Part shown: one piece after another, positions 1 to 64,000 of the stretch
Position numbering within the stretch: the first letter of the stretch is position 1
Layout of the letters: the number at the start of each line of letters is the position of its first letter
DNA from: Geosiphon pyriformis uo1
Taxonomy: Eukaryota; Fungi; Glomeromycota
Direction of reading: 5' to 3'
Length of the DNA stretch: 64,000 nucleotides
Assembly (NCBI GenBank): GCA_016748015.1
Contig: JAAOMT010000577.1
Coordinates: 547,871-611,870 of the forward strand
Made by a program: the position numbers and the translations under genes
The notes under the pieces: model-generated
The model's input: only the letters and a program-made list of their open reading frames with translations
Told to the model about the DNA's origin: nothing
The model's database searches: none

Positions 1-1090
1 TAGCAGGCTTCAGCACAACACAAGTAACCACACCAAAAACACTGAGATTTTTTTTAATGTCAGCAGCAGATACATCTAGGAACATATCATGTAGCACAAC
101 AGCAGCAAAAGGAGAACCAGACTCAGAAACCACCAAAGATTTGGCAATTTTAAGAGTGGCCAAATGTACAGAGCTTGTAAGCTCAACCAAAAATGCAGCT
201 TTCAAAGAAACTTGAGAAGCAAACTCTATACAAAACAGCTTTACACTGTCTTTTGATACTGACTTTGTACCCAAAAAACCATCTACTGACTGAAAAACAG
301 TTTTAACATGAGCCAATTTGATCTTAAAAGTAGCACCAGACACCAGAGTGGAGGCCATCCACCCAGCAAACCTTTGACAACTAGTAATAGTTTCCCAAGC
401 ACCACCAGAAGTAGCACCAAAAACTAGAGAAAGAGATGAATCAGTTTTCATTTGATCAGCTGAATTCCCAAGAACAGGTGATCCAACAGGAAGAAATTGC
501 TTTAATTCTAAAACCAGTGATAATCTACTGGAAGACACCACATTTGGCAGCACAGCCAGTGGTTAATCTTGGCCTATTTTGAATGACGTGCTGGATAATA
601 CTATAAAAATTTCATTGTGAACCACAAAAAGGTTTGGTGTAACAATAGCAGAGGCAAGCAACTGCCCCCACTTTTCTGAACTTTTGGTCTTTTTGACTAT
701 TTTTTTTAAAGAGATGATACTAGAAACACCAGGTGTTGAATCTATAGAGAGAAAGATCAGCTTATTAACTGGTCTATTATTAAAAACTTTTGGGCTCTTA
801 GTTAAAGTGGAGACAACACTGAGACTAACCCAAGTGTGTCTCTTTGAGGGAACTTTGACTGGTGAGAAACCAGCCAAAGATAAGAAAGTTGCTTCAGTAG
901 CTATCAAAGACAGCTTATCACAATTACTGAGTAATAGAAAGACTTCTAAAACGTTCTACCTAGTTGCTTCTACAATAGAGAGAGCTTTTCTGATTGAAAT
1001 TTTATTAGATATCTCAGGACAGATATCAGGTGCAGCTTTTTTACTCTTTGCTTTGGTCATGGTCATAAAATTAAAGAAACAAAGAGTTTT
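1..1090 (-). mobile_element. LINE-a: 5' end and decayed ORF1 of a non-LTR retrotransposon, continuing off the left edge
   Basis: Minus strand from ATG at 1066/1060 reads MTMTKAKSKKAAPDICPEISNKIS..., joins the 563..907 ORF frame after stops, and near position 1 reads an RRM-like ...LSVFGVVTCVVLKPA, similar to ORF1 of the other LINEs here (VFSKFGKIVSIK). ORF2 is not in the window. Confidence 0.6.
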
Positions 1091-1593
1091 TTATTTTTAT
1101 ATATATATATAACTTTATATGAATTTCAAATTTATTAAATAAGTTATATATTTAATTTATAAATAAAACAAATTTAATTAAAACTTAAAATATGTAACAA
1201 AAATATTACTAGTATATTTTTTATAAATAAATAATAATTTAAACTTATATTAAACAATATAAATTAAAAAAACTATTTGTTTTTATTTTATTTAAGTATA
1301 TAACAATTTTTTATTTTAAATATATTTATATATTAAAGTTTAATAACTTTTATATTAATACTTTATATTTTTTACAAAATTATTAATTAATTATTTTTAT
1401 TTTTATTAATAAATTTATTATTTTTATTATTTAAAAGACATATATTATAGTTTTGTGAATTTTTAAACAACAAAATAATTATAATAATACTTTTAATTTA
1501 AAATTTTTTTTGTATTTTTAATAATTAATAAAAAAATAATTTAAATTATTAAAATACTAATAAATTTAATTATAAATTTATTAAACAAGTAAA

Positions 1594-1700
1594 TTTTTTT
1601 TATTTATAAGTAAAGTTCAATTATTATTTAATATAATATAACTATTTAAAATTCTAAATTAAATATAATTTATGCACTTGCTATATACAATAAATAATTT
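1594..1700 (-). mobile_element. Detached 3' tail (poly-A plus about 95 bp of 3' UTR) of LINE-c, split off by the LINE-b insertion
   Basis: T-run followed by atttataagtaaagttcaa...tctaaattaaatataatttatgcacttgctatata is colinear with the minus-strand LINE-e tail at 57976-58080 and supplies the part missing from LINE-c at 8486. Confidence 0.65.
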
Positions 1701-1829
1701 TTTTAACTTTTTTTTTTATCAATTTTTTGGCCACAACAGAAGCAAAGATTTATCAAAAATTTAATTAGTCTTTTTTTTTTTCTTTTGTATCTCTTTAATT
1801 ATTTCTTTTAATTTTTTTTTTTTGTTGTA

Positions 1830-3690
1830 ATAGAACCAGTAGACTCTTCTGTTAGTAGTTTTAGATTTAGGTTTAGCTGGTTTGAGAACCAACTTAAATG
1901 CTAAAAAATAATATGTAGAAAGTGTTTATTTTTACATTGTATTTCATAAAAAACTGAAAAAGTCTGATGTAAATATTAGTATAGTTAACTTGTCTACTGG
2001 TCTTTTAAGTTATAATGATATTAATGTTTCTAATAAAAAATCTGTAGTGTTTTAAAGTAACAAAACTAATAGCAAAGCCAGTAGTATCAACAGTTTATTG
2101 GATGTAAAAAATATAAAAAATATGGTTGCCAAAAAAATTAGCTATGCAAATTCAAATAATTTAATAGTCAACAATAATATGAATAATACTACATTGCAAA
2201 AAACTTACACTCAAACATATGTATTGGGTTACTTACCAAAAATCTTTTCATTTGTAGATTTAAGCAATAATAATGACATTTTATTACTTTTATTACCTAA
2301 GTTTAATGGCTTTAAGCAACTCTTATTGATTAGATTATGTGTGTCAGAAAAATAAAGTTTTAATTTGGCAAAGTTTTTTGTATTAGATATTAAGTTGTTC
2401 ACTGTTTTTAACAAAACTAATAGTGATAAATTATTATATGTAAAAAAAAATTTTTATTATGTGGATGGTTTTGGAGAAGCTTCTATTCTCTTAAAGTTTT
2501 CGGAAATAATTAAATTTTTTTTCACACCTAAGTTAAATTTGAAAAAGACTAGGGAGATAACTGTTAGTAAGAAAATTTTAGTTAATAATAATGTAAAAAA
2601 AACAAACAGCTACACAAATTAAATGATAATTGTCAAGAAAATTCTAGTAGATTTTTTCAAATTATCAGTAAAATCAGTTTTTTCCAAAGTTGGCAAAATT
2701 ACTTTAATTAAAATACAGTTTATTGGTTTATGACAAAAAACTCTAATAGAATTTGAGTCATTAGATGTTGTTAGTTTGATTGTATCTAAGTAGTCTGTTA
2801 TCATAAAAAAAAATTTTGTACATATGACTTTGGTAATTAGTAATAAACAATTATGGGTTTCAAAAAATCTTCATTGAGCTTTATTGTATATTCTGCTAAT
2901 TGGCATTACTGTTCATAACTTTTCTAATTTGTTGAAATTATACAGTAAAAAAACTTGTTCTATTAGCCACAATTCTAGTTTATATGTACATAATAGATGT
3001 GTTATGGTTTGTTTTGTTAATAAAGCATCTAAAAAAACTGCTATTAGTTCTATTCTAGTTTTCAAGAATGTGAATTTGTATTAGGCTGGCCTTTTTTTGG
3101 CCTGTTGTGCTCAATATAAACAATTTGATCATGTTTTTGGTATATGTTTAGTGAATAAGAATTTGGATAATTACAGAAAATAATTAGTCACCTTTTAGAA
3201 TTAAATAAGTTTGGTAAATATATATAGAAAAAAACAGACATTAATTGCTTGTCTAGTTTTATTTGGTAAAAAGATTTAGGTTTAAATTGCTAGTAGTTCT
3301 ACTTTTCATGTAGTGTTTTTAGTTTTTCTACTGGGTTTTTTAAATATAAATAATAAGTTTGTCACTTTTAAATACAGTTTCACTAATCTTATAGAGCAAA
3401 TTAACAAGCTGGCTAAAAGATTAGATGCACTTGGGCCAATAATTTCTCAGCTTAGCTCTAAATATTAGCTGTTAGTAATTTTTTTATTATAGAATTAAGA
3501 GGTGGATATAGTAATAAGTGAGAATTTAGGTGTATTTACTAGTGGTAAAACTATTATAAAAGCAGTATTTATAAATTTATCTGTAGTTTTTAAATTGAAG
3601 GACAGTTTGATAAGTCTTTTAGATATAGTTATAGACCTTTTGGCCAAAATAGACAATCTTGTTTTGGGGTCAAAATTTTTTTCTTATTAA
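1830..3690 (+). pseudogene. LINE-b ORF1 (RRM-like region plus decayed CCHC knuckle)
   Basis: Start ATA(<ATG)GAACCAGTA; fragments KFFVLDIKL...VDGFGEAS and VFKNVNLY align with LINE-d ORF1; many in-frame stops. Confidence 0.8.
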
Positions 3691-6600
3691 TTGTTTAAAA
3701 GTTTGCTATATATAATGTTAAAAATATTAATGTTTCTATTAAGCAGAAGAATATTGTTTATTGGTATATAAATTCAGATAATATGGTTTCTATTATTACA
3801 AAAACAAAATTAAAATCTAGTATTAGGCCTTAAATTGTAGACAAATTTGATAAAATGTGAATTTTTACATCTGGTTTAGATAAAGGCTTTTTTGAAACTA
3901 AAATAATGATTATTATAAACAATTTTTTAACTTAGTATATTTCTAAAATAAAAAAAGTTCTTGATTAAGTTGTTTCTGTATAGCTTTTTTTCAAAAACAA
4001 GTTTTCAGTTATGATTCTTAGTTTGTATACTGGTGTTTTTGCTAAGATCAGATTTGGTTTAGCTTTAAAAGTTAACTTTTTTATAGATAAAGCAGTTAAC
4101 TTTAACAGTTTTGTGGTTTTGGATGAAAATTTTAACAAAGATAGATCTTAGAAAAATGCGAGTTTCAAGTTTTGTTTAGATTTAGATTTGGTCAATGCAT
4201 TTGATAGGAATATATTGGTTAATGTTTCTACTTAAAACAATTTAAAAAGTGTTAAGAAGATTATTGATTACATTTTTGTAAGTAAAAATTAGTTGTCTGC
4301 AATTATTGATTATAAGATTAAATTTATATCTGAATTTTTTAATATTAATTACAAAGCTGTTTCATTTTTGATTGGTTTGGATGAACTTTTGAATGTTTAA
4401 TTGAATAGCATAAGAAAGCAGTCTAACAAAAATTACTAAAAATTCAGAATAAAAAATACAGATAAAATCAAGTAGACTTATTTTAAGAAGTGTTCTTCTA
4501 ATAAATTGTCAACTTTAACAGATATGTTTATAAAAATGGAGATTTCTGGAAATTTGGATTTAATGTAAAAGATGTTAAAAAAAGTAATGATAGATTTGGC
4601 TAATAAATTTTTTCTAGATATTGGTTCAGTATTTTTGATTGCTCAAGAAACAAACAGTCATCAAAATTTTTTAAGTTAGAATTGCTGACTGCTAAAATGG
4701 CTAAGACTTTAAGATTAAGAAATGTGTCTAAGTTGTAATTTTTATTTTACACTTGGTTGGCTATTGATAAAAACAAAGCTTTAAAATACAAGACTTAATT
4801 CAAAATAGCATTAAGTCAATAAAAATTTTTAGCTGTTTGTCTGATATATAAAAAAGTTATTGCAAGTCCAAAATACATGAATTTAAAACTTTTGAAAATA
4901 TTGCTATTAGGTGTAGAATCAAAAAAAAAATGGGAAACCTTTGTTCAAACAAAAGATACATAATTAAAAGTATATTAGAAAAGTCTTTTCATAAGATAGT
5001 GTTCGATTATTTAGTGGTTAATAATAAGCTGGTTCTGAAATCTGAGAATATTAAAATTAAGATTAATACTATTATAGAAGATTAGACCAGAAAGTATGTG
5101 GTTCTTAAGTCTTTGTCTGGACTTTAAGTTAATTAATATGTTTCTTTGAACTATATAAACAATAATGTATTTTTAAATATTATAAAAATTATCAATTCTA
5201 GAGAGTTGGTACAAATGGTCAAAAATTTGCCAAATAAAAAAGCTGCTAATTTAAATAGTATTTTTAATAAGCTGTAGAAACATTGTGATAATAATATTCT
5301 TAAGTGTTTTTTAGGTCTTTTGAATATATATTTAATTTTGAATATGGTTTGGCTCTATATAAAAGAGTATGGGTTTTAATAATTCTTAAGTTTTATGATT
5401 AGAATAAAATTTTAACAAACACTTGACTTATTGTTTTAATTGAGATGGCCAAAAAAAATTTTTCTAAGATTCTTTTAAATCAAATTTTTTTTATCTACAG
5501 CTATTTTGGTGTGTTTTATAAAGACAACTTTTCTGTCTTAAAAAATACTTTAACACAATCACTTATTTTTACTGTTAGGTTTGTGATTAAAGATAGTTTA
5601 AAAAATAACAAAAAAATTTGGTTGGTTTTGCAGAACATGTAAAAAGCATATAACTTTATTGGCTAAACTTATTTAAAAGCTAATTTGTAATGTATTAAAA
5701 TATGCAAAAAGTTTATTGGTTTTTTTGATATTATTTATGAAGATAAAATAATTAAAATAATAACAAATTTTGGTCTTTCTGGTGATTATTAGATGCATAA
5801 TAATCTGAGTTAGGGTGAAATGTTCTTTCCTTTTCTTTAAATGATTTTTTATTACCTTCTCTTGTGTGAGATAAATTAACATAAATATTTGTGTAAATAC
5901 TGTATTAACACTAGTTTTGTGATTAAGACAGATAAAATTAAGGCCAAGAGTAAAAAAACTTTTTTTTTGCAGTTGGTGCTTTCATCAATGACATTATCTG
6001 AATTGGAAACAGTCAGGCATCTACACAATATATATTAAACATTGCCAGTAAATTTTTTTTGATCAATAATATTTTAATTAACAATGATAAAACCATAACT
6101 ATTCCTATTAATTACAAAGTTAAGAATGTCATTTTAAAGATCAATGGTTTGCTGATTTCAATTGCCAAGAATAGTGAGCCATATAAGTACTTGGTAATTT
6201 TTTTGTTAACTAAAGATTTATTCAGATCTAGTTTGGTTAAAGCTTATTCTGATGTTAAATTTTTCTCTAATATGGTGTTGAAAAAAGTGATTACTAATAA
6301 ACAGTTTTTATATTTGGTATTAGCAATTTTACAATCTATTGTTGGCTATTGATCACAATTTAGTTTTGTTTTATCTAATATATGTCACAAATAGGATATA
6401 ATGATCAAGAAAAATCTCAAGCTAAAGACTAATTTGCCAAGAAATTTTTCCAATAAGGCTTTGCATTATTTAGCTTTGTATAATTTAAAGCCTTTTAACC
6501 AGATTTAGGCTAAAAAGAAGTTAGCTTCATTGGTTATTTTTTCTAATGTTTTTGATATTCTTGGATATCTATTCAAATACAGATTTTTGGATTTGTAGAT

Positions 6601-8352
6601 CTTAGAATAAACTTTCTCAGATTTTTTGCAATTTCTTGTTAAGTTGTATGTTAGTTCAGTAAACAATTTTTTAGTTAGAATGGTAAAAATTTTCTTACTT
6701 AATAAATTATCTATTATAAACAATTTGTTCAATGTATTCTGCAGTCTGAAAAAGTTTTTAATATCAAATATTCTAAGTGAATTCTTATACTATAATTTAG
6801 TGTACTCTCCAAAGCAATTCAATATCATATTTAATAACAAACTTCTGAACAAAAAAAGTAATATGATAGATTGGAAAACTTTTCAACATTAAAAAAAATT
6901 GGATCTCAAGAGTTCTGTGTTTTATTGGTTTAACTTGGCTTCAAGATTTTTGCATGATAATAGTGCTTTGAAGTTGAATTTTATAGAAATTAATAGTTTT
7001 TTTGGTACAAATATTGTAAAATCTATTGGATTTTCTAAAGTACATGACAATTTGCTTGAGATTTGATCAAGTGTTATTGAAATGTATATGGATGGTTCTC
7101 TAAGGAATATGGATTGCTGGTAAGACTGTAGCATATTTTTCTGTGGTAGATATGGGAGTTGGTGTTGTAATTCATAGGCTTTTGTCTTTTATAATAACTA
7201 AGCTACAGGCTGTAACTCTGTTCTTAATGTGTATTTCATTTTCTTATATAATAATAGTGTATCTAAACAGTCAGGCTGCTATTGATGTTTGTGTTTCTAA
7301 GGTTAAATTTATTAAGCTGAACTTCCACAATTAATATTGGATGGAAAGAAAGCATATTGTCAGATTAATAAAGGTTAAATATTTTTCAATTTAATAAATA
7401 AAAATTAAAAGTTATTTAAATGTTCATAACAATATTAAGACTAACTTTTTGGCAAAAGTAGTTGTTTTTTTTCTTTTTTTTTTGTCAATTGAAGTGATTA
7501 ATTATTTTGTTATGGTTGAAGACATAGTTATATTTGGTAACATTCATTATTTTGTTTATAATATTTATAGATCAATTAATTGTGCTTAGTAAGAGACTAG
7601 TCCTGGTCACAATATTCTTCTTGATTCCTTAATTAATAAGGTAGATTGGGTGTTTATTATACAGATTTGGCACCTTAATTCTCATATGCTGTTTAAGTTT
7701 ATTAGCAAGAATTCGGCCAATTTGCATACCTATTTAATAAAAGCTATACATAGATGTTTATCAGTAGTAATTATGAAAAAATTGTATAATAAGTTGTATT
7801 TTAGAGTTTTGTGTTTGTTTTGTGAGAAAATTGAGTTGCTAAATTATGTTTTCACTTATACTAATGATGTTAGCATTTAAGAAAAGATTTTATTAAAGGC
7901 TTTGGATGTCTAAATTTTGTTAATTAGAACCTGTAACTCTTTTTTTGCTGTTTTAAAAACTTTTTCTGAGTGCTCATTGAATGTAAGATTGTATATAGTG
8001 ATTTGTAAAAGCTTTGTATTGAAACATTAGTATAATAAAACTGTTGTATTTTTTAAAAAAAAGGACAGGCTGTTGTAATAGTAATTAGATATGTAAAGTA
8101 TTTAGTAGAGAAATATTGTTTAAGAGTTTGATTTATGAAATCTAGACATAAGATAGATATAAAAAAGGCTGATTTAGTTAAAAATAGTGGTTTGGTGTCT
8201 AAATTGTCTTGTGATTTGGCTGAAAGTTTGTCAAATAGAATAGTTTATCTATTCAGTATTATTGAGTTTTTTGCTGTTAGCTTTGGCAGGCATAAGCCAT
8301 GTACTTTTTTTTTGGTTTAGGTAGTTATATTAGTGTTTATGTAGATATATAG
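3691..8352 (+). pseudogene. LINE-b ORF2 (AP endonuclease, RT, RNase H, C-terminal zinc finger)
   Basis: Decayed motifs: FAIYNVKNIN (APE ATCNVRG), KKIIDYIF near 4260, WLVLQNM*KAYN (QDMRKAYD) near 5630, GAFINDIIW (FVDD) near 5980, VYMDGSL near 7085, YLNSQAA, CLFCEKIELLNYVFTY near 7815. Confidence 0.9.
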
Positions 8353-8485
8353 TATTGTCTTGTCTAATCCAAGTGATTGGTTACATGTAGCCAATAAATG
8401 AATCATGTTTAGTTAGAATTATTAAGTTTGATTCTGTATATTAGATAGTAGTTAGACTTTACTTATTAATTATTAATAAAAAAAA

Positions 8486-11400
8486 TACATATAACTAGTT
8501 ATTTGGCCAATTAAGATAATACTATACAGCTATATTAATTAAAACTTTCTTAATTGTATCTGTAAAAAACAGATAACTTATTCTTAATTCAAAATTAATA
8601 ACATAACTCTTTTTAATTCTTAACAAATAAGCAACTTTATCTAAAATTCTAACAAAAAAGTTACAAACAATATCAAATATAAAACTATCTTTATTTAACA
8701 AACTTTTATAATCTATTTTAGCTTAAAGTTTCAAATTAGGTATCCATATCTACTTTTTATAACCAATAACTAAATTCTGAATAAACTTAACTAATTTAAA
8801 CATGATAAGCTTAGTATCTTTAAAAAAAGTCTTAGTTTTTATCAACCAATTTTCAAAAACAAATCTTTTATACAAAATTATATACAAATTAATATTAAAA
8901 ACCCATATAATTAATGACTAAAGAACTATAAATAAAGCCAAATTTGCATTAGTTAAAAACTACTAAATAGTAAAATAGTCATTTAATAAATTCTGATAAA
9001 CAGAAAAATCTGAACTGTAAACAAAACTATAATCTAAAAACTTTATCTTATTACAATACATATATAATACACTTAAATAACTGTAATTATATAAATGCTT
9101 TCTAACTACTACTGGCAATCTTTTGTGTAAAATCTTTATTAAATCTATCTATAAATCAGTAATGGCTTTGCTTATGTATTCAACAGCCATATAAGAATTA
9201 GGATACCAAACTAAAACAATATGTTTTTAATTAATATTACCAATATACAAAAAATCTATAACATTAAAATTTAATTTAACTTTCTATTGAAAATGTTTTA
9301 TAGTATTATTCATAGTTTTAATAAAATAATAAACATTATTAGACATCATTTTATTATCAGTTATTAAAAAATTTTCTTTAATATTTACTGAAAAGACAAG
9401 TTTTAAAAAAGTAGTCTAATTTCCCAACTTATTAGCATGCTTATTGTTTAATACATCCAAATAATTATTTATCTTGGCCCAATTTACAGAAATGTTTTTA
9501 TTTCTGACCAAATTATTAACATGATAGTGTTTTATCCAATATCTGTTGTAAAAATTAGATGTTACTATTTTAATTTAGTTTAATATATATTCAAAAAAAC
9601 TTAACTGTTAGAATAGATTGTAACTTTGGATAAAATTAGAATACACTTAAGAGTTAAAGCAATAATTTGTATCTCAACCAGAATTAAAGACAATAATTCA
9701 TTAATTTTTACACCTATATACAAACTCAGATCAGAAAAGTAGGCAGTTATATCATTTATAACACCAAAAAGCCAAAGTTTTTAACTAAACTATTAGTGTA
9801 AATTGAGATTTTAAGCAAAAATACATTTTTTAAATTAGAACAAACAATACCAAAGTTATATGTATTAATTATACTTATTTTAAAAGAGTGTTCAGAAATA
9901 GATAAAAGATCTTAAACTAAACCAAATCTGTATAAACCAAAAAAGAACTAAACTCTAAAATTCAATTATTTCTACTGACAAAAATTTTTTCAACCAAAAT
10001 ATTTTCTATAACTATTTAAAAGTTGGTTAGCAAAAATAATGTCAAAGTATTTTAAAAATTTATAAATTCGAAAATAATTTATTTGATTCAGAATATTCAA
10101 AATAGAAATGTTATGTTTAAGATAAAAAACATTGAGTAAATTAATAAACAAAAATATATTATTGTGCAAAAATATTTTAGTAATACTAGCCAAAAAATTG
10201 TTTACAGAATTGATTTTCAACTTGATAGAAAACTGAAAAAAATTTTAAGGAATTCAACTTAAGATCTGTAAATCTAATAATTTATGTCTAAAAGCCAGCC
10301 AAAAATATTTTTAGTATTAGCAAAATTTATTATTAATGCCATTTTTTTTTCTGTTTAAACTTGAATAAAAAGCTTTAAATTATACAAAATAAATAATACA
10401 TGGCTTTGTTAAAAAAGTTTTTATATAAACTGGCTTTAGATTTTAACATTTTTTAGTTAAACAATCTTATTTATTACATATACTTTTACTAATAAAGTTA
10501 AACTGTATTTTGTATCCAAAAATAGACTATAAAACAGCTAAAACCAAATAAAAAAATTGTTTATCTAATATAGCTTTGTGTAAAACTATGAATGAAAAAA
10601 ACTTTATATCTAAATTTGCTTTTTTTAAAAGTAAGCCAAAAAAACTTTTAGTTAATAAGATAATATTCAAATATTAATAAGCTTTGTCAGTTTTTGCAAT
10701 TAAAATAAAAACTTATTTATACTTAAAAAAACATTATTGGCTTTTGGATTAATTAAAATAACTACTGTTTTGTCTATATTTATTGAAATATTTATAATAT
10801 TAAAAAATTTACTAGCAATATTCAAGATATTCTGTATTGTTGTTTTACAGTTACCAATTTAAATTATATTATTTACAAAAACCCCAATTACCAAATAAAA
10901 AATCAAACCAAGATTAAATTCAATTTTGTTAGTTCTAGCAACAAATCTGAAATTTACTTAATATCTGAACAGAGATTTATCCTTTTTTACTTTGCACAAA
11001 AAAAAGTTGTAAAAAATTCTCTAAAAAAGAGACAAAAAAACTTTATTTTAATCAAGTTTATCATGAACTTTATAACTTTTAAACAAACTAAAGTTTGTTA
11101 TAACTTTATTTATATAATTATTGTAAATATAACCAAAAAATTTCATAAATTTGTTACATATTTTTATTTAATTGAAACTGTTTTTCAAATATGATTAACT
11201 CATTAAATTATAAGCTTTGCTTATGTCTTAAAGCACCAACCAGATCTTTCTACTTTTTTCTAAAGTATTTTTAATAACAGATTTAATAACAAAAATAAGA
11301 AACTGAGTTGAAATACTTTTCAAAATTAAGAAATTATTTTTATATAAAATCTTGTATTTGCTATAAATTTTAAAAATACAATCAGACAAAATCTTTAAAA

Positions 11401-13750
11401 AAATTTTTCTTGTAGTTTTAATAAGAGCAATAGATCTGGTGTTTATTAAAATGGTTTTTTATTTATATGGTTTTGGAATCATAAAAACACAGATTTTTTT
11501 TAGATATTAGAAATCAATTTAAACATTAAACACAAATTAAGTAAATACAATAAATAATTCAAAACAAATTTGTAACTATGTTTTTATATTTTATTAGAAA
11601 TATTAGACAATTCAGTAATTTTACTATTAAAAAATTTTTTGATCATTAATAAAAATTTATTAAAACTAATTTACAATATTATACTAAAAAATACATTATT
11701 ATTAACATACTTAAAAAGTGCAAATTATTTCTGCTAATAAAAAATAATAATAGTTTTAACTACATATTTTCTGATCTAATTTTTTATAATTAAATCAACT
11801 TTATACTTAACCAAATTAAATTTTAAAGTAGTTTACTATTATCAACTAAATAATTTAATATAACTTTTTTGAAAGGTTTTTTTAATACATTTAACTCTTA
11901 TTATTAGCAAAAGCTTTTATGTATTAAGTAATAACAATTTTAATACAAAAATTTTCAATAGTTTTAAATTTTAACATTTTATAAAACTTATAAATTTTTT
12001 TAAAACAAGTTAATAATTGTTTAATTAAGATTTTGCCATAATTATTATTTAAGAATTTCTTAAATTTTACTGTTTAATTAGAATTCAGAAAAATCTACTT
12101 GTTGACCAAAACCTAAAATTCTTCTAAATCTCCCAATTAATATGTTTTTAAGATTCTTAATATTAGCAATTATAATCTGTAAAACTTAGAAAATACAGCA
12201 CTTTTAGCTATCTTATTATTTTAATATCATGTTTTTAAAAAAGCAGTATTAGCTATAGAGTATACTATTTTACTAAGCAGCTATTATATTTTATTAAAAT
12301 TAGCTTTTTTTTGTAATTATTAAAGTTTTTAGCAGTAGTCAAAACAGCAGCCAGCAACAAATTCTCAAACTTTTTCTAAACTTTCTTATTAATCTTACAG
12401 ATTTTGTACTTTCATTTATTTTTAGTAAATTGTTTATATATTAAATTAAGTTAAAAACTAAAAAGTTTTTCCAAACTAATGTTCACTAATATAACAAAAT
12501 AATTAATATTAAAAAACTCATCTAAATAGTAAATTTGTTGATTGAAAAACAAACTCTAAATATTATTACTAATTAAAACAAAGTTTATGCATTTTTTAAT
12601 TTTCTTAAAATTAAACTATATAAAAAGCTTATATAATAAAAACCTAATGAGAGAATCAAATAAACTTATATTCAAAAATTTTCTAAAACTTATATTGTAA
12701 TCAAAATTATTTTTATTGAAATTACTATCAAAAACCACATACATACTATTATTTAAAGCTTTTGTTACTATAAAATTAATATTATAAAACTGAGCCAATC
12801 ATTTTTTCAAAGTAATACTAATATATAAACCCAAAATAAAAATAAAAAAATAATTTTTAATAACAAACATATTAATAAAAGTCAATTAGCAATCTTTAAT
12901 ACTTTGCATATATGTTTAACAATATTATTATTGATTATTATTATAATATTAGAATTCAGATAATTGAAATTAACTTTTGAAGTAAAAACTTTAATTTCTT
13001 TAAATTTACTTATAATTTAAGAACAAATCTTATATTTTAGTTTTGTTTTTGTTATAATAGATACAGAATTGTTTTTATTTTTATATTAGCAAATAATATT
13101 TTTTTGTTTAGCAAAATTGTTTATTTTCTTAATATTATATGTAATAATTTTTCAAATGAAACTAGTTATTGAGAAAAGCAAAAACTTAAAACCAAACCAA
13201 AATTATTTATTTTGGCCAAAAGTTCTAAAACCATATTCAATAATTTTTTTATTTTATTTTTTAATTTCAAAAAACTTAATGAATTTAAAAGCACTGCTTT
13301 CACAATAATTCTGTTAGTAACTATATCTGAACTTTTATTTATTATTATATTTACTCTTTAATTTTGTAATAAAAAAGTTATTAACAATTAATATTCAGAA
13401 TTAAACTAAAAAACTATTGGTTTAAGTATATTTAACTTCTTAACTAACCAATTTGCTTTACAAGACCAGCAAAACTGTGCTCAAAAACAGTAAACTTATT
13501 ATTTATTTCTAATATAACTGGTAAAAAAAACTTTATATTTATAAAAAAACCAATTTTTAAAGACTTATTATACAGAAAAAAAAATAAAAATAAAAAACTA
13601 TCAACAATTTTTGCCCAAAAGACTACCAAAAAAAACTAAATAAACAATAGAAGTTGAATATTTAGTGTAAATAGTAGTAAGTCTGCTTTTATCTACTTTT
13701 AAAAGAATTTTATAAGAAAAGCCATTTAAAAAGACAATAAAAATCTTTCT
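8486..13750 (-). mobile_element. LINE-c main segment: ORF1 C-terminus, ORF2 and partial 3' UTR, heavily decayed
   Basis: Minus strand shows the ORF2 start near 13165 (KIITYNIKKINNFAK < KIATCNVRGINNPAK), GVFVNNII (<GAFVDDTI) near 10870, IYTNSLV (<YTDGS, RNase H) near 9795, and the 3' UTR motif ttggccaaataactagttatatgt at 8487-8510. Confidence 0.85.
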
Positions 13751-13868
13751 CTTGTTGATCCCTTGGTTATAATAAGACTAAAAAATTTATTAAAGTTATA
13801 GCTTTCTTTTTTTTTTTTTCTCTTTGTTTCCATCAGTTATTTTTTCAAGTACTTCTAATTTTGTCATA

Positions 13869-15765
13869 ATAGAACCAGTGAGCACATCTGCTAATGGGTC
13901 TGGTACTAGTTGAACTGGTTTGAAGATTCATTTAAGTGCCAAAAAGAAACATGTAAATACTATCTACTCTTATAGTACATTCTACAAAAAACCAAGAAAA
14001 TCTGTCGATGGTAGTGTAATTGATTCATCTGCTGGTTCTTTGAATTTGAATAATGTTGGTAGTACCAGTGTTAAATCTGTGGTTTTCTGAAAAAGCAATA
14101 TTGGCAGTATTGCAAGCAGTATTAGCAGTTTATTGAACATTGAAAATATAAGAAACACAATTGTTGAGGAAATAAACTATGCAGATTCAGATGCTTTAAA
14201 TAATATTGAGACCATAGACAAATTTATGCCAAGAAAAACTCACACTTAAACATATGTACTAGACTACTCTTCAAAGGCACTTTTATTTAACAACTTGAGT
14301 GATAATAATAGCATCTTGGCTCTCCTATCCCCTAAATTTGCTGGCTTCTGTTAAATTGTTTGCATTAAATGTTGAGCTATCTGCTATGCTGAACAAAATT
14401 AATAATGATAAGTTGATTGCTATTAAAAAAATCTTCTATCAAATTGATGGTTTTGGAAGAGCTTTGACTTTTTCAAAATTTTCAGGAATTATTAGATTAT
14501 CTTTTATGTCAGAATTTAGTTTAGATAAGACAAAGAAATTGGCAATCTGTAAAAAAATTTTTGTTAATGATAATCTCAGAAAGGTAAATAGCTATTCAAA
14601 TCAGAAAATTATTGTTGAGAAGATTCCAGTCAATCTTCCAAAGTTGATTGTGAAGTTAGTTTTTTCTAAATTTAGTAAGATTGTATCAATCAAAATACAG
14701 CTGATTGGTCTTTGACAAAAAGCTTTAATAGAGTTTGAATCATTCAAAATAGCTGATTTGGTTATAGTTAAATGATCTGTGCTTATAAGAAAAGACTCTG
14801 TTTATGTGATGAAAGCAATTGATAATAAATAAATATAAGTATTCAGAGATTAACATTGTGCTTTGCTATATACATTATCAGTTAGCACTATGGCCCATGA
14901 TTTTTCTGATTTATTGGCTTTTTATGGTGAGAAAATTTTTGTTATTGGCTGCAATCTGGTTATATATGTTTACGATAAGTGCACTGTGGTTTGTTTTAAT
15001 AATAAGACATCCAGATTGACTGCTGTTGGTTCTGTTCCTGTTTTTAAGGATGTGAATTTGTGTTAGACTAGTCTTTTTTTGGCTTGCTATGCTTGTTGTA
15101 AACAATTTGGTCATGTTTTTATTAATTGCTCAGTGGATAAAAATTTTGGTGTTTATGATAAGCAGATAGTAACTTCTCAGAATCAGATTTGTCTGGCCAA
15201 TATTTATAAGAAAAAACAGACACCCATCACTTGTTTGGTTTTTTTCAATAAAACTTGGGTCCAAGTTGCTAGTGGCTATTTATCTCATGTGATCTCATTA
15301 GGTTTTTTTAGCACTGGTTTGTCTTTGGATTTAAAACTCATCTCAGTGGTTTCCAGTCTTCTTGACATTTCTAGTTTAACTAATTGTTTGAATTTTTTAG
15401 AGCACTTTTTAAATCTTTTGGTTAATTAAATGTCTGGTATTTTGAAAAAATTAAGTTTTGTTGAAATGGTGCTATTAGCACCATTTTTTTATACTTCCTT
15501 TTTAGTTATTCCTAAGTCTCTGGTTTTGGGTTTAAATAAAAATATGACTTTAGATAATACATTGATGTCATCTGTTTCCTTTTTTTCAGTTGTTGATAAT
15601 GCAATTGCAGACCTTAGCTCAAGTAGTTCTAAAGTGTTGACTTCTAAGGTGAGTGGTTTAGAATTGAAATTGATGACTTTGAAAGTGTTAGTAAATTTGG
15701 TCTTGAAAAAATTGTATTGTTTGTGTTTTGGTCTGGGTTTATCAGCTCTTTCTTTATCTCAATGA
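13869..15765 (+). pseudogene. LINE-d ORF1 (RRM-like plus CCHC zinc knuckle)
   Basis: ORF-track fragments 14299..14715, 14863..15066, 15079..15429 (CCKQFGHVFINC knuckle) and 15430..15765; the stop TGA overlaps the ORF2 ATG. Confidence 0.85.
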
Positions 15766-18700
15766 ATGAGTTTGTCTAAAAATTTGCTACATACAATGTT
15801 AGAGGTATAAAAAATCTTGCTAAGCAAGAGGATATTATTTATTAGCATAAGGAAATAAACAATCTGATTACTATTATCATTGAAACAAAGTTAAGGAGTA
15901 AATTTTGTCTTTGGATTATGAATAAATTTGATGGTGTTTATGTATTTACTTCTGGTTTAGAGTTTAACTACCTGGGCTCTGATGTTGCTGTTATAATAAA
16001 CATTGGTTTGGCAAAATACATATACAAGATTTCAGAGGTGGCTGGCAGATTTTTGTCTATAAAACTGCTTTTCAAAAATAAGTTGTCTGTTTTAATTTTG
16101 AGTCTTTATGCTGATGTCACTCTAGCCTGCATCTGTTTCAAACTTGTAATGTCAACTCACTGATTGCAAGAGCAGTAAATAAATCTTCTTTTGTTATTTT
16201 GGGTGAGAACTTCAATAAGAATAGTTTACACAAGTGTGCCAGTTTCAAAAAATGTTTTGATTTGGAATTGGTAAATTTTCTGTTAGGTAGTTCAATTGTT
16301 AAAAGTTTTATATGGAAGAATTTGAGAAGTGCCAAAAAAACAATAGACTATGTGTTTGTTTCTTCAAACTTGGTCAATACAGTAGTGAGTTATGATATAT
16401 TGAATGTTAGTGAACACTTTAACACTAATTACCAAACTGTTTCTATGTTTGTGAATCTGAGTGGTCTGTTAGATACACAGTTAAATTTTCTCTGTAAATA
16501 GGTAAATAGGAATTGTTAGAAATTCAATATCAAAGGTGCTGGTAAAACAGATTAGTGTAGATTTAAAAAGTCTATGACAGCTAATGTGGCATTGTTTTCT
16601 GATAAGTTTGTTGTTTCCAAGGGGTTTTTAGATTTAGATGTTATATAGATTGTTGTTCACAAAGTGATGTGTCTTTTGGTGAATAAGGTCTTTAAGAAAA
16701 AGTGGTTCAAGAGTTATGATAATGTCTTCACCAAGGGATTTTCTAAGTTTTATAAGCTAGAAATTTTGGTGTCAAGAATTGTTAAGTCTTTACATAAAGA
16801 TGTTAATAGTGTTTTTGAATTTTTAATAAGCCATTAGGCATCTTTTGACATTGATAAGGCTTTGCCTGTTTAGGCTCTGTTGAATTCTGGTGCAGATTTT
16901 GATTGTATATGTTCGGCTTTTTTTAGTATAAAAAAATTATATCATGCCTTTAAGTTTGCTGAGTCTTTGTAAGCTGAGGAGTCTTGGATTAGGTCAGTTA
17001 TTGTTAAACAGATAAAAAGTTTTGCAATTAATAAGAGTCACATAATTAGAAGCATGCTGAAGTGTCTTTTTTAGAAAGTAGTTTTAAACCATCTGGTCAT
17101 TAAAAATGAACTGATTTTGAACTCTGATCTGGTTAAGACTAAGGTGGATGTAATTATGGAGAGCTGGACTAAAAAGTGTAAAGTGGTGGCAGATTTATTC
17201 AATAATTAGTCTTATCAATATCAATTTCTTAGTTTTAAAAAATATATTAACACAATCTCCCATTTTTGCCATTGGTTCAATTATTAAGAATGCTTTAAAG
17301 AAAAACCACAAACTTTGGCTGGTCTTGCAGAACATGCAAAAGACCTACAATTTTATTAAATAGAAGCATCTTAAAAGAAGCTTGGTCAGGATAAAAATGT
17401 GTGACAAGTTCATTAGATTTTTTGGTAGTCTTTACAATGATCATGTTAACAGAATTATAACTGATTTTGAATTAACAGATAGATATTAGGTACATGATGA
17501 TCTGGATCAGGGAAAAGTGTTCTTACCTTTTCTTTGGCACATATTTTATGATCTACTTTTGTGTGAAGTCAAGAAACAAGAAAGCATTTGTGAGTACAAG
17601 TTGAATTTTTATTTTATTGTTAAAACTGGTCACATAAAATCTCAGGCTGAATTGTCATCTTTTCTTACTACTGGTGCTTTTGTCAATAATACTATTTGGA
17701 TTAATAGCAGTCAGACTACAACCCAATACATTCTCAATATTGCTAGTGAATTTTTTTAGTTTAATGATATTTCTATAAACAATAACAAGACAGTAGTTAT
17801 TACTATTAATTGCAGAGTTAGAAGTCTTTCATTATTTATTAGTGGTTTGTTTATTTCTATTGCCAAAAAGGAGAAATTCTATTATTATCTGAATATTTTT
17901 CTGTTTACTAAAGAACTGTTAAAGCTTAGCTTAGCCAAAGCACATTTAGATGTTCAAATCTTTTTCAACCTTGTTTTAAAAAAGACCATTTTGAATAAAC
18001 AGCTTTTTTATTTGGTATTAGCTGTTTTTTATTCTATTGTTGGTTATCAAACACAGTTCAATTTTGTGTCTATTAGTGTATGCAATAAGTGGAATGCTTT
18101 AATTTACAGAAGTCTGAAGTTGAAGACACTATTCTTTTTTGTATAGTCTTAAGACTTTTGAGCAAGTTCAGGTAAAAAACATGCTGGCCTCCATAGTGTG
18201 GTTTGCAAATTCTGATGAGATTTTTGGTTATTTATTTTCTCACAGATTTTGTGACTTGTAAGCTCTGTGCTGATATCTGGTGCATTTTTTGAGTTTTCTA
18301 GCTCATATCAAGATCAGTCCATATAATAACTTTTTGACAGGTGTGGTTCGTGATTTTTATGAATACAAGTTGTCTTTGAGTGGTCCAATAAGCAATGTTT
18401 TCTGTTTTCAGGGTGATACTTTCATGTTAGCAGTGCTTAATAAGTCCAATTTTTTTAGGTTTCTCTCTTTACTTTAGTAATATAGCATTGCTTTTGTGGA
18501 ATAGTTTTACAGTTATAGTGGTGCTATTTTTGATTAAAAAACTTTTAAACATTGAAAGAAGTTAGATCTGTATGGCCTTATTCCTGACTGGTTCAGACTT
18601 TTTGTTAATTTTCTGAATGGTATCACTTCTTTTTCTGTCTGCTCATCCTCTTTGGATGCATTTGAACACTTGAATATTTTAAAGTCTTATAAGTTTGGGT

Positions 18701-20026
18701 TAGTTTGTAATTATTTGTTGAATGTTATGTCTAATAGTTTTTTTGTCTATATGGATGAATCTCTAAAGAACTTAGGAAGTATTAACATAAAAGCTGGTAC
18801 AGCAGTTTTTTTTGAGGATATAAACTTGGGTTTGGAAGTTAAGATTTCTGGTCTAATATCTTTTATTTTGGCAGAGTTGCAGACTATTGCTTTTGTTCTT
18901 GAGTGTGTTTCTTCTCAAAGCTCAGTTTACTTTTTTACAGACAGTCAAGCTGTTTTGAATATATGTAAGTTGAAATTGGGTCTAGTGTATCCAGATTTTT
19001 AGAATTGGTATTGGATTGAACATCAGTATATTATGAACATAATTAGAAAAAAGAATATAAATATTAGCTAACACAAAATGAAAAGTCATTTGAGAGTCTT
19101 AGGTAATAAATGTGCTAATATATTTGTTAACACTGCTTTTTTTTTCCCTAATATCTTTCTCTCTGCTTAGAAAAGTGTTGCATTTTGGCTGAGGGTAATG
19201 TTATTTCTGGTAATCCTAAACATTTTATTTATGAAGTCTTTTGAGCTATTTATTATGCACATTGAGAAGTTGGTTTTGGTTTTAAAGTTTTGAATAATAA
19301 TTTGCTTTTAAATATCAATTGGCTTAGTTTATTTTTGGTGTGACATCCCAACTTACATATGGCTGTTGGTTTTACTAATAAGCTTACTACTGAGATCTGT
19401 ATATATTTTATAAAGGCTTTACATCATTGGTTTTTTGTTACTGTTCAGAAGTGCTTATATAATAAGTATTATCTTAGTGTATCATGTTTGTATTGTGGTG
19501 ATGTTGAGATTTCGGATCATGCTTTTTTTTGTGTAGTTAATAATTTTGTTTGTCATTGATTGTTGAATGCCCATGTAATTGCTTGGAATGTGATTTTTGG
19601 TCTTTTTCTTTTTTCTTTATGTGTGTTTTAGTTGTTGTCTTCCTGTATTACAAATGCTGTGGTGTGCACAACTTTATGTAAAGACAAAGTTTTTAGAAAT
19701 TGGCTTCAGGAAGTTACATCTGTCTTTGGTGGTTCTAAAATAGCAGTTTGAAAGGTTAAGAACTTTGTGTGTGACTTCTGTCTTGCTTTCAGAAATGAAG
19801 TTTAATTGATCTGTGCTAAACATCATACTTTGATGAAAAAAAATGAGCTTATATCAGTTGATAATTCAGCTCTAGTTTTGGTTCCTAGGCTGTTTTTAGT
19901 GCTTTCTGCTGGTATGGTTAAGTTGTTAGGAATTGTTAAAGCATTTGAAAATGGTTTTGATTTTTGTAGATGTAGTTTGTTTTTTTAGATATTGAGAACT
20001 CAGTCTTGGTTTATGTAGGTACTTAA
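15762..20026 (+). pseudogene. LINE-d ORF2 (APE-RT-RNaseH-zinc finger) with an internal deletion in the RT N-terminus
   Basis: MNEFV*KFATYNVRGI; LGENFN and KKTIDYVF (APE); GAFVNNTIW (FVDD); VYMDESL, AELQTIA, FTDSQA and KMKSHLRVLGNKCAN (RNase H); CLYCGDVEISDHAFFC. The KAAG...TRPIAL block present in LINE-b (about 5140-5530) is absent near 17230. Confidence 0.92.
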
Positions 20027-20155
20027 TGTTGTTCTAATTGGCCCAAGTAACTGGTCATATGTAGATAATATATAATTCATACTTAGTTTAGATCAATTTT
20101 TGATGTATAGTACTAAGCAGTGTTTGGACTTTACTTGTTAAATAAAAAAAAAAAA

Positions 20156-20425
20156 CTTTCTTACCATTAGTATAACTAATTAATATATAACTAAATTTCT
20201 TATACTTAGTATATTTGGCTATATTTAAATAAAACCAATACAGATTGTATCTTTTGAAATTAGTATGGTATTTATAATAGTATTTAGTAAGTTAGCAGAA
20301 TTAAAACAAATCACTACATACTTGGTCTAAGCATATATAATAAGATGAATATTAATTACACATGTTTTTCTACTTATAAATCCAATAAAGTCCTAAATAT
20401 TATGTGTATTTGTTTTTATTAACAG
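20156..20425 (-). mobile_element. LINE-c ORF1 continuation (zinc-knuckle region), cut by LTR element C
   Basis: Minus strand reads a decayed GTNAHDIWDFIG..GKTCVI..VICF..FKxxNLYW..knuckle that joins the ORF1 segment ending at 13750. Confidence 0.75.
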
Positions 20426-21631
20426 TATTACCTAAGTAAAAAAACCAAACCAAGTTATGAAAAAATGTAATCAAAAACATGATAACACAAAATAACATAA
20501 AAGAACACAGAATAATACATAATAATATGGGATAACACAATACAAAATATAATAATATAATATAGCACAAAATAATAAGAATAACTAGTAATAACATAAA
20601 AAAATAAAGCAATAACAAAAAAAACAAACAAATAATGAAGATAATTAGTAATAACATAAAAAAACAAAGCAAAAACAAAAATAGCAAACAATAATTAGCA
20701 ATAATAAAACAATTAAAAACAGTTTTATAAAACTAAGAGAAATATATAAAAAAGAGTATTTATAGAAGATAGAAAAACAAACAGATAGACAAAAATCAAC
20801 TTCCTTCTACCTATATTTGTTACATATCTTTTGTTATATCTTATATTTTATATTATAGAAATAAAAGAAATATTAACAAAACTTAAAATTTTTACCTGTA
20901 TGATTCTTATATTTTACGTATTATAGCTAAATTAATCTTATTTTTTTATTCCCAGTCAGATGTTTTTGGCATAAAACAGTTTTAAACTATTATAACTTAA
21001 ACTAATTATACTTGATTATGGTAATTAATAATACTAATTTATTTATTTTTATTTTTTTTATCTTTTTTTGATTTTTTTTTTGATTTTTTTTATTTTCTCT
21101 TGTGAAATAACAACATAAGAAAATTGACTGTCTGAAAATAGACTTTGTAATAACCTGGTAAAAGAAAAAAGCTTTCTTTAAGATTGAATATTAATATTAT
21201 CTTATTAGCTTATCAAAAAGACAAAAAGACACCACCAAACTCTAATGACTATGCTTAACTATTTTGAAGAAAATAGTTTATATACAAGAAATTACAACAT
21301 TGTAAAACCATTTCTTTGTGCTTTATAATCAAAGAACTCCATGGGTAAATTCATATTAATTAGAAAGATCTTCAGAGACTAATAATACTAATACTTTAAA
21401 CAATTCTACCAAAAAAAATATTAAAAGCTTACCAAATATTATTACCATATATTATCAAATTTATTCATAACATTTGGTGCTTTTTGTGAGGTTATAAAAT
21501 TCACAGAAACAGAACACTCCAGAAATTCACAAAAGTGGCAACTATTGGAACAGAAAAAAAAATTATTTACTATACAAAAAAGTTTTATTTTAACACTTTA
21601 AGGAAGATTTAAGGATACCATTAGAAATCAT
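20426..21631 (+). mobile_element. Gypsy-like family C fragment: 5' LTR (20426-21472), PBS and about 150 bp of internal sequence
   Basis: Starts tattacc (<TGTTACC) where LINE-c stops; ends ...cataaCA followed by tt-TGGTGCTTTTTGTGAGGTT, resembling the family B PBS; repeat array followed by TATATAAA near 20743. Confidence 0.7.
21475..21493 (+). promoter_or_regulatory. tRNA primer-binding site of element C
   Basis: TGGTGCTTTTTGTGAGGTT, 2 nt after the LTR end; TGG pairs with the tRNA CCA. Confidence 0.75.
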
Positions 21632-23817
21632 TGTTACAGATAATTATTTGAGATCTTAAAGCAAATAACAAACCTGTAATTTAGTGCTACTATGATGATA
21701 ATAATCTCTAAAGGTTTTGTTACTCTGAAGGTTTTGTTAATTTGAAGGTTTTGGGTTTGAGTTCTTTGTATAATAGACAGAGATTCAATAGTTGTTTTAT
21801 TCATAGCCTCTTGGAATCACAATTTCATCAAATTTTTTTCTTCAGTATATTAGCCAATTTATTCTAACAGTCATGCTTTTCTGATAAGTTATTCTCAATT
21901 TTCGAGTTTCTTACCCTTATTTTTGGGTCTTTTATCAGGCTATTTTTGATGTCTATAATTCAGTGCTTAATTCTTAATCAATTAGTAAACAATAAAAAAC
22001 AACAAAAGAAAATAAAGAAATAAAAGAAAAATGCATAAAATAAAGCCAAGGTAATTAAGTTAATATCCCATTAATAGCTATGATTAAGAGCTATTGTTCT
22101 AGTATAGTCAAGTATGGATTACTATTAACATAAAGTATTGATAGTATACAATTGGATTGATATAATTAATAAGTATATTTATTGATAGTGTAAATGTATG
22201 AATGCTAACTAGAAAATAGAATTCAGAAGTCTGTCTTTTCTGCTTTTAATGTTATTACTATATATATATAATTGAGATTTCTCAATTTCTGAAATTATGC
22301 AATTTCTTGAGAGTAATCCTAGAATTCTAGAATCCTGCAATTCTTTATATGAAAATTTTGTAATTCTGGAATTCTGCAATTTTTTTGAAAAAAATCCTAG
22401 AATTTCCTATTTACTATGTTTACTTCTGATTGGCTAATTTATATGCTAATATAATTTCTATATTTTATAAGTAATATTATTCTCTTTTTTTAATATTGAG
22501 CTTTATTAAAATCTCCTAATTTCTCTAATTCTCCAGATTAAATCATATTTTGAATTTTTTTTTCAAGAATTACTTGTGTTATTTTGATCTGTAATTTCTT
22601 AAATTGAATATTGGTTATTTTACCATTTGATTAATAGTAACTGTATCCATTTCTGAATTGAATAGTATTTCTGGTCAGTCTTGGAATCCAGCTTGTAATT
22701 GATATATTGCTTGTGCTTATGTGGTTAGATTGTTTTTTCTCAGAAATTATTTAAGTTGTTGTAATATTTTTGTATTAAATAATTATTTTGTTTTATTTGT
22801 ATATAAATTCTAAATGTTCAGGTGTTGTTCCAAGTAAAAATAATAAAAGTTTTTTGAAAATTGTTGTGTCTACCAGTTTCAAGTTTCTTTAATTAATCTT
22901 TAATATAATATGGCTTTTGTTTGTACTTCTATTGCTATTTTTACTTTTAAAATTATCTTGTCAACAATATTTTCTGGTTTTTTCTGTACTTTATATTGGA
23001 GTTTTTTTTGTATTTTTATATCAAATGGTTTGCTGGTTAATTGTAATTTTCATATTTTGTTGTTGAACCAGTTGGAAGAGTTGTTGTGCTAATGTGTAGA
23101 TATTGTCAGTAATTTTTATTTTTCTGGTATCTTTTGTTATATGCTAATTCTTTATATAGAGTTTTGATATTTCAATTTGATATGTTCGTGTTGATGATTA
23201 TTATTGATTCTAGATCTCATAGAATTTCTTTTAGTTGAACTAGTATTTTTTGTATTTCCAATTGTAGAATATTATTAGTTAATAATAATGCTATTCTATA
23301 TTATAGTTTTAGTCAATTACCATGTGCTGCTTTGATTATAATTTTGTTGTTCCATCTTAATTTATAAGCTCTATTTCCTAGAATTTTTTTTATGTGAAAT
23401 AATCCATCTTATTTGGAGTCAAATTTTCTATTCTATTGTTTTTCCACTTTGGTATTATATAAAAGTACTTTGTTTCTAATTTTAAATTCAATTGATTTGT
23501 CTGATAGTTGGTTATTGTGTCTTTTTTTTGTTTTTTTTGTGACTTTTTGATATTGTTAACTGTTCTTTACCATTTGTTTTTTAGTGTTTCCATTAAGTTA
23601 TATGTTTTTTTTAACAATGTTTCTTGAAAATTCTCTTCTGTTATTGGTTTTGTTGGATATGTTTTGACTTCTATTTTGACTGGTACTATTGCTGTTTTAT
23701 TATATACTAATTCAAATAGTGTAGTTTGTGTAGTGTCTTGTTTCATTGTCTAATAAGCAAATAATATTGATAGTATAAACAAATCTTATTCATCCTGGTT
23801 TTCTTGGCTGATTTTGG
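21632..23817 (-). mobile_element. Gypsy B' fragment: integrase C-terminus, ORF3, PPT and 3' LTR (21632-22476)
   Basis: LTR end tgttacagataattattt matches B (44147); integrase segment 23200-23817 is colinear with B 36470-37092; ORF3 ends DFNKAQY* like B's DFDKAQY*. Confidence 0.88.
22490..23119 (-). pseudogene. B' ORF3, about 210 codons, unknown function
   Basis: (M>I)KITDNIYTLAQQLFQLVQQQNMKITINQQTI...DFNKAQY*, homologous to B ORF3; TATATAAAG about 32 nt upstream. Confidence 0.75.
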
Positions 23818-24763
23818 TGTTACCAGTAGAATTTTAGCTATTAATTAGCATAAAATTACCCTTATAATTCTTATTATTAATTAGCATATATTATTATTAT
23901 TTCGAATATCACTTATTAATTAATCAAATTTTCCAATATTATTACTCAATCAATAATCCGATTTGTACCATAAAAATTAAGATAATCAAATTACACAATA
24001 CCCTAAACTATTTAACATAGTCAAAATTCGCCGAAATTAATAAAAATTGGCCGAAATAATCAATAGTTTAGTGAAATAATTTGTAGTTTACTAAAATGTA
24101 TCTTTAGTTCACCCAAATTGTAGCAAAAAGAAAAAATGCAAGTTCAAAGACTAGTATTATAACAAGTTGTATAAAAAAAAGCTTTTCTCTTTAAAAAAAT
24201 GTATTTTCTCATAATATCTCAATATAGTATCTTAATTTAGATATTTTAATTAAAACAAATTATCTTTTACACATTTCAAATAAAAATTATTATATTTGAA
24301 ACTTCCTTATTACAACTAACGTTTTAAAATTGATTAGCTACCAATTCCAATAATTTGTTAGTGACTTCAGGCCTGGATAGAAAATGTTTTCTTTGACACA
24401 ATTCTATTTCTTTATATTTCTTTTATTTTTTCTTTTTTTCTTATTATAATCATTAGGGTAGCCTACAGACAAGATTTCTGTAGAAGAGTTGACTTTTACA
24501 GCAAAGTAATTACACATTTTTAGTGAGCTTTCAGATGAGCAATTCCTGAAAAAAAGTTGACATTTACTACAATGTAACTACATAAAATAACTGACAAGGA
24601 ATTGGCTATTCCACTTATAAGCCCAGCAGTTCAAATTATAAGAGATAATTTGAAGATAAATTCAGTTACTGGAGGTCCAACTACTTCTAAAAAACGTGAA
24701 TTCACAGCAAATCAACATTAACAACATTCAAAAAAAAAAAAAGACCAAAAACTTTTAGTAATA
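23818..24763 (+). repeat. A' 5' LTR (946 bp)
   Basis: TGTTACC...AGTAATA(<TAACA); direct repeat of 52676-53618 and homologous to the A LTRs. Confidence 0.92.
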
Positions 24764-24765
24764 TT

Positions 24766-24783
24766 TGGTGCTCTCTCATGGAA
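24766..24783 (+). promoter_or_regulatory. PBS of A'
   Basis: TGGTGCTCTCTCATGGAA; compare A: TGGTGCTCTTCCACGGAA. Confidence 0.85.
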
Positions 24784-25144
24784 ATAATACAGCAACAACA
24801 AATTCAAAGTGGTGACCATACCAAACACAACAACTCTAGAGTATTATCAGTCAATTTACACCTACTGCAAGCAAAGATTCAACATCTCAGATGGAATTAA
24901 AGTTGTCAAGAAATCAGTATACCAATACATTGAAAATCATATCAACAATTATCTTTTTGGAAACTACAATATTTCAGAAGTTAGAAGCAACCTTTACAAT
25001 AATTTAGTGCACTATTCACTGTTACAGATAATTATTTGGGGTCTCAGATCAAATAACAAATCTGTAACATGGTGCTTGGTTGGTATTCTGTGGTTGATAT
25101 CTGAAAGTTTTATTGTAGAGTTCTTTGTATAATAGACAGAAAGT

Positions 25145-26130
25145 TGTTACCAAAGGTTTTTGGTCTTTTTTCTGTAATGTTGTTGATACTTATTTGCTGT
25201 GAATTCACGTTTTCTGGATGTGGTTGAACCTCCAGTAACTGAATTTTTAACTTCAAATTATCTCCTATAATTTGAACTTGCTGGGCTTATGAGTAGAATG
25301 GCCAATTTCATGTCAGTTGCTTTATATAGTTATATTGTAGTAAACGTCAACTCTTTCCCAGGAATTGCTTGTTTAGAAGCTCACTAAAAATGTGTAATTA
25401 CTTTGCTGTGAAAGTCAACTCTTCTACAGGAATCTTGTCTGTAGGCTACCCTAATGATTATAATAAGAAAAGAAAAGAAAAATAAAAGAAATGTAAAAGA
25501 AATAAGATTTTTATCAAGGGAACGTTTTTCTATCCAGGCCTGGAGTCACTAACAGTTTACTGAAATTGGTAGCTAATCAATTTCGAAATGTTAGTTGGGT
25601 TTTTGGAAGTTTTTTCAAGTACAATAATAAAAAAATTTGGTTTTTCGAATTATTTGATATTTATTTCTTTTTGTGTATATAGGAACGGTTTTAAGAGATA
25701 AATTTAAAGTAAGATACATTTTCTCAAAGAGAGAAGCTCTTCTTTTATACAACTTGTCATAACACTATTCTATGAACTTGAACTTTGCTATTTTCTACAA
25801 TTTCACTAAACTAAAGATACATTTTGGCAAACTACAAGTTATTTCTGCGAACTATTAGATATTTCGGTAAACTATCAATTATTTTAGCAAATTTCTATAA
25901 ATTTCGGCAAACTTTTGAATGTTACATAGTTTGGGGTATTACATGATTGATCATTGCAATTAGGTTACATTTGTGTTGTGTACAATTTGGGTTATTAATT
26001 AAATGATAATTTCGGACATTCTTTGTTAATGTAATAAGTAATAATTTGAAACAATAATATATGCTAATTAATGATAGGAATTATAAGATAGTTTCATGCT
26101 AAATAATATCTCTAATTTCGTCTAGTAATA
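25145..26130 (-). repeat. A 3' LTR
   Basis: Colinear with 34014-34999; differences are almost all transitions. Confidence 0.96.
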
Positions 26131-26818
26131 TAATCTCCTCCTCAAGACTGAGTTTTGTCGAAGTCCAAGTACTGTCTGTTATTTCCAGATAGTAATCCAA
26201 AATTATTGAAGAAATTTGGTCTGAAAATTGTTGAAATTTCAGTTCTGTGAGCTTTCCGATGTATTGAATCTTCAAAGATTGAAAAATTAGGTTTTGTAGT
26301 ATATTTTCACAGGTGTGAAATAGGTCATAAAGTCTAAGAGCAGCTCTAAACCTGTAGCGACTGTTTGTTGATCCAGCTATTGTCTTGAATTCATTGTGGA
26401 GTTGTTTCTGAATAGCTTCTTTTGTGAGGTTTGCTGTTGTAAGTTCCAGTTTCCATTTGTAGAGTGTTTTTCCAATATGAAAATATCTATAGATTGAAGG
26501 ATATTCAGTGTTTTTCTTATTGAGACACAGTTGAAGTTTTTGTTGAATTGTAGCATTTGGTGGAATACTAATCAGAGTGAGCATTAGGTTTTCTCTTAAA
26601 GCAAGCTTTAAAAGTTCTGGCAGGTGAATTCCAGTATAACTTCTTGTGTTTTTTTTATACGGGTGATATTTTCGTGAATTTGGGGCTAAATTTGTAACTA
26701 CTTCTGTTTGGGTATAATTAATGTGGTTTCCAGTAACAGTAATGGATAATTTGGGTATTGTTTTTAAAGCTAACATTAGTTTTTGGGATAATTGTTGAAT
26801 GTTTTGAGGAATAGTCAT
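26099..26818 (-). CDS. A ORF3: uninterrupted 239-aa protein of unknown function in the env position, ending inside the 3' LTR
   Basis: Open frame from ATG 26818 (MTIPQNIQQLSQKLMLALK...); homologous frames in A', B and B'; no signal peptide or transmembrane stretch. Confidence 0.8.
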   Translation of the reverse strand: MTIPQNIQQLSQKLMLALKTIPKLSITVTGNHINYTQTEVVTNLAPNSRKYHPYKKNTRSYTGIHLPELLKLALRENLMLTLISIPPNATIQQKLQLCLNKKNTEYPSIYRYFHIGKTLYKWKLELTTANLTKEAIQKQLHNEFKTIAGSTNSRYRFRAALRLYDLFHTCENILQNLIFQSLKIQYIGKLTELKFQQFSDQISSIILDYYLEITDSTWTSTKLSLEEEIILLDEIRDII

Positions 26819-26934
26819 TATAAGCAATTGAAAAAAATAAAAAATTATTTTTGGTGTATGGGTTTTTATGTTATTTTTGTTTTGTTTTTGTGAGATTGTT
26901 TCTAAATTATAAGAGAATAACTAGTAAAATTAAA

Positions 26935-29900
26935 TTAAGTGTTCAGGTTAGAAGATTGTTCAATAACAACTATTAGTTCTAAGTTTTGGGGAATATCTTC
27001 AGGACTAACCAAAGGGGAATGTGTACCAATTTGTGGAATTAATGGTTCAGGATTGTTTCTGGAATGATAGTGTTTCAAATGATCTCCATATACAACTTTT
27101 GCTAGGATTTTGTTATCAAGTCTTAACTTGTATGATCTGTTGTCTAGGACTTCATGGATAAAGAATAGTCTATCCCATTTATTTTCAAATTTTCTACTCC
27201 ATTATTTTTCAGCTTTAGTTATGTGTAAGAGAACTTTGTTTTCAATTTTGAATTTATTGGTAACTGAAGGCAATTTGTCATCATGCTGTTCTTTTTGTTG
27301 AGCTTGGGAGTGTTCAATATGGGTGGCTGCTATTTGTCATTTTTTTTCCAATGTGCTAAGCAGAGTGTAGGCTTTTCGCTGAAGCATTTCTTGGAAATTG
27401 TTTTCATTGATCAGTTGTGCTGGGTATGTTTCCACTGTGAAACTAATTGGTAACGTTGCTGTCCTTCCATAAGTTAAATCAAATGGTGTGTGTTTCATAG
27501 TATCTTGTTTTAATGTCCTATATGCTAATAACACTGATAGAATAAAAAGATCCCATTCTTGCTCAAAATCGGTTGAGACTTTGGCTAATAACTCACACAA
27601 TGTTCTGTTAAAACGTTCTACAAGTCCGTTTATTTGTGGATGGTAGGGCAAAGACAGAGGTCTTTTGACATTGAATCGTTCACAAATTTCTTGTATCAGG
27701 TTGTTCACAAAGTGTGTTCCCTGATCGGATAAAAGTTCAATTGGACATCCATGTCTACAAATGATGTCTTCATAGATGAAATTTGCTACTGATTTTGCAT
27801 CTGCTCATTGAATGGCTCTGGCTTCAGGCCATTTAGTAAGATAATCTACAGCTACTGCAATATAATGGTTTCCTTGAGTGGTAATAGATAGTGGTCCGAC
27901 TAAATCAATACCAACTCTGTCAAAAGGCTGTTCAACTTTGATTGGATTTAAAGGTTCTGTAGGGCAAGTTCCTCCTCTTCTTTGACAACTATCACAAGAT
28001 TCAACATATTCATGAATGTCTTTTCTCATTCGAGACCAAAAGCAGTATTCTAGTGTTCTTTGGGTGGTGTTATCTTTTCCGAAGTATGCTGATGAAGGAT
28101 CTGAGTGCATATTGTATAAAATGGTCTCTTTTTCCTGTTCTTGTATTAATCTGAGTGGTTTGGTTGAGTTTTTGAAATTTTGATAATAGATAATGTTGTT
28201 GTGTAAAAAATATTGTTTGGCTTGTTGTTGTAACCGATGTTTTTTGTCTAGGAACCAATCTGTTGGGATTGTTAATGTTTCCAAATATTGTTTGAGATTG
28301 TTGTAGTTTTCGGGGTTCATTGTTTGTTGTTTTGATGCTGTTAATTCAAATGGGTGTTGGTTTTGTTTTCTAATCTTGCCTCATTCTTGAGAGACAATCA
28401 ACGTTAGTGTGAAGTTTTTCTGGTTTGTGGTGTACAATGTATTGGTAATTAGCTAAAAATTCTGTCCATTGGATTTGTTTTGTGTTCAGCTGGGTGTTTT
28501 TGTTTTGAAGCCATTTAAGTCCAATATTATCAGTGATAATATCGAATTCTTTGGGTCTGAGGTAAAGGTTGAAGTGATATAGGGCTCAGATTACTGCTGC
28601 AGTTTCTAATTCTGTTGTAGGGTAGTTCTTTTCGGCTGGCTTTAATGTTCTACTAGCATAAGCAATTACTCGCTCATTTCCATTGTCATCTAACTGTGAT
28701 AGGATGGCACCAAAGGCAGTATAAGAGGTGTTAGTTGCTAACTGAAATTGGTTGCTGAAATCTGGGTAGGCGAGGATTGGAGCTGTTGTGAGTTTTTCCT
28801 TAAGTATCTCGAAGGCATTTTGGTGTTCTTCTGTTCATTTGTATTCGACATTTTTAGTAGTGAGCTGGTTGAGGAGTTTTGCAATTTCTGAGAATCCTTT
28901 GATGAATTTTCGGTAATAGGATGCTAATCTAATAAATCCTCTTAATTCTGTGGTATTTTATGGAGTCTTAAAGTTCTTGACAGTACTGATTTTTCCAGGG
29001 TCTGGTTTAATTCTATCTTTGCTAACAATGTGACCAAGAAAAGCTAAACTTGTTTTTCCGAAGTAGCATTTTTCAATGTTCAGTTTCAATCCTGTTTTCC
29101 GTAATCATTGAAAAACTTCTCGCAGGTGAATTAAATGTAGCTTGAAAGATAGTGAATAACATCAGTGTCATCAAAATAAACTACTACTGATTTCCAAAGG
29201 AGGCTTTTGTAAACAACATCCATGAGTCTTTGAAATGTTGCTGGTACATTGCATAATCCAAAAGGCATTACATTAAACTCGTAATTTTCTTCTTGAGTAG
29301 TGAATGCTGTTTTGGGGCAGTCTTTAGGATCCATAGCAACTTGCCAGTATCCACTCTCTAAATCTAATATTGAAAAGTATTTGGACTTCCCAAGGGCATC
29401 CAACATGTTATCAATTCGGGGAAAAGGGTAGGCATCTCCAATAGTGACACTGTTGAGTTGTTGGTAATCAACACAAAATCGTATTTTTCCATTTTTCTTT
29501 TTAACTAGGACCACAGGTAAGGCCCATGGGCTCATTGATGGTTGAATAAGCCCATTGTTAAGCATCTGTTGTACTTCTTCTCAAATAAATTGGTGACTTT
29601 ATGGGGCAACTCAGTAGGCTTGTTGTTGCTTTGGTTTGGCATCTTCTGTATAGATTTGGTGTTGAACCAAATCAGTTCTTCCTAAGTCATTGTTGTTTTT
29701 GGCAAAGATGTCAGCAAATTCTGCAATTAGCTCTTTGAACTGGGTCTGTTGTTGTGGTTCAAGTTGTCCCATGTTGATTCGAGATAGTTTTTCCATGACA
29801 ATATGGTAGTTTTCGGAGCTGGGGTTTGGGTTGGTTTTTGGTATTGAATGTTCAATAATTTTAGAGAAATCGGGAACTATTTGGGGTAATTCTTGTTGAA

Positions 29901-32900
29901 ATATATTACTGTGAATAACTCCAATTTCTAAATTATTTAATAAAATTATGGGGTAATTATTGGGGTTGTAAAAAGTAACTCAGACTTTTTTTATTCCTTC
30001 TGGAATATAAATGTTTGGAATCAAAATATTATGTTTCAAGCAGACTTGTTTATTGGACTCAAAAATTTGTTGTGTGGCTGTTGGCTTTGAGCAGGTGTAG
30101 ATTTCCAGATGTTCTCCAAAGGGTGAGATAGTAATCGGTTGTGGAAGTCTGAGAATCTGGTGGGATTTGTTCTGTGTATTAAGAGCTATATTAACTGGAA
30201 CTGTGAATTGTCCAGTTGAACCAAAACCTTGGGTTTCTCTATTGCTTTTTCCTAATTGTTCTCTTTGATTGACTAGTTGCAAACCCGAAATGTTGATTAA
30301 GGGTAGGTAAATAGCTTGGGCAATTTTTTCAGTATGTTTGATCTTAAATGGTTTGTCAGTTTCATTTTGAAGTATCACTTTTATGTCTCCAGTATATTTA
30401 GCATCGATTATTCCTCCTCTGATATTGATTCTTTTGCTTGCCAGAGAGAACCGGAAGGCAATTTGAACCATTGCTCCTGGCGGGTTTTCGAGTGCAATTT
30501 TGAGATTGATTTTTGTGAGAGATTTGGGTTTGAGAACAAGAGTATCCTTGCCTGGATATCTTAGGTCATATTCAGCATCAATTTCGTGTGCTTTTTCGGG
30601 TTTTATTTTTTGTCCGTTGTTGTTAAAGTATTTAAGTTGTAAGGCAGGCTGATTTTCGATAAGGTAGATGGTTGTTGTTTCAATTTCTTCTGTTTCTTCA
30701 GGTTCTCCAAATTCAATTTCATTCTCATCATTTTTGCTAGGCAAGAGGATACTAAGAGCATAGCATTTAGAACACCATTGTTCATCACAAGGCATAATAT
30801 ATTCTTCATATAGCCTAATGTTCATTTGCTCTAATTGTTGAATTTGAGCTTCTTGGATTGGATAGGTGTGACTTGCAATTTGGTGGTAGACTTCTACTTC
30901 ATCTTCATAATCAAATCCAGCTAATTCCATAATGTATTCAATGTATTCTGCTTTCTTCATTTGATGAACATCTTCTTTGATAGCTTCATTAATTAATGCC
31001 ATTGCTAAGTTGAAAATCATCTTGGCATCATGAGGATAGTGATAAAGTTTGTTGAGAGCATTGTTGTATGCTGCATTAAAGAGTGTTCCTCTTTTTACTT
31101 TTTCTGAAATTGATAAAGCATATTGGCAGGTCTGATCACAGACGCCTCCTCTCATTGCTACATCAATCCAATTGCATTCTTCTGGTAACATATTTCCACA
31201 AGTCAAACAAGAGGTGTTGTCTCATTTTCCGCTCCTTTTTATTAGATGGCTCCATTGCTCTCTGTGGCAAGTCTTGCAGTAATAACAAGTATGATTCTCA
31301 TATTCTTCTTCAGATAAAATGCAGGCTCCCATTGACGATAGTTTCTTGTGGCAGTCCTTACATTTAAGGGGAATATAGGGGTGTTGTTTCTTTGGTTTGG
31401 GTTTTGAGTAAAATATATTCCATCCAGAGGTTTTGGGTTTAGTATGTGGGGTAAAATGTTCTTGTTCTGTTTCATCGACCCAGTTGGACGTTGATCCAAG
31501 AGCCATGAATGTTTTGATTATTGGTTTTTTTCTTCTGGTTCAAATTCAAAAGCCAGGGCTTTTTCAGAGCATTTGTTAAATGTACCACAAATGGCAGGTA
31601 CCTGGGCGTGTTGTCCTTAGTAGGAGATTGTTAACTCTTGTGTTTCCCAATTCAGATTAGCATTGGCTTTTTGAAGCCAATCATTTCCGATGAGAGCTTG
31701 GTACTGGGGTGCATCCATTACAAGAACTTTGACTGGAATGGTGATTTCATTAAGAGTGAATAGAAAATTGTCAATTTCTCCTACTGGGGTCTTTTTCATG
31801 CCATCAGCAATAACGATTACTGTTTGAGCTGGTTGGTTGACATTTCTTTTCAACTGTTGCATTAACTGGTAGGTGATAATGCTTCCGGTGGATCCACTGT
31901 CTAAGATCAAGCAAATTGGCTTTCCTTCTACTTCAGCTTCTGTGTACATTGTAGTGATGGCTTTTTGCTCATTAGCCGCTGCATTGCTAAGCAAGAATGG
32001 TGATTCATTTGCTTCAAATTCAAAAAAAAAGATATCAGAGAGATTGGCGTTTTCAGCAATTCAGGCTAGTGGAATAGTGGTGTAGTTATGAAAAGGGTTT
32101 TGTTGTTGTTGTGCTGCAGCTCTACCTTCCAAGAGTGCAGTATGGTGAAAATCCTGTTCTTCCGGCATTGTTAAATAACTGGGTTGAGTGTGGTAGTGGT
32201 TGGGTCTTGGTTGAGTGGTATTTCGGGAAACCAATTGGTTGTTCGAACTGATTTTACTGTTGTTTACTTGGTATCGGTTTTGTGGTGTGAATTGATTTTG
32301 TGTAATCAGTCTTCGAGCAGGTACTTGATAATGTTGTGTGGGTGGTTGTTGGTATTGCTGTTGGATTGGTTGTGGGGTGGGCTGATAATAGTTATTTTGG
32401 TATTGGGGTCTTGGTGGATAGTAAGCTGGTGATAATGGTTGATAATAAAATTGCTGTGGTGGAGAGTAACATTGATTACCTCTATTTTGTTAGTCTCGTT
32501 GTAGCTTTCTGCAATTTTTTTTCTAGTGGCCAGAGATTCCACAGTAATGGCAATTCTGGGGCTGGTTATTGGAAAGTGGTACAAAGTTATTTTGATTTCA
32601 TCTTTGGGGTGGTTGATATCTTTGTTGTTGTTGGTTGGTAAAATAGTTTTCGACCTTCTTTGTGAGTTGGTCAATTTTTTTCTTAGCTGCTGAGCTGGTT
32701 TCTCTAATTGCCAAATTTACAAGTTTTGTATGATTGGCCTCTTCCATGGCCATTTTGTATCTTTTTGCATGCTGTATGGCAAAGTTTAAATCTTCTGGCG
32801 TGTGTGAGCAAACCTTTTTAATTAGTTTATCTTTTAGACCAGCGATAAATTGATCCAAGATTTAAGCATCGGAATAATAATTGTTTGTCTCAAGTTGGCA

Positions 32901-33971
32901 AATCTGTCTGAGAAGTTTGTTGAATTTCCCAATATAAGTCATAACGGATTCGGAGGGTTCTTGTTTGATATTTCAAAAATAATTGTGAAGAGTGATGGAG
33001 GTATTATTGTCGGTGAACTGTTCAAGGAAGGCTGCTTTGAAAGCGTTCCAATCATTGAATAGGACGGCCAGGTTTTCAAACCATTCTCCTGCTGTTTTTT
33101 TGAGAAAGTATGGAATTGTTCTTAACATTCTGGTGGCATTCCATCCATTTGCATCTCCGGCTTTAGTAACTTGGTCGAGCCATTCTTGAGAACTCGTTTC
33201 AATGTCTTCTCTATTAAAGTCAGGGATTTTTGCGATGTATGTTGTCATTTTGTCTTCTTCATTTTCACTGTCTATTAATTCTTTTTCAGTTATTTCAGAG
33301 TTGTTTTCTTCATTTGCTGCTGTCTCAGAGTGTTCACTTTGATTTTCAGCTAAAAAATCAAGGAGATTGGAACTAGTTTGAAGGGGTTCTTGTTGTCTGG
33401 TGAGACTTCTGAGTAATGTAAAATCTTCTGGTCTTGCAAATTGATTCAAGAGTGAATTAGGTGTTTGTGCTTGTGCAAGTGAAGCTGGAAAAAGTGTAAT
33501 AGTAAGTGGAAGTTTTGAGCTGGTTCCTTGTTCAGGTGTTTGTAGATATTTGAATGATATTTTGGGAGTATTGGGTGTTGTGTGAACAGGTTGGTTATCT
33601 TTTTGTCTTTTGTTGCTACTGGTTTCAGGTTCAGATTTGAGTTCAAAGGCAAATTGTGTGTTTGCAGGATATTTTTCTTCACAGAATCGAATAATATTAT
33701 AATTGAGTTCCTCAAAATAAGTAGTGCAAGCTTCAGCACTAATGTTTTCTGATTCAGTGTTGGAATAGTGTAGTATGTTCTCAAGAAGATCTCTTTTAAC
33801 TGTTGTAATGTTATAGTTCTCAAAGAGGTAGTCATTGATTCGATTTTTGATGTATTGAAAAAGTGTTTTCTTAAAAGCTATGATTCCGTCACATATTTCA
33901 AATCGTTGTTTACAGTGTGTGTAAATTGATTGATAGTACTCTAAGGTTGTAATGTCTGAGGCAGTCACCAC
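26935..33971 (-). pseudogene. A gag-pol (Gag with CCHC, protease, Cys-rich insert, dUTPase, RT, RNase H, integrase)
   Basis: CHYCGISGH*KKDC near 32540; LILDSGSTGS; PWALPVVLVKKKNGKIRFCVDY, LDLESGYWQV, VMPFGLCN, YFDD; VIAYASRTLKPAEKNY; H..CDSC, GIDLVGPL, SDQGTHF, NGLVERFNRTL; scattered stops. Confidence 0.96.
30211..30630 (-). other. dUTPase domain in the A polyprotein
   Basis: All five trimeric dUTPase motifs in order: DAEYDL, RFSLA, GGIIDAKYTGDI, KIAQ, RETQGFGSTG. Confidence 0.93.
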
Positions 33972-33993
33972 TTTAAATTTGTTACTGTGTTAT

Positions 33994-34011
33994 TTCCGTG
34001 GAAGAGCACCA
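33994..34011 (-). promoter_or_regulatory. PBS of A
   Basis: TGGTGCTCTTCCACGGAA, 2 nt inside the 5' LTR end TAACA. Confidence 0.88.
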
Positions 34012-34013
34012 AA

Positions 34014-34999
34014 TGTTACTGAAGGTTTTTGGTCTCTTTTCTGTAATGTTATTGATACTTATTTGTTGTGAATTCATGTTTTCTGGATGTGGTTGAACCT
34101 CCAGTAACTGAATTTTTAACTTCAAATTATCTCCTATAATTTGAACTTGCTGGGCTTATGAGTGGAATGGCCAATTCCGTGTCAGTTGCTTTATGTAGTT
34201 ACATTGTAGTAAACATCAACTCTTTCCCAGAAATTGCTCGTCTGAAAGCTCACTAAAAATGTGTAGTTACTTTGCTGTGAAAGTCAACTCTTCTACAGGA
34301 ATCTCATCTGTAGGCTACCTTAATGATTGTAATAAGAAAAGAAAAGAAAAATAAAAGAAATGTAAAAGAAATAAGATTTTTATCAAGGGAACGTTTTTTT
34401 ATCCAGGCCTGGAGTCACTAACAGTTTACTGAAATTAGTAGCTAATCAATTTCGAAATGTTAGTTGGGTTTTTGGGGGTTTTTTCAAGTACAATAATAAA
34501 AGAATTTGGTTTTTCGAATTATTTGATATTTATTTCTTTTTGTGTATATAGGAACGGTTTTAAGAGATAAATCTAAAGTAAGATACATTTTCTCAAAGAG
34601 AGAAGCTCTTCTTTTATACAACTTGTCGTAACACTATTCTATGAACTTGAACTTTGCTATTTTCTACAATTTCGCTAAACTAAAGATACATTTTGGCAAA
34701 CTACAAGTTATTTCTGTGAACTATTAGATATTTTGGTGAACTATCAATTATTTTAGCGAATTTCTATAAATTTCGGCAAACTTTTGAATGTTATATAGTT
34801 TGGGGTATTGCATGATTGATTATTGCAATTAGGTTACATTTGTGTTGTGTACAATTTGGGTTATTAATTAAATGATAATTTCGGACATTCTTTGCTAATG
34901 TAATAAATGATAATTTGAAACAATAATATATGCTAATTAATGATAGGAATTATAAGATAGTTTTATGCTAAATGATATCTCTAATTTCGTCTGGTAACA
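34014..34999 (-). repeat. A 5' LTR
   Basis: TGTTACC...GTAACA; TATAAAA near 34612-34618; TTCGCCGAAA-like array at about 34670-34785. Confidence 0.96.
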
Positions 35000-35754
35000 G
35001 AGTTAATTAATGAATTTATCCATAGCTTCCCAAAACCACAGTTTTGTCAAATTTTTTTCTCAGCATAATGGCCAGTAATCTTCTTAATAAGCTATCTTCA
35101 AATTTATGAGTATTCCACCCTTGTTTCATGGGTCTTTTACCAGTCACTATAACATCTGTATCTCAGTGCTTTAATCCTTAATCAATTAGTATACAACAAT
35201 AAAATCAAAGAAAGAGAAGAAAATAAAAGAAAATAAAATAAAAAAATGAACCAAGGCAATGTATGAGTTAGTATTCCGTCAATAGCTGTGATCAAGAGCT
35301 ATTGTTCCAGTGTGATAAAGTATCAATTACTATCAATATAAAGTGTTGATAGTGATGAGTGGATTGAGATAGTGAATAATTATTTATTGATATTTGTGAT
35401 GTGGAAGGTTTTTAACTAATAAATTCTGTTTTTTCTACTTCTAATGCTACTACTATATATACATAATTGATGTTTTATGAGATTGCTCATATTCCCGAGC
35501 AATGTGCTATAATTTTTTGAGCAATGCTCACATTGCTGAGTGATGTGCTCTTATTTTCTAACATCACTCCACATTGCTGAGCAATGTACTGTGTTTTCTA
35601 ATATTCCTCTATATTGCTAAGCAATATGCTGTGATTTCTATCATTGTTCTATATTGTTAAGCAATGTGCTCATGTACTACATACTATTTTCTTATTGGTT
35701 TACTATTTTTCTATATCTGTTTTTTTTTCTATAAGTAATATTATCTTCTTCTTT

Positions 35755-36390
35755 TTAATATTGAGCTTTGTCGAAATCTTTGTTTTGAATTAATTCTAAT
35801 ACTTCTTTTTCAAGTATTGTTTGTTCGACTCTGTTTTTCACATCTTCTACTTGTGTATTGTTCATTTTTCTCCATTGGTTGATGGTTATGGTTTCCATAT
35901 CAGAGTGTAACAGTACTTCTGGATAGTTCTGAAATATGTTGTATAGTTGGTATATTGTTCTAACATGTAGTGTTGAATTTGTTTTCTTTTCAATAAATTC
36001 TTCAATTTGTTGTATTATGTCTTGGTTAAATATTTTCTTGAATTTGTTGATATACAACTCCTGAATATTCAACTTTTAATCTAACTGGTAGTAGCAATAT
36101 GATATTGGAAGTCATTCTGTCCATTGCTTCCAATTTTCTTTCATAAGCTCTTCTGTTGGTGCCATAACAGAAATTTTCCCAAAAGTGTTCTTCATTTTTT
36201 CTATTAAATTATCTGTCCAGTTTTTATTGTTCTTTGGTAGTCACTGGTATGATGTATTCTTTGTTTTTTTTTGGTTGTTTCAGTAGCAAATTATTTGGTT
36301 GTTAATTACAATTTCCATATTTAACTGTTGTTCACTTAAGGCCTAAAATAATTGTTGAGCTATAGTGTGAATATGATCTGATATTTTCAT
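35755..36390 (-). pseudogene. B ORF3, 211 codons, in-frame stops but no frameshift
   Basis: MKISDHIHTIAQQLF*ALSEQQLNMEIVINNQIICY...PISYCYYQLD*KLNIQELY...DFDKAQY*; TATATAAAG at 36424-36432. Confidence 0.8.
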
Positions 36391-36449
36391 TTTTCTTGGT
36401 TGCTTTTGTTATGTATACTGTGTCTTTATATACTCTTCGGTTTGTTCAA

Positions 36450-39400
36450 TTTGATGTGTTTGGTTCAATAACTATAATTGGTTCCAGATCTCATGGTATC
36501 TTATTTGGTTGGACTAGTATTCTTTGTACTCCCAGTTATAGAATGTTATTGATAGATGATAATGCTATCTGGTGATATGGTTTTAGTCAATTACCATGTG
36601 CTGCTTTGGCTAAAATTCTGTTGTTCTATCTTAATTTATAAGCTCCATTTTCAAGAATTTCTTCAATGTGAAATAGTCCATCCCATTTGGGGTCAAATTT
36701 TCCACTCCATTGTTTTTCTGCTTTAGTATGATGTAGAAGTACTTTGTCTTCAATCTTGAATTCAACTGGTTTGTCTGGTAGTTGGTTATCATGTCTCTCT
36801 TTTTGTTTCTCTTGTAACTTTTAAATGTTATTAGCTGCTCTTCATTGCTTGTTTTCTAGAGTTTCCATCAAGTCATATGTTCTTTTTAGCAATGTTTCCT
36901 GAAAATTGTCTTCAGTTATTGGTTCTGTTGGATAAGTGTTAACTTTTATCTCGACTGGTAATGTTGCTGTTCTATCATATACTAATTCAAATGGTGTTGT
37001 TTGTGTAGTGTCTTGCTTCATTGTCTGATAAGCAAATAGTACTAATAGTATAAATAAATCCCATTTGTTCTGGTTTTCTTGACTGATTTTGGCAACTGCT
37101 TCACACAATGTTCTATTGAATCTTTCAACTAGTCTATTGGTTTGTGGATGGTATAGTGATAACAATGGTCTTTTAACTCCAAATTTTTGACTTAATTCTG
37201 CCAGTGTTCTGTTCACAAAATGAGTTCCTTGATCTGATAATAGTTCTTTTGGACATCTGTGTTGACAGATCAAATCTTAATAGACAAATTCAGCAACAAA
37301 TTCTGCATCTGCTCTTTGAATGGCTTTTGCTTCTGGCTATTTAGTGAGATAATCCATAGCTACTGCAAAATATCTGTTGCCTCTGCTGGTAATTGTTAAT
37401 AGTCCAACTAAGTCAATTCCAATGTGATCGAATGGTTGTCTCACTTTGATTGGTCTTAATGGTTCATTGGATCTTGTTTCTCCTCTTTTTTGACAAGCAT
37501 CACAATTTTGAACATATTGAATAATGTCTGGATACATTGATGGCCAATAGTATCTTTTTCTGGTTCTTTCTATGGTTGCTTCTTTATAAAAATGTCTTGC
37601 TGTTAGGTCTGAGTGCATGTTGAATAATATTGTCTCTTTCTCTGGTTTTGTGATTACTCTGATTGGTTGATCTGAATTTCTTCTGTTTTTTCAGTAAAGT
37701 ATATTTTGATGATTGATAGAATATTTTGATTGTTGTTTTATGTTGTTTTGTTCTTTTTTGAGATAATTTCTCCTTGAATAATTGAGTATTTATATAATGT
37801 TGAAGTTATTGGTATTTTTGTATATTCATGTTTTGTTATATTTTTGGGTTAAAATGTTTTTAGATTTGTCTTATTTGCAACAATCTGTCAGCATTTCTAT
37901 TGTCTTTTTCTTTTTTATAATGTATTGTATAATTAAATAATGAAAGTTCTATTTTCCATCTGGCATAACAATCATCTGCAAATTCTTGTTTCTGGATTGA
38001 AGTCAATCCCTTGTGATCTATATATATTTCAAACTTTTGGTTCAAGTATTCTCTCCATTTCATAACTGCTTAATAGATTGCTAAATGTTCTAGTGCTGGT
38101 GTTACATAGTTTTTTTCGGCTGGACTTAAGCTTTTACTGGCGTAAGTTACTGGATGTTCTCTTTCATCTGGTCTTTTCTGTAATAGTACTGCTTCCAATG
38201 CTTAACTTGATACATCCGTAATAATGATGAATGGTTTGCTGTGGTCTAAATACATCAACACTAGAGCTTGAATAAGCTTTCTTCTCAATGTGTCGAATGC
38301 TTCTTGTTAAGCTTCAATCCATTCATACTTTACATTCTTGGTTTGTAGATGGTAAAGTGGCTGGACTAGTTTAGAAAAGTCCTTGATGAAATGGTAATAA
38401 TAGCCTGCGAATCCCAAAAATGTCCTTAATTCTGGCAAGTTTGTTGGTACTGGAAAGTTTTTTACTATTGCAATCTTATTTGAATTCATTTTGATACCAT
38501 CTTTGCTCATCATATGTCCCAAAAATTTGAGCTCAGTTTTGCCAAAGAAGTATTTGTTGGCATTTAGTTTCAATCCTGTTCATCTGAGTTTTTCAAATAC
38601 TTGTTGGAGATAATGTAGATAGTCATTAAATGTCTTAGAAAATACATTTGTGTTGTCTAAGTATACAATTACTGATTTCTATAGTAATCCAGTATAAACA
38701 ATTTCCATGAGTCATTGGAATGTTGCTGGAGCATTCATCAAGCCAAATGACATGACTTCAAATTCGAAATTCTCTTCTCTTGTCGTAAATACAGTCTTTT
38801 CTTTGTCGGCTGGGTCCATGGCTACTTGCCAGTAATCACTATCTAAATCTAGTATTGAGAACCATTTATTTCTTCCAAAGGTGTCGAATAGTTCTTGAAT
38901 TTTTGGAGTTGGGTAGCTGTCTTTTTTGGTTACTCCATTTAATTTCTGGTAATCTGCACAAAAGCAGATTTTTCTATTCTTCTTTCAAACTAGTACTACT
39001 GGTAATAACCATGGACTCATTGATGGCTGAATTAGTCCATTGTCAAGCATCCAATTGATTTCTTAACAAATAATCTCATGACTAGCTGGTGGTACTCTGT
39101 ATGCTCTTTGCTTAATTGGCATTGCATCTCCAGTCTTGATCTGATGCTAAATAATATTGGTGTGGCCAAATTCATTTTTGCTTGCAAAGATGTCATTGAA
39201 ATTACTGAGTAACATTTTTAGTTGCATTTGTTGGAGTGGGTCTAGATTCCCTATGTTGATCTGTTTTAATTGTTCTGGTTGGAGTAGATAACATTCACTT
39301 CATCCATATATAGTCTGTAATGTAATGTCTATATATCCACAAAGCTGTAAAAAGTCTGGAATATGGTTTGGTGGTTGATTCTCAACTTCAGTGGTTAAAT

Positions 39401-42400
39401 ATTCAGTGATGATTCCTTTTGGTATTTTAATGACATTTTCTGTTGTGTTGTAGATGGGAATTTTGATATTTTTGGGGCTTTTGGCTGATATATAGAGATT
39501 TGTGAATCTAATTTCTTCTGATTCGCAAATGGTGGCTTCTGCTTCAAACAACTAAGCTTGATTCTTTACTTTTCTTTTTATTGCTAACATATACTGGTCA
39601 TATGGTGGAATAAAAATTAATTGATGGGTTAAGATAATTTCTCCTTTGTCAATAACCTCTTCCTCTGCCATATTAACTGATATGTCTATTCTACCCATTG
39701 ATTCAAATCCCTGTATCTCTCTAGTAGTAATCCCTAATTCTTCTCTGTTTTCCACTAACACTAATTGAGCTATTTTTACCAGAGGTAGGAATATTGCCTG
39801 TGCTATCTTTTTGTTTAGATCTATAGTATATGTTTTTTCTGAATTATTTTGTAGCATAGCAATAATATTTTCTACATATTCTGTGTCAATTATTCCTCCT
39901 CTGATGTTTATTCTTTTTTTTGCTAAACTACTCTTGGATGCTAATTGAACCATTGTTGTTGCTAGAATTTCCAGTGCTATTTTTAGATCAATGCAAGTGT
40001 GCAAATGTGATTCCAATTTGATGGAATCTTTCCTTGGATATCTCAGATCAAATTCTGTATCAGTATCATGCATGTGTTCAGGCATAATACCTTCATTATT
40101 ATCACTGAACTATTTCAGTTCTTGCTTCTTGGTAAGATCAGAAAGAGTGATATATGTTTTAGAGTTTGAATTGGGGTCTGAATTGTTGTTATTTTTGTTG
40201 CTGTTTTGAGCTGAGCTAGAACCAGTGTTTTCATTGTTGTCATTGTCAGAGTTTGAATTGGAATTGAAAACTGATTCTGATTCTGATGCACAGTTACTGA
40301 TTGGCTCTTCTTTCTCTGGGATTGTGTAGATCATGCATGGTAGTAAATTGTAAATGAAGTCACATTTATTACAATATTAGAAGTTACATGGGATTAAACA
40401 GTGGTCACATAATTGAGTGTTGATTTCTTTTAAGCATTGCTTCTGCTCTTTTCTAGTGGGTGCTAGACACTGGTAGTGTTCGTGAAATTTTTTTGGATTG
40501 TCCTCTATGTTGCCAAAGATGTCGAAAGTTTATACGTATTCAGGTTTAGGAAGAGACAAAAGGTTGTTTTTGATTTCTAGTAGTTCACTGGTTGTCACGC
40601 TTTCTGCTTTCACATATGTCAATCTCTATAGTTTATTTTTGTTGTAAGAATATCCTTCCAATTGTCGCAATGCTCGTTTCCAGACATCATCGATTAGTGT
40701 TCTTTGTTTACCCAGTTGTTGATTAGAATCGTATACTGACACATTTTATTGCACGTTCCTCTATGCCCAGGAATGTCATTCCACATTTCTTTGTTGGGCA
40801 AAATGGTTCCACATGTGAGACACAGTTGGTTGCTTCACTTTCTTTGTTGTTTCAGTCATCCAAAGCGTTTTATGACGCATGGGTGGCAATAAAATTTTGT
40901 TGCCATGGAGTATTCCTTGTTATTGCCACAGCATGCACCCATTGACAACAATCTCTTGCCACAATTGACACACTCTCATTTTGGTTGACAATAATTGGAT
41001 GGTGGTAATGAAGTGTAAGCATATGGACTATAAGTACTACTGGTGAAAGAGGTTTCTTTTTTTTTCCTTTTTTTTTTTCCCTTATCAGTTTCTTCCCACT
41101 TCCAGTTTGCTGGTTCATCTTGGTCATTATCAGTTTCCTAGTTTTGATTGGTATTCTAGGTAAGTTCTTTGATTTCCTTTCCTTTTCCCTTGTCATTCCA
41201 AGAAAGTATTGGTGGTAGCTTATTGTAGTCTTTGTTGGCCCAAGAGACTTAGTACACTTCGCAGGTAGGTTTCTTTTTTTTTTCTTTGAATTTAATAAGT
41301 GGAGCTAATGGCATAGTGATGGGTTTGAAATGGCTACATGTGGCTGGTACATGTGTATGTCATCTGTTCTGGCTAAGCTGAAGCTTTTGGGTGTTCCAGT
41401 CGAGTGTTGCATTAATTTTGAACAGCCAGTCATTACCTATTAGTGCTTGATATTGAGTGGCTTCCATGACTAATATCTTGATTGGTACAGTGATGCCATT
41501 GATTTCTATGGACAAGTTATCTATTTCATCAATTGGAGTTTTGGTAGTTTTATCAGCTGTAATTATCCTTGCACTAACAGCTCGATCAACTTGGCAATCT
41601 AATTGGTCTATGAGCTGTCTTGTGATGATACTGCCAGTTGATCCACTATCTAGGATCAGTTTGATGAACTGACCATCAATTTTGGCATCTATGTACATCA
41701 CCGTAATAGATTTTTCCTCGAGTGCAGCTCCACTGAACAAAAAAGTTTCTGTCAGTTCTTTGATTTCGAAAGGAAATATAGCTGCTAGAAACTCGTCTTC
41801 CATAACAATGGCTGGTAGAATATTGGTAAGTAATTGCTTCTGTTTGGGTTCCCGAGTGTTGGATGAGACGTCTTTTGTGGTAACCAGAAGACTTAAATAG
41901 TTCTAGGAACTCGGGTTTTGAGTATACCCAGTTCCTGAACTCTGCTGTCATAATCTTGATGGCTGGTTGAATGAACTGGGGATCAGTTGGTGAACAATCA
42001 TCACCGATCTCCAGTTTTGGGTGATTCTTGATCTAGGGTTTTTTATTGTTATTTGAGCTGAGTTTGATGGTGGTGTTTGAACTGTGGGTGTCTGATAAAT
42101 TATTTGTGGCTGCAGTGGTTGATATATTATTGGTGGCTGTGATTAATAAACTGGAAGTTGATATATAGGTGGTTGATATATTGGCTGTTGTGTCATTGGC
42201 AGATAAGTCAGTTAATAGGGTGCTGGTTTAGATTGGTAACTTAGAGTTGAGAACTGGTGATTAGGGTTTTGATATTGATTTCCTAATTGTTAGTTATTAT
42301 TATAAAATTAGCAGTCAGCTCTAATGTGGCTTTGTTTACTACAGTTATGGCAGACATGTATCTCTTGTTGCCACAGCTGATTTGGAGATGATAATGAACA

Positions 42401-44086
42401 TAACTGATTTTGGAAATGATTCATGTTTTTTGAATTATTGCATTATTGTGGTGGTTGATAAATTGCATGATTGTCAGTTAAGTATCCTTCCAATTTTTAA
42501 TTAATTGAATTACTGAATTGTTTCAATTTGGAATTCAATTCAGATGATCCATTCATCACTAGGTTAACAGCTTAGGCATGGTTAGCTTTGAGTTCAACTA
42601 CTTCAAAATCTCGGGTGTTGATAACTGCAGCTTAAAGATCTGTTGGATGCATTGGACATATGCGTTGGAGGATGCTCCTGTGCAGGCCTCTAATAAATTG
42701 GTTTAGAATTTGGGACACTGTAAAATAATCAGTCTGAATTGCTTGAATTTGGCACAGATTTTTATGGAAGCATCCTAAGTAAATAGTGACTGCTTCATTT
42801 TCCTTTTGTTTGATAGTGGTGAAAGTGTTTGCTAGCTAATTAATACTATTATTGTTACTGAAGTATTGTAGGAATGCAAGCTTGAATGTAGCAAAATCTT
42901 GGGGTTTGTTAACCAAGCTTTAATACCATGAATTGGTGGTATCTTGGAGAAAGTAAGGAATGGCCTGCATAGCTCTGGCGTTATTCCAGCCATTGGCTAT
43001 GATGGCTTTCTTCACATCATTTAGCCACATTTGGGCATCATCTTTTTCACTAGTGAATTTCTCAAGTTTTGCTATCAGAGCATAGGCCATTAGATCAATA
43101 TTTGGTTGTTGTAGTTGTTGTTGCTGCTCTTGAAGCGGCTGCTGTGGTTGTTGAGATGGTTGAAGTAGCTGCTGTTGCTGTTCATCAATTGGTGGAGCTG
43201 GATTAATCATGATTACTGAAGGTAAGTGTTGTTGATTATTGATGTCAGGATTGCAATCATTCTGATTGTGCTGTGTTTAGAAATTTGGAGTCTCAATTTT
43301 TGGATTTTTCAAATTTGGATTTGGCTGAGTCTGAAAATTTGGGGTTTCAATGTTTGGGTTTTCTGAGATCAGTTTCTGGTAAGTAAATTCTTGATCTTCA
43401 GATTCTTTTTCCTCTTCTTCTTGTTTTTTTTCTGAATCCATTACTTTCCAAGGACTCACGATTCCAAAATCTGGTTGCAGTAGTGGAGATCAAAGTCCTG
43501 ATGGCGTTAAAGATTGTGACTTAAATCCTTTAAAATATGCACCATATAGTCCTAGAAAATCTTTTTTTCTCTGTTTACACTGAAATAGGAAGCATTCAAA
43601 TGTGGATGTTGTATTTGATGTGAATGTGCTTGTTGATGTGATGTTGATGGTGCTTCCAAGTGTATAGTGGTATGATGGATTTGTTGGTGATTCAATTCTG
43701 TGTTTCTTCCAAGTAGGTGGTTGGATCTGTTGAGGTGTTACTGCTGGTGTTTGTAATTTTTCTTTGTCTTTATTGGCATAAGTGATTGGGTATCTTTGTT
43801 GTGTGTGATGTTCAATTTTTTTATTAATTTTAGTGATGATAGATGCGAAATTATAATTTGTTAGTAAGCTGGTGTTTTGGATTAATTCATGATAAAAAGT
43901 TTCTCTTGCTAATTCAATGTTTACTGGTGTTTTTAACAAATAGGCAATTTTTTTGTTAATGTAGAAATTAAAGACTGATTCTGCTAATATCTAATTATAG
44001 TTCAATCCTAAGTGTTGACAGTAGTATTAAAATAAGAATTTTGTGAATCCTAAATGGTTTGCTCCTATACTTTCTGATTTTGCCAT
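36450..44086 (-). pseudogene. B gag-pol (same domain order as A)
   Basis: MAKSESIGANHLGF; CHNCSKQSHIRADC near 42330; LILDSGSTGS; dUTPase at 39693-40110; YLDN(<YLDD) near 38660; CDAC, GIDLVGL, SDQGTHF, LVERFNRTL. Confidence 0.94.
39693..40110 (-). other. dUTPase domain in the B polyprotein
   Basis: DTEFDL, SKSSLA, GGIIDTEYVENI, KIAQ, REIQGFESMG (transition-decayed motifs 1-5). Confidence 0.9.
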
Positions 44087-44126
44087 TGTTGATTTATTTG
44101 TTGATGCTGGTTCTCTGTAAGATTAT

Positions 44127-44144
44127 ATCTTACAGGGAGCACCA
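44127..44144 (-). promoter_or_regulatory. PBS of B
   Basis: TGGTGCTCCCTGTAAGAT next to the 5' LTR. Confidence 0.85.
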
Positions 44145-44146
44145 AA

Positions 44147-45013
44147 TGTTACAGATGATTATTTGGGGTCTTAGATCAAATAACAAATCCGTAATATGGT
44201 GCTTGGTTGGTATTTTGGAGTTGATATCTGAAGGTTTTGTTGTGAAGTTCTTTGTATAATGAACAGAGAGTTAATTGATGAGTTTATTTGTAGCTTCCCG
44301 AAACTGCAGTTTTGTCAAATTTTTTTCTCAGTATGATGGCCAGTAATCCTTCTGGTAAGTTATTCTCAAATTTATGAGTGTTTCACCCTTGTTTCATGGG
44401 TCTTTTACCAGTCACTATGACATCTGTATTTCAGTGTTTTAATTCTCAATTGATTAGTATACAACAATAAAATCAAAGAAAGAGAAGAAAATAAAATAAA
44501 ATAAAATAAAATAAAAAAATAAGCCAAGACAATGCACAAGTTAGTATTCCATTAATAGCCATGATTAAGAGCTATTGTTTCAGTGGGGTTAAGTATCAAT
44601 TATTATCAACATGAAGTGTTGATAGTAATGAGTGAATTGAGATAGTAAATAATTATTTATTGATATTTGTAATGTGGAAGGTTTCTAATTGATGGATTCT
44701 GCTCTTTCTACTTCTAATGCTACCACTATATATACATAATTGATGTTCTATGAGATTGCTCACATTTCTGAACAATGTGCTATAATTTTTTGAGCAATAC
44801 TTACATTGCTGAGTAATGTACTCTCATTTTCTAATATTGTTCCACATTGCTGAGCAATGTGCCATGTTTTCTGATATTGCTCCATATTGTTAAGCAATAT
44901 GCCGTGATTTCTATCATTGCTCTACATTGTTGAGCAATGTGCTCATGTGCTACATATTATTCTTCTATTGGTCTACTATTTTTCTATATCTGTTTTTTTT
45001 TCTATGAATAACA
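44147..45013 (-). repeat. B 5' LTR (867 bp) with five approximately 40-bp palindromic units in U3
   Basis: TGTTA...TAACA termini; CACATTGCTGAGCAATGTG-like units at 44761, 44802, 44843, 44883 and 44923. Confidence 0.95.
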
Positions 45014-45017
45014 TCAC

Positions 45018-48000
45018 AATTGAAAACAGAAGATCTGAACAGTAAAACTCTTGCCACCTACTTCTAAGAACTTAACTTTAGCATTATTCAGTATTGTGAA
45101 AAAAAATACTCAGTACAATCTAGATATTCTATTGATTTTGAATCAGAAACAAAAATAAGCAACAGAGATAAACAAAAACTAAAGCAATATTTAAGCATTA
45201 TCCCAACCACCCCAAAGACACCAAAAATAACTGCCAAACACTTGCAAACTTCAGAACAAAAAACCAGCACCAGACTTTTACTTTCAATTACATTCTTTTT
45301 AATTTTACTTGCTCAACCACAAACACCAAATTCATCACTTATCTGCTTCTTAAGACCAGAAAATTTTTAGTCACCCAAAAGTCCTACTTAACAACAGAAA
45401 CCCATATTAACCAGCACCAATATTATTGATTATTTACAAAAAGATGAAAGTAATCATTCAGAGAACTTGGAAAGTAAGAAAACTGAATCAAAACAAAAAA
45501 AAACTACAGAAAACAAAAAAAAATAGCAACTGCTTATATTGCAAAAATCCCAAAATTTACTAATAAAGATAATAATACCAGCCCTTAAGAATGACTTAAC
45601 AAAGTTCAGAAAACAGAAAATGCAAATGGTTGGAATACAGTAAAAATGCTCAAAGCAATCCCATATTTTCTTCAAAAAACTGCAGGAGAATGGTTTGAAA
45701 ACTTAGAAAAACTATTTAAAAACTGGCAAGCATTTAAAGATGCTTTCTTATAACAATTCACTGACAACAACACCTCTATTAATTTTCATAATTGCTTTTA
45801 CAATATCAAACAAAAAACATCTGAAACTGCTATAATCTATCTTGAGAAATTTAACAAACTTCTTTGACAAATTTAACAATTAGAAACCAATAAATACTAT
45901 TCCAATGCCCAAATTTTGGATCAGTTCATAGCAGGATTAAAGAACAAATTAATCAAAAAAGTTCACTTACATGCTCCTGAAAACTTAGTGACAGCCATTA
46001 GACATGCAAAAAACTATGAAATGGCAATAGAAGAAGCAAATCATACAAAACTTGTAAATCTTGCTATTAGAAAAACCAGCTTAGCAGCTGAAAAAAAAAT
46101 TGACCAACTTACAAAAAAGATTGAGAACTATTTCACCAATTAGCAACAACAGCAACAATCACAAAAATATTAGCCACCACAACAACAAAACCAAACCAAT
46201 TATTCATCATCATCAAACAATCAAAACCAAAGTTGTTATTATTGTGGGATTTCAGGACATTGGAAATGAAATTGCAGAAAGCTACAAAAAGACCAACAAA
46301 ACAGGAGTAATTAGTATTACTTTTTAATACAGCAATCTCATTATTAGTCTCCACTACCAGCCTACTATTCCTCAAAACCCCAACAGCAAACCAATTACTA
46401 TCAATCTGCTCTACAGTAACAATATTAACAACCTCTACCAATTCAACAGTATCAGTTACCTACACAATAATATTAAGTACCAGCTCGAAAATTGGTTCAA
46501 CATAACCAATTCATATTTCAAAATCAATTTCAGAATAACAAACCCAAATAACCAGTTGGTTTTCTGGAATTCTGGTTAGCAAAAACCCAACTACTATCAC
46601 ACTTAATCCAGTTATCTTACAATGCTTAAAGGATCGAATTTTCAACAAACTGCACTTTCTGAAGATAAAGTTGCAGCACCAAAATCAAACCCTTTCAACA
46701 ATACTATTCTATCAGTTCAAATTGCCCAAATGCCAATTTTTTAGATATATTTTTATTTGAATTTGAAGCAAATAAATCTCTATTTTTGCTTAGCAATACA
46801 GCAGTCAATGAGCAAAAAGCAATTACTATTATGTATACAGAAGTTGAAATGGAAGACAAACCCATTCAATTAATTTTAGACAATGAATTAGCTGGAAGTA
46901 TTATTATCTACCAACTAATAAAACAACTTTAACAAACTGTTAACAAACCAGCTCAAACTGTAATTGTTACAACTGATGGTATAAAAAAAACACCAGTAAA
47001 AAAGATAGACAACTTTCTATTTACTATTGATGAAATTACTATTTCAGTCAAAGTTTTAATCATAAACACACTTCAATATCAAGCTCTTGTCAAAAATAAT
47101 TGACTTCTTAAGACCAATGCAAATTTAGATTGAAAAATCCAGAAATTGAAAATTTCATACCAAAGACAATATATCAAAGTACCTGTTATTTGTGATATTT
47201 TTAATAAAAAATCCGAAAAAGTCCTAGTATTCAAATTTGAAGAGAAAAAAAAACTACCAATTATTGAAAACTTTATGGCTCTTGGATTACCATCCAATTG
47301 GGCTGAGGAAACAGAACAAAAAATCTTTGAGGAAATCAGAAGATAGTATATAGTTATATATTTTATACCAGAACCATAAAAACAACCACCCTATATTCTA
47401 CTTAAATGCAAAAATTGCAACAAGAAACTTTCATCAATGAGAGCATGTATTTTTCCAGAAGAGAAATATAAAACTTATATTTATTACTACTGTAAAACAT
47501 GTTATAGAAAATAATTTGAATACTCTAAACAAAGTGGAAAATAGGACAACACTCTATGTTTTACATATAAAGATATGCTACCAAAAGAATACAACTGAAT
47601 TGATGTTGCAATGAAAAGAGGAGTATGTAATCAAATCTGCCAATATGCTCTATTAATTTCGGAAAAAATCAGAAGAGGAACACTCTTTGATGCAGTATAT
47701 AATAGTGCTCTCAACAAACTCTACTATTATTTTTATAATGCTAAAATGATCTTTGAACTAGCAATGGCTTTAATCAATAGAGCCACACAAGAGGATGTCT
47801 ACCAAATGAAAGAAACTGAATATATTGAATACATAATAGAATTAGCTAGATTCAACTATAAAGATAAAATAGAAACATACCACTAAATTGCAAGTTACAC
47901 TTATTCAATACAAGAAGCTCAAATTCAATAATTAGAGCAAATGAATATTCAATTATGTGAAAAATACATCATGCTTTGTGATAACAAATAGTGTCTAGAA

Positions 48001-51000
48001 TGCTATGCCTTTAGTATCCTCTTATCTAACAAAGATAACCAAAAGAAAATTGAGTTTAGAGAATCTAAGCCAGAAGAAAAAACTACAACAACTTCAATCT
48101 ATCTTACTAAAAATTAGTCTGCTATACAACTCAAATACTTTGATAACAATAGACAAGAAATAAAACCAGAAAAAGCCCATAAAATTAATGTAAAATATGA
48201 CCTAAGATATCTTGGCAAAGACACTTTGGTTTTCCAACCAAAATTCTTAACCAAAATCAACTTCAGAATTGTTTTTGAAATACTACCAAGAGCAATGATA
48301 CAAATTGCTTCCTGATCATCATTGGCAAGCAAAAAAATTAATGTTAGAGAAAGAATCATAAATGCAGGATACACTAAAAACATTATTATTATGTTATAGA
48401 ATAAAACAGACAAATTATTTAGAATTGAACATGCTGAAAAAATTGCTTAAACAATTTACTTACCTTTAATCAACATTTCGAGTTTATAATCAGTTAACAA
48501 CAGAAAACAATTAGGAAAAACTAAAAGAGAAACTCAAAGTTTTGATTCAACTAGACAATTTACAGTTCCAGTAAACATAGCTCTTAATACACAAAATGAA
48601 TCTCACCAGATTTTTCAACTTTCTTAACCAATTACTATTTTACTTTTTGAAGAGCATTATGAAATCTACACTTGCTCAAAATCTATTACTATCCAACAAA
48701 TTTTTGAATTCAATGAATAAATCTGTTCAAAACATGAAATTTCAATTTTAAATGTCTACATACCAAAAAAAATGAAAAAATTTCTACAATCTCAACAACT
48801 ACCCCATTGTTTTATTAAATAAATTAGAAATTAAAATCATACATAGCAATATTTTTCAAGATAAAAACCCTCAAATTGTCAGCAATTTCATCAAAATTGT
48901 AAGACATACACTACTTTCAAATTCAAATATCATTGCTATTACTGAAAACTACCATTTTTTGAAAAAAAAACTATCTCAAATTAACATGGATCTCTTGAAA
49001 CCTTAACAACAAAGACAATTAAAACAGTTAATAGCTGAATTTGCTGATTTATTTGCAAATGACAACAATAATCTTGGAAAAATTAATATTATTCAACATC
49101 AAATCATACAAAAGATGCTTCACTAAAACATTAACAAGCTTATTGAGTACTACTTGTTAACCACCAATTTATTAGGAAAGAAATTTAAAGAATGCTTAAT
49201 AATAGATTAATTTAATTATTAAGAAGTTTTTGGGTCTTATCAATAGTTCTTGTCAAAAACAAAAATAGAAAAATTAGATTCTGTGTAAACTATCATCAGC
49301 TCAATAGTATAACAATTGGAGATGCCTACTTTTTTTTAAGAATTAATAACATGCTAAATGCTCTAAGAAAAGCCAAGTTCTTTTCAACTTTAGACTTAGA
49401 AAGTAGATACTGACAAGTCAAAATAGACCCAAAAAATTGACCCAAAACAGCATTTACCATTCAAGAATGAAACTATGAATTCAATATTATGCTTTTTAAA
49501 CTCTGCAATATACTAGCAACATTTTAGCAATTCATAGATGTTGTATATGAAAAACTTTTATGGCAATCAGTAGTTGTTTATCTTAATAACACTAATGTAT
49601 ACTAACCAAGCTTTGAAGCTTATCTTATTTATTTGTAAAAAATTTTTCAATAATTACAGAAAGCAAGATTGAAGTTGAATATTGAAAAATATCACTTTGA
49701 AAAAACAAGTTTAATCTTTTTTGGACATATTGTTAGCAAAGATAAAGTCAAACCAAATCCAAGAACAATCAGTATTGTCAAAAACTTTCAAACTCCCAAA
49801 AATACTATAGAGCTATGAGGATTTGTAGAATTAGTCTCTTACTATCGAAAATTCATCAAAAAATTCTCAGAAATTGCCAAACCACTCAATTATCTTATCA
49901 ACAAAAATGTGCTATATCAATGGACTAAAGAACAACAGAAAGTCTTTAAAACTCTTAAAACAAAGCTGACAATAGCTTTAGTTCTTGCTTATCCAAACTT
50001 CAACAAATAGTTTCAACTAGTTACTGATGCTTCACACATAATATTTGGTGTTATCTTATTACAATTAGATGAAAATGACCAGGAGCAAATCATTGTTTAT
50101 GTTAGTAGAACACTCAAATCAACAGAACTCAAATATAATTTAACAGAATTATAAGCTGCTGCAATTATTTGGGCTCTTAAACACTTTTAATAATACCTAA
50201 AAAATGGAAAAGAATTTGACATTATAACTAATAATATTGGCTTCAAATAACTCAATAAAAAGAAAACAGAACAAAATGCCAAACAGTTGTAATAGAATAA
50301 TTTTTTAGCAGACTACAAAGATATTGTATATTACAAACCAGGAAAACTACACACCAATATTAATAGCCTTTTAAGAATAAGACAAAATTAATACCAACAG
50401 CAATTTCACCACAACTTACTAACTTATTAACAAAAATAACCAAACAACAATGGATCCCAGAAATTACAACAACATCAAAAACTATTTGGAGACTTTTACT
50501 ATGTCAGAAAATTGGTTTTCAAGTGAAAAACATTGACTACAACACCAAGCAAAACAATATTTTATACATCATAACAAAATCTATTATATAAATTGCAGAA
50601 ATCTAAACCAATTACTCAGATTAATACAAGAGAATGAAAAAAAAAATTTTATACAACATGTACACAGATCTATTTTCAGCACACTTGGAAAGAGATAAAA
50701 CAATTCAAAAAACCCTTGAACATTATTTTTGGTCTTACATGCAAAAAGATATTTAACAATATATAAAATCTTGTGATAGTTATTAAAGAAGAAAAAAAAT
50801 TTGTCCCACAGAATCTTTAAATTTAATCAAAGTTGGACAACTTTTTAACAGAATTAAAATTAATTTAGTCGAACTATTATCTATTACAATTCAAGAAAAT
50901 TGTTATATTGCAGCTGCAGTAGATTATTTTACTAAATAGCCTAAAACTAAAGTCATTTAAAGAGCAGATGCAAAATCAATAGCAAATTTTATTTATAAAA

Positions 51001-51833
51001 ACATTATTTGTAAACATAGATGCTCAATTGAATTTTTATCTGATCAAAGAACATATTTTGTGAACAATTTGATACAAAAAATTTGTGAACAATTCAATGT
51101 CAAAAGACTTCTATTATCATCTTATTACCTTCAAACAAATAGTCTTATAAAATGTTTCAACAAAACATTATGTGAATTTTTAGCCAAAGTCTTAACTGAT
51201 TTTGAGCAGAAATGAGATATTTTTATTCCATCAGTGTTACTAGTATACAGAACACTAAAACAAGATACTATAAAACATATACTATTTGATCTTACATATA
51301 AAAAAACAGCAATATTACCAATTAATTTCATAGTAAAAACATATTCAATGCAACCAATCAATAAAAAAAACTTTTAAAAAACACTTTAAAAAAAAACCTA
51401 TACTCTTTTTAGTACACTAAAAGAAAAAAGATGGATAGCAGCAACTCATATTAAACACTTTCAAGATTAACAAAAAGAAAGACATAACAACAAATTGCCA
51501 CCAGTTACCAACAAATTTAAAATTGGAAATAAAGTTTTTTTACATAAAACTAAGACTAAAAAACAATGGAATGGAAAATTTAAACATAAATAAGATAGAC
51601 CATTTTATATTCACAAAATTCTAGACAATAGATCATACAAGTTAAGACTTAATAACAAAGTACTAGTAAAAGTTGCACATGGAAATTAATTGAAATATTA
51701 CTATTTCAGAAACAATCTTGAATCATTAATTTCACAAATTAGTATATATTTTCTTTTAATTAATCCTAAAGATATTCTCCGAAATTTAGAACCAATAGTT
51801 ATAATAAAACAATAACCAAAGTTGAACACTTAA
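45018..51833 (+). pseudogene. A' gag-pol, continuation of 24809-25019
   Basis: DQFIAGLKNKLIKKV; CYYCGISGHWK*NC near 46235; LILDNELAGS (<DSGSAGS); decayed dUTPase at about 48135-48555 (IINAGYTKNI, QSFDSTR); YLNNTNV (<YLDD); SDQRTYF. Confidence 0.93.
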
Positions 51834-51989
51834 TTTAATATTTTTACAATAATTCTTTTAATAATACACAAAAACAGAAAACAAAAATAGTAAAATAACT
51901 ACAAGAAACACTCAAATTCAAAAACAAATAAAAACTTTATATCCAAAAAATAATTTTCTTTATTCTTTTTATTAGTTAGTTATTTTATT

Positions 51990-52695
51990 ATAATTATTCT
52001 CTGAAATATTTAACAAATATCTTAAAAATTAATATTAGCTTTAAAAACACTTCCTGATTTATTCATAACAATTAATGTAAGTCAAATTAACTACATTCAA
52101 AAAAAAACCACAGCTCCAGTAGTAAACAATTCTTAAAATTATCACCCCTATAAAAAAACACAAGAAGTTATACTAGAAATCAATTACCAGAACTTTTAAA
52201 GCAAGCTTTAAAAGAAAATTTTTTATTTGTCTCTATTGAAATTTTGCCAAATATCACAATTCAACAAAAACTTTTACTATTTTTCAATAAACAGAACAAT
52301 GAACATACTCTTATCTATAAATATTTTTATATTAAAAAAACACTTATGAACAAAAACTAGAACTTAAAGCAACAAACCTTACTCTTCAAGCTATACAAAA
52401 ACAAATTCACAATGAATTCAAAAAAACAGCTAGACCAATAAACACTTACTACAAATTTAGAACAGCTTTTAAATTCTATAATTTGTTTAATACTTGTAAA
52501 AACGTTCTACAAAATCTAATACTTCATCCAATAAAAATTCTGTATATTGGAAAGCTCACAGAACTGAAATTTCAACAATTTTCAGATCAGATCACTTCAA
52601 TTATTTTGGACTACTATTTCAATATTACAGATAGTGCTTGGACTTTGATGGAGCTCAGTCTTGAAAAGAAGATTATATTACCTGTAAAATTTTAG
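51990..52695 (+). pseudogene. A' ORF3
   Basis: KLILALKTLPDL...LFNTCKNVLQNLILHPIKILYIGKLTELKFQQFSDQITSIILDYY matches A ORF3. Confidence 0.88.
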
Positions 52696-53618
52696 TTATT
52701 AATTAACATGAAATTATCTTTATAATTTTTATTATTAATTAATATATATTATTATTATTTTTATTATTACTTATTATTTAATCAAATTATCAAATATTAT
52801 CATAAAAATTAAGATGATTAAATTATACAATATCCTGAACCATGTAACATAGTCAAAATTTGCTAAAATTAATGAAAATTGGTCGAAATATTCAATGGTT
52901 TAGTGAAATAACTTGTAGTTTGCCGAAATGTATCTTTATTTTACCAAAATTGTAGCAAAGAGAAAAGTACAAGTTTAAAAACTAGTACTATAACAAGTTG
53001 TATAAAAAAAAAGCTTCTCTCTTCAAAAAAAAGTATCTTTTCATATTTTACTATAGTAGCTTACTTTAAAATATTTTAATTAGAACAAATTATTTTTTAC
53101 ATATCTTAAATAAAAATTAAATATTTAAAAACTAAATTCCTTAATCATTACACTTGAAATTCTCTTAACACAACTAACATTTTAAAATTGATTAGCTACC
53201 AATTTCAATAATCTGTTAGTAATTCCAGGTCTGGATAAAAAACGTTTCCCTTGACAAAATTCTATTTTTTTTACATTTTTTTTATTTTTTATTTTTTTTC
53301 TTATTGTAATTATTAAGGTAGTCTACAGACAAGATTCTTGTAAAAGAATTGACTTTTACAGCAAAATAACTACACATTTTAGTGAGCTTCCAGATAAGCA
53401 ATTTTTGAGAAAGAGTTAACATTTATTACAATATAATTACATATAGTAATTGACATGGAATTGGCTATTTCACTTATAAACTCAGCAGTTTAAATTATAG
53501 GAGATAATTTGAAGATAAATTCAGTTATTAAAGGTTTAATTATTGCTAGAAAACGTGAATTCACAACAAACAGACATTAACAACATTTAAGAAAAGAGAC
53601 CAAAAACCTTTAGTAATA
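52676..53618 (+). repeat. A' 3' LTR (943 bp)
   Basis: Direct repeat of 23818-24763, with two reciprocal indels of about 25 bp. Confidence 0.92.
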
Positions 53619-56600
53619 ACACAAACAATTATTTGCCTTAATCTAATATTCTAATATAATATGGGTGTAAAATGACAATTGTCAATACAAAATTTTCCAA
53701 AAGTATAAATTTTTATATTTTGTTTAAAGTTAAGTGTTATTAATTCTAGTATTTCAAGCAAAACATATACTAAAATAATTAAAGTAAAGTGATTTAGCAT
53801 TTAAATTAAACATAATTTAATTTTAAAAAATATTTTAAGCTTTTTACTACCATTCAAATTATGTTCAACTGTAATAATATGTTAAAGAGCTTTATTTTAA
53901 AGTTGAAAATCATAAAATTCTTGAAGTTTTGGTTTTATAATCTTAAAACATCTTTGAAATTTATATTCAAATTTTTTTTATATATTTGATAAAGAACTAA
54001 GATATTTTTTTTATTTTTCCAATATTTCTGATTTCTTAATAATTTTTTTTTATAGTTATAAATATTATGTTACCAATAATATAAAATCTTGCTATAATAA
54101 AATCAAAACTATTTTGTTATGACAAAATTATTTTGAAAATCATACCTGCTAATTTTCAAATAAAAATACCATAAATTTCCAGTCTAATAGCTTATACTTT
54201 ACTAAAACAATAAGCACTTGTAACAATTTTGGTGTATTAATAAAATTTTTTTTTGAAAAAAAGTGTTTTATATTTTTTTTGAATAAAAATTTCTGTTGAT
54301 TTTTGTGATGTTATTTTTTTTGACAAAAAAATTTTCTTTAATTTTTAAAATAGGTCATGATAAAATCTTTACTTATTGAGTTATAAGATTTTTATGAACA
54401 TTATTTTCTGTTAAAACAAGTCTTAAATAAGCTAATGCTTTAAGATTGCCAAAATGTTGAGAGAATTTCTATAGTGTTATTACTTAGATAAACTTTAATA
54501 CAAAAAGAAAAGCAATAAAGTATAGCTAAAATATACAACTTCTTTTTAATATAAAGTACTGACTTTTGGTGTATTTTTACAACTAAAATCATGTAAATAA
54601 TAATTTTGGTATGAGTTCGAAATATTTCCAACAAGTATATTCAAATCTTGTAAAATTTTAACATAGAATTTATTTAAAAGCAATCATGTAATAAGATTAA
54701 TAATTGATTAATTAATTTAATTCAATTAATTATTAATATTGCAGAAAATTTTTTTTTGTAATTTAGTTGTTTATTTATCTATTTTTCTCTTAATATAACT
54801 ATAAAAAAGAAAGAATATTTTTGAAACTTAAAATAAAAAAAAAATATGCCAAAAAATAAATAATATTAAAAATGATATTGTTTTATTAATACTAAAAAAA
54901 TTATTTTATTGTATTATCAATTCTTGGAAAGTAAGCTTGCTTAATATGAATTGTATTAGAATTTGGCTTTAAAAAATATTTTTTAAAAACTGATTAACAA
55001 AATTATAAATGTTTTAAATAATATATATGAACTTGAAAATTTTAATTTTAATTTTTAAAGAGTTATATCAGTTTTATTTGATAGCTTATTAAATATATAG
55101 CATTTATAAAATGATTAATATTTATATTTAAAGTATATAAATACAATTTTAACTGTTTACAAAGTTTTTATAAGAGATTAAATGCTATTAAAATTCTAAA
55201 AAATGTTTTTATAACAAATATTAGAATAAAAATATAGTTATTAGTTATATTTACTTAAAATCTTAAGTTATTTAATAAATACTTTTAATAAAAAAACATA
55301 GCATAATACAGATTGATAATTTTAAATTAATGCTAAAAAAACAGTAAATTTAAATACTTTTGAACCTAATTTCTTTCAATATTAAAAATTCAATTTAACA
55401 ATTTAGAGTAATTTTTAACTTAAAATTAGCCAAAAAATAAGACAAAAAACAAATAAATAATATATAAAGTGTTTTTTGGTTTTTTATAAATCATATTTGA
55501 TATGTTTTAATATATATTTTCTTGCCAAAATATCAATTATATTTTTATTTTTCTAAAATATATCAATCATTATTTTTAAAAATTATAAAAAATTCTGATC
55601 TTGTTTTTTATTTTAATATTTAACTGCTAATAATTTAAATACAAATTTAATATATAATACTAATTAACAAGAACTAATTTAATTTTTTCCTAAATTATTT
55701 GAAAATTTTTTTTAGAAATACCAGCTAAATTGATACTCTTTTTATTAGTTTTTTTCTTTTTTTTAGCATTAAATAATCAATAGAATTAAGAAATAGCTGA
55801 TCAAAAATAGTTATACTGTTATTGATAAAAAGAAAAATTTTTATAAAAAATAGTTGTCAAGTAGATAAAGTGAAAAAAAAATTCATAAAAAAATTTATAC
55901 AACTTGGATTGGCTATTAAAAAGAATTTTTCAATAGATTTAAATTATTTGTTAATCAAAATTCAAATTTGTCTTTCACTTTGTCAAAACATGAACTTAGT
56001 AAGAATATGTCAAAAATTATTAATTATTTCTTATTAGTAGTAAAACTTTTCTTTTTGTAGTATAGTCACAATAATATTTGTAATTTAATTATTGGGATGC
56101 TATAATTTTGGTGTTTTTACATATTATTAATTATATATTGACAATGAAAAATTTGCAAATTTTATTCGACTTTAATTAACTTTGGTCAATTTATAATATT
56201 CTATGTTATGTTTGTTAAAAACACTATAATAGACTGACTTCTTATTCTGAATACTAAAAGACTTATATTAATACAAGATTTGTCTTTTTATGTTTATTAC
56301 AAAAGTGAATTTTTGAATATAAATTAAAAGATGAATTAGAAATAGAATTTAAAAAGCTTTTTCAAAATAAACTATTTTAGATACCATTTAATAATTTTGA
56401 GATCTTTTTATATTAATTGAAATTTATTATTTGCTTTTTTAGAGCTATATAGCAACTGGTTAAGACTATAAGAGTTTTATAATCTATGTTAAATTTAAAT
56501 CTTTAAAAAATTTAATGCTGGTTCAAATTTCAAATTATTTATATTAGAATTAATTTTAATTTTTACTAAATATATATACATGTAATATTAATATTGCTCT

Positions 56601-57975
56601 AATTAACTAAAGTTAATAGATATAAAATATTATTTTTTTTCCAAAAATATGTGTATATATCTAAAATAAAAATAACCCAAACTGCTATGGATTAACTTTA
56701 TAGAATTTATATAAGTATTTGATATAGAAGTTTTTATAAATTAAAGTAAAAAATTAGTAAATAATAAGTAATAAAAATTTTTTATTTTGTAAAAACAAAT
56801 TATAACAAACTAAAACATTTTATAATAAACAATAAATCTTATTTAATTTAATCTCTTAATATATGATCCTTAAAAATTAATGAAATTATTTAAAGAGTAT
56901 TATAAATCACAAAAAAATAATTTATAATAGAGTGTTTGGATAAAAATTTTATAATTACCAAAAAACTAGCTTTTATTGTGATCAAATTTCTATTATTAGT
57001 AATTTTAAAAATTAGTTTGTTTTGCTTTTCTAACCAAATATTAATTAAATTATTTATATTTTTTTTGAGTTTTGTAATATAAGTTTTGAATAAGTTTTTT
57101 GCTTGTTATACAATCCAAAATTTGTAAAAAATTTAAAAAAAAAATAAATATCAAATTTTATATAAAAAAAAATTTTTGTAAAGTAAAGTAATTTAATTAT
57201 TAACATAAAAAATTTTCAAAATAAAATATACTTTCTATATATTATAAATTTAATGATATTTTTAATTATGAATTATTAATAAAACTTTTTTTAATATTTT
57301 TTTTCAGAAAAAAATTAACATAACCTGTTTTTTTTAATCTTTAAAGTTGTTTAAACAAGTTTTAACAAAAATAATTAACTTTATGTTTTTTTTATAATTT
57401 ATATTTTGTATAATTGATTAATTAAAATTAAAATTTTTAATACATTTTAAATATTATTATTTATAGTAATAATAAATATTAATAGATTAAAATAATAATG
57501 TTATTTTTATCTTAAAATTAGTTTATTATAAGAAACAAATAAACAAAATTTTTAATTATTTAATTTTATAAAATTATAAACATAATTTAATAGAATTATT
57601 ATTATATTAAAATAATTTTAAAAATTGGTTTTAAGTAAATTTTTTTTATGCAAATAAAAATATATTTAAAAACAATCAAAAAAATAAGTAATTAAAAATT
57701 TTCTAAAAAAATTTTATAATATTAAATATTATTTTATAAATAGAAATGTTATTAAAAAAATATTTAATTTTTATTAATAAAAATTTTTTTTAAGATAAAT
57801 TAAAAAAATAAATATATTGAAGACAAATTTTAATTAAATCTAATTTAATTTTTAAAATAATAATAATCATAAAATTATTATTATCATAATAGACATATAA
57901 TAATATAAATAGTTAAAATTTTAATTTCCTTAAATATTATAAATTCAAGTTTATAATAAAAATTTTTAATAAAAA

Positions 57976-60230
57976 TTTTTTTTTTATTAACATTTAACAA
58001 GTAAGACCCAAATGTTATTTAGCACAATATATTAAACTAAGTAATCTAAACTAAGTTCAAATTATGCATTTTCTATATATAACCAATCATTTGGACTAAT
58101 TAAAACAATACTATAAAATTATCTTAACAAATACTGTATATTAATACCAAAAAAAACTACAAAGCTTGTAAAAACCAAAATTAATAATATGTGTTTTCAC
58201 AATACTAAGTAATCTAACAACATTATAAGAAAGTAGTAATAAAAACCCATGGGTCTTTAGAAGTACTAAATTATTATCCATAATTAAATTTTTTTTTCTA
58301 TAATCACTTTAAACTTAGTTTTTACTATCTATACTTCTATTTAATAAGTTATTCTTAAGTTCCTTATCAGATAATAATTAACTTGCCAGCAATCTTAATA
58401 CAGCCAAAAATAAATAAAACTTCCAAATACCAATTCTTAAAAACAAAACTTTTGCATAAAACTGTATATATTTTAATATCAAAAGCACATATAAAAAGTA
58501 TCTATATAATACAAAACAATAATAGACTTATTTCTAACATGAAGGTCTACCAAATCAAATGTAAATTAAGCAAGTCCTTATAAACAGCAAAATTTATTAT
58601 ATATGTAAATAAGTAATTAGAAAGTTTTACTTTTACATAATAAAGACATAATACATTAAAGTAAGCTTTATTATATAAGTATTTTTTAATAGTGATTGGC
58701 AAATAATAATATAAAATTTTCATAAAATACATATACAAATTAGCAGTAAATTTACTTATAAAACCAAATGTTATATGTAAATCAAGATGCAAAATCAATA
58801 AAATTCAATCCCAATTTACATTTCAAATCATATTTGTACTAATAATATTAGACTCAGATCTAACCTTCCAGCAAGTTTAATAAATAACCCAAAAATACTG
58901 CAAGTAAAATAACAAATATTTTTAAACACTTCTACCCTACCAGCCTTAATATAATTCTTCCTAATAAGAACAGGAAGTATCAAATTTAAACATGAAGCTA
59001 AGTTGGTCAGCTTATTAGCACACTAATTACCAGAGACACTAAATGATCTTTGATTTTAAACCAAGATACATTAAGCCTCTTATTTTTAATATAGTTCACT
59101 ATACTATGTTTTTCCATCCAATATTGATTGTGAAAATTTGGTAAAGCCAATCTTAATTTAGCAATACAAGCATCTAAAACAGTTTAACTATCTAAATATA
59201 TCACAATACTACTATTAACTAGGACATATTTCAAAGCTAAAGCAATAGTCTATAATTCAAACATCATAAAAAAAACTAAATTACCAACTTCCACACCAAT
59301 ATTCAGATTTAAATTAGCAAAAATATAGCCATACTACATCTCATTTTACATGTTTCCAAGTTTTTAAACAATCTATCTGTGTAAACATTAATAACATTTA
59401 AATTGGCATTAGAAAAACACTATCACACTATAAAAAAACTACCAGAACTGAAAATACTTAAAAGCTAAAAGCTGTTAGTAAAAGACTGTATAACAAAATC
59501 ATAGAGAAAATTGATCAGATATTTGTATATCAATTTGAACCATACAGAGATTAGGCATCTAAGATCAAGTCTTTTCTAGCAATAAAAGCTAAACCTTTTA
59601 AGTAATTTAAAAACATTATAGAATACTAAATTTTCTAATATAAAAGACATTGGAATGCCTTCTGAGAACTGAAATGCAGAAAAAAAAAATTGTTGTTAAA
59701 AAATATATTATAATTCAAGAAAATTTTTACTGTACTAGCCAAGAAGTTATTGATCAGACTAATTCTTAACCTAAAAAAAATCTGCAAAAAATGCATTAAA
59801 GACCAACTTAAGACCTGCAAATCCAGGGACCTATGGCTAAACAAATGACTAAAAATTCTACTAGCATTTGAAAAACAAAGCACTAAAGCTAACTTATTTT
59901 CTACTTGTATTTGCTTGAAAAATTTCAGACTATACAAAGATAAATAGTAAAGAGATTTATTGGAAAAGTCTCTGAACAGACCAGTCTTTATTTTCAAACT
60001 TTTTCTAATTAATGTATTCTATTTATTACATATACTCTTAGAGACAAAGCTAAATTGGGTTCTGTAATTAATAATAAGATATAGTATTGTCAAAACCAAA
60101 TAAAAAAACTATTTATCTAAAATAGCCTTTCTCAAAATCATATTAGCAAAAAACCTAATATTTAAATGAGCTTTTATTAAGCTAAGTTTGAACAAACTCT
60201 TAAAAAACAAAAAAATACCAAGATATAATA
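57976..60230 (-). mobile_element. LINE-e: 3' fragment (post-RT region, RNase H, zinc finger, 3' UTR, poly-A)
   Basis: T-run at 57976-57985; family 3' UTR; ORF-track 58547..58798 and 59635..59997 align with LINE-d ORF2; VYTD near 59380; YLGIF near 60220. Confidence 0.85.
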
Positions 60231-60244
60231 TAATATAAATTAAT

Positions 60245-60865
60245 ATTTAAAAAATAATGTGTTTTTTAGTTAATAAAAGATTAAAAAAATTGATAGTATT
60301 TTTACCAAAAAATTTTTAAAAGTTTTATAAATTAAAAATTTTAGTATTTAAAATTATTAAATTTTACAAATAAAGCTCAATAATAAGTTAATTTTTTAAT
60401 AAGTTGTTAAATGTTTTTAAACAATAATAAAACTTTAAATATTTAAGTTTTATTAAATTTTTGTATTAGTTTTATTTAAATAAAAAAAAGTTGATATTAA
60501 ACAATATTTTTAAATTATAAAGTTATTAGTATTAGTTTTTAATTTATGTTAATAATTATATTTTTTAATATTATATATATTATTATATATAATAAAATTT
60601 TATATGTAATTAAAATTTTATTTAATAAAAAAGTTATAAATTTATTTAATATTATTAATGACTTATAAAAGCATTTTAATTATTCTGTTTTAAACATGTT
60701 TCTAAATCTGTTAAATTTTTATTTGATTTATGAATTTGTTTTTTAATTTTAAAAAAAGCTTAAATATTTATAATTTTTATGTTACATAAATGAAAAAAAG
60801 TTTTAATTAATATTAGACTTATTGTTTTGATTAAAACTGTTTAAAAAAATTTTATGAATATTTAA
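60245..60865 (+). mobile_element. LINE-f: very decayed ORF2 fragment (linker to RT start), ending at the relic telomere
   Basis: 60250-60360 aligns with LINE-d 16660-16790; attaatgacttataaaagcat = (T)NDLWKH; aatattagacttattgttttgattaaaactgtttaaaaaaatt = NTRPIALIETARKI after reversing transitions. Confidence 0.7.
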
Positions 60866-60890
60866 GTAAAAATAAAATTATGAATAAAAA

Positions 60891-61260
60891 TTAAAAATAA
60901 GGTTAAAAATAAAAATATAAATAAAAATAAAAATAAAAATAAAAAGTAAAATAAAAATAAAAATAAAAATAAAAATAAAAATAAAAATAGAAATAAAGAT
61001 AAGAATTAAAATAAAAATAAAAATAAAGATAAAAATAAGAATAAAATTAAAGATAGCAATAAGATTAAAGATAAAAATAGAAAAAAAAATAAGGTTAAAG
61101 ATAAGAATAAAAATAGGAATACAGATAAAAATTAGGATAAAAATAGAGATAGTAAAAATAAAAATAAAAATAATTATTGAGATAAGAATAGGAATACAGA
61201 TAAGAATTAGAATAAAAATAAAAATAAGAATAGAAATAAGAATAAAAATAATAATTAAAG
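60891..61260 (+). repeat. Hexamer array (ATAAAA with G variants): decayed ATAGGG/TTAGGG telomeric tract
   Basis: 44 in-phase hexamers from 60891 to 61154, then a phase shift and more units; G occurs almost only at unit positions 4-6. Confidence 0.8.
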
Positions 61261-61396
61261 ATTTCTGTTAATTTTTTGCATGTTTAATTTATAGAGAAAA
61301 ATAATTTTTAGTGATAAAAAATGGAATAAAGTTAGAAATGTAATACAAAAAAATTTTATTATTAGTATAATAATATTATCAAATTTAATTCATACT

Positions 61397-61418
61397 TATA
61401 TATATATATATATATATA
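61397..61418. repeat. (TA)11 microsatellite
   Basis: Direct read. Confidence 0.9.
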
Positions 61419-61435
61419 TTATGTATAATAAAAGA

Positions 61436-61685
61436 TTTATTGGTATTAGTGTTTATAATTTTTCTAATTTATTAATATATTTTACTAATAAAACTGTTAA
61501 AAAATTTGTTATTAGTTCTGTTTTAGTTTTTAAAAGTGTGAATTTGCATTAGATATATTACAGATAGTAAAAATATGAATAATTATAATAAAAAGTTTGT
61601 TATTTCTTATAATTGAATTTAATTGGTTAATATATATAAGAGAAAGCAGATTCTAATTTTCTATTTGATTTTATTTAGTAACAAA
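61436..61685 (+). mobile_element. Small, multiply deleted LINE ORF1 fragment
   Basis: attagttctgttttagtttttaaaagtgtgaatttgcattag and ttggttaatatatataagagaaagcaga match LINE-b at about 3043-3084 and 3211-3239. Confidence 0.7.
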
Positions 61686-62591
61686 TTTTTAATGTTTTTA
61701 TTTGAATACTTTATTTATTAATTTTTGAAATATAAATAAAATATTTATTAATTTAAAGAATATTACTTTTAAGTTTTATATTTTATAATAAATATAAAAT
61801 TTTTTCTACAGATAAAATTTATTTCTACTTATCATAAAATATATTAAGTTTTTAAATTAATTAAAAGCATTATTAATCTTAAAAAAATACATATTTTGTT
61901 TAATAATTATATTTAATTATTAATAATTTTTACAAAATTATAGAAATTTACTTTTCTTAAATATTATTACAATAAAAAATACTTATTTGTTTTTTAGTTT
62001 TTTATATAAATCCAAGTTTTTCTATTCAGCTTATTTTTTTTTGATAAATTTATCATTTTGTTAATTTGATTAATAGAATTTTAAATAAATTTGTTAGATA
62101 TTTTTGGTTTTGATTATATATTAAATAAGATTTATTTGGTTAAAACATAATATTTTTGTTAATATTATTGCTTTATTTCTTGTTAATAGGTTTTTAATAT
62201 TAATTTTTTGGTTATTTTTACTGAGTTTTTTTTTGTTTAATTATCATAATTTAAATTTTAAATAGTTTTTTTTAAATAATTTTTGTAATACTTTAATTTT
62301 TTTATTAAAAATCAAACTAATCAGTTTCAAATTCTTAAAAAAAAATAAACAAAACTTATATTTATTACTTAAAAAATGAAAAATTAATAATACTAGTATT
62401 AAATATATAAATTATATTATTAATAATTTTATTTTGTTTTTTTTTTTAAGTTGTTTAAATATTCTTTTGAACATATTGTAATATAATTATTAAATATATT
62501 TTTATTAATAATTAATTTTTTATAGTTAGTTTACATATTGTCTAAAGAATTACTATTATTATTAAAAATAATAAATGCTAATTTGGTTTTT

Positions 62592-62771
62592 TTATTTTTT
62601 TTGTTTAGGGATTTGGGGAAATGACATATCATTAAGACCGGAAGAACCGATTTTGAGCACAAGCTGGTCAGCAAGCTTTTGAACAATGGCCGACTCCCGT
62701 GTTCCCACGGAAGGGACGTCCACGTCCATGTTGTCAGAAGCAATGGTAGTGTGAGAGATAGATGTAGACAT
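62592..62771 (-). pseudogene. Preserved 5' end (59 codons) of an unidentified gene or element ORF, transcribed away from the telomere; body probably erased by mutation
   Basis: caaacATGtct start context; MSTSISHTTIASDNMDVDVPSVGTRESAIVQKLADQLVLKIGSSGLNDMSFPQIPKQKK*; the stop coincides with the GC-to-AT transition. Confidence 0.5.
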
Positions 62772-63699
62772 GTTTGAAAAGTTAGGGTTTAGAGAAGCAA
62801 GTAAGATATGAAGTGCTCAAGTAAAGCAAACGGTCGTCTGCGCAGAAAATCGTTTTTAAAGGGTGTTAGCCTAAGATCGTTTTTCGACGCACTACAACCA
62901 CTCTACAAGCGACGTATATATACTTGCAAAATCAAACATGTAACGTGTGAAAAAATCACAAAAAACGAAGTTAAACACGGAAAAAAGACCGAAACACCGA
63001 AATCACAAAACCCCGTACAAAATAACAAATGCGCATGCATTAATTAAAAAGAAGGGCCAAATTCCGAAGAATTTAACCGTGGTATAACCATCCAAAACGG
63101 AGTGTTCCATAAACAGGAAACACAAAAAACGTAAACCCAATAAAATCGATTTTAGCAAACACATGTTGCTTTTATCGAAAATTCCATGGAACATCGTAAT
63201 ACAACGTGTGAAAACGATAGGTCCAAAAGAAAGGGGAAGGTCTGACGAGCAAAACGAGCTACAGATCATCCCCAACGACCACAAACTGGTGCCAGTACAC
63301 AAGGAATAACAAAATTCCTTGGAGAAAGTAAAGGCCCGAAGCGAGTGGTACCAATTTGAAATTGATAGCCCACGGGTGATGTAACAGCCGAGTCACGCAA
63401 AAAAGACGTGATCAAAAACACGGCGGAAGACAGACTGTAGATCTGTACAAATCAGGCAGGAAAACACGAACCAGCTGGAAGGTTCCAGCAAAAACATGAT
63501 TACAAGCCATCGCCACATCGCCACTACCGAAAACAGGCAGGATGGGCAAGTCTAACCAAATTAGGAAAGGATAGCCCAAAACCGCCAGAAAGTTCCCTCA
63601 AAAAATGACTCAAGTCATAGACTTGGGGGAGACTAGCCAAAAAAGGCTAGTCAGGTGCTTATCTTTCCCGATCAGGTAAAGATCAGAGAACAATGACAC
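62600..63699. other. CpG-rich telomere-adjacent sequence
   Basis: Abrupt rise in GC and dozens of CpGs, against almost none in the preceding kilobases. Confidence 0.9.
62772..62925 (-). promoter_or_regulatory. Candidate promoter/5' UTR: TATATATA (62915-62922) and telo-box AAACCCTAA (62782-62790)
   Basis: Motifs read directly upstream of the 62771 ATG; function is inferred. Confidence 0.4.

Positions 63700-64000: not shown

What the first reader, a model, noticed from the sequence alone, without database searches (positions are those of the whole stretch)
26099..26818. Conserved non-env third ORF in four Gypsy copies from two divergent families: candidate self-encoded regulator
Seen: every element whose 3' end is present (A 26099-26818, A' 51990-52695, B 35755-36390, B' 22490-23119) has a 210-240 codon sense ORF between integrase and the 3' LTR. 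A and B LTRs show no obvious similarity apart from their termini, yet the proteins align by eye end to end: MTIPQNIQQLSQKLMLAL / MKISDHIHTIAQQLFxAL; PSIYRYFHIGKTL / PISYCYYQLDxKL; RAALRLYDLF / RTIYQLYNIF; LKIQYIGKLT / ITINQWRKMN. There is no signal peptide or transmembrane segment. B and B' have TATATAAAG 32-35 nt upstream, suggesting a separate transcript. Known: this position holds env in errantiviruses and accessory transactivators in complex retroviruses. Inference: a soluble, probably helical accessory protein kept by selection, possibly DNA-binding.
Basis: partly seen in the sequence, partly recalled or inferred. Interest (0 to 1): 0.85.

Follow-up and report, generated by a model that had tools for sequence, protein, structure and literature searches.

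The report
Fungal retrotransposon's unnamed third gene
Several related families of a fungal jumping gene carry a third, non-envelope gene that selection has kept, and it likely encodes a small DNA-binding protein that would regulate the element through repeat arrays in its own end repeats; only one of the four copies here is unbroken.

Summary
The gene is real. Four nested, dUTPase-bearing Ty3/Gypsy elements (Geosiphon-type DNA) each carry the same sense gene between integrase and the 3' LTR. Only A (26099-26818) is open; B has 5 stops, and A' and B' have lost the ATG and are frameshifted. A and B are homologous end to end (profile probability 96%, E 2e-9). Selection is shown: the transversion ratio is 0.30 (p 1e-5), against about 1 in the LTR. 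The protein is not Env. The family spans several Geosiphon lineages plus intact, unnamed metagenome proteins. A and B are sister lineages (pol 55-64% identical), so inheritance looks vertical. No family or fold match is significant. Two leads point to a DNA-binding self-regulator: a sub-threshold, in-register match of the three-helix core to DUF1016_N (up to 46%, E 2e-4), and 20/40-bp repeat arrays upstream of the LTR TATA boxes. Function is inferred, about 40%. The TATA motif is weak evidence. The scan noted such third genes eight times before on other DNA.

The parts
26099..26818 (-). ORF3 of element A, open, 239 aa; runs through the PPT and ends 32 nt inside the 3' LTR
26291..26500 (-). Three-helix core of ORF3 (about residues 107-176): best-predicted part; sub-threshold match to DUF1016_N; conserved K150, N152, R158, R162
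26134..26143 (-). Polypurine tract of A, read as part of ORF3 (acidic stretch near the C-terminus)
25145..26130 (-). 3' LTR of A
34014..34999 (-). 5' LTR of A; 4.4% diverged from the 3' LTR, 43 of 43 differences are transitions; 4-bp target duplication with one change
34664..34785 (-). U3 array of A: six 20-bp units upstream of the LTR TATA box (same array in the 3' LTR at about 25795-25916)
26950..34013 (-). Decayed gag-pol of A: gag, protease, Cys-rich insert, dUTPase, RT, RNase H, integrase; 14 premature stops in 1738 codons counted
   Evidence: (gag and RNase H read by eye)
35755..36390 (-). ORF3 of element B, 211 codons, 5 internal stops; ends just before the PPT
   Evidence: intact relative P0122
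36424..36432 (-). TATA-like 9-mer 33 nt upstream of B ORF3; identical in B' at 23150-23158 amid diverged flanks
44147..45013 (-). 5' LTR of B; U3 array of five 15-bp palindromes at about 40-bp spacing (about 44763-44939)
35000..35741 (-). First part of the 3' LTR of B (element A is inserted in it; it continues at about 25020-25140); palindrome array at about 35490-35666
51990..52695 (+). Broken ORF3 of element A' (no ATG, stops, frameshifts)
22490..23119 (-). Broken ORF3 of element B' (no ATG, stops, frameshifts)
21630..22480 (-). 3' LTR of B' with a short-unit palindromic array in U3 (about 22277-22405)
23818..24763 (+). 5' LTR of A' with a 20-bp U3 array (about 24022-24123); its 3' LTR lies at about 52678-53618

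Best explanation
ORF3 is a selected, vertically inherited accessory gene of one clade of dUTPase-bearing Ty3/Gypsy retrotransposons, and it likely encodes a soluble DNA-binding protein that would regulate the element's own LTR promoter. Shown: the gene, its position, its homology across lineages, purifying selection, no membrane segment, and periodic repeat arrays just upstream of the LTR TATA boxes. Predicted: a short N-terminal helix plus beta-hairpin, a variable basic linker and a helical core. Inferred: the core is a remote relative of the DUF1016_N/YhcG helical domain; its third helix, with conserved N152, R158 and R162, contacts DNA; it binds the family-specific U3 arrays, perhaps as a dimer; it is made from its own subgenomic transcript. 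Whether it activates or represses is open. The four elements here are dead, decaying copies.
For: Selection: transversions at non-synonymous over synonymous sites are 0.30 for A/A' (p 1e-5; 0.30 and 0.31 in the two halves) and 0.49 for B/B' (p 0.004), in the ORF3 frame only; pol controls 0.10-0.19; LTR 0.6-1.3, not significant. dN/dS is 0.48-0.57 at kappa 3-6, with the interval below 1 for A/A'. Homology. Linkage: 19 of 50 B/C-type gene models are fused to integrase sequence. In 6 of 6 C-type models the integrase tail is nearest to B, as C ORF3 is (32% to B, 24% to A). DUF1016_N lead: Pfam E 0.037 on residues 109-176 in 1 of 19 members, the part AlphaFold predicts best (pLDDT 63-86). The spacing from the IG motif to the final tyrosine is the same, without gaps, in A and in YhcG-type proteins. 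hhalign rose from 14% to 25% (20 diverse rows) and 46% (7 A-like rows; E 2e-4), 0 of 40 block shuffles each; three metagenome proteins found after the lead was chosen give the same register alone (18%, E 0.0014, 1 of 40 shuffles). Basic residues are kept at positions 150, 158 and 162 in 6, 7 and 8 of 9 lineage representatives. U3 periodicity (best lag 20, 39 or 40 bp) beats at least 199 of 200 shuffles in 6 of 7 LTRs. Palindromes are enriched in the 3 B-type LTRs (0, 1 and 0 of 200 shuffles). Precedent: foamy viruses make Tas from an internal promoter near the 3' end and Tas activates the LTR (PMC6669543, passages read).
Against: The DUF1016_N match is far below Pfam's cut-off (14.6 against 32.8 bits), was picked after the fact, and stays under 50% probability. 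B/C-type profiles alone do not score (E 0.28; 11 of 60 shuffles), and an earlier all-family profile was also weak (6 of 60). [quoted passage not shown] Both AlphaFold models are poor (pLDDT 50 and 58) and differ in which part is confident. Palindromes are not enriched in the 4 A-type LTRs under a strict test (22-83 of 200 shuffles). One of 7 LTRs fails the periodicity test, and the 7 are not independent. Repeat arrays in U3 are common and are often bound by host factors (recalled). The metagenome proteins are not net basic. For B/B', dN/dS reaches 0.84 with an interval spanning 1 at kappa 6. The TATA 9-mer is at chance frequency in the window.
Confidence: 0.4

Rival explanations
1. ORF3 is an RNA-level helper: it would bind element RNA for nuclear export, packaging or protection from RNA silencing, like Rev-type proteins or CERV of Cer1.
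For: Small, soluble, helical, with a basic linker and conserved Arg/Lys. It evolves much faster than pol (20-24% against 55-64% between A and B), as conflict genes do. LTR retrotransposons do encode RNA export factors (PMC10309623, search listing only).
Against: No RNA-binding family matches. The one recurring remote match is to a domain of DNA-metabolism proteins.
Confidence: 0.27
2. ORF3 acts on chromatin or at integration: it would counter methylation of the element or steer the integrase.
For: Copies decay almost only by transitions (43 of 43 and 100 of 105 LTR differences; 439 of 554 protein deviations reachable by C>T or G>A), so the host attacks these elements and a counter-defence would pay. 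The gene adjoins integrase. A DNA-binding core fits this reading too.
Against: ORF3 has its own start after the integrase stop. No chromatin-reader or enzyme motif was found.
Confidence: 0.2
3. ORF3 is a structural or cell-to-cell movement protein of the particle (env substitute).
For: It holds the env position. The ESM Atlas lists a closterovirus coat-protein cluster at 0.93 for both A and B proteins.
Against: No hydrophobic segment. The Atlas flags both queries as weakly recognised. Foldseek against viral structures gave nothing at E<=0.001.
Confidence: 0.08
4. The frame is a neutral leftover or chance.
For: Three of four copies here are broken. That A is open fits chance (about 1.9 stops expected, P(0) about 0.15).
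Against: Frame-specific purifying selection and end-to-end conservation across 9 lineage representatives at 15-36% identity between distant pairs.
Confidence: 0.02

Closest known systems
Sense additional ORFs between pol and the 3' LTR of LTR retrotransposons (PMC7264820: outline and part 1 of 3 read)
   Same: Position, orientation, presence in most copies of a family, conservation, unknown function.
   Different: The sense cases reviewed are plant and insect env-like genes, some with membrane segments. This one is fungal, soluble, and matches none of the Pfam families.
Fungal Gypsy elements with dUTPase and an 'add. ORF' of unknown function (PMC2864245: passages read)
   Same: dUTPase between protease and RT is described for PosPlaTy3-5; an additional ORF is drawn for some elements.
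   Different: Those come from other fungi. The figure was not visible, and no sequence link to ORF3 could be tested.
Foamy virus Tas (PMC6669543: passages read)
   Same: Small accessory gene near the 3' end, made from an internal promoter, acting on the LTR: the working model proposed here.
   Different: No sequence similarity found; different virus family; promoter and activity are only inferred for ORF3.
DUF1016_N / YhcG N-terminal domain, PF17761 (PMC1189080, PMC3424549: passages read)
   Same: Helical domain with a matching IG...G...Y register over about 60 residues.
   Different: Prokaryotic and fused to a PD-(D/E)XK nuclease, which ORF3 lacks. The match is below all cut-offs.
Env of errantiviruses (features recalled)
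   Same: Third-ORF position; 4-bp target duplication.
   Different: No signal or membrane segment, much shorter, no Env family match.

Membership tests
Ty3/Gypsy (Metaviridae) element | LTR pair with TG...CA ends, primer site, polypurine tract, target duplication | tested here: met
   (A and B; target duplications of A' and B' not recovered)
Ty3/Gypsy (Metaviridae) element | Order protease, RT, RNase H, integrase | tested here: met
   Pfam for protease, dUTPase, RT, integrase zinc domain; RNase H read by eye
Sense additional ORF (aORF) | Sense frame between pol and 3' LTR, shared by many copies, conserved | tested here: met
   4 of 4 elements here
Env / env-like | Transmembrane segment and hydrophobic signal sequence | tested here: not met
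   Highest 19-residue hydropathy 0.3-1.3 in 12 proteins; hydropathy only, no dedicated predictor
Env / env-like | Sequence match to an Env or fusion-protein family | tested here: not met
   No Pfam match at cut-off; one PDB gp160 row at E 0.18 is not significant
DUF1016_N (PF17761) | Pfam gathering score 32.8 bits | tested here: not met
   Best 14.6 bits
DUF1016_N (PF17761) | Remote profile homology of the helical core | tested here: inconclusive
   Probability 0.2-46% by subset
YhcG proteins | C-terminal PD-(D/E)XK nuclease domain | tested here: not met
   ORF3 ends in helices about 65 residues after the core; no nuclease family hit
Helix-turn-helix DNA-binding fold | Structural match to a solved HTH domain | tested here: inconclusive
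   Low-confidence models; no Z>=8, no E<=0.001
Tas-like transactivator | Own transcript from an internal promoter | tested here: inconclusive
   TATA-like 9-mer kept in B and B' only, at chance frequency in the window
Tas-like transactivator | Binds and activates the LTR | not testable with these tools
   Needs binding and reporter assays

The most novel reading that the evidence does not exclude
A fungal Ty3/Gypsy clade encodes its own sequence-specific transcription factor, built on a domain otherwise known from prokaryotic YhcG nucleases, that reads family-specific palindromic operator arrays in the LTR. Factor and operator would diverge together between families, giving an LTR retrotransposon a private regulatory circuit like that of complex retroviruses.
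Probability: 0.25. Interest if true: 0.85.

Novelty: new variant of a known kind. Interest (0 to 1): 0.52.

Why it matters
Extra ORFs in LTR retrotransposons are common and mostly unexplained. This family gives one a concrete, cheap test: cognate against non-cognate protein and U3 array pairs. LTR sequence covers 41% of the G. pyriformis genome (PMC11952901, passage read), so a self-encoded regulator could bear on that expansion. For annotation, many 'hypothetical proteins' in this genome (all 120 listed hits) are likely decayed ORF3 copies, not host genes.

Tried and rejected
No RNA holder was listed; this is no evidence on expression. Pfam, PHROGs and PDB sequence searches gave no significant match; phrog_23683 (unknown function) matched 5 of 19 members at best E 0.0045. 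Fold searches gave only generic helical bundles (best Z 6.7 and 7.3) and no Foldseek match; a weak result here excludes no fold. Pattern scans of viral contigs, metagenome contigs, prokaryotic genomes and phage records found no relative; they reach only close relatives. Rfam found nothing in 21000-54000. The closterovirus coat-protein rows of the ESM Atlas were set aside as weak. A recalled likeness to a widespread Glomeromycota helical domain was not confirmed: the Atlas lists unnamed Mucoromycota clusters first for the B protein (0.94, 0.93), but the profile search returned no such family at E<=0.001 that I could identify. A possible splice acceptor upstream of A ORF3 is not kept in A'. The U3 motifs do not occur in the 170-190 nt upstream of any ORF3. 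Complex prediction for a dimer was not available. Literature searches listed no paper on this gene; the library lacks most subscription journals, and no supplements were read, so repeat libraries or supplements may already draw this ORF.

Full report
Setting. The window is AT-rich repeat DNA. All 120 listed relatives of ORF3 (of 206 found among 758 candidates) are Geosiphon pyriformis hypothetical proteins, the best at 90%, so the source is inferred to be that fungus or a close relative. Between 21.6 and 53.6 kb four LTR elements are nested: A lies in the 3' LTR of B, B in gag of A', and A' in the integrase of B'. LTR divergence fits that order: A 4.4%, B 12.2%, A' 14.2%. A and B have TG...CA ends, a shared primer-site start, polypurine tracts and 4-bp target duplications. 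Their pol reads protease, a Cys-rich insert, dUTPase, RT, RNase H, integrase.

Observation. All four elements carry an ORF3 homologue after integrase. Only A is open (239 aa). B has 5 stops. A' and B' lack the ATG and are frameshifted. That A is open needs no special cause: its gag-pol has 14 stops in 1738 codons counted, so about 1.9 are expected in ORF3 and none has a chance near 0.15. ORF3 of A runs through the polypurine tract and stops 32 nt inside U3; that of B stops just before the tract.

Homology. An intact B-type protein exists (P0122; 7 hits of 94 candidates). It aligns to A over 210 residues at 21%, E 6e-7, and the profile comparison gives 96.2%, E 2.4e-9. A third type, C, came (58 hits of 3923 candidates, all G. 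pyriformis). The profile search of 1.84 billion representatives gave 89 proteins; 34 of the 67 new ones were under 50% identical to my four references. I looked up 5 of them: 2 are G. pyriformis, 3 are full-length proteins from unnamed assemblies. Two of these three end in the same polypurine-encoded tail as A, which suggests the same architecture; their DNA context was not seen. Across 9 representatives the pattern is an N-terminal helix and hairpin, a variable basic linker, and a core with conserved Y-x-Y/F-x-x-I-G-x-x-L and N...R-L-Y-x-x-F.

Inheritance. A and B share 55% in integrase and 64% in RT but about 20-24% in ORF3. Nineteen of 50 B/C-type gene models include integrase sequence, and in 6 of 6 C-type models tested the integrase tail is closest to B, as C ORF3 is. 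This fits one ancestral gene passed down with pol and changing fast, not a module swapped between unrelated families.

Selection. Decay after insertion is almost all transitions, so I counted transversions. In the ORF3 frame they hit 40 of 586 non-synonymous and 21 of 92 synonymous sites for A/A' (ratio 0.30, p 1e-5) and 91 of 506 against 18 of 49 for B/B' (0.49, p 0.004). The other frames give ratios above 1, pol 0.10-0.19, the LTR 0.6-1.3. Conventional dN/dS for A/A' is 0.48-0.57 at kappa 3-6; for B/B' the interval includes 1 at kappa 6. The gene was functional in the active lineages. The annotated copies look dead: 439 of 554 deviations in 41 A-type proteins are reachable by C>T or G>A.

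Nature of the protein. There is no membrane segment and no Pfam, PHROGs or PDB match at cut-off. Two AlphaFold models are mostly helical but poor (pLDDT 50 and 58), and fold searches found nothing specific. One weak Pfam row stood out: DUF1016_N on residues 109-176 of one member, E 0.037, the best-predicted part of model 1. I built a DUF1016_N alignment from 15-16 annotated or matched bacterial and viral genes. A-type profiles match it in register (14-16%, E 0.002; 0 of 60 block shuffles), B/C-type profiles do not score (11 of 60; E 0.28) though they align to the same stretch. After the distant relatives were added the match rose to 25% (20 rows) and 46% (7 rows), and the three metagenome proteins alone gave 18%, E 0.0014, 1 of 40 shuffles. 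This is a lead, not membership. The domain's own function is a prediction (PMC1189080, PMC3424549; passages read).

Possible target. Upstream of the LTR TATA box lie periodic arrays: 20-bp units in A and A', about 40-bp spacing in B, 39 in B'. The periodicity beats at least 199 of 200 shuffles in 6 of 7 LTRs; the 3' LTR of A' fails. B units hold a 15-bp palindrome, and palindromes are enriched in the 3 B-type LTRs but not, under a strict test, in the 4 A-type LTRs. The B palindrome was not found in A-type or B' LTRs. Such arrays suit a dimeric DNA-binding protein, but host factors could equally read them.

Expression. B and B' share TATATAAAG 33 nt above the start amid diverged flanks, yet the 9-mer is at chance frequency in the window and A lacks it there. 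A separate transcript is plausible, not shown.

Mechanism. Most likely (0.4): ORF3 is a DNA-binding regulator of the element's own LTR, like foamy-virus Tas in logic though not in sequence (PMC6669543). Rivals: RNA export, packaging or anti-silencing helper (0.27); chromatin or integration factor (0.2); structural protein (0.08); neutral (0.02).

Novelty. Extra sense ORFs at this position are a known kind (PMC7264820; PMC2864245). This protein family was not found in print by seven searches. The scan holds eight earlier notes on third genes of fungal Gypsy elements on other DNA; sequence look-ups found no overlap, so I cannot say they are the same family. A word search for the DUF1016 and palindrome leads found no note with all the words. 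Verdict: a new variant of a known kind, real and testable, with an inferred function; interest 0.52.

Noticed in passing
window 21630-53620: Four-deep nest of LTR elements (A in B in A' in B'); LTR divergence follows the nesting order.
   Followed up: yes
window about 30700-31500 (A) and 40200-41100 (B), - strand: A Cys-rich insert with several CxxC pairs and an acidic stretch lies between protease and dUTPase in both A and B pol; no Pfam family was assigned to it.
   Followed up: no
window 33200-34013 (A) and 43000-44130 (B), - strand: gag has a long N-terminal extension before the capsid-like part, partly shared by A and B (read by eye).
   Followed up: no
LTR pairs of A, B, A': Decay is nearly all transitions, in all dinucleotide contexts rather than only CpG; CpG observed/expected is 0.36 in A.
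   Followed up: partly
window 2000-20200 and 57900-60300: Several decayed, mutually similar repeats on both strands that look by eye like non-LTR retrotransposon RT/RNase H remains.
   Followed up: no
window 60830-61294 and 63634-63991: Short-unit tandem arrays; GC rises to 44% in the last kilobase.
   Followed up: no
window 34013-33996 and 44146-44129, - strand: A, A' and B primer-binding sites share their first 8-10 bases and then differ; the tRNA was not identified.
   Followed up: no

Follow-up and report, generated by a model that had tools for sequence, protein, structure and literature searches.

A microsatellite-like (ATAAAA)n array near a chromosome end of Geosiphon pyriformis is a probable decayed telomere

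An array of hexamers near a chromosome end of the fungus Geosiphon pyriformis uo1, which resembles a plain (ATAAAA)n microsatellite, is very probably a decayed telomere stump. A telomere formed at a healed break in a dispersed repeat (repeat X) would have been copied between chromosome ends, internalized and degraded by G-to-A change. A preliminary description of this DNA had likewise regarded the array as a G-to-A decayed ATAGGG/TTAGGG tract consisting of former-end material. This reading is upheld by three independent lines of evidence: intermediate stages in the form of gradients between decayed and intact repeats, a genome-wide distribution with subtelomeric bias and uniform polarity, and a junction with a truncated copy of X that is shared between ends. 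The array is a relic without evident function, which serves as a historical marker and as a record of C-to-T decay.

Composition and phase of the array

The analyzed DNA (the window) comprises the last 64 kb of contig C771 in the 128.3-Mb assembly of G. pyriformis uo1, which consists of 792 contigs. Its non-coding DNA has a GC content of 8-20%, and Ty3/Gypsy elements are abundant. The features of its distal part are listed in Table 1. The live telomere of C771 is hexameric, matching the period of the array, and begins 2,439 bases beyond it in identical polarity.

Table 1. Features of the distal part of the window (positions in the 64-kb stretch)
Feature	Position	Strand	Basis or remark
Truncated piece of the dispersed AT-rich repeat X, telomere-adjacent	60476-60863	+	Homology to internal X copies stops at about 60863
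Putative fossil telomere: array of some 65 hexamers, predominantly ATAAAA	60864-61260	+	Wraparound alignment; G strand runs towards the chromosome end
Low-copy AT-rich spacer distal to the array	61261-61671	+	Homology only to C587 (83%) and, as far as 61493, to C669
Second dispersed AT-rich repeat, 925-bp copy	61672-62595	+	652 first-look candidates; end marked by a sharp rise in GC
59-aa open frame	62592-62771	-	Start falls inside the 351-bp module
351-bp module	62593-62943	.	Four other copies in the genome with 76-81% identity (C635, C332, C613, C346)
Single-copy sequence of about 45% GC	62944-63699	.	Directly abuts the live telomere
Live telomere at the contig end	63700-64000	+	Inner ATAGGG block, mixed ATAGTG, outer TTAGGG

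Wraparound alignment of the 64-kb window to ATAAAA yielded one strong array of about 65 units, which ends at 61259/61260; a second strong array of this kind was not found in the window. The preliminary description had placed the left edge at 60891. The array itself was confirmed, but it begins slightly earlier, at 60864. All in-phase unit types that had been listed (ATAAAA, ATAGAA, ATAAGA, ATAAAG, ATAAGG, ATAGGA, ATAGAG, TTAAAA, TTAAAG and ATAGTA) were recovered by the alignment. The hexamer period is maintained throughout with few indels. The base counts are A58 T5 G2 at unit position 1, T63 G1 A1 at position 2, A59 T6 at position 3, A54 G7 C2 T2 at position 4, A48 G15 at position 5 and A54 G11 at position 6. 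Accordingly, 63 of 65 units keep T at position 2 and 59 of 65 keep A at position 3, and the [A/T]-T-A core is intact at 91-97%. In the live telomere of the window, G occupies positions 4, 5 and 6 in 50, 47 and 50 of 53 units, respectively. The same positions of the array, when pooled, hold 156 A, 33 G, 5 T and 3 C, and 17% of the original G is retained.

The surviving G were said to sit almost only at positions 4-6, and the counts per position agree with this, with 33 G at these positions and 2-3 elsewhere. Under a null model in which each of the five A positions can acquire G by A-to-G change, the location of 33 of 35 G at positions 4-6 has a binomial p of 5e-6 relative to an even spread. Weak AT-rich look-alikes in the window, e.g. 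at 20475-20799, have their G evenly distributed over the unit positions. None of the approximately 65 units of the window array harbors all three G; the telomeric origin therefore rests on the phase statistics and on homologous arrays elsewhere. The G fraction per 10 units along the array is 0.10, 0.00, 0.13, 0.27, 0.32, 0.27 and 0.17, values that resemble the proximal 400 bp of arrays continuing into a live telomere. It had also been proposed that the unit mix and the polarity mirror the live telomere. The polarity is indeed the same, but little weight attaches to the single ATAGTA unit, since the two paralogous copies of the array do not preserve it.

No decayed inner zone was found in the live telomere of the window (63700-64000). 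At 63700-63760, intact ATAGGG units are positioned directly on single-copy DNA of 45% GC, and telomeres abutting the AT-rich repeat X at other ends show about 1 kb of decay. The end in the window may be young, or decay may require, or spread from, adjacent repeated DNA.

Related arrays at other chromosome ends

The survey of other ends covered 18 retrieved stretches and 30 loci of about 3.4 kb; the genome has approximately 41 telomeric contig ends. The preliminary description had suggested a search for similar relic arrays near other chromosome ends, and such arrays are present in the same phase and polarity. On C93, C669, C44, C732 and C384, and twice in tandem on C681, the units nearest the chromosome body hold about 5% G, and towards the tip the arrays pass into intact ATAGGG/TTAGGG. 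The decay seen in the window array also affects the innermost kilobase of live telomeres at these other ends. On C93, the left end of C669 and C44, and twice on C681, the retention of G in blocks of 10 units climbs from 0.03-0.25 to 1.0 within about 1 kb. The Spearman rho of the gradients is 0.75 for C93, 0.60 for C44, 0.49 for the distal array of C669, 0.48 for C384 and 0.36 for C732, and 0.74 and 0.78 for the tandem gradients of C681. Pooling of 1,754 clean units from 12 arrays gave 41, 3, 11, 850, 872 and 815 G at positions 1 to 6, so that 97.9% of G is located at positions 4-6.

T was observed at each of positions 4-6 in 10-15% of the units in some decayed arrays (C732, C44 and C669). Only the T at position 5 is explained by the ATAGTG word, and the others may derive from G-to-T change, A-to-T change or small slips of register. 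In these arrays, the frequency of T makes G-to-A change alone an insufficient explanation.

Several ends contain more than one tract. Intact internal telomere tracts are located 4.8 kb from the tip on C44 and 0.8 kb from the tip on C681. On C681 (183800-191467, locus positions 4940-7668), two complete decay gradients are arranged in tandem: a decayed array is followed by 348 bp of intact telomere, a fragment of X (query positions 140-337), a second gradient and the terminal telomere. The arrangement suggests that an X-plus-telomere module was recently re-duplicated onto an existing telomere. At the contig starts C549:9-2027 and C646:256-2151 (coordinates of the query matches), an inner telomere-derived array is accompanied by an outer one. 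Burial of telomere tracts therefore seems to be common at the ends of this genome. On C44 (1-10000), positions 1841-4152 of the reverse complement, which lie between the inner and the outer array, share inverted homology with window 57977-60236 at 65-68% identity. This indicates another repeated element common to subtelomeres; an inverted array near 57977, for which this homology prompted a search, was absent. The terminal 10 kb of the 2.3-Mb contig C669 (C669:1-10000) have a GC content of only 5.9% and contain a run of N beside repeat X.

The distribution of the arrays in the genome is strongly biased. In 128 Mb, 18 arrays with six or more pure ATAAAA units were located. Seven of these lie at most 11 kb from a contig end, and all seven point outward; the probability of finding at least four pure-unit arrays near the approximately 41 telomeric ends by chance is p = 4e-7. 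Long G-speckled arrays (370-970 bp) are all positioned near contig ends and directed outward. When the half-decayed C93 array was used as a BLAST query, about 38 contigs were matched, almost only at contig ends. All but one of the minus-strand matches are located within 9 kb of a contig start, and the plus-strand matches coincide with right-end telomeres where these are known. A genome-wide scatter without subtelomeric bias or polarity had been named in advance as the observation that would speak against a telomeric origin; the long arrays show the opposite pattern.

These data bear on the reading as an ordinary (ATAAAA)n microsatellite, which would have grown by slippage in AT-rich DNA and acquired its G by random A-to-G change, in part spread by slippage. 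The genome is very AT-rich, short pure ATAAAA tracts do occur at internal sites, and the array contains an internal 30-base duplication (61113-61142 and 61188-61217, with G/A differences only), so that its units are not independent. However, G shuns the two A positions flanking the T, the internal ATAAAA arrays are only 42-96 bp long with at most 1 G, the homologous arrays grade into intact telomere, and subtelomeric bias and polarity are strict. Neither a random register nor an occurrence in both orientations throughout the genome, as would be typical of slippage microsatellites, was observed for these arrays. The microsatellite explanation is thus already largely refuted and very improbable.

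Repeat X junction, paralogous copies and distal DNA

Repeat X in the window (388 bases) represents an internal part of a dispersed repeat that occurs in hundreds of copies; 456 first-look candidates were obtained genome-wide. In 17 internal copies X extends past the junction point and is followed by other sequence, without an array. In contrast, the subtelomeric copies in the window and on C587, C669, C44, C732, C384 and C279 are cut at one common point, after which the array begins. On C681 and C93, X is cut about 50 bases earlier and then also followed by the array. The X/array junction is common to at least nine ends. An abrupt start of the array within a sequence that is continuous elsewhere is characteristic of de novo telomere addition, and the comparison of the copies fits a break that was healed by telomere addition and later copied between ends.

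Window 60342-62602 is paralogous to C587 (83%), and 60549-61493 to C669 (86%). The array itself corresponds unit by unit to C587 3771-4157 and C669 7472-7868, including the odd units ATAGCA and ATACAG. The paralogous arrays differ mainly by G/A; for example, C587 has preserved TTAGGG where the window has ATAAGG. Inside the array, 20 A/G differences and 8 others separate the window from the C587/C669 pair. Divergence of the flanks is of the ordinary AT-rich kind and includes numerous A/T transversions. Polarizing the changes among the three paralogs by parsimony was rejected: C587 and C669 are sister copies in which parallel losses of G are common, and the procedure gave misleading counts of A-to-G changes.

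The paralogs also bear on the order of events. The preliminary description had assigned the array to a former end of this chromosome. The former-end nature of the material is retained, but the duplication of 60342-62602 on C587, and in part on C669, implies that the array was internal before this duplication; it may never have formed the tip of this particular chromosome. Given this duplication and a junction common to at least nine ends, the original healing event may have taken place on this or on another chromosome.

Since orthologous units of the paralogs differ by G/A, the A-rich units appear to be the result of point mutation after synthesis rather than of variant synthesis. Alternatively, they might have been made as such, by slippage or change of the telomerase template or by recombination, so that the array would represent an old telomere layer with a different repeat. 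Telomeres layered from several repeat words, as seen in this genome, and the plausibility in principle of template variation speak for this view. It is nevertheless very improbable, as all eight A/G combinations at positions 4-6 are found across the arrays, the gradients are smooth rather than arranged in blocks, and the differences between orthologous units are single G/A changes.

An assembly artefact, i.e. collapsed or chimeric low-complexity sequence, might be suspected from the low complexity of the region and its closeness to a contig end. However, the array and both its flanks recur on two further contigs (83-86% identity, private substitutions). In addition, 81% of the sampled words of 61261-63690 recur in contigs that were assembled independently from a sequencing run; this run, the only one in which the distal 2.4 kb was found, is probably from the source sample. 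An artefact is thus extremely unlikely.

The 2.4 kb distal to the array had been described as one block of new sequence that was hypermutated after its addition. This view could not be maintained, as the region is a composite of a 410-bp spacer, a 925-bp dispersed repeat and 1.1 kb of unmutated sequence with 45% GC. Most matches of the second dispersed repeat cover query positions of about 412-1335 and end at 1333-1335, which correspond to window 62593-62595. The sharp GC step at this site coincides with the end of the dispersed repeat, the end of the C587 homology (62602) and the start of the 351-bp module. Besides being a boundary of composition, the site is therefore a point where repeats meet. 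Within the distal 2.4 kb, no Rfam match was obtained, and the ORF listing contains neither a long ORF nor a reverse transcriptase frame.

The array might also owe its existence to a mobile element, either as a simple-repeat tail of X or as part of a telomere that was split by a telomere-targeting retrotransposon represented by the distal 2.4 kb. Both X and 61672-62595 are dispersed repeats, and insertion of telomeric retrotransposons is described as a source of internal telomere tracts in Magnaporthe (PMC7367193). A tail of X is contradicted by the 17 internal copies that lack an array at the junction point. The distal repeat is dispersed genome-wide and not telomere-specific, the insert lacks a reverse transcriptase frame, and its first 410 bp are low-copy. 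As a composite without a long ORF, the insert does not resemble telomere-targeting retrotransposons such as MoTeR, SART-TRAS or terminal Penelope-like elements. An origin from a mobile element is thus very improbable.

The decayed telomere stump would have arisen in four steps. A copy of X would have been broken at about window position 60863 and healed by ATAGGG-type repeats with a few TTAGGG, the G strand pointing outward. The resulting X-plus-telomere end was copied to many chromosome ends, as shown by the common junction. In one lineage of copies (the window, C587 and the inner array of C669), other DNA would then have been joined to the outer side of the first 400 bp of the tract, with recombination or break-induced copying from other subtelomeres as the probable route, and the internal stump would no longer have been renewed by telomerase. 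In the last step, cytosines of the C strand (CCCTAT, without CpG) were converted to thymine. On the strand presented here, about 83% of G has changed to A, the T and A positions are 91-97% intact, and the remainder is (ATAAAA)n with stray G only at positions 4-6.

Decay of the repeats and comparison with known systems

At the A/T positions 1-3 of the window array, G or C has appeared in only about 1.5% of cases. The directionality of change in the array is far stronger than flanks of about 10% GC suggest at equilibrium, although the flanks may not be at equilibrium. The decay had been ascribed to hypermutation by a mutator. This is plausible, but the data do not distinguish it from neutral decay over a long time with a strong bias towards AT. 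A dedicated mutator is likely, as opposed to general AT-biased decay, but not proven; the many A/T transversions in the flanks mean that a special mutator is not demonstrated. The claim that C is hit in a non-CpG context holds, as CCCTAT lacks CpG and all three of its cytosines decay. In units with one loss, positions 4, 5 and 6 are affected 60, 107 and 114 times, respectively. Context thus has only a mild influence, which does not resemble the preference for CpA of RIP in Neurospora.

RIP of Neurospora and other Dikarya introduces C-to-T and G-to-A transitions that turn repeats AT-rich, and subtelomeres are among the affected regions. To our knowledge, RIP is not established in glomeromycotinan fungi. 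The decay described here resembles RIP in that transitions of this type, which are observed in the window array, turn repeated DNA including subtelomeres AT-rich. It differs from RIP in that the cytosines are present in CpC and CpT contexts only, which makes a CpA (TpG) preference impossible; all three cytosines of CCCTAT are lost in spite of the absence of CpA. Most of the unmutated sequence at 62593-63699 is single-copy, and repeats make up the mutated parts, which is compatible with the confinement of RIP to duplicated DNA. In addition, C5 cytosine methyltransferase domains are encoded at several loci of the genome, which makes methylation-driven deamination feasible. It is conceivable, though rather doubtful, that a C-to-T mutator acting in all contexts, either RIP-like or through non-CpG methylation spreading from repeats, continuously erodes the telomeres from inside. 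Telomerase would then rebuild only the outer 150-350 bp, and ends seated on unique unmutated DNA would escape. If this is true, the telomeres are a kilobase-long, time-ordered record of the mutator.

Degenerate subtelomeric interstitial telomeric sequences are represented by the X-(TG1-3)-Y' junctions of yeast and the TTAGGG-like islands between duplicated blocks of human subtelomeres. As in these systems, the tracts of G. pyriformis are degenerate and telomere-oriented, lie between a conserved adjacent sequence and distal DNA, and are shared by duplication. In contrast to the yeast and human tracts, the decay is almost purely G-to-A and nearly complete, so that it mimics an unrelated AT microsatellite, and a truncated dispersed repeat serves as the conserved proximal element. 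Also unlike yeast, no Y'-like helicase element was found here. The proximal parts of human telomeres carry variant repeats (TTGGGG, TGAGGG and others). They share with the arrays of G. pyriformis an inner zone that is not renewed by telomerase, point changes and a gradient of purity from proximal to distal. However, the decay in G. pyriformis is far deeper (to about 5% G), directional from G to A and extends over about 1 kb, and the intact part comprises only 150-350 bp in the assembly.

Telomere tracts that lie inside subtelomeres, and in many cases are degenerate and common to several ends, form an established class (PMC9498494). In Magnaporthe, telomere repeats are buried when an end gains new sequence, and their relics mark where ends used to be (PMC7367193). 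The arrays of G. pyriformis resemble the MoTeR system of Magnaporthe oryzae in that telomere repeats are internalized by new end sequence and the relics tag sequence that was once telomeric. The tandem re-duplicated element-plus-telomere module on C681 likewise resembles the break-induced copying proposed there. Unlike in Magnaporthe, no telomere-specific retrotransposon is involved here, and the Magnaporthe tracts are short, intact and not decayed. For the fungal group of G. pyriformis, no description of near-complete directional decay or of deep gradients in live telomeres was found in a literature search that covered part of the journals. Thus, the class of relic is known; distinct here is the near-complete, microsatellite-like decay, which is unusually clean and recurs at many ends, together with the deep gradients in live telomeres.

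In the annotation of this genome, long (ATAAAA)n tracts close to chromosome ends should not be entered as simple microsatellites. The arrays provide a clean substrate for C-to-T change, with an identical six-base start, three cytosines in known non-CpG contexts and an order of age that is given by the position in the array. The known start sequence and the age order make decay rates and context preferences directly readable. For the biology of G. pyriformis, the arrays point to chromosome ends that are repeatedly rebuilt by breaks in a repeat, healing with telomere sequence, copying between ends and burial of old telomeres.
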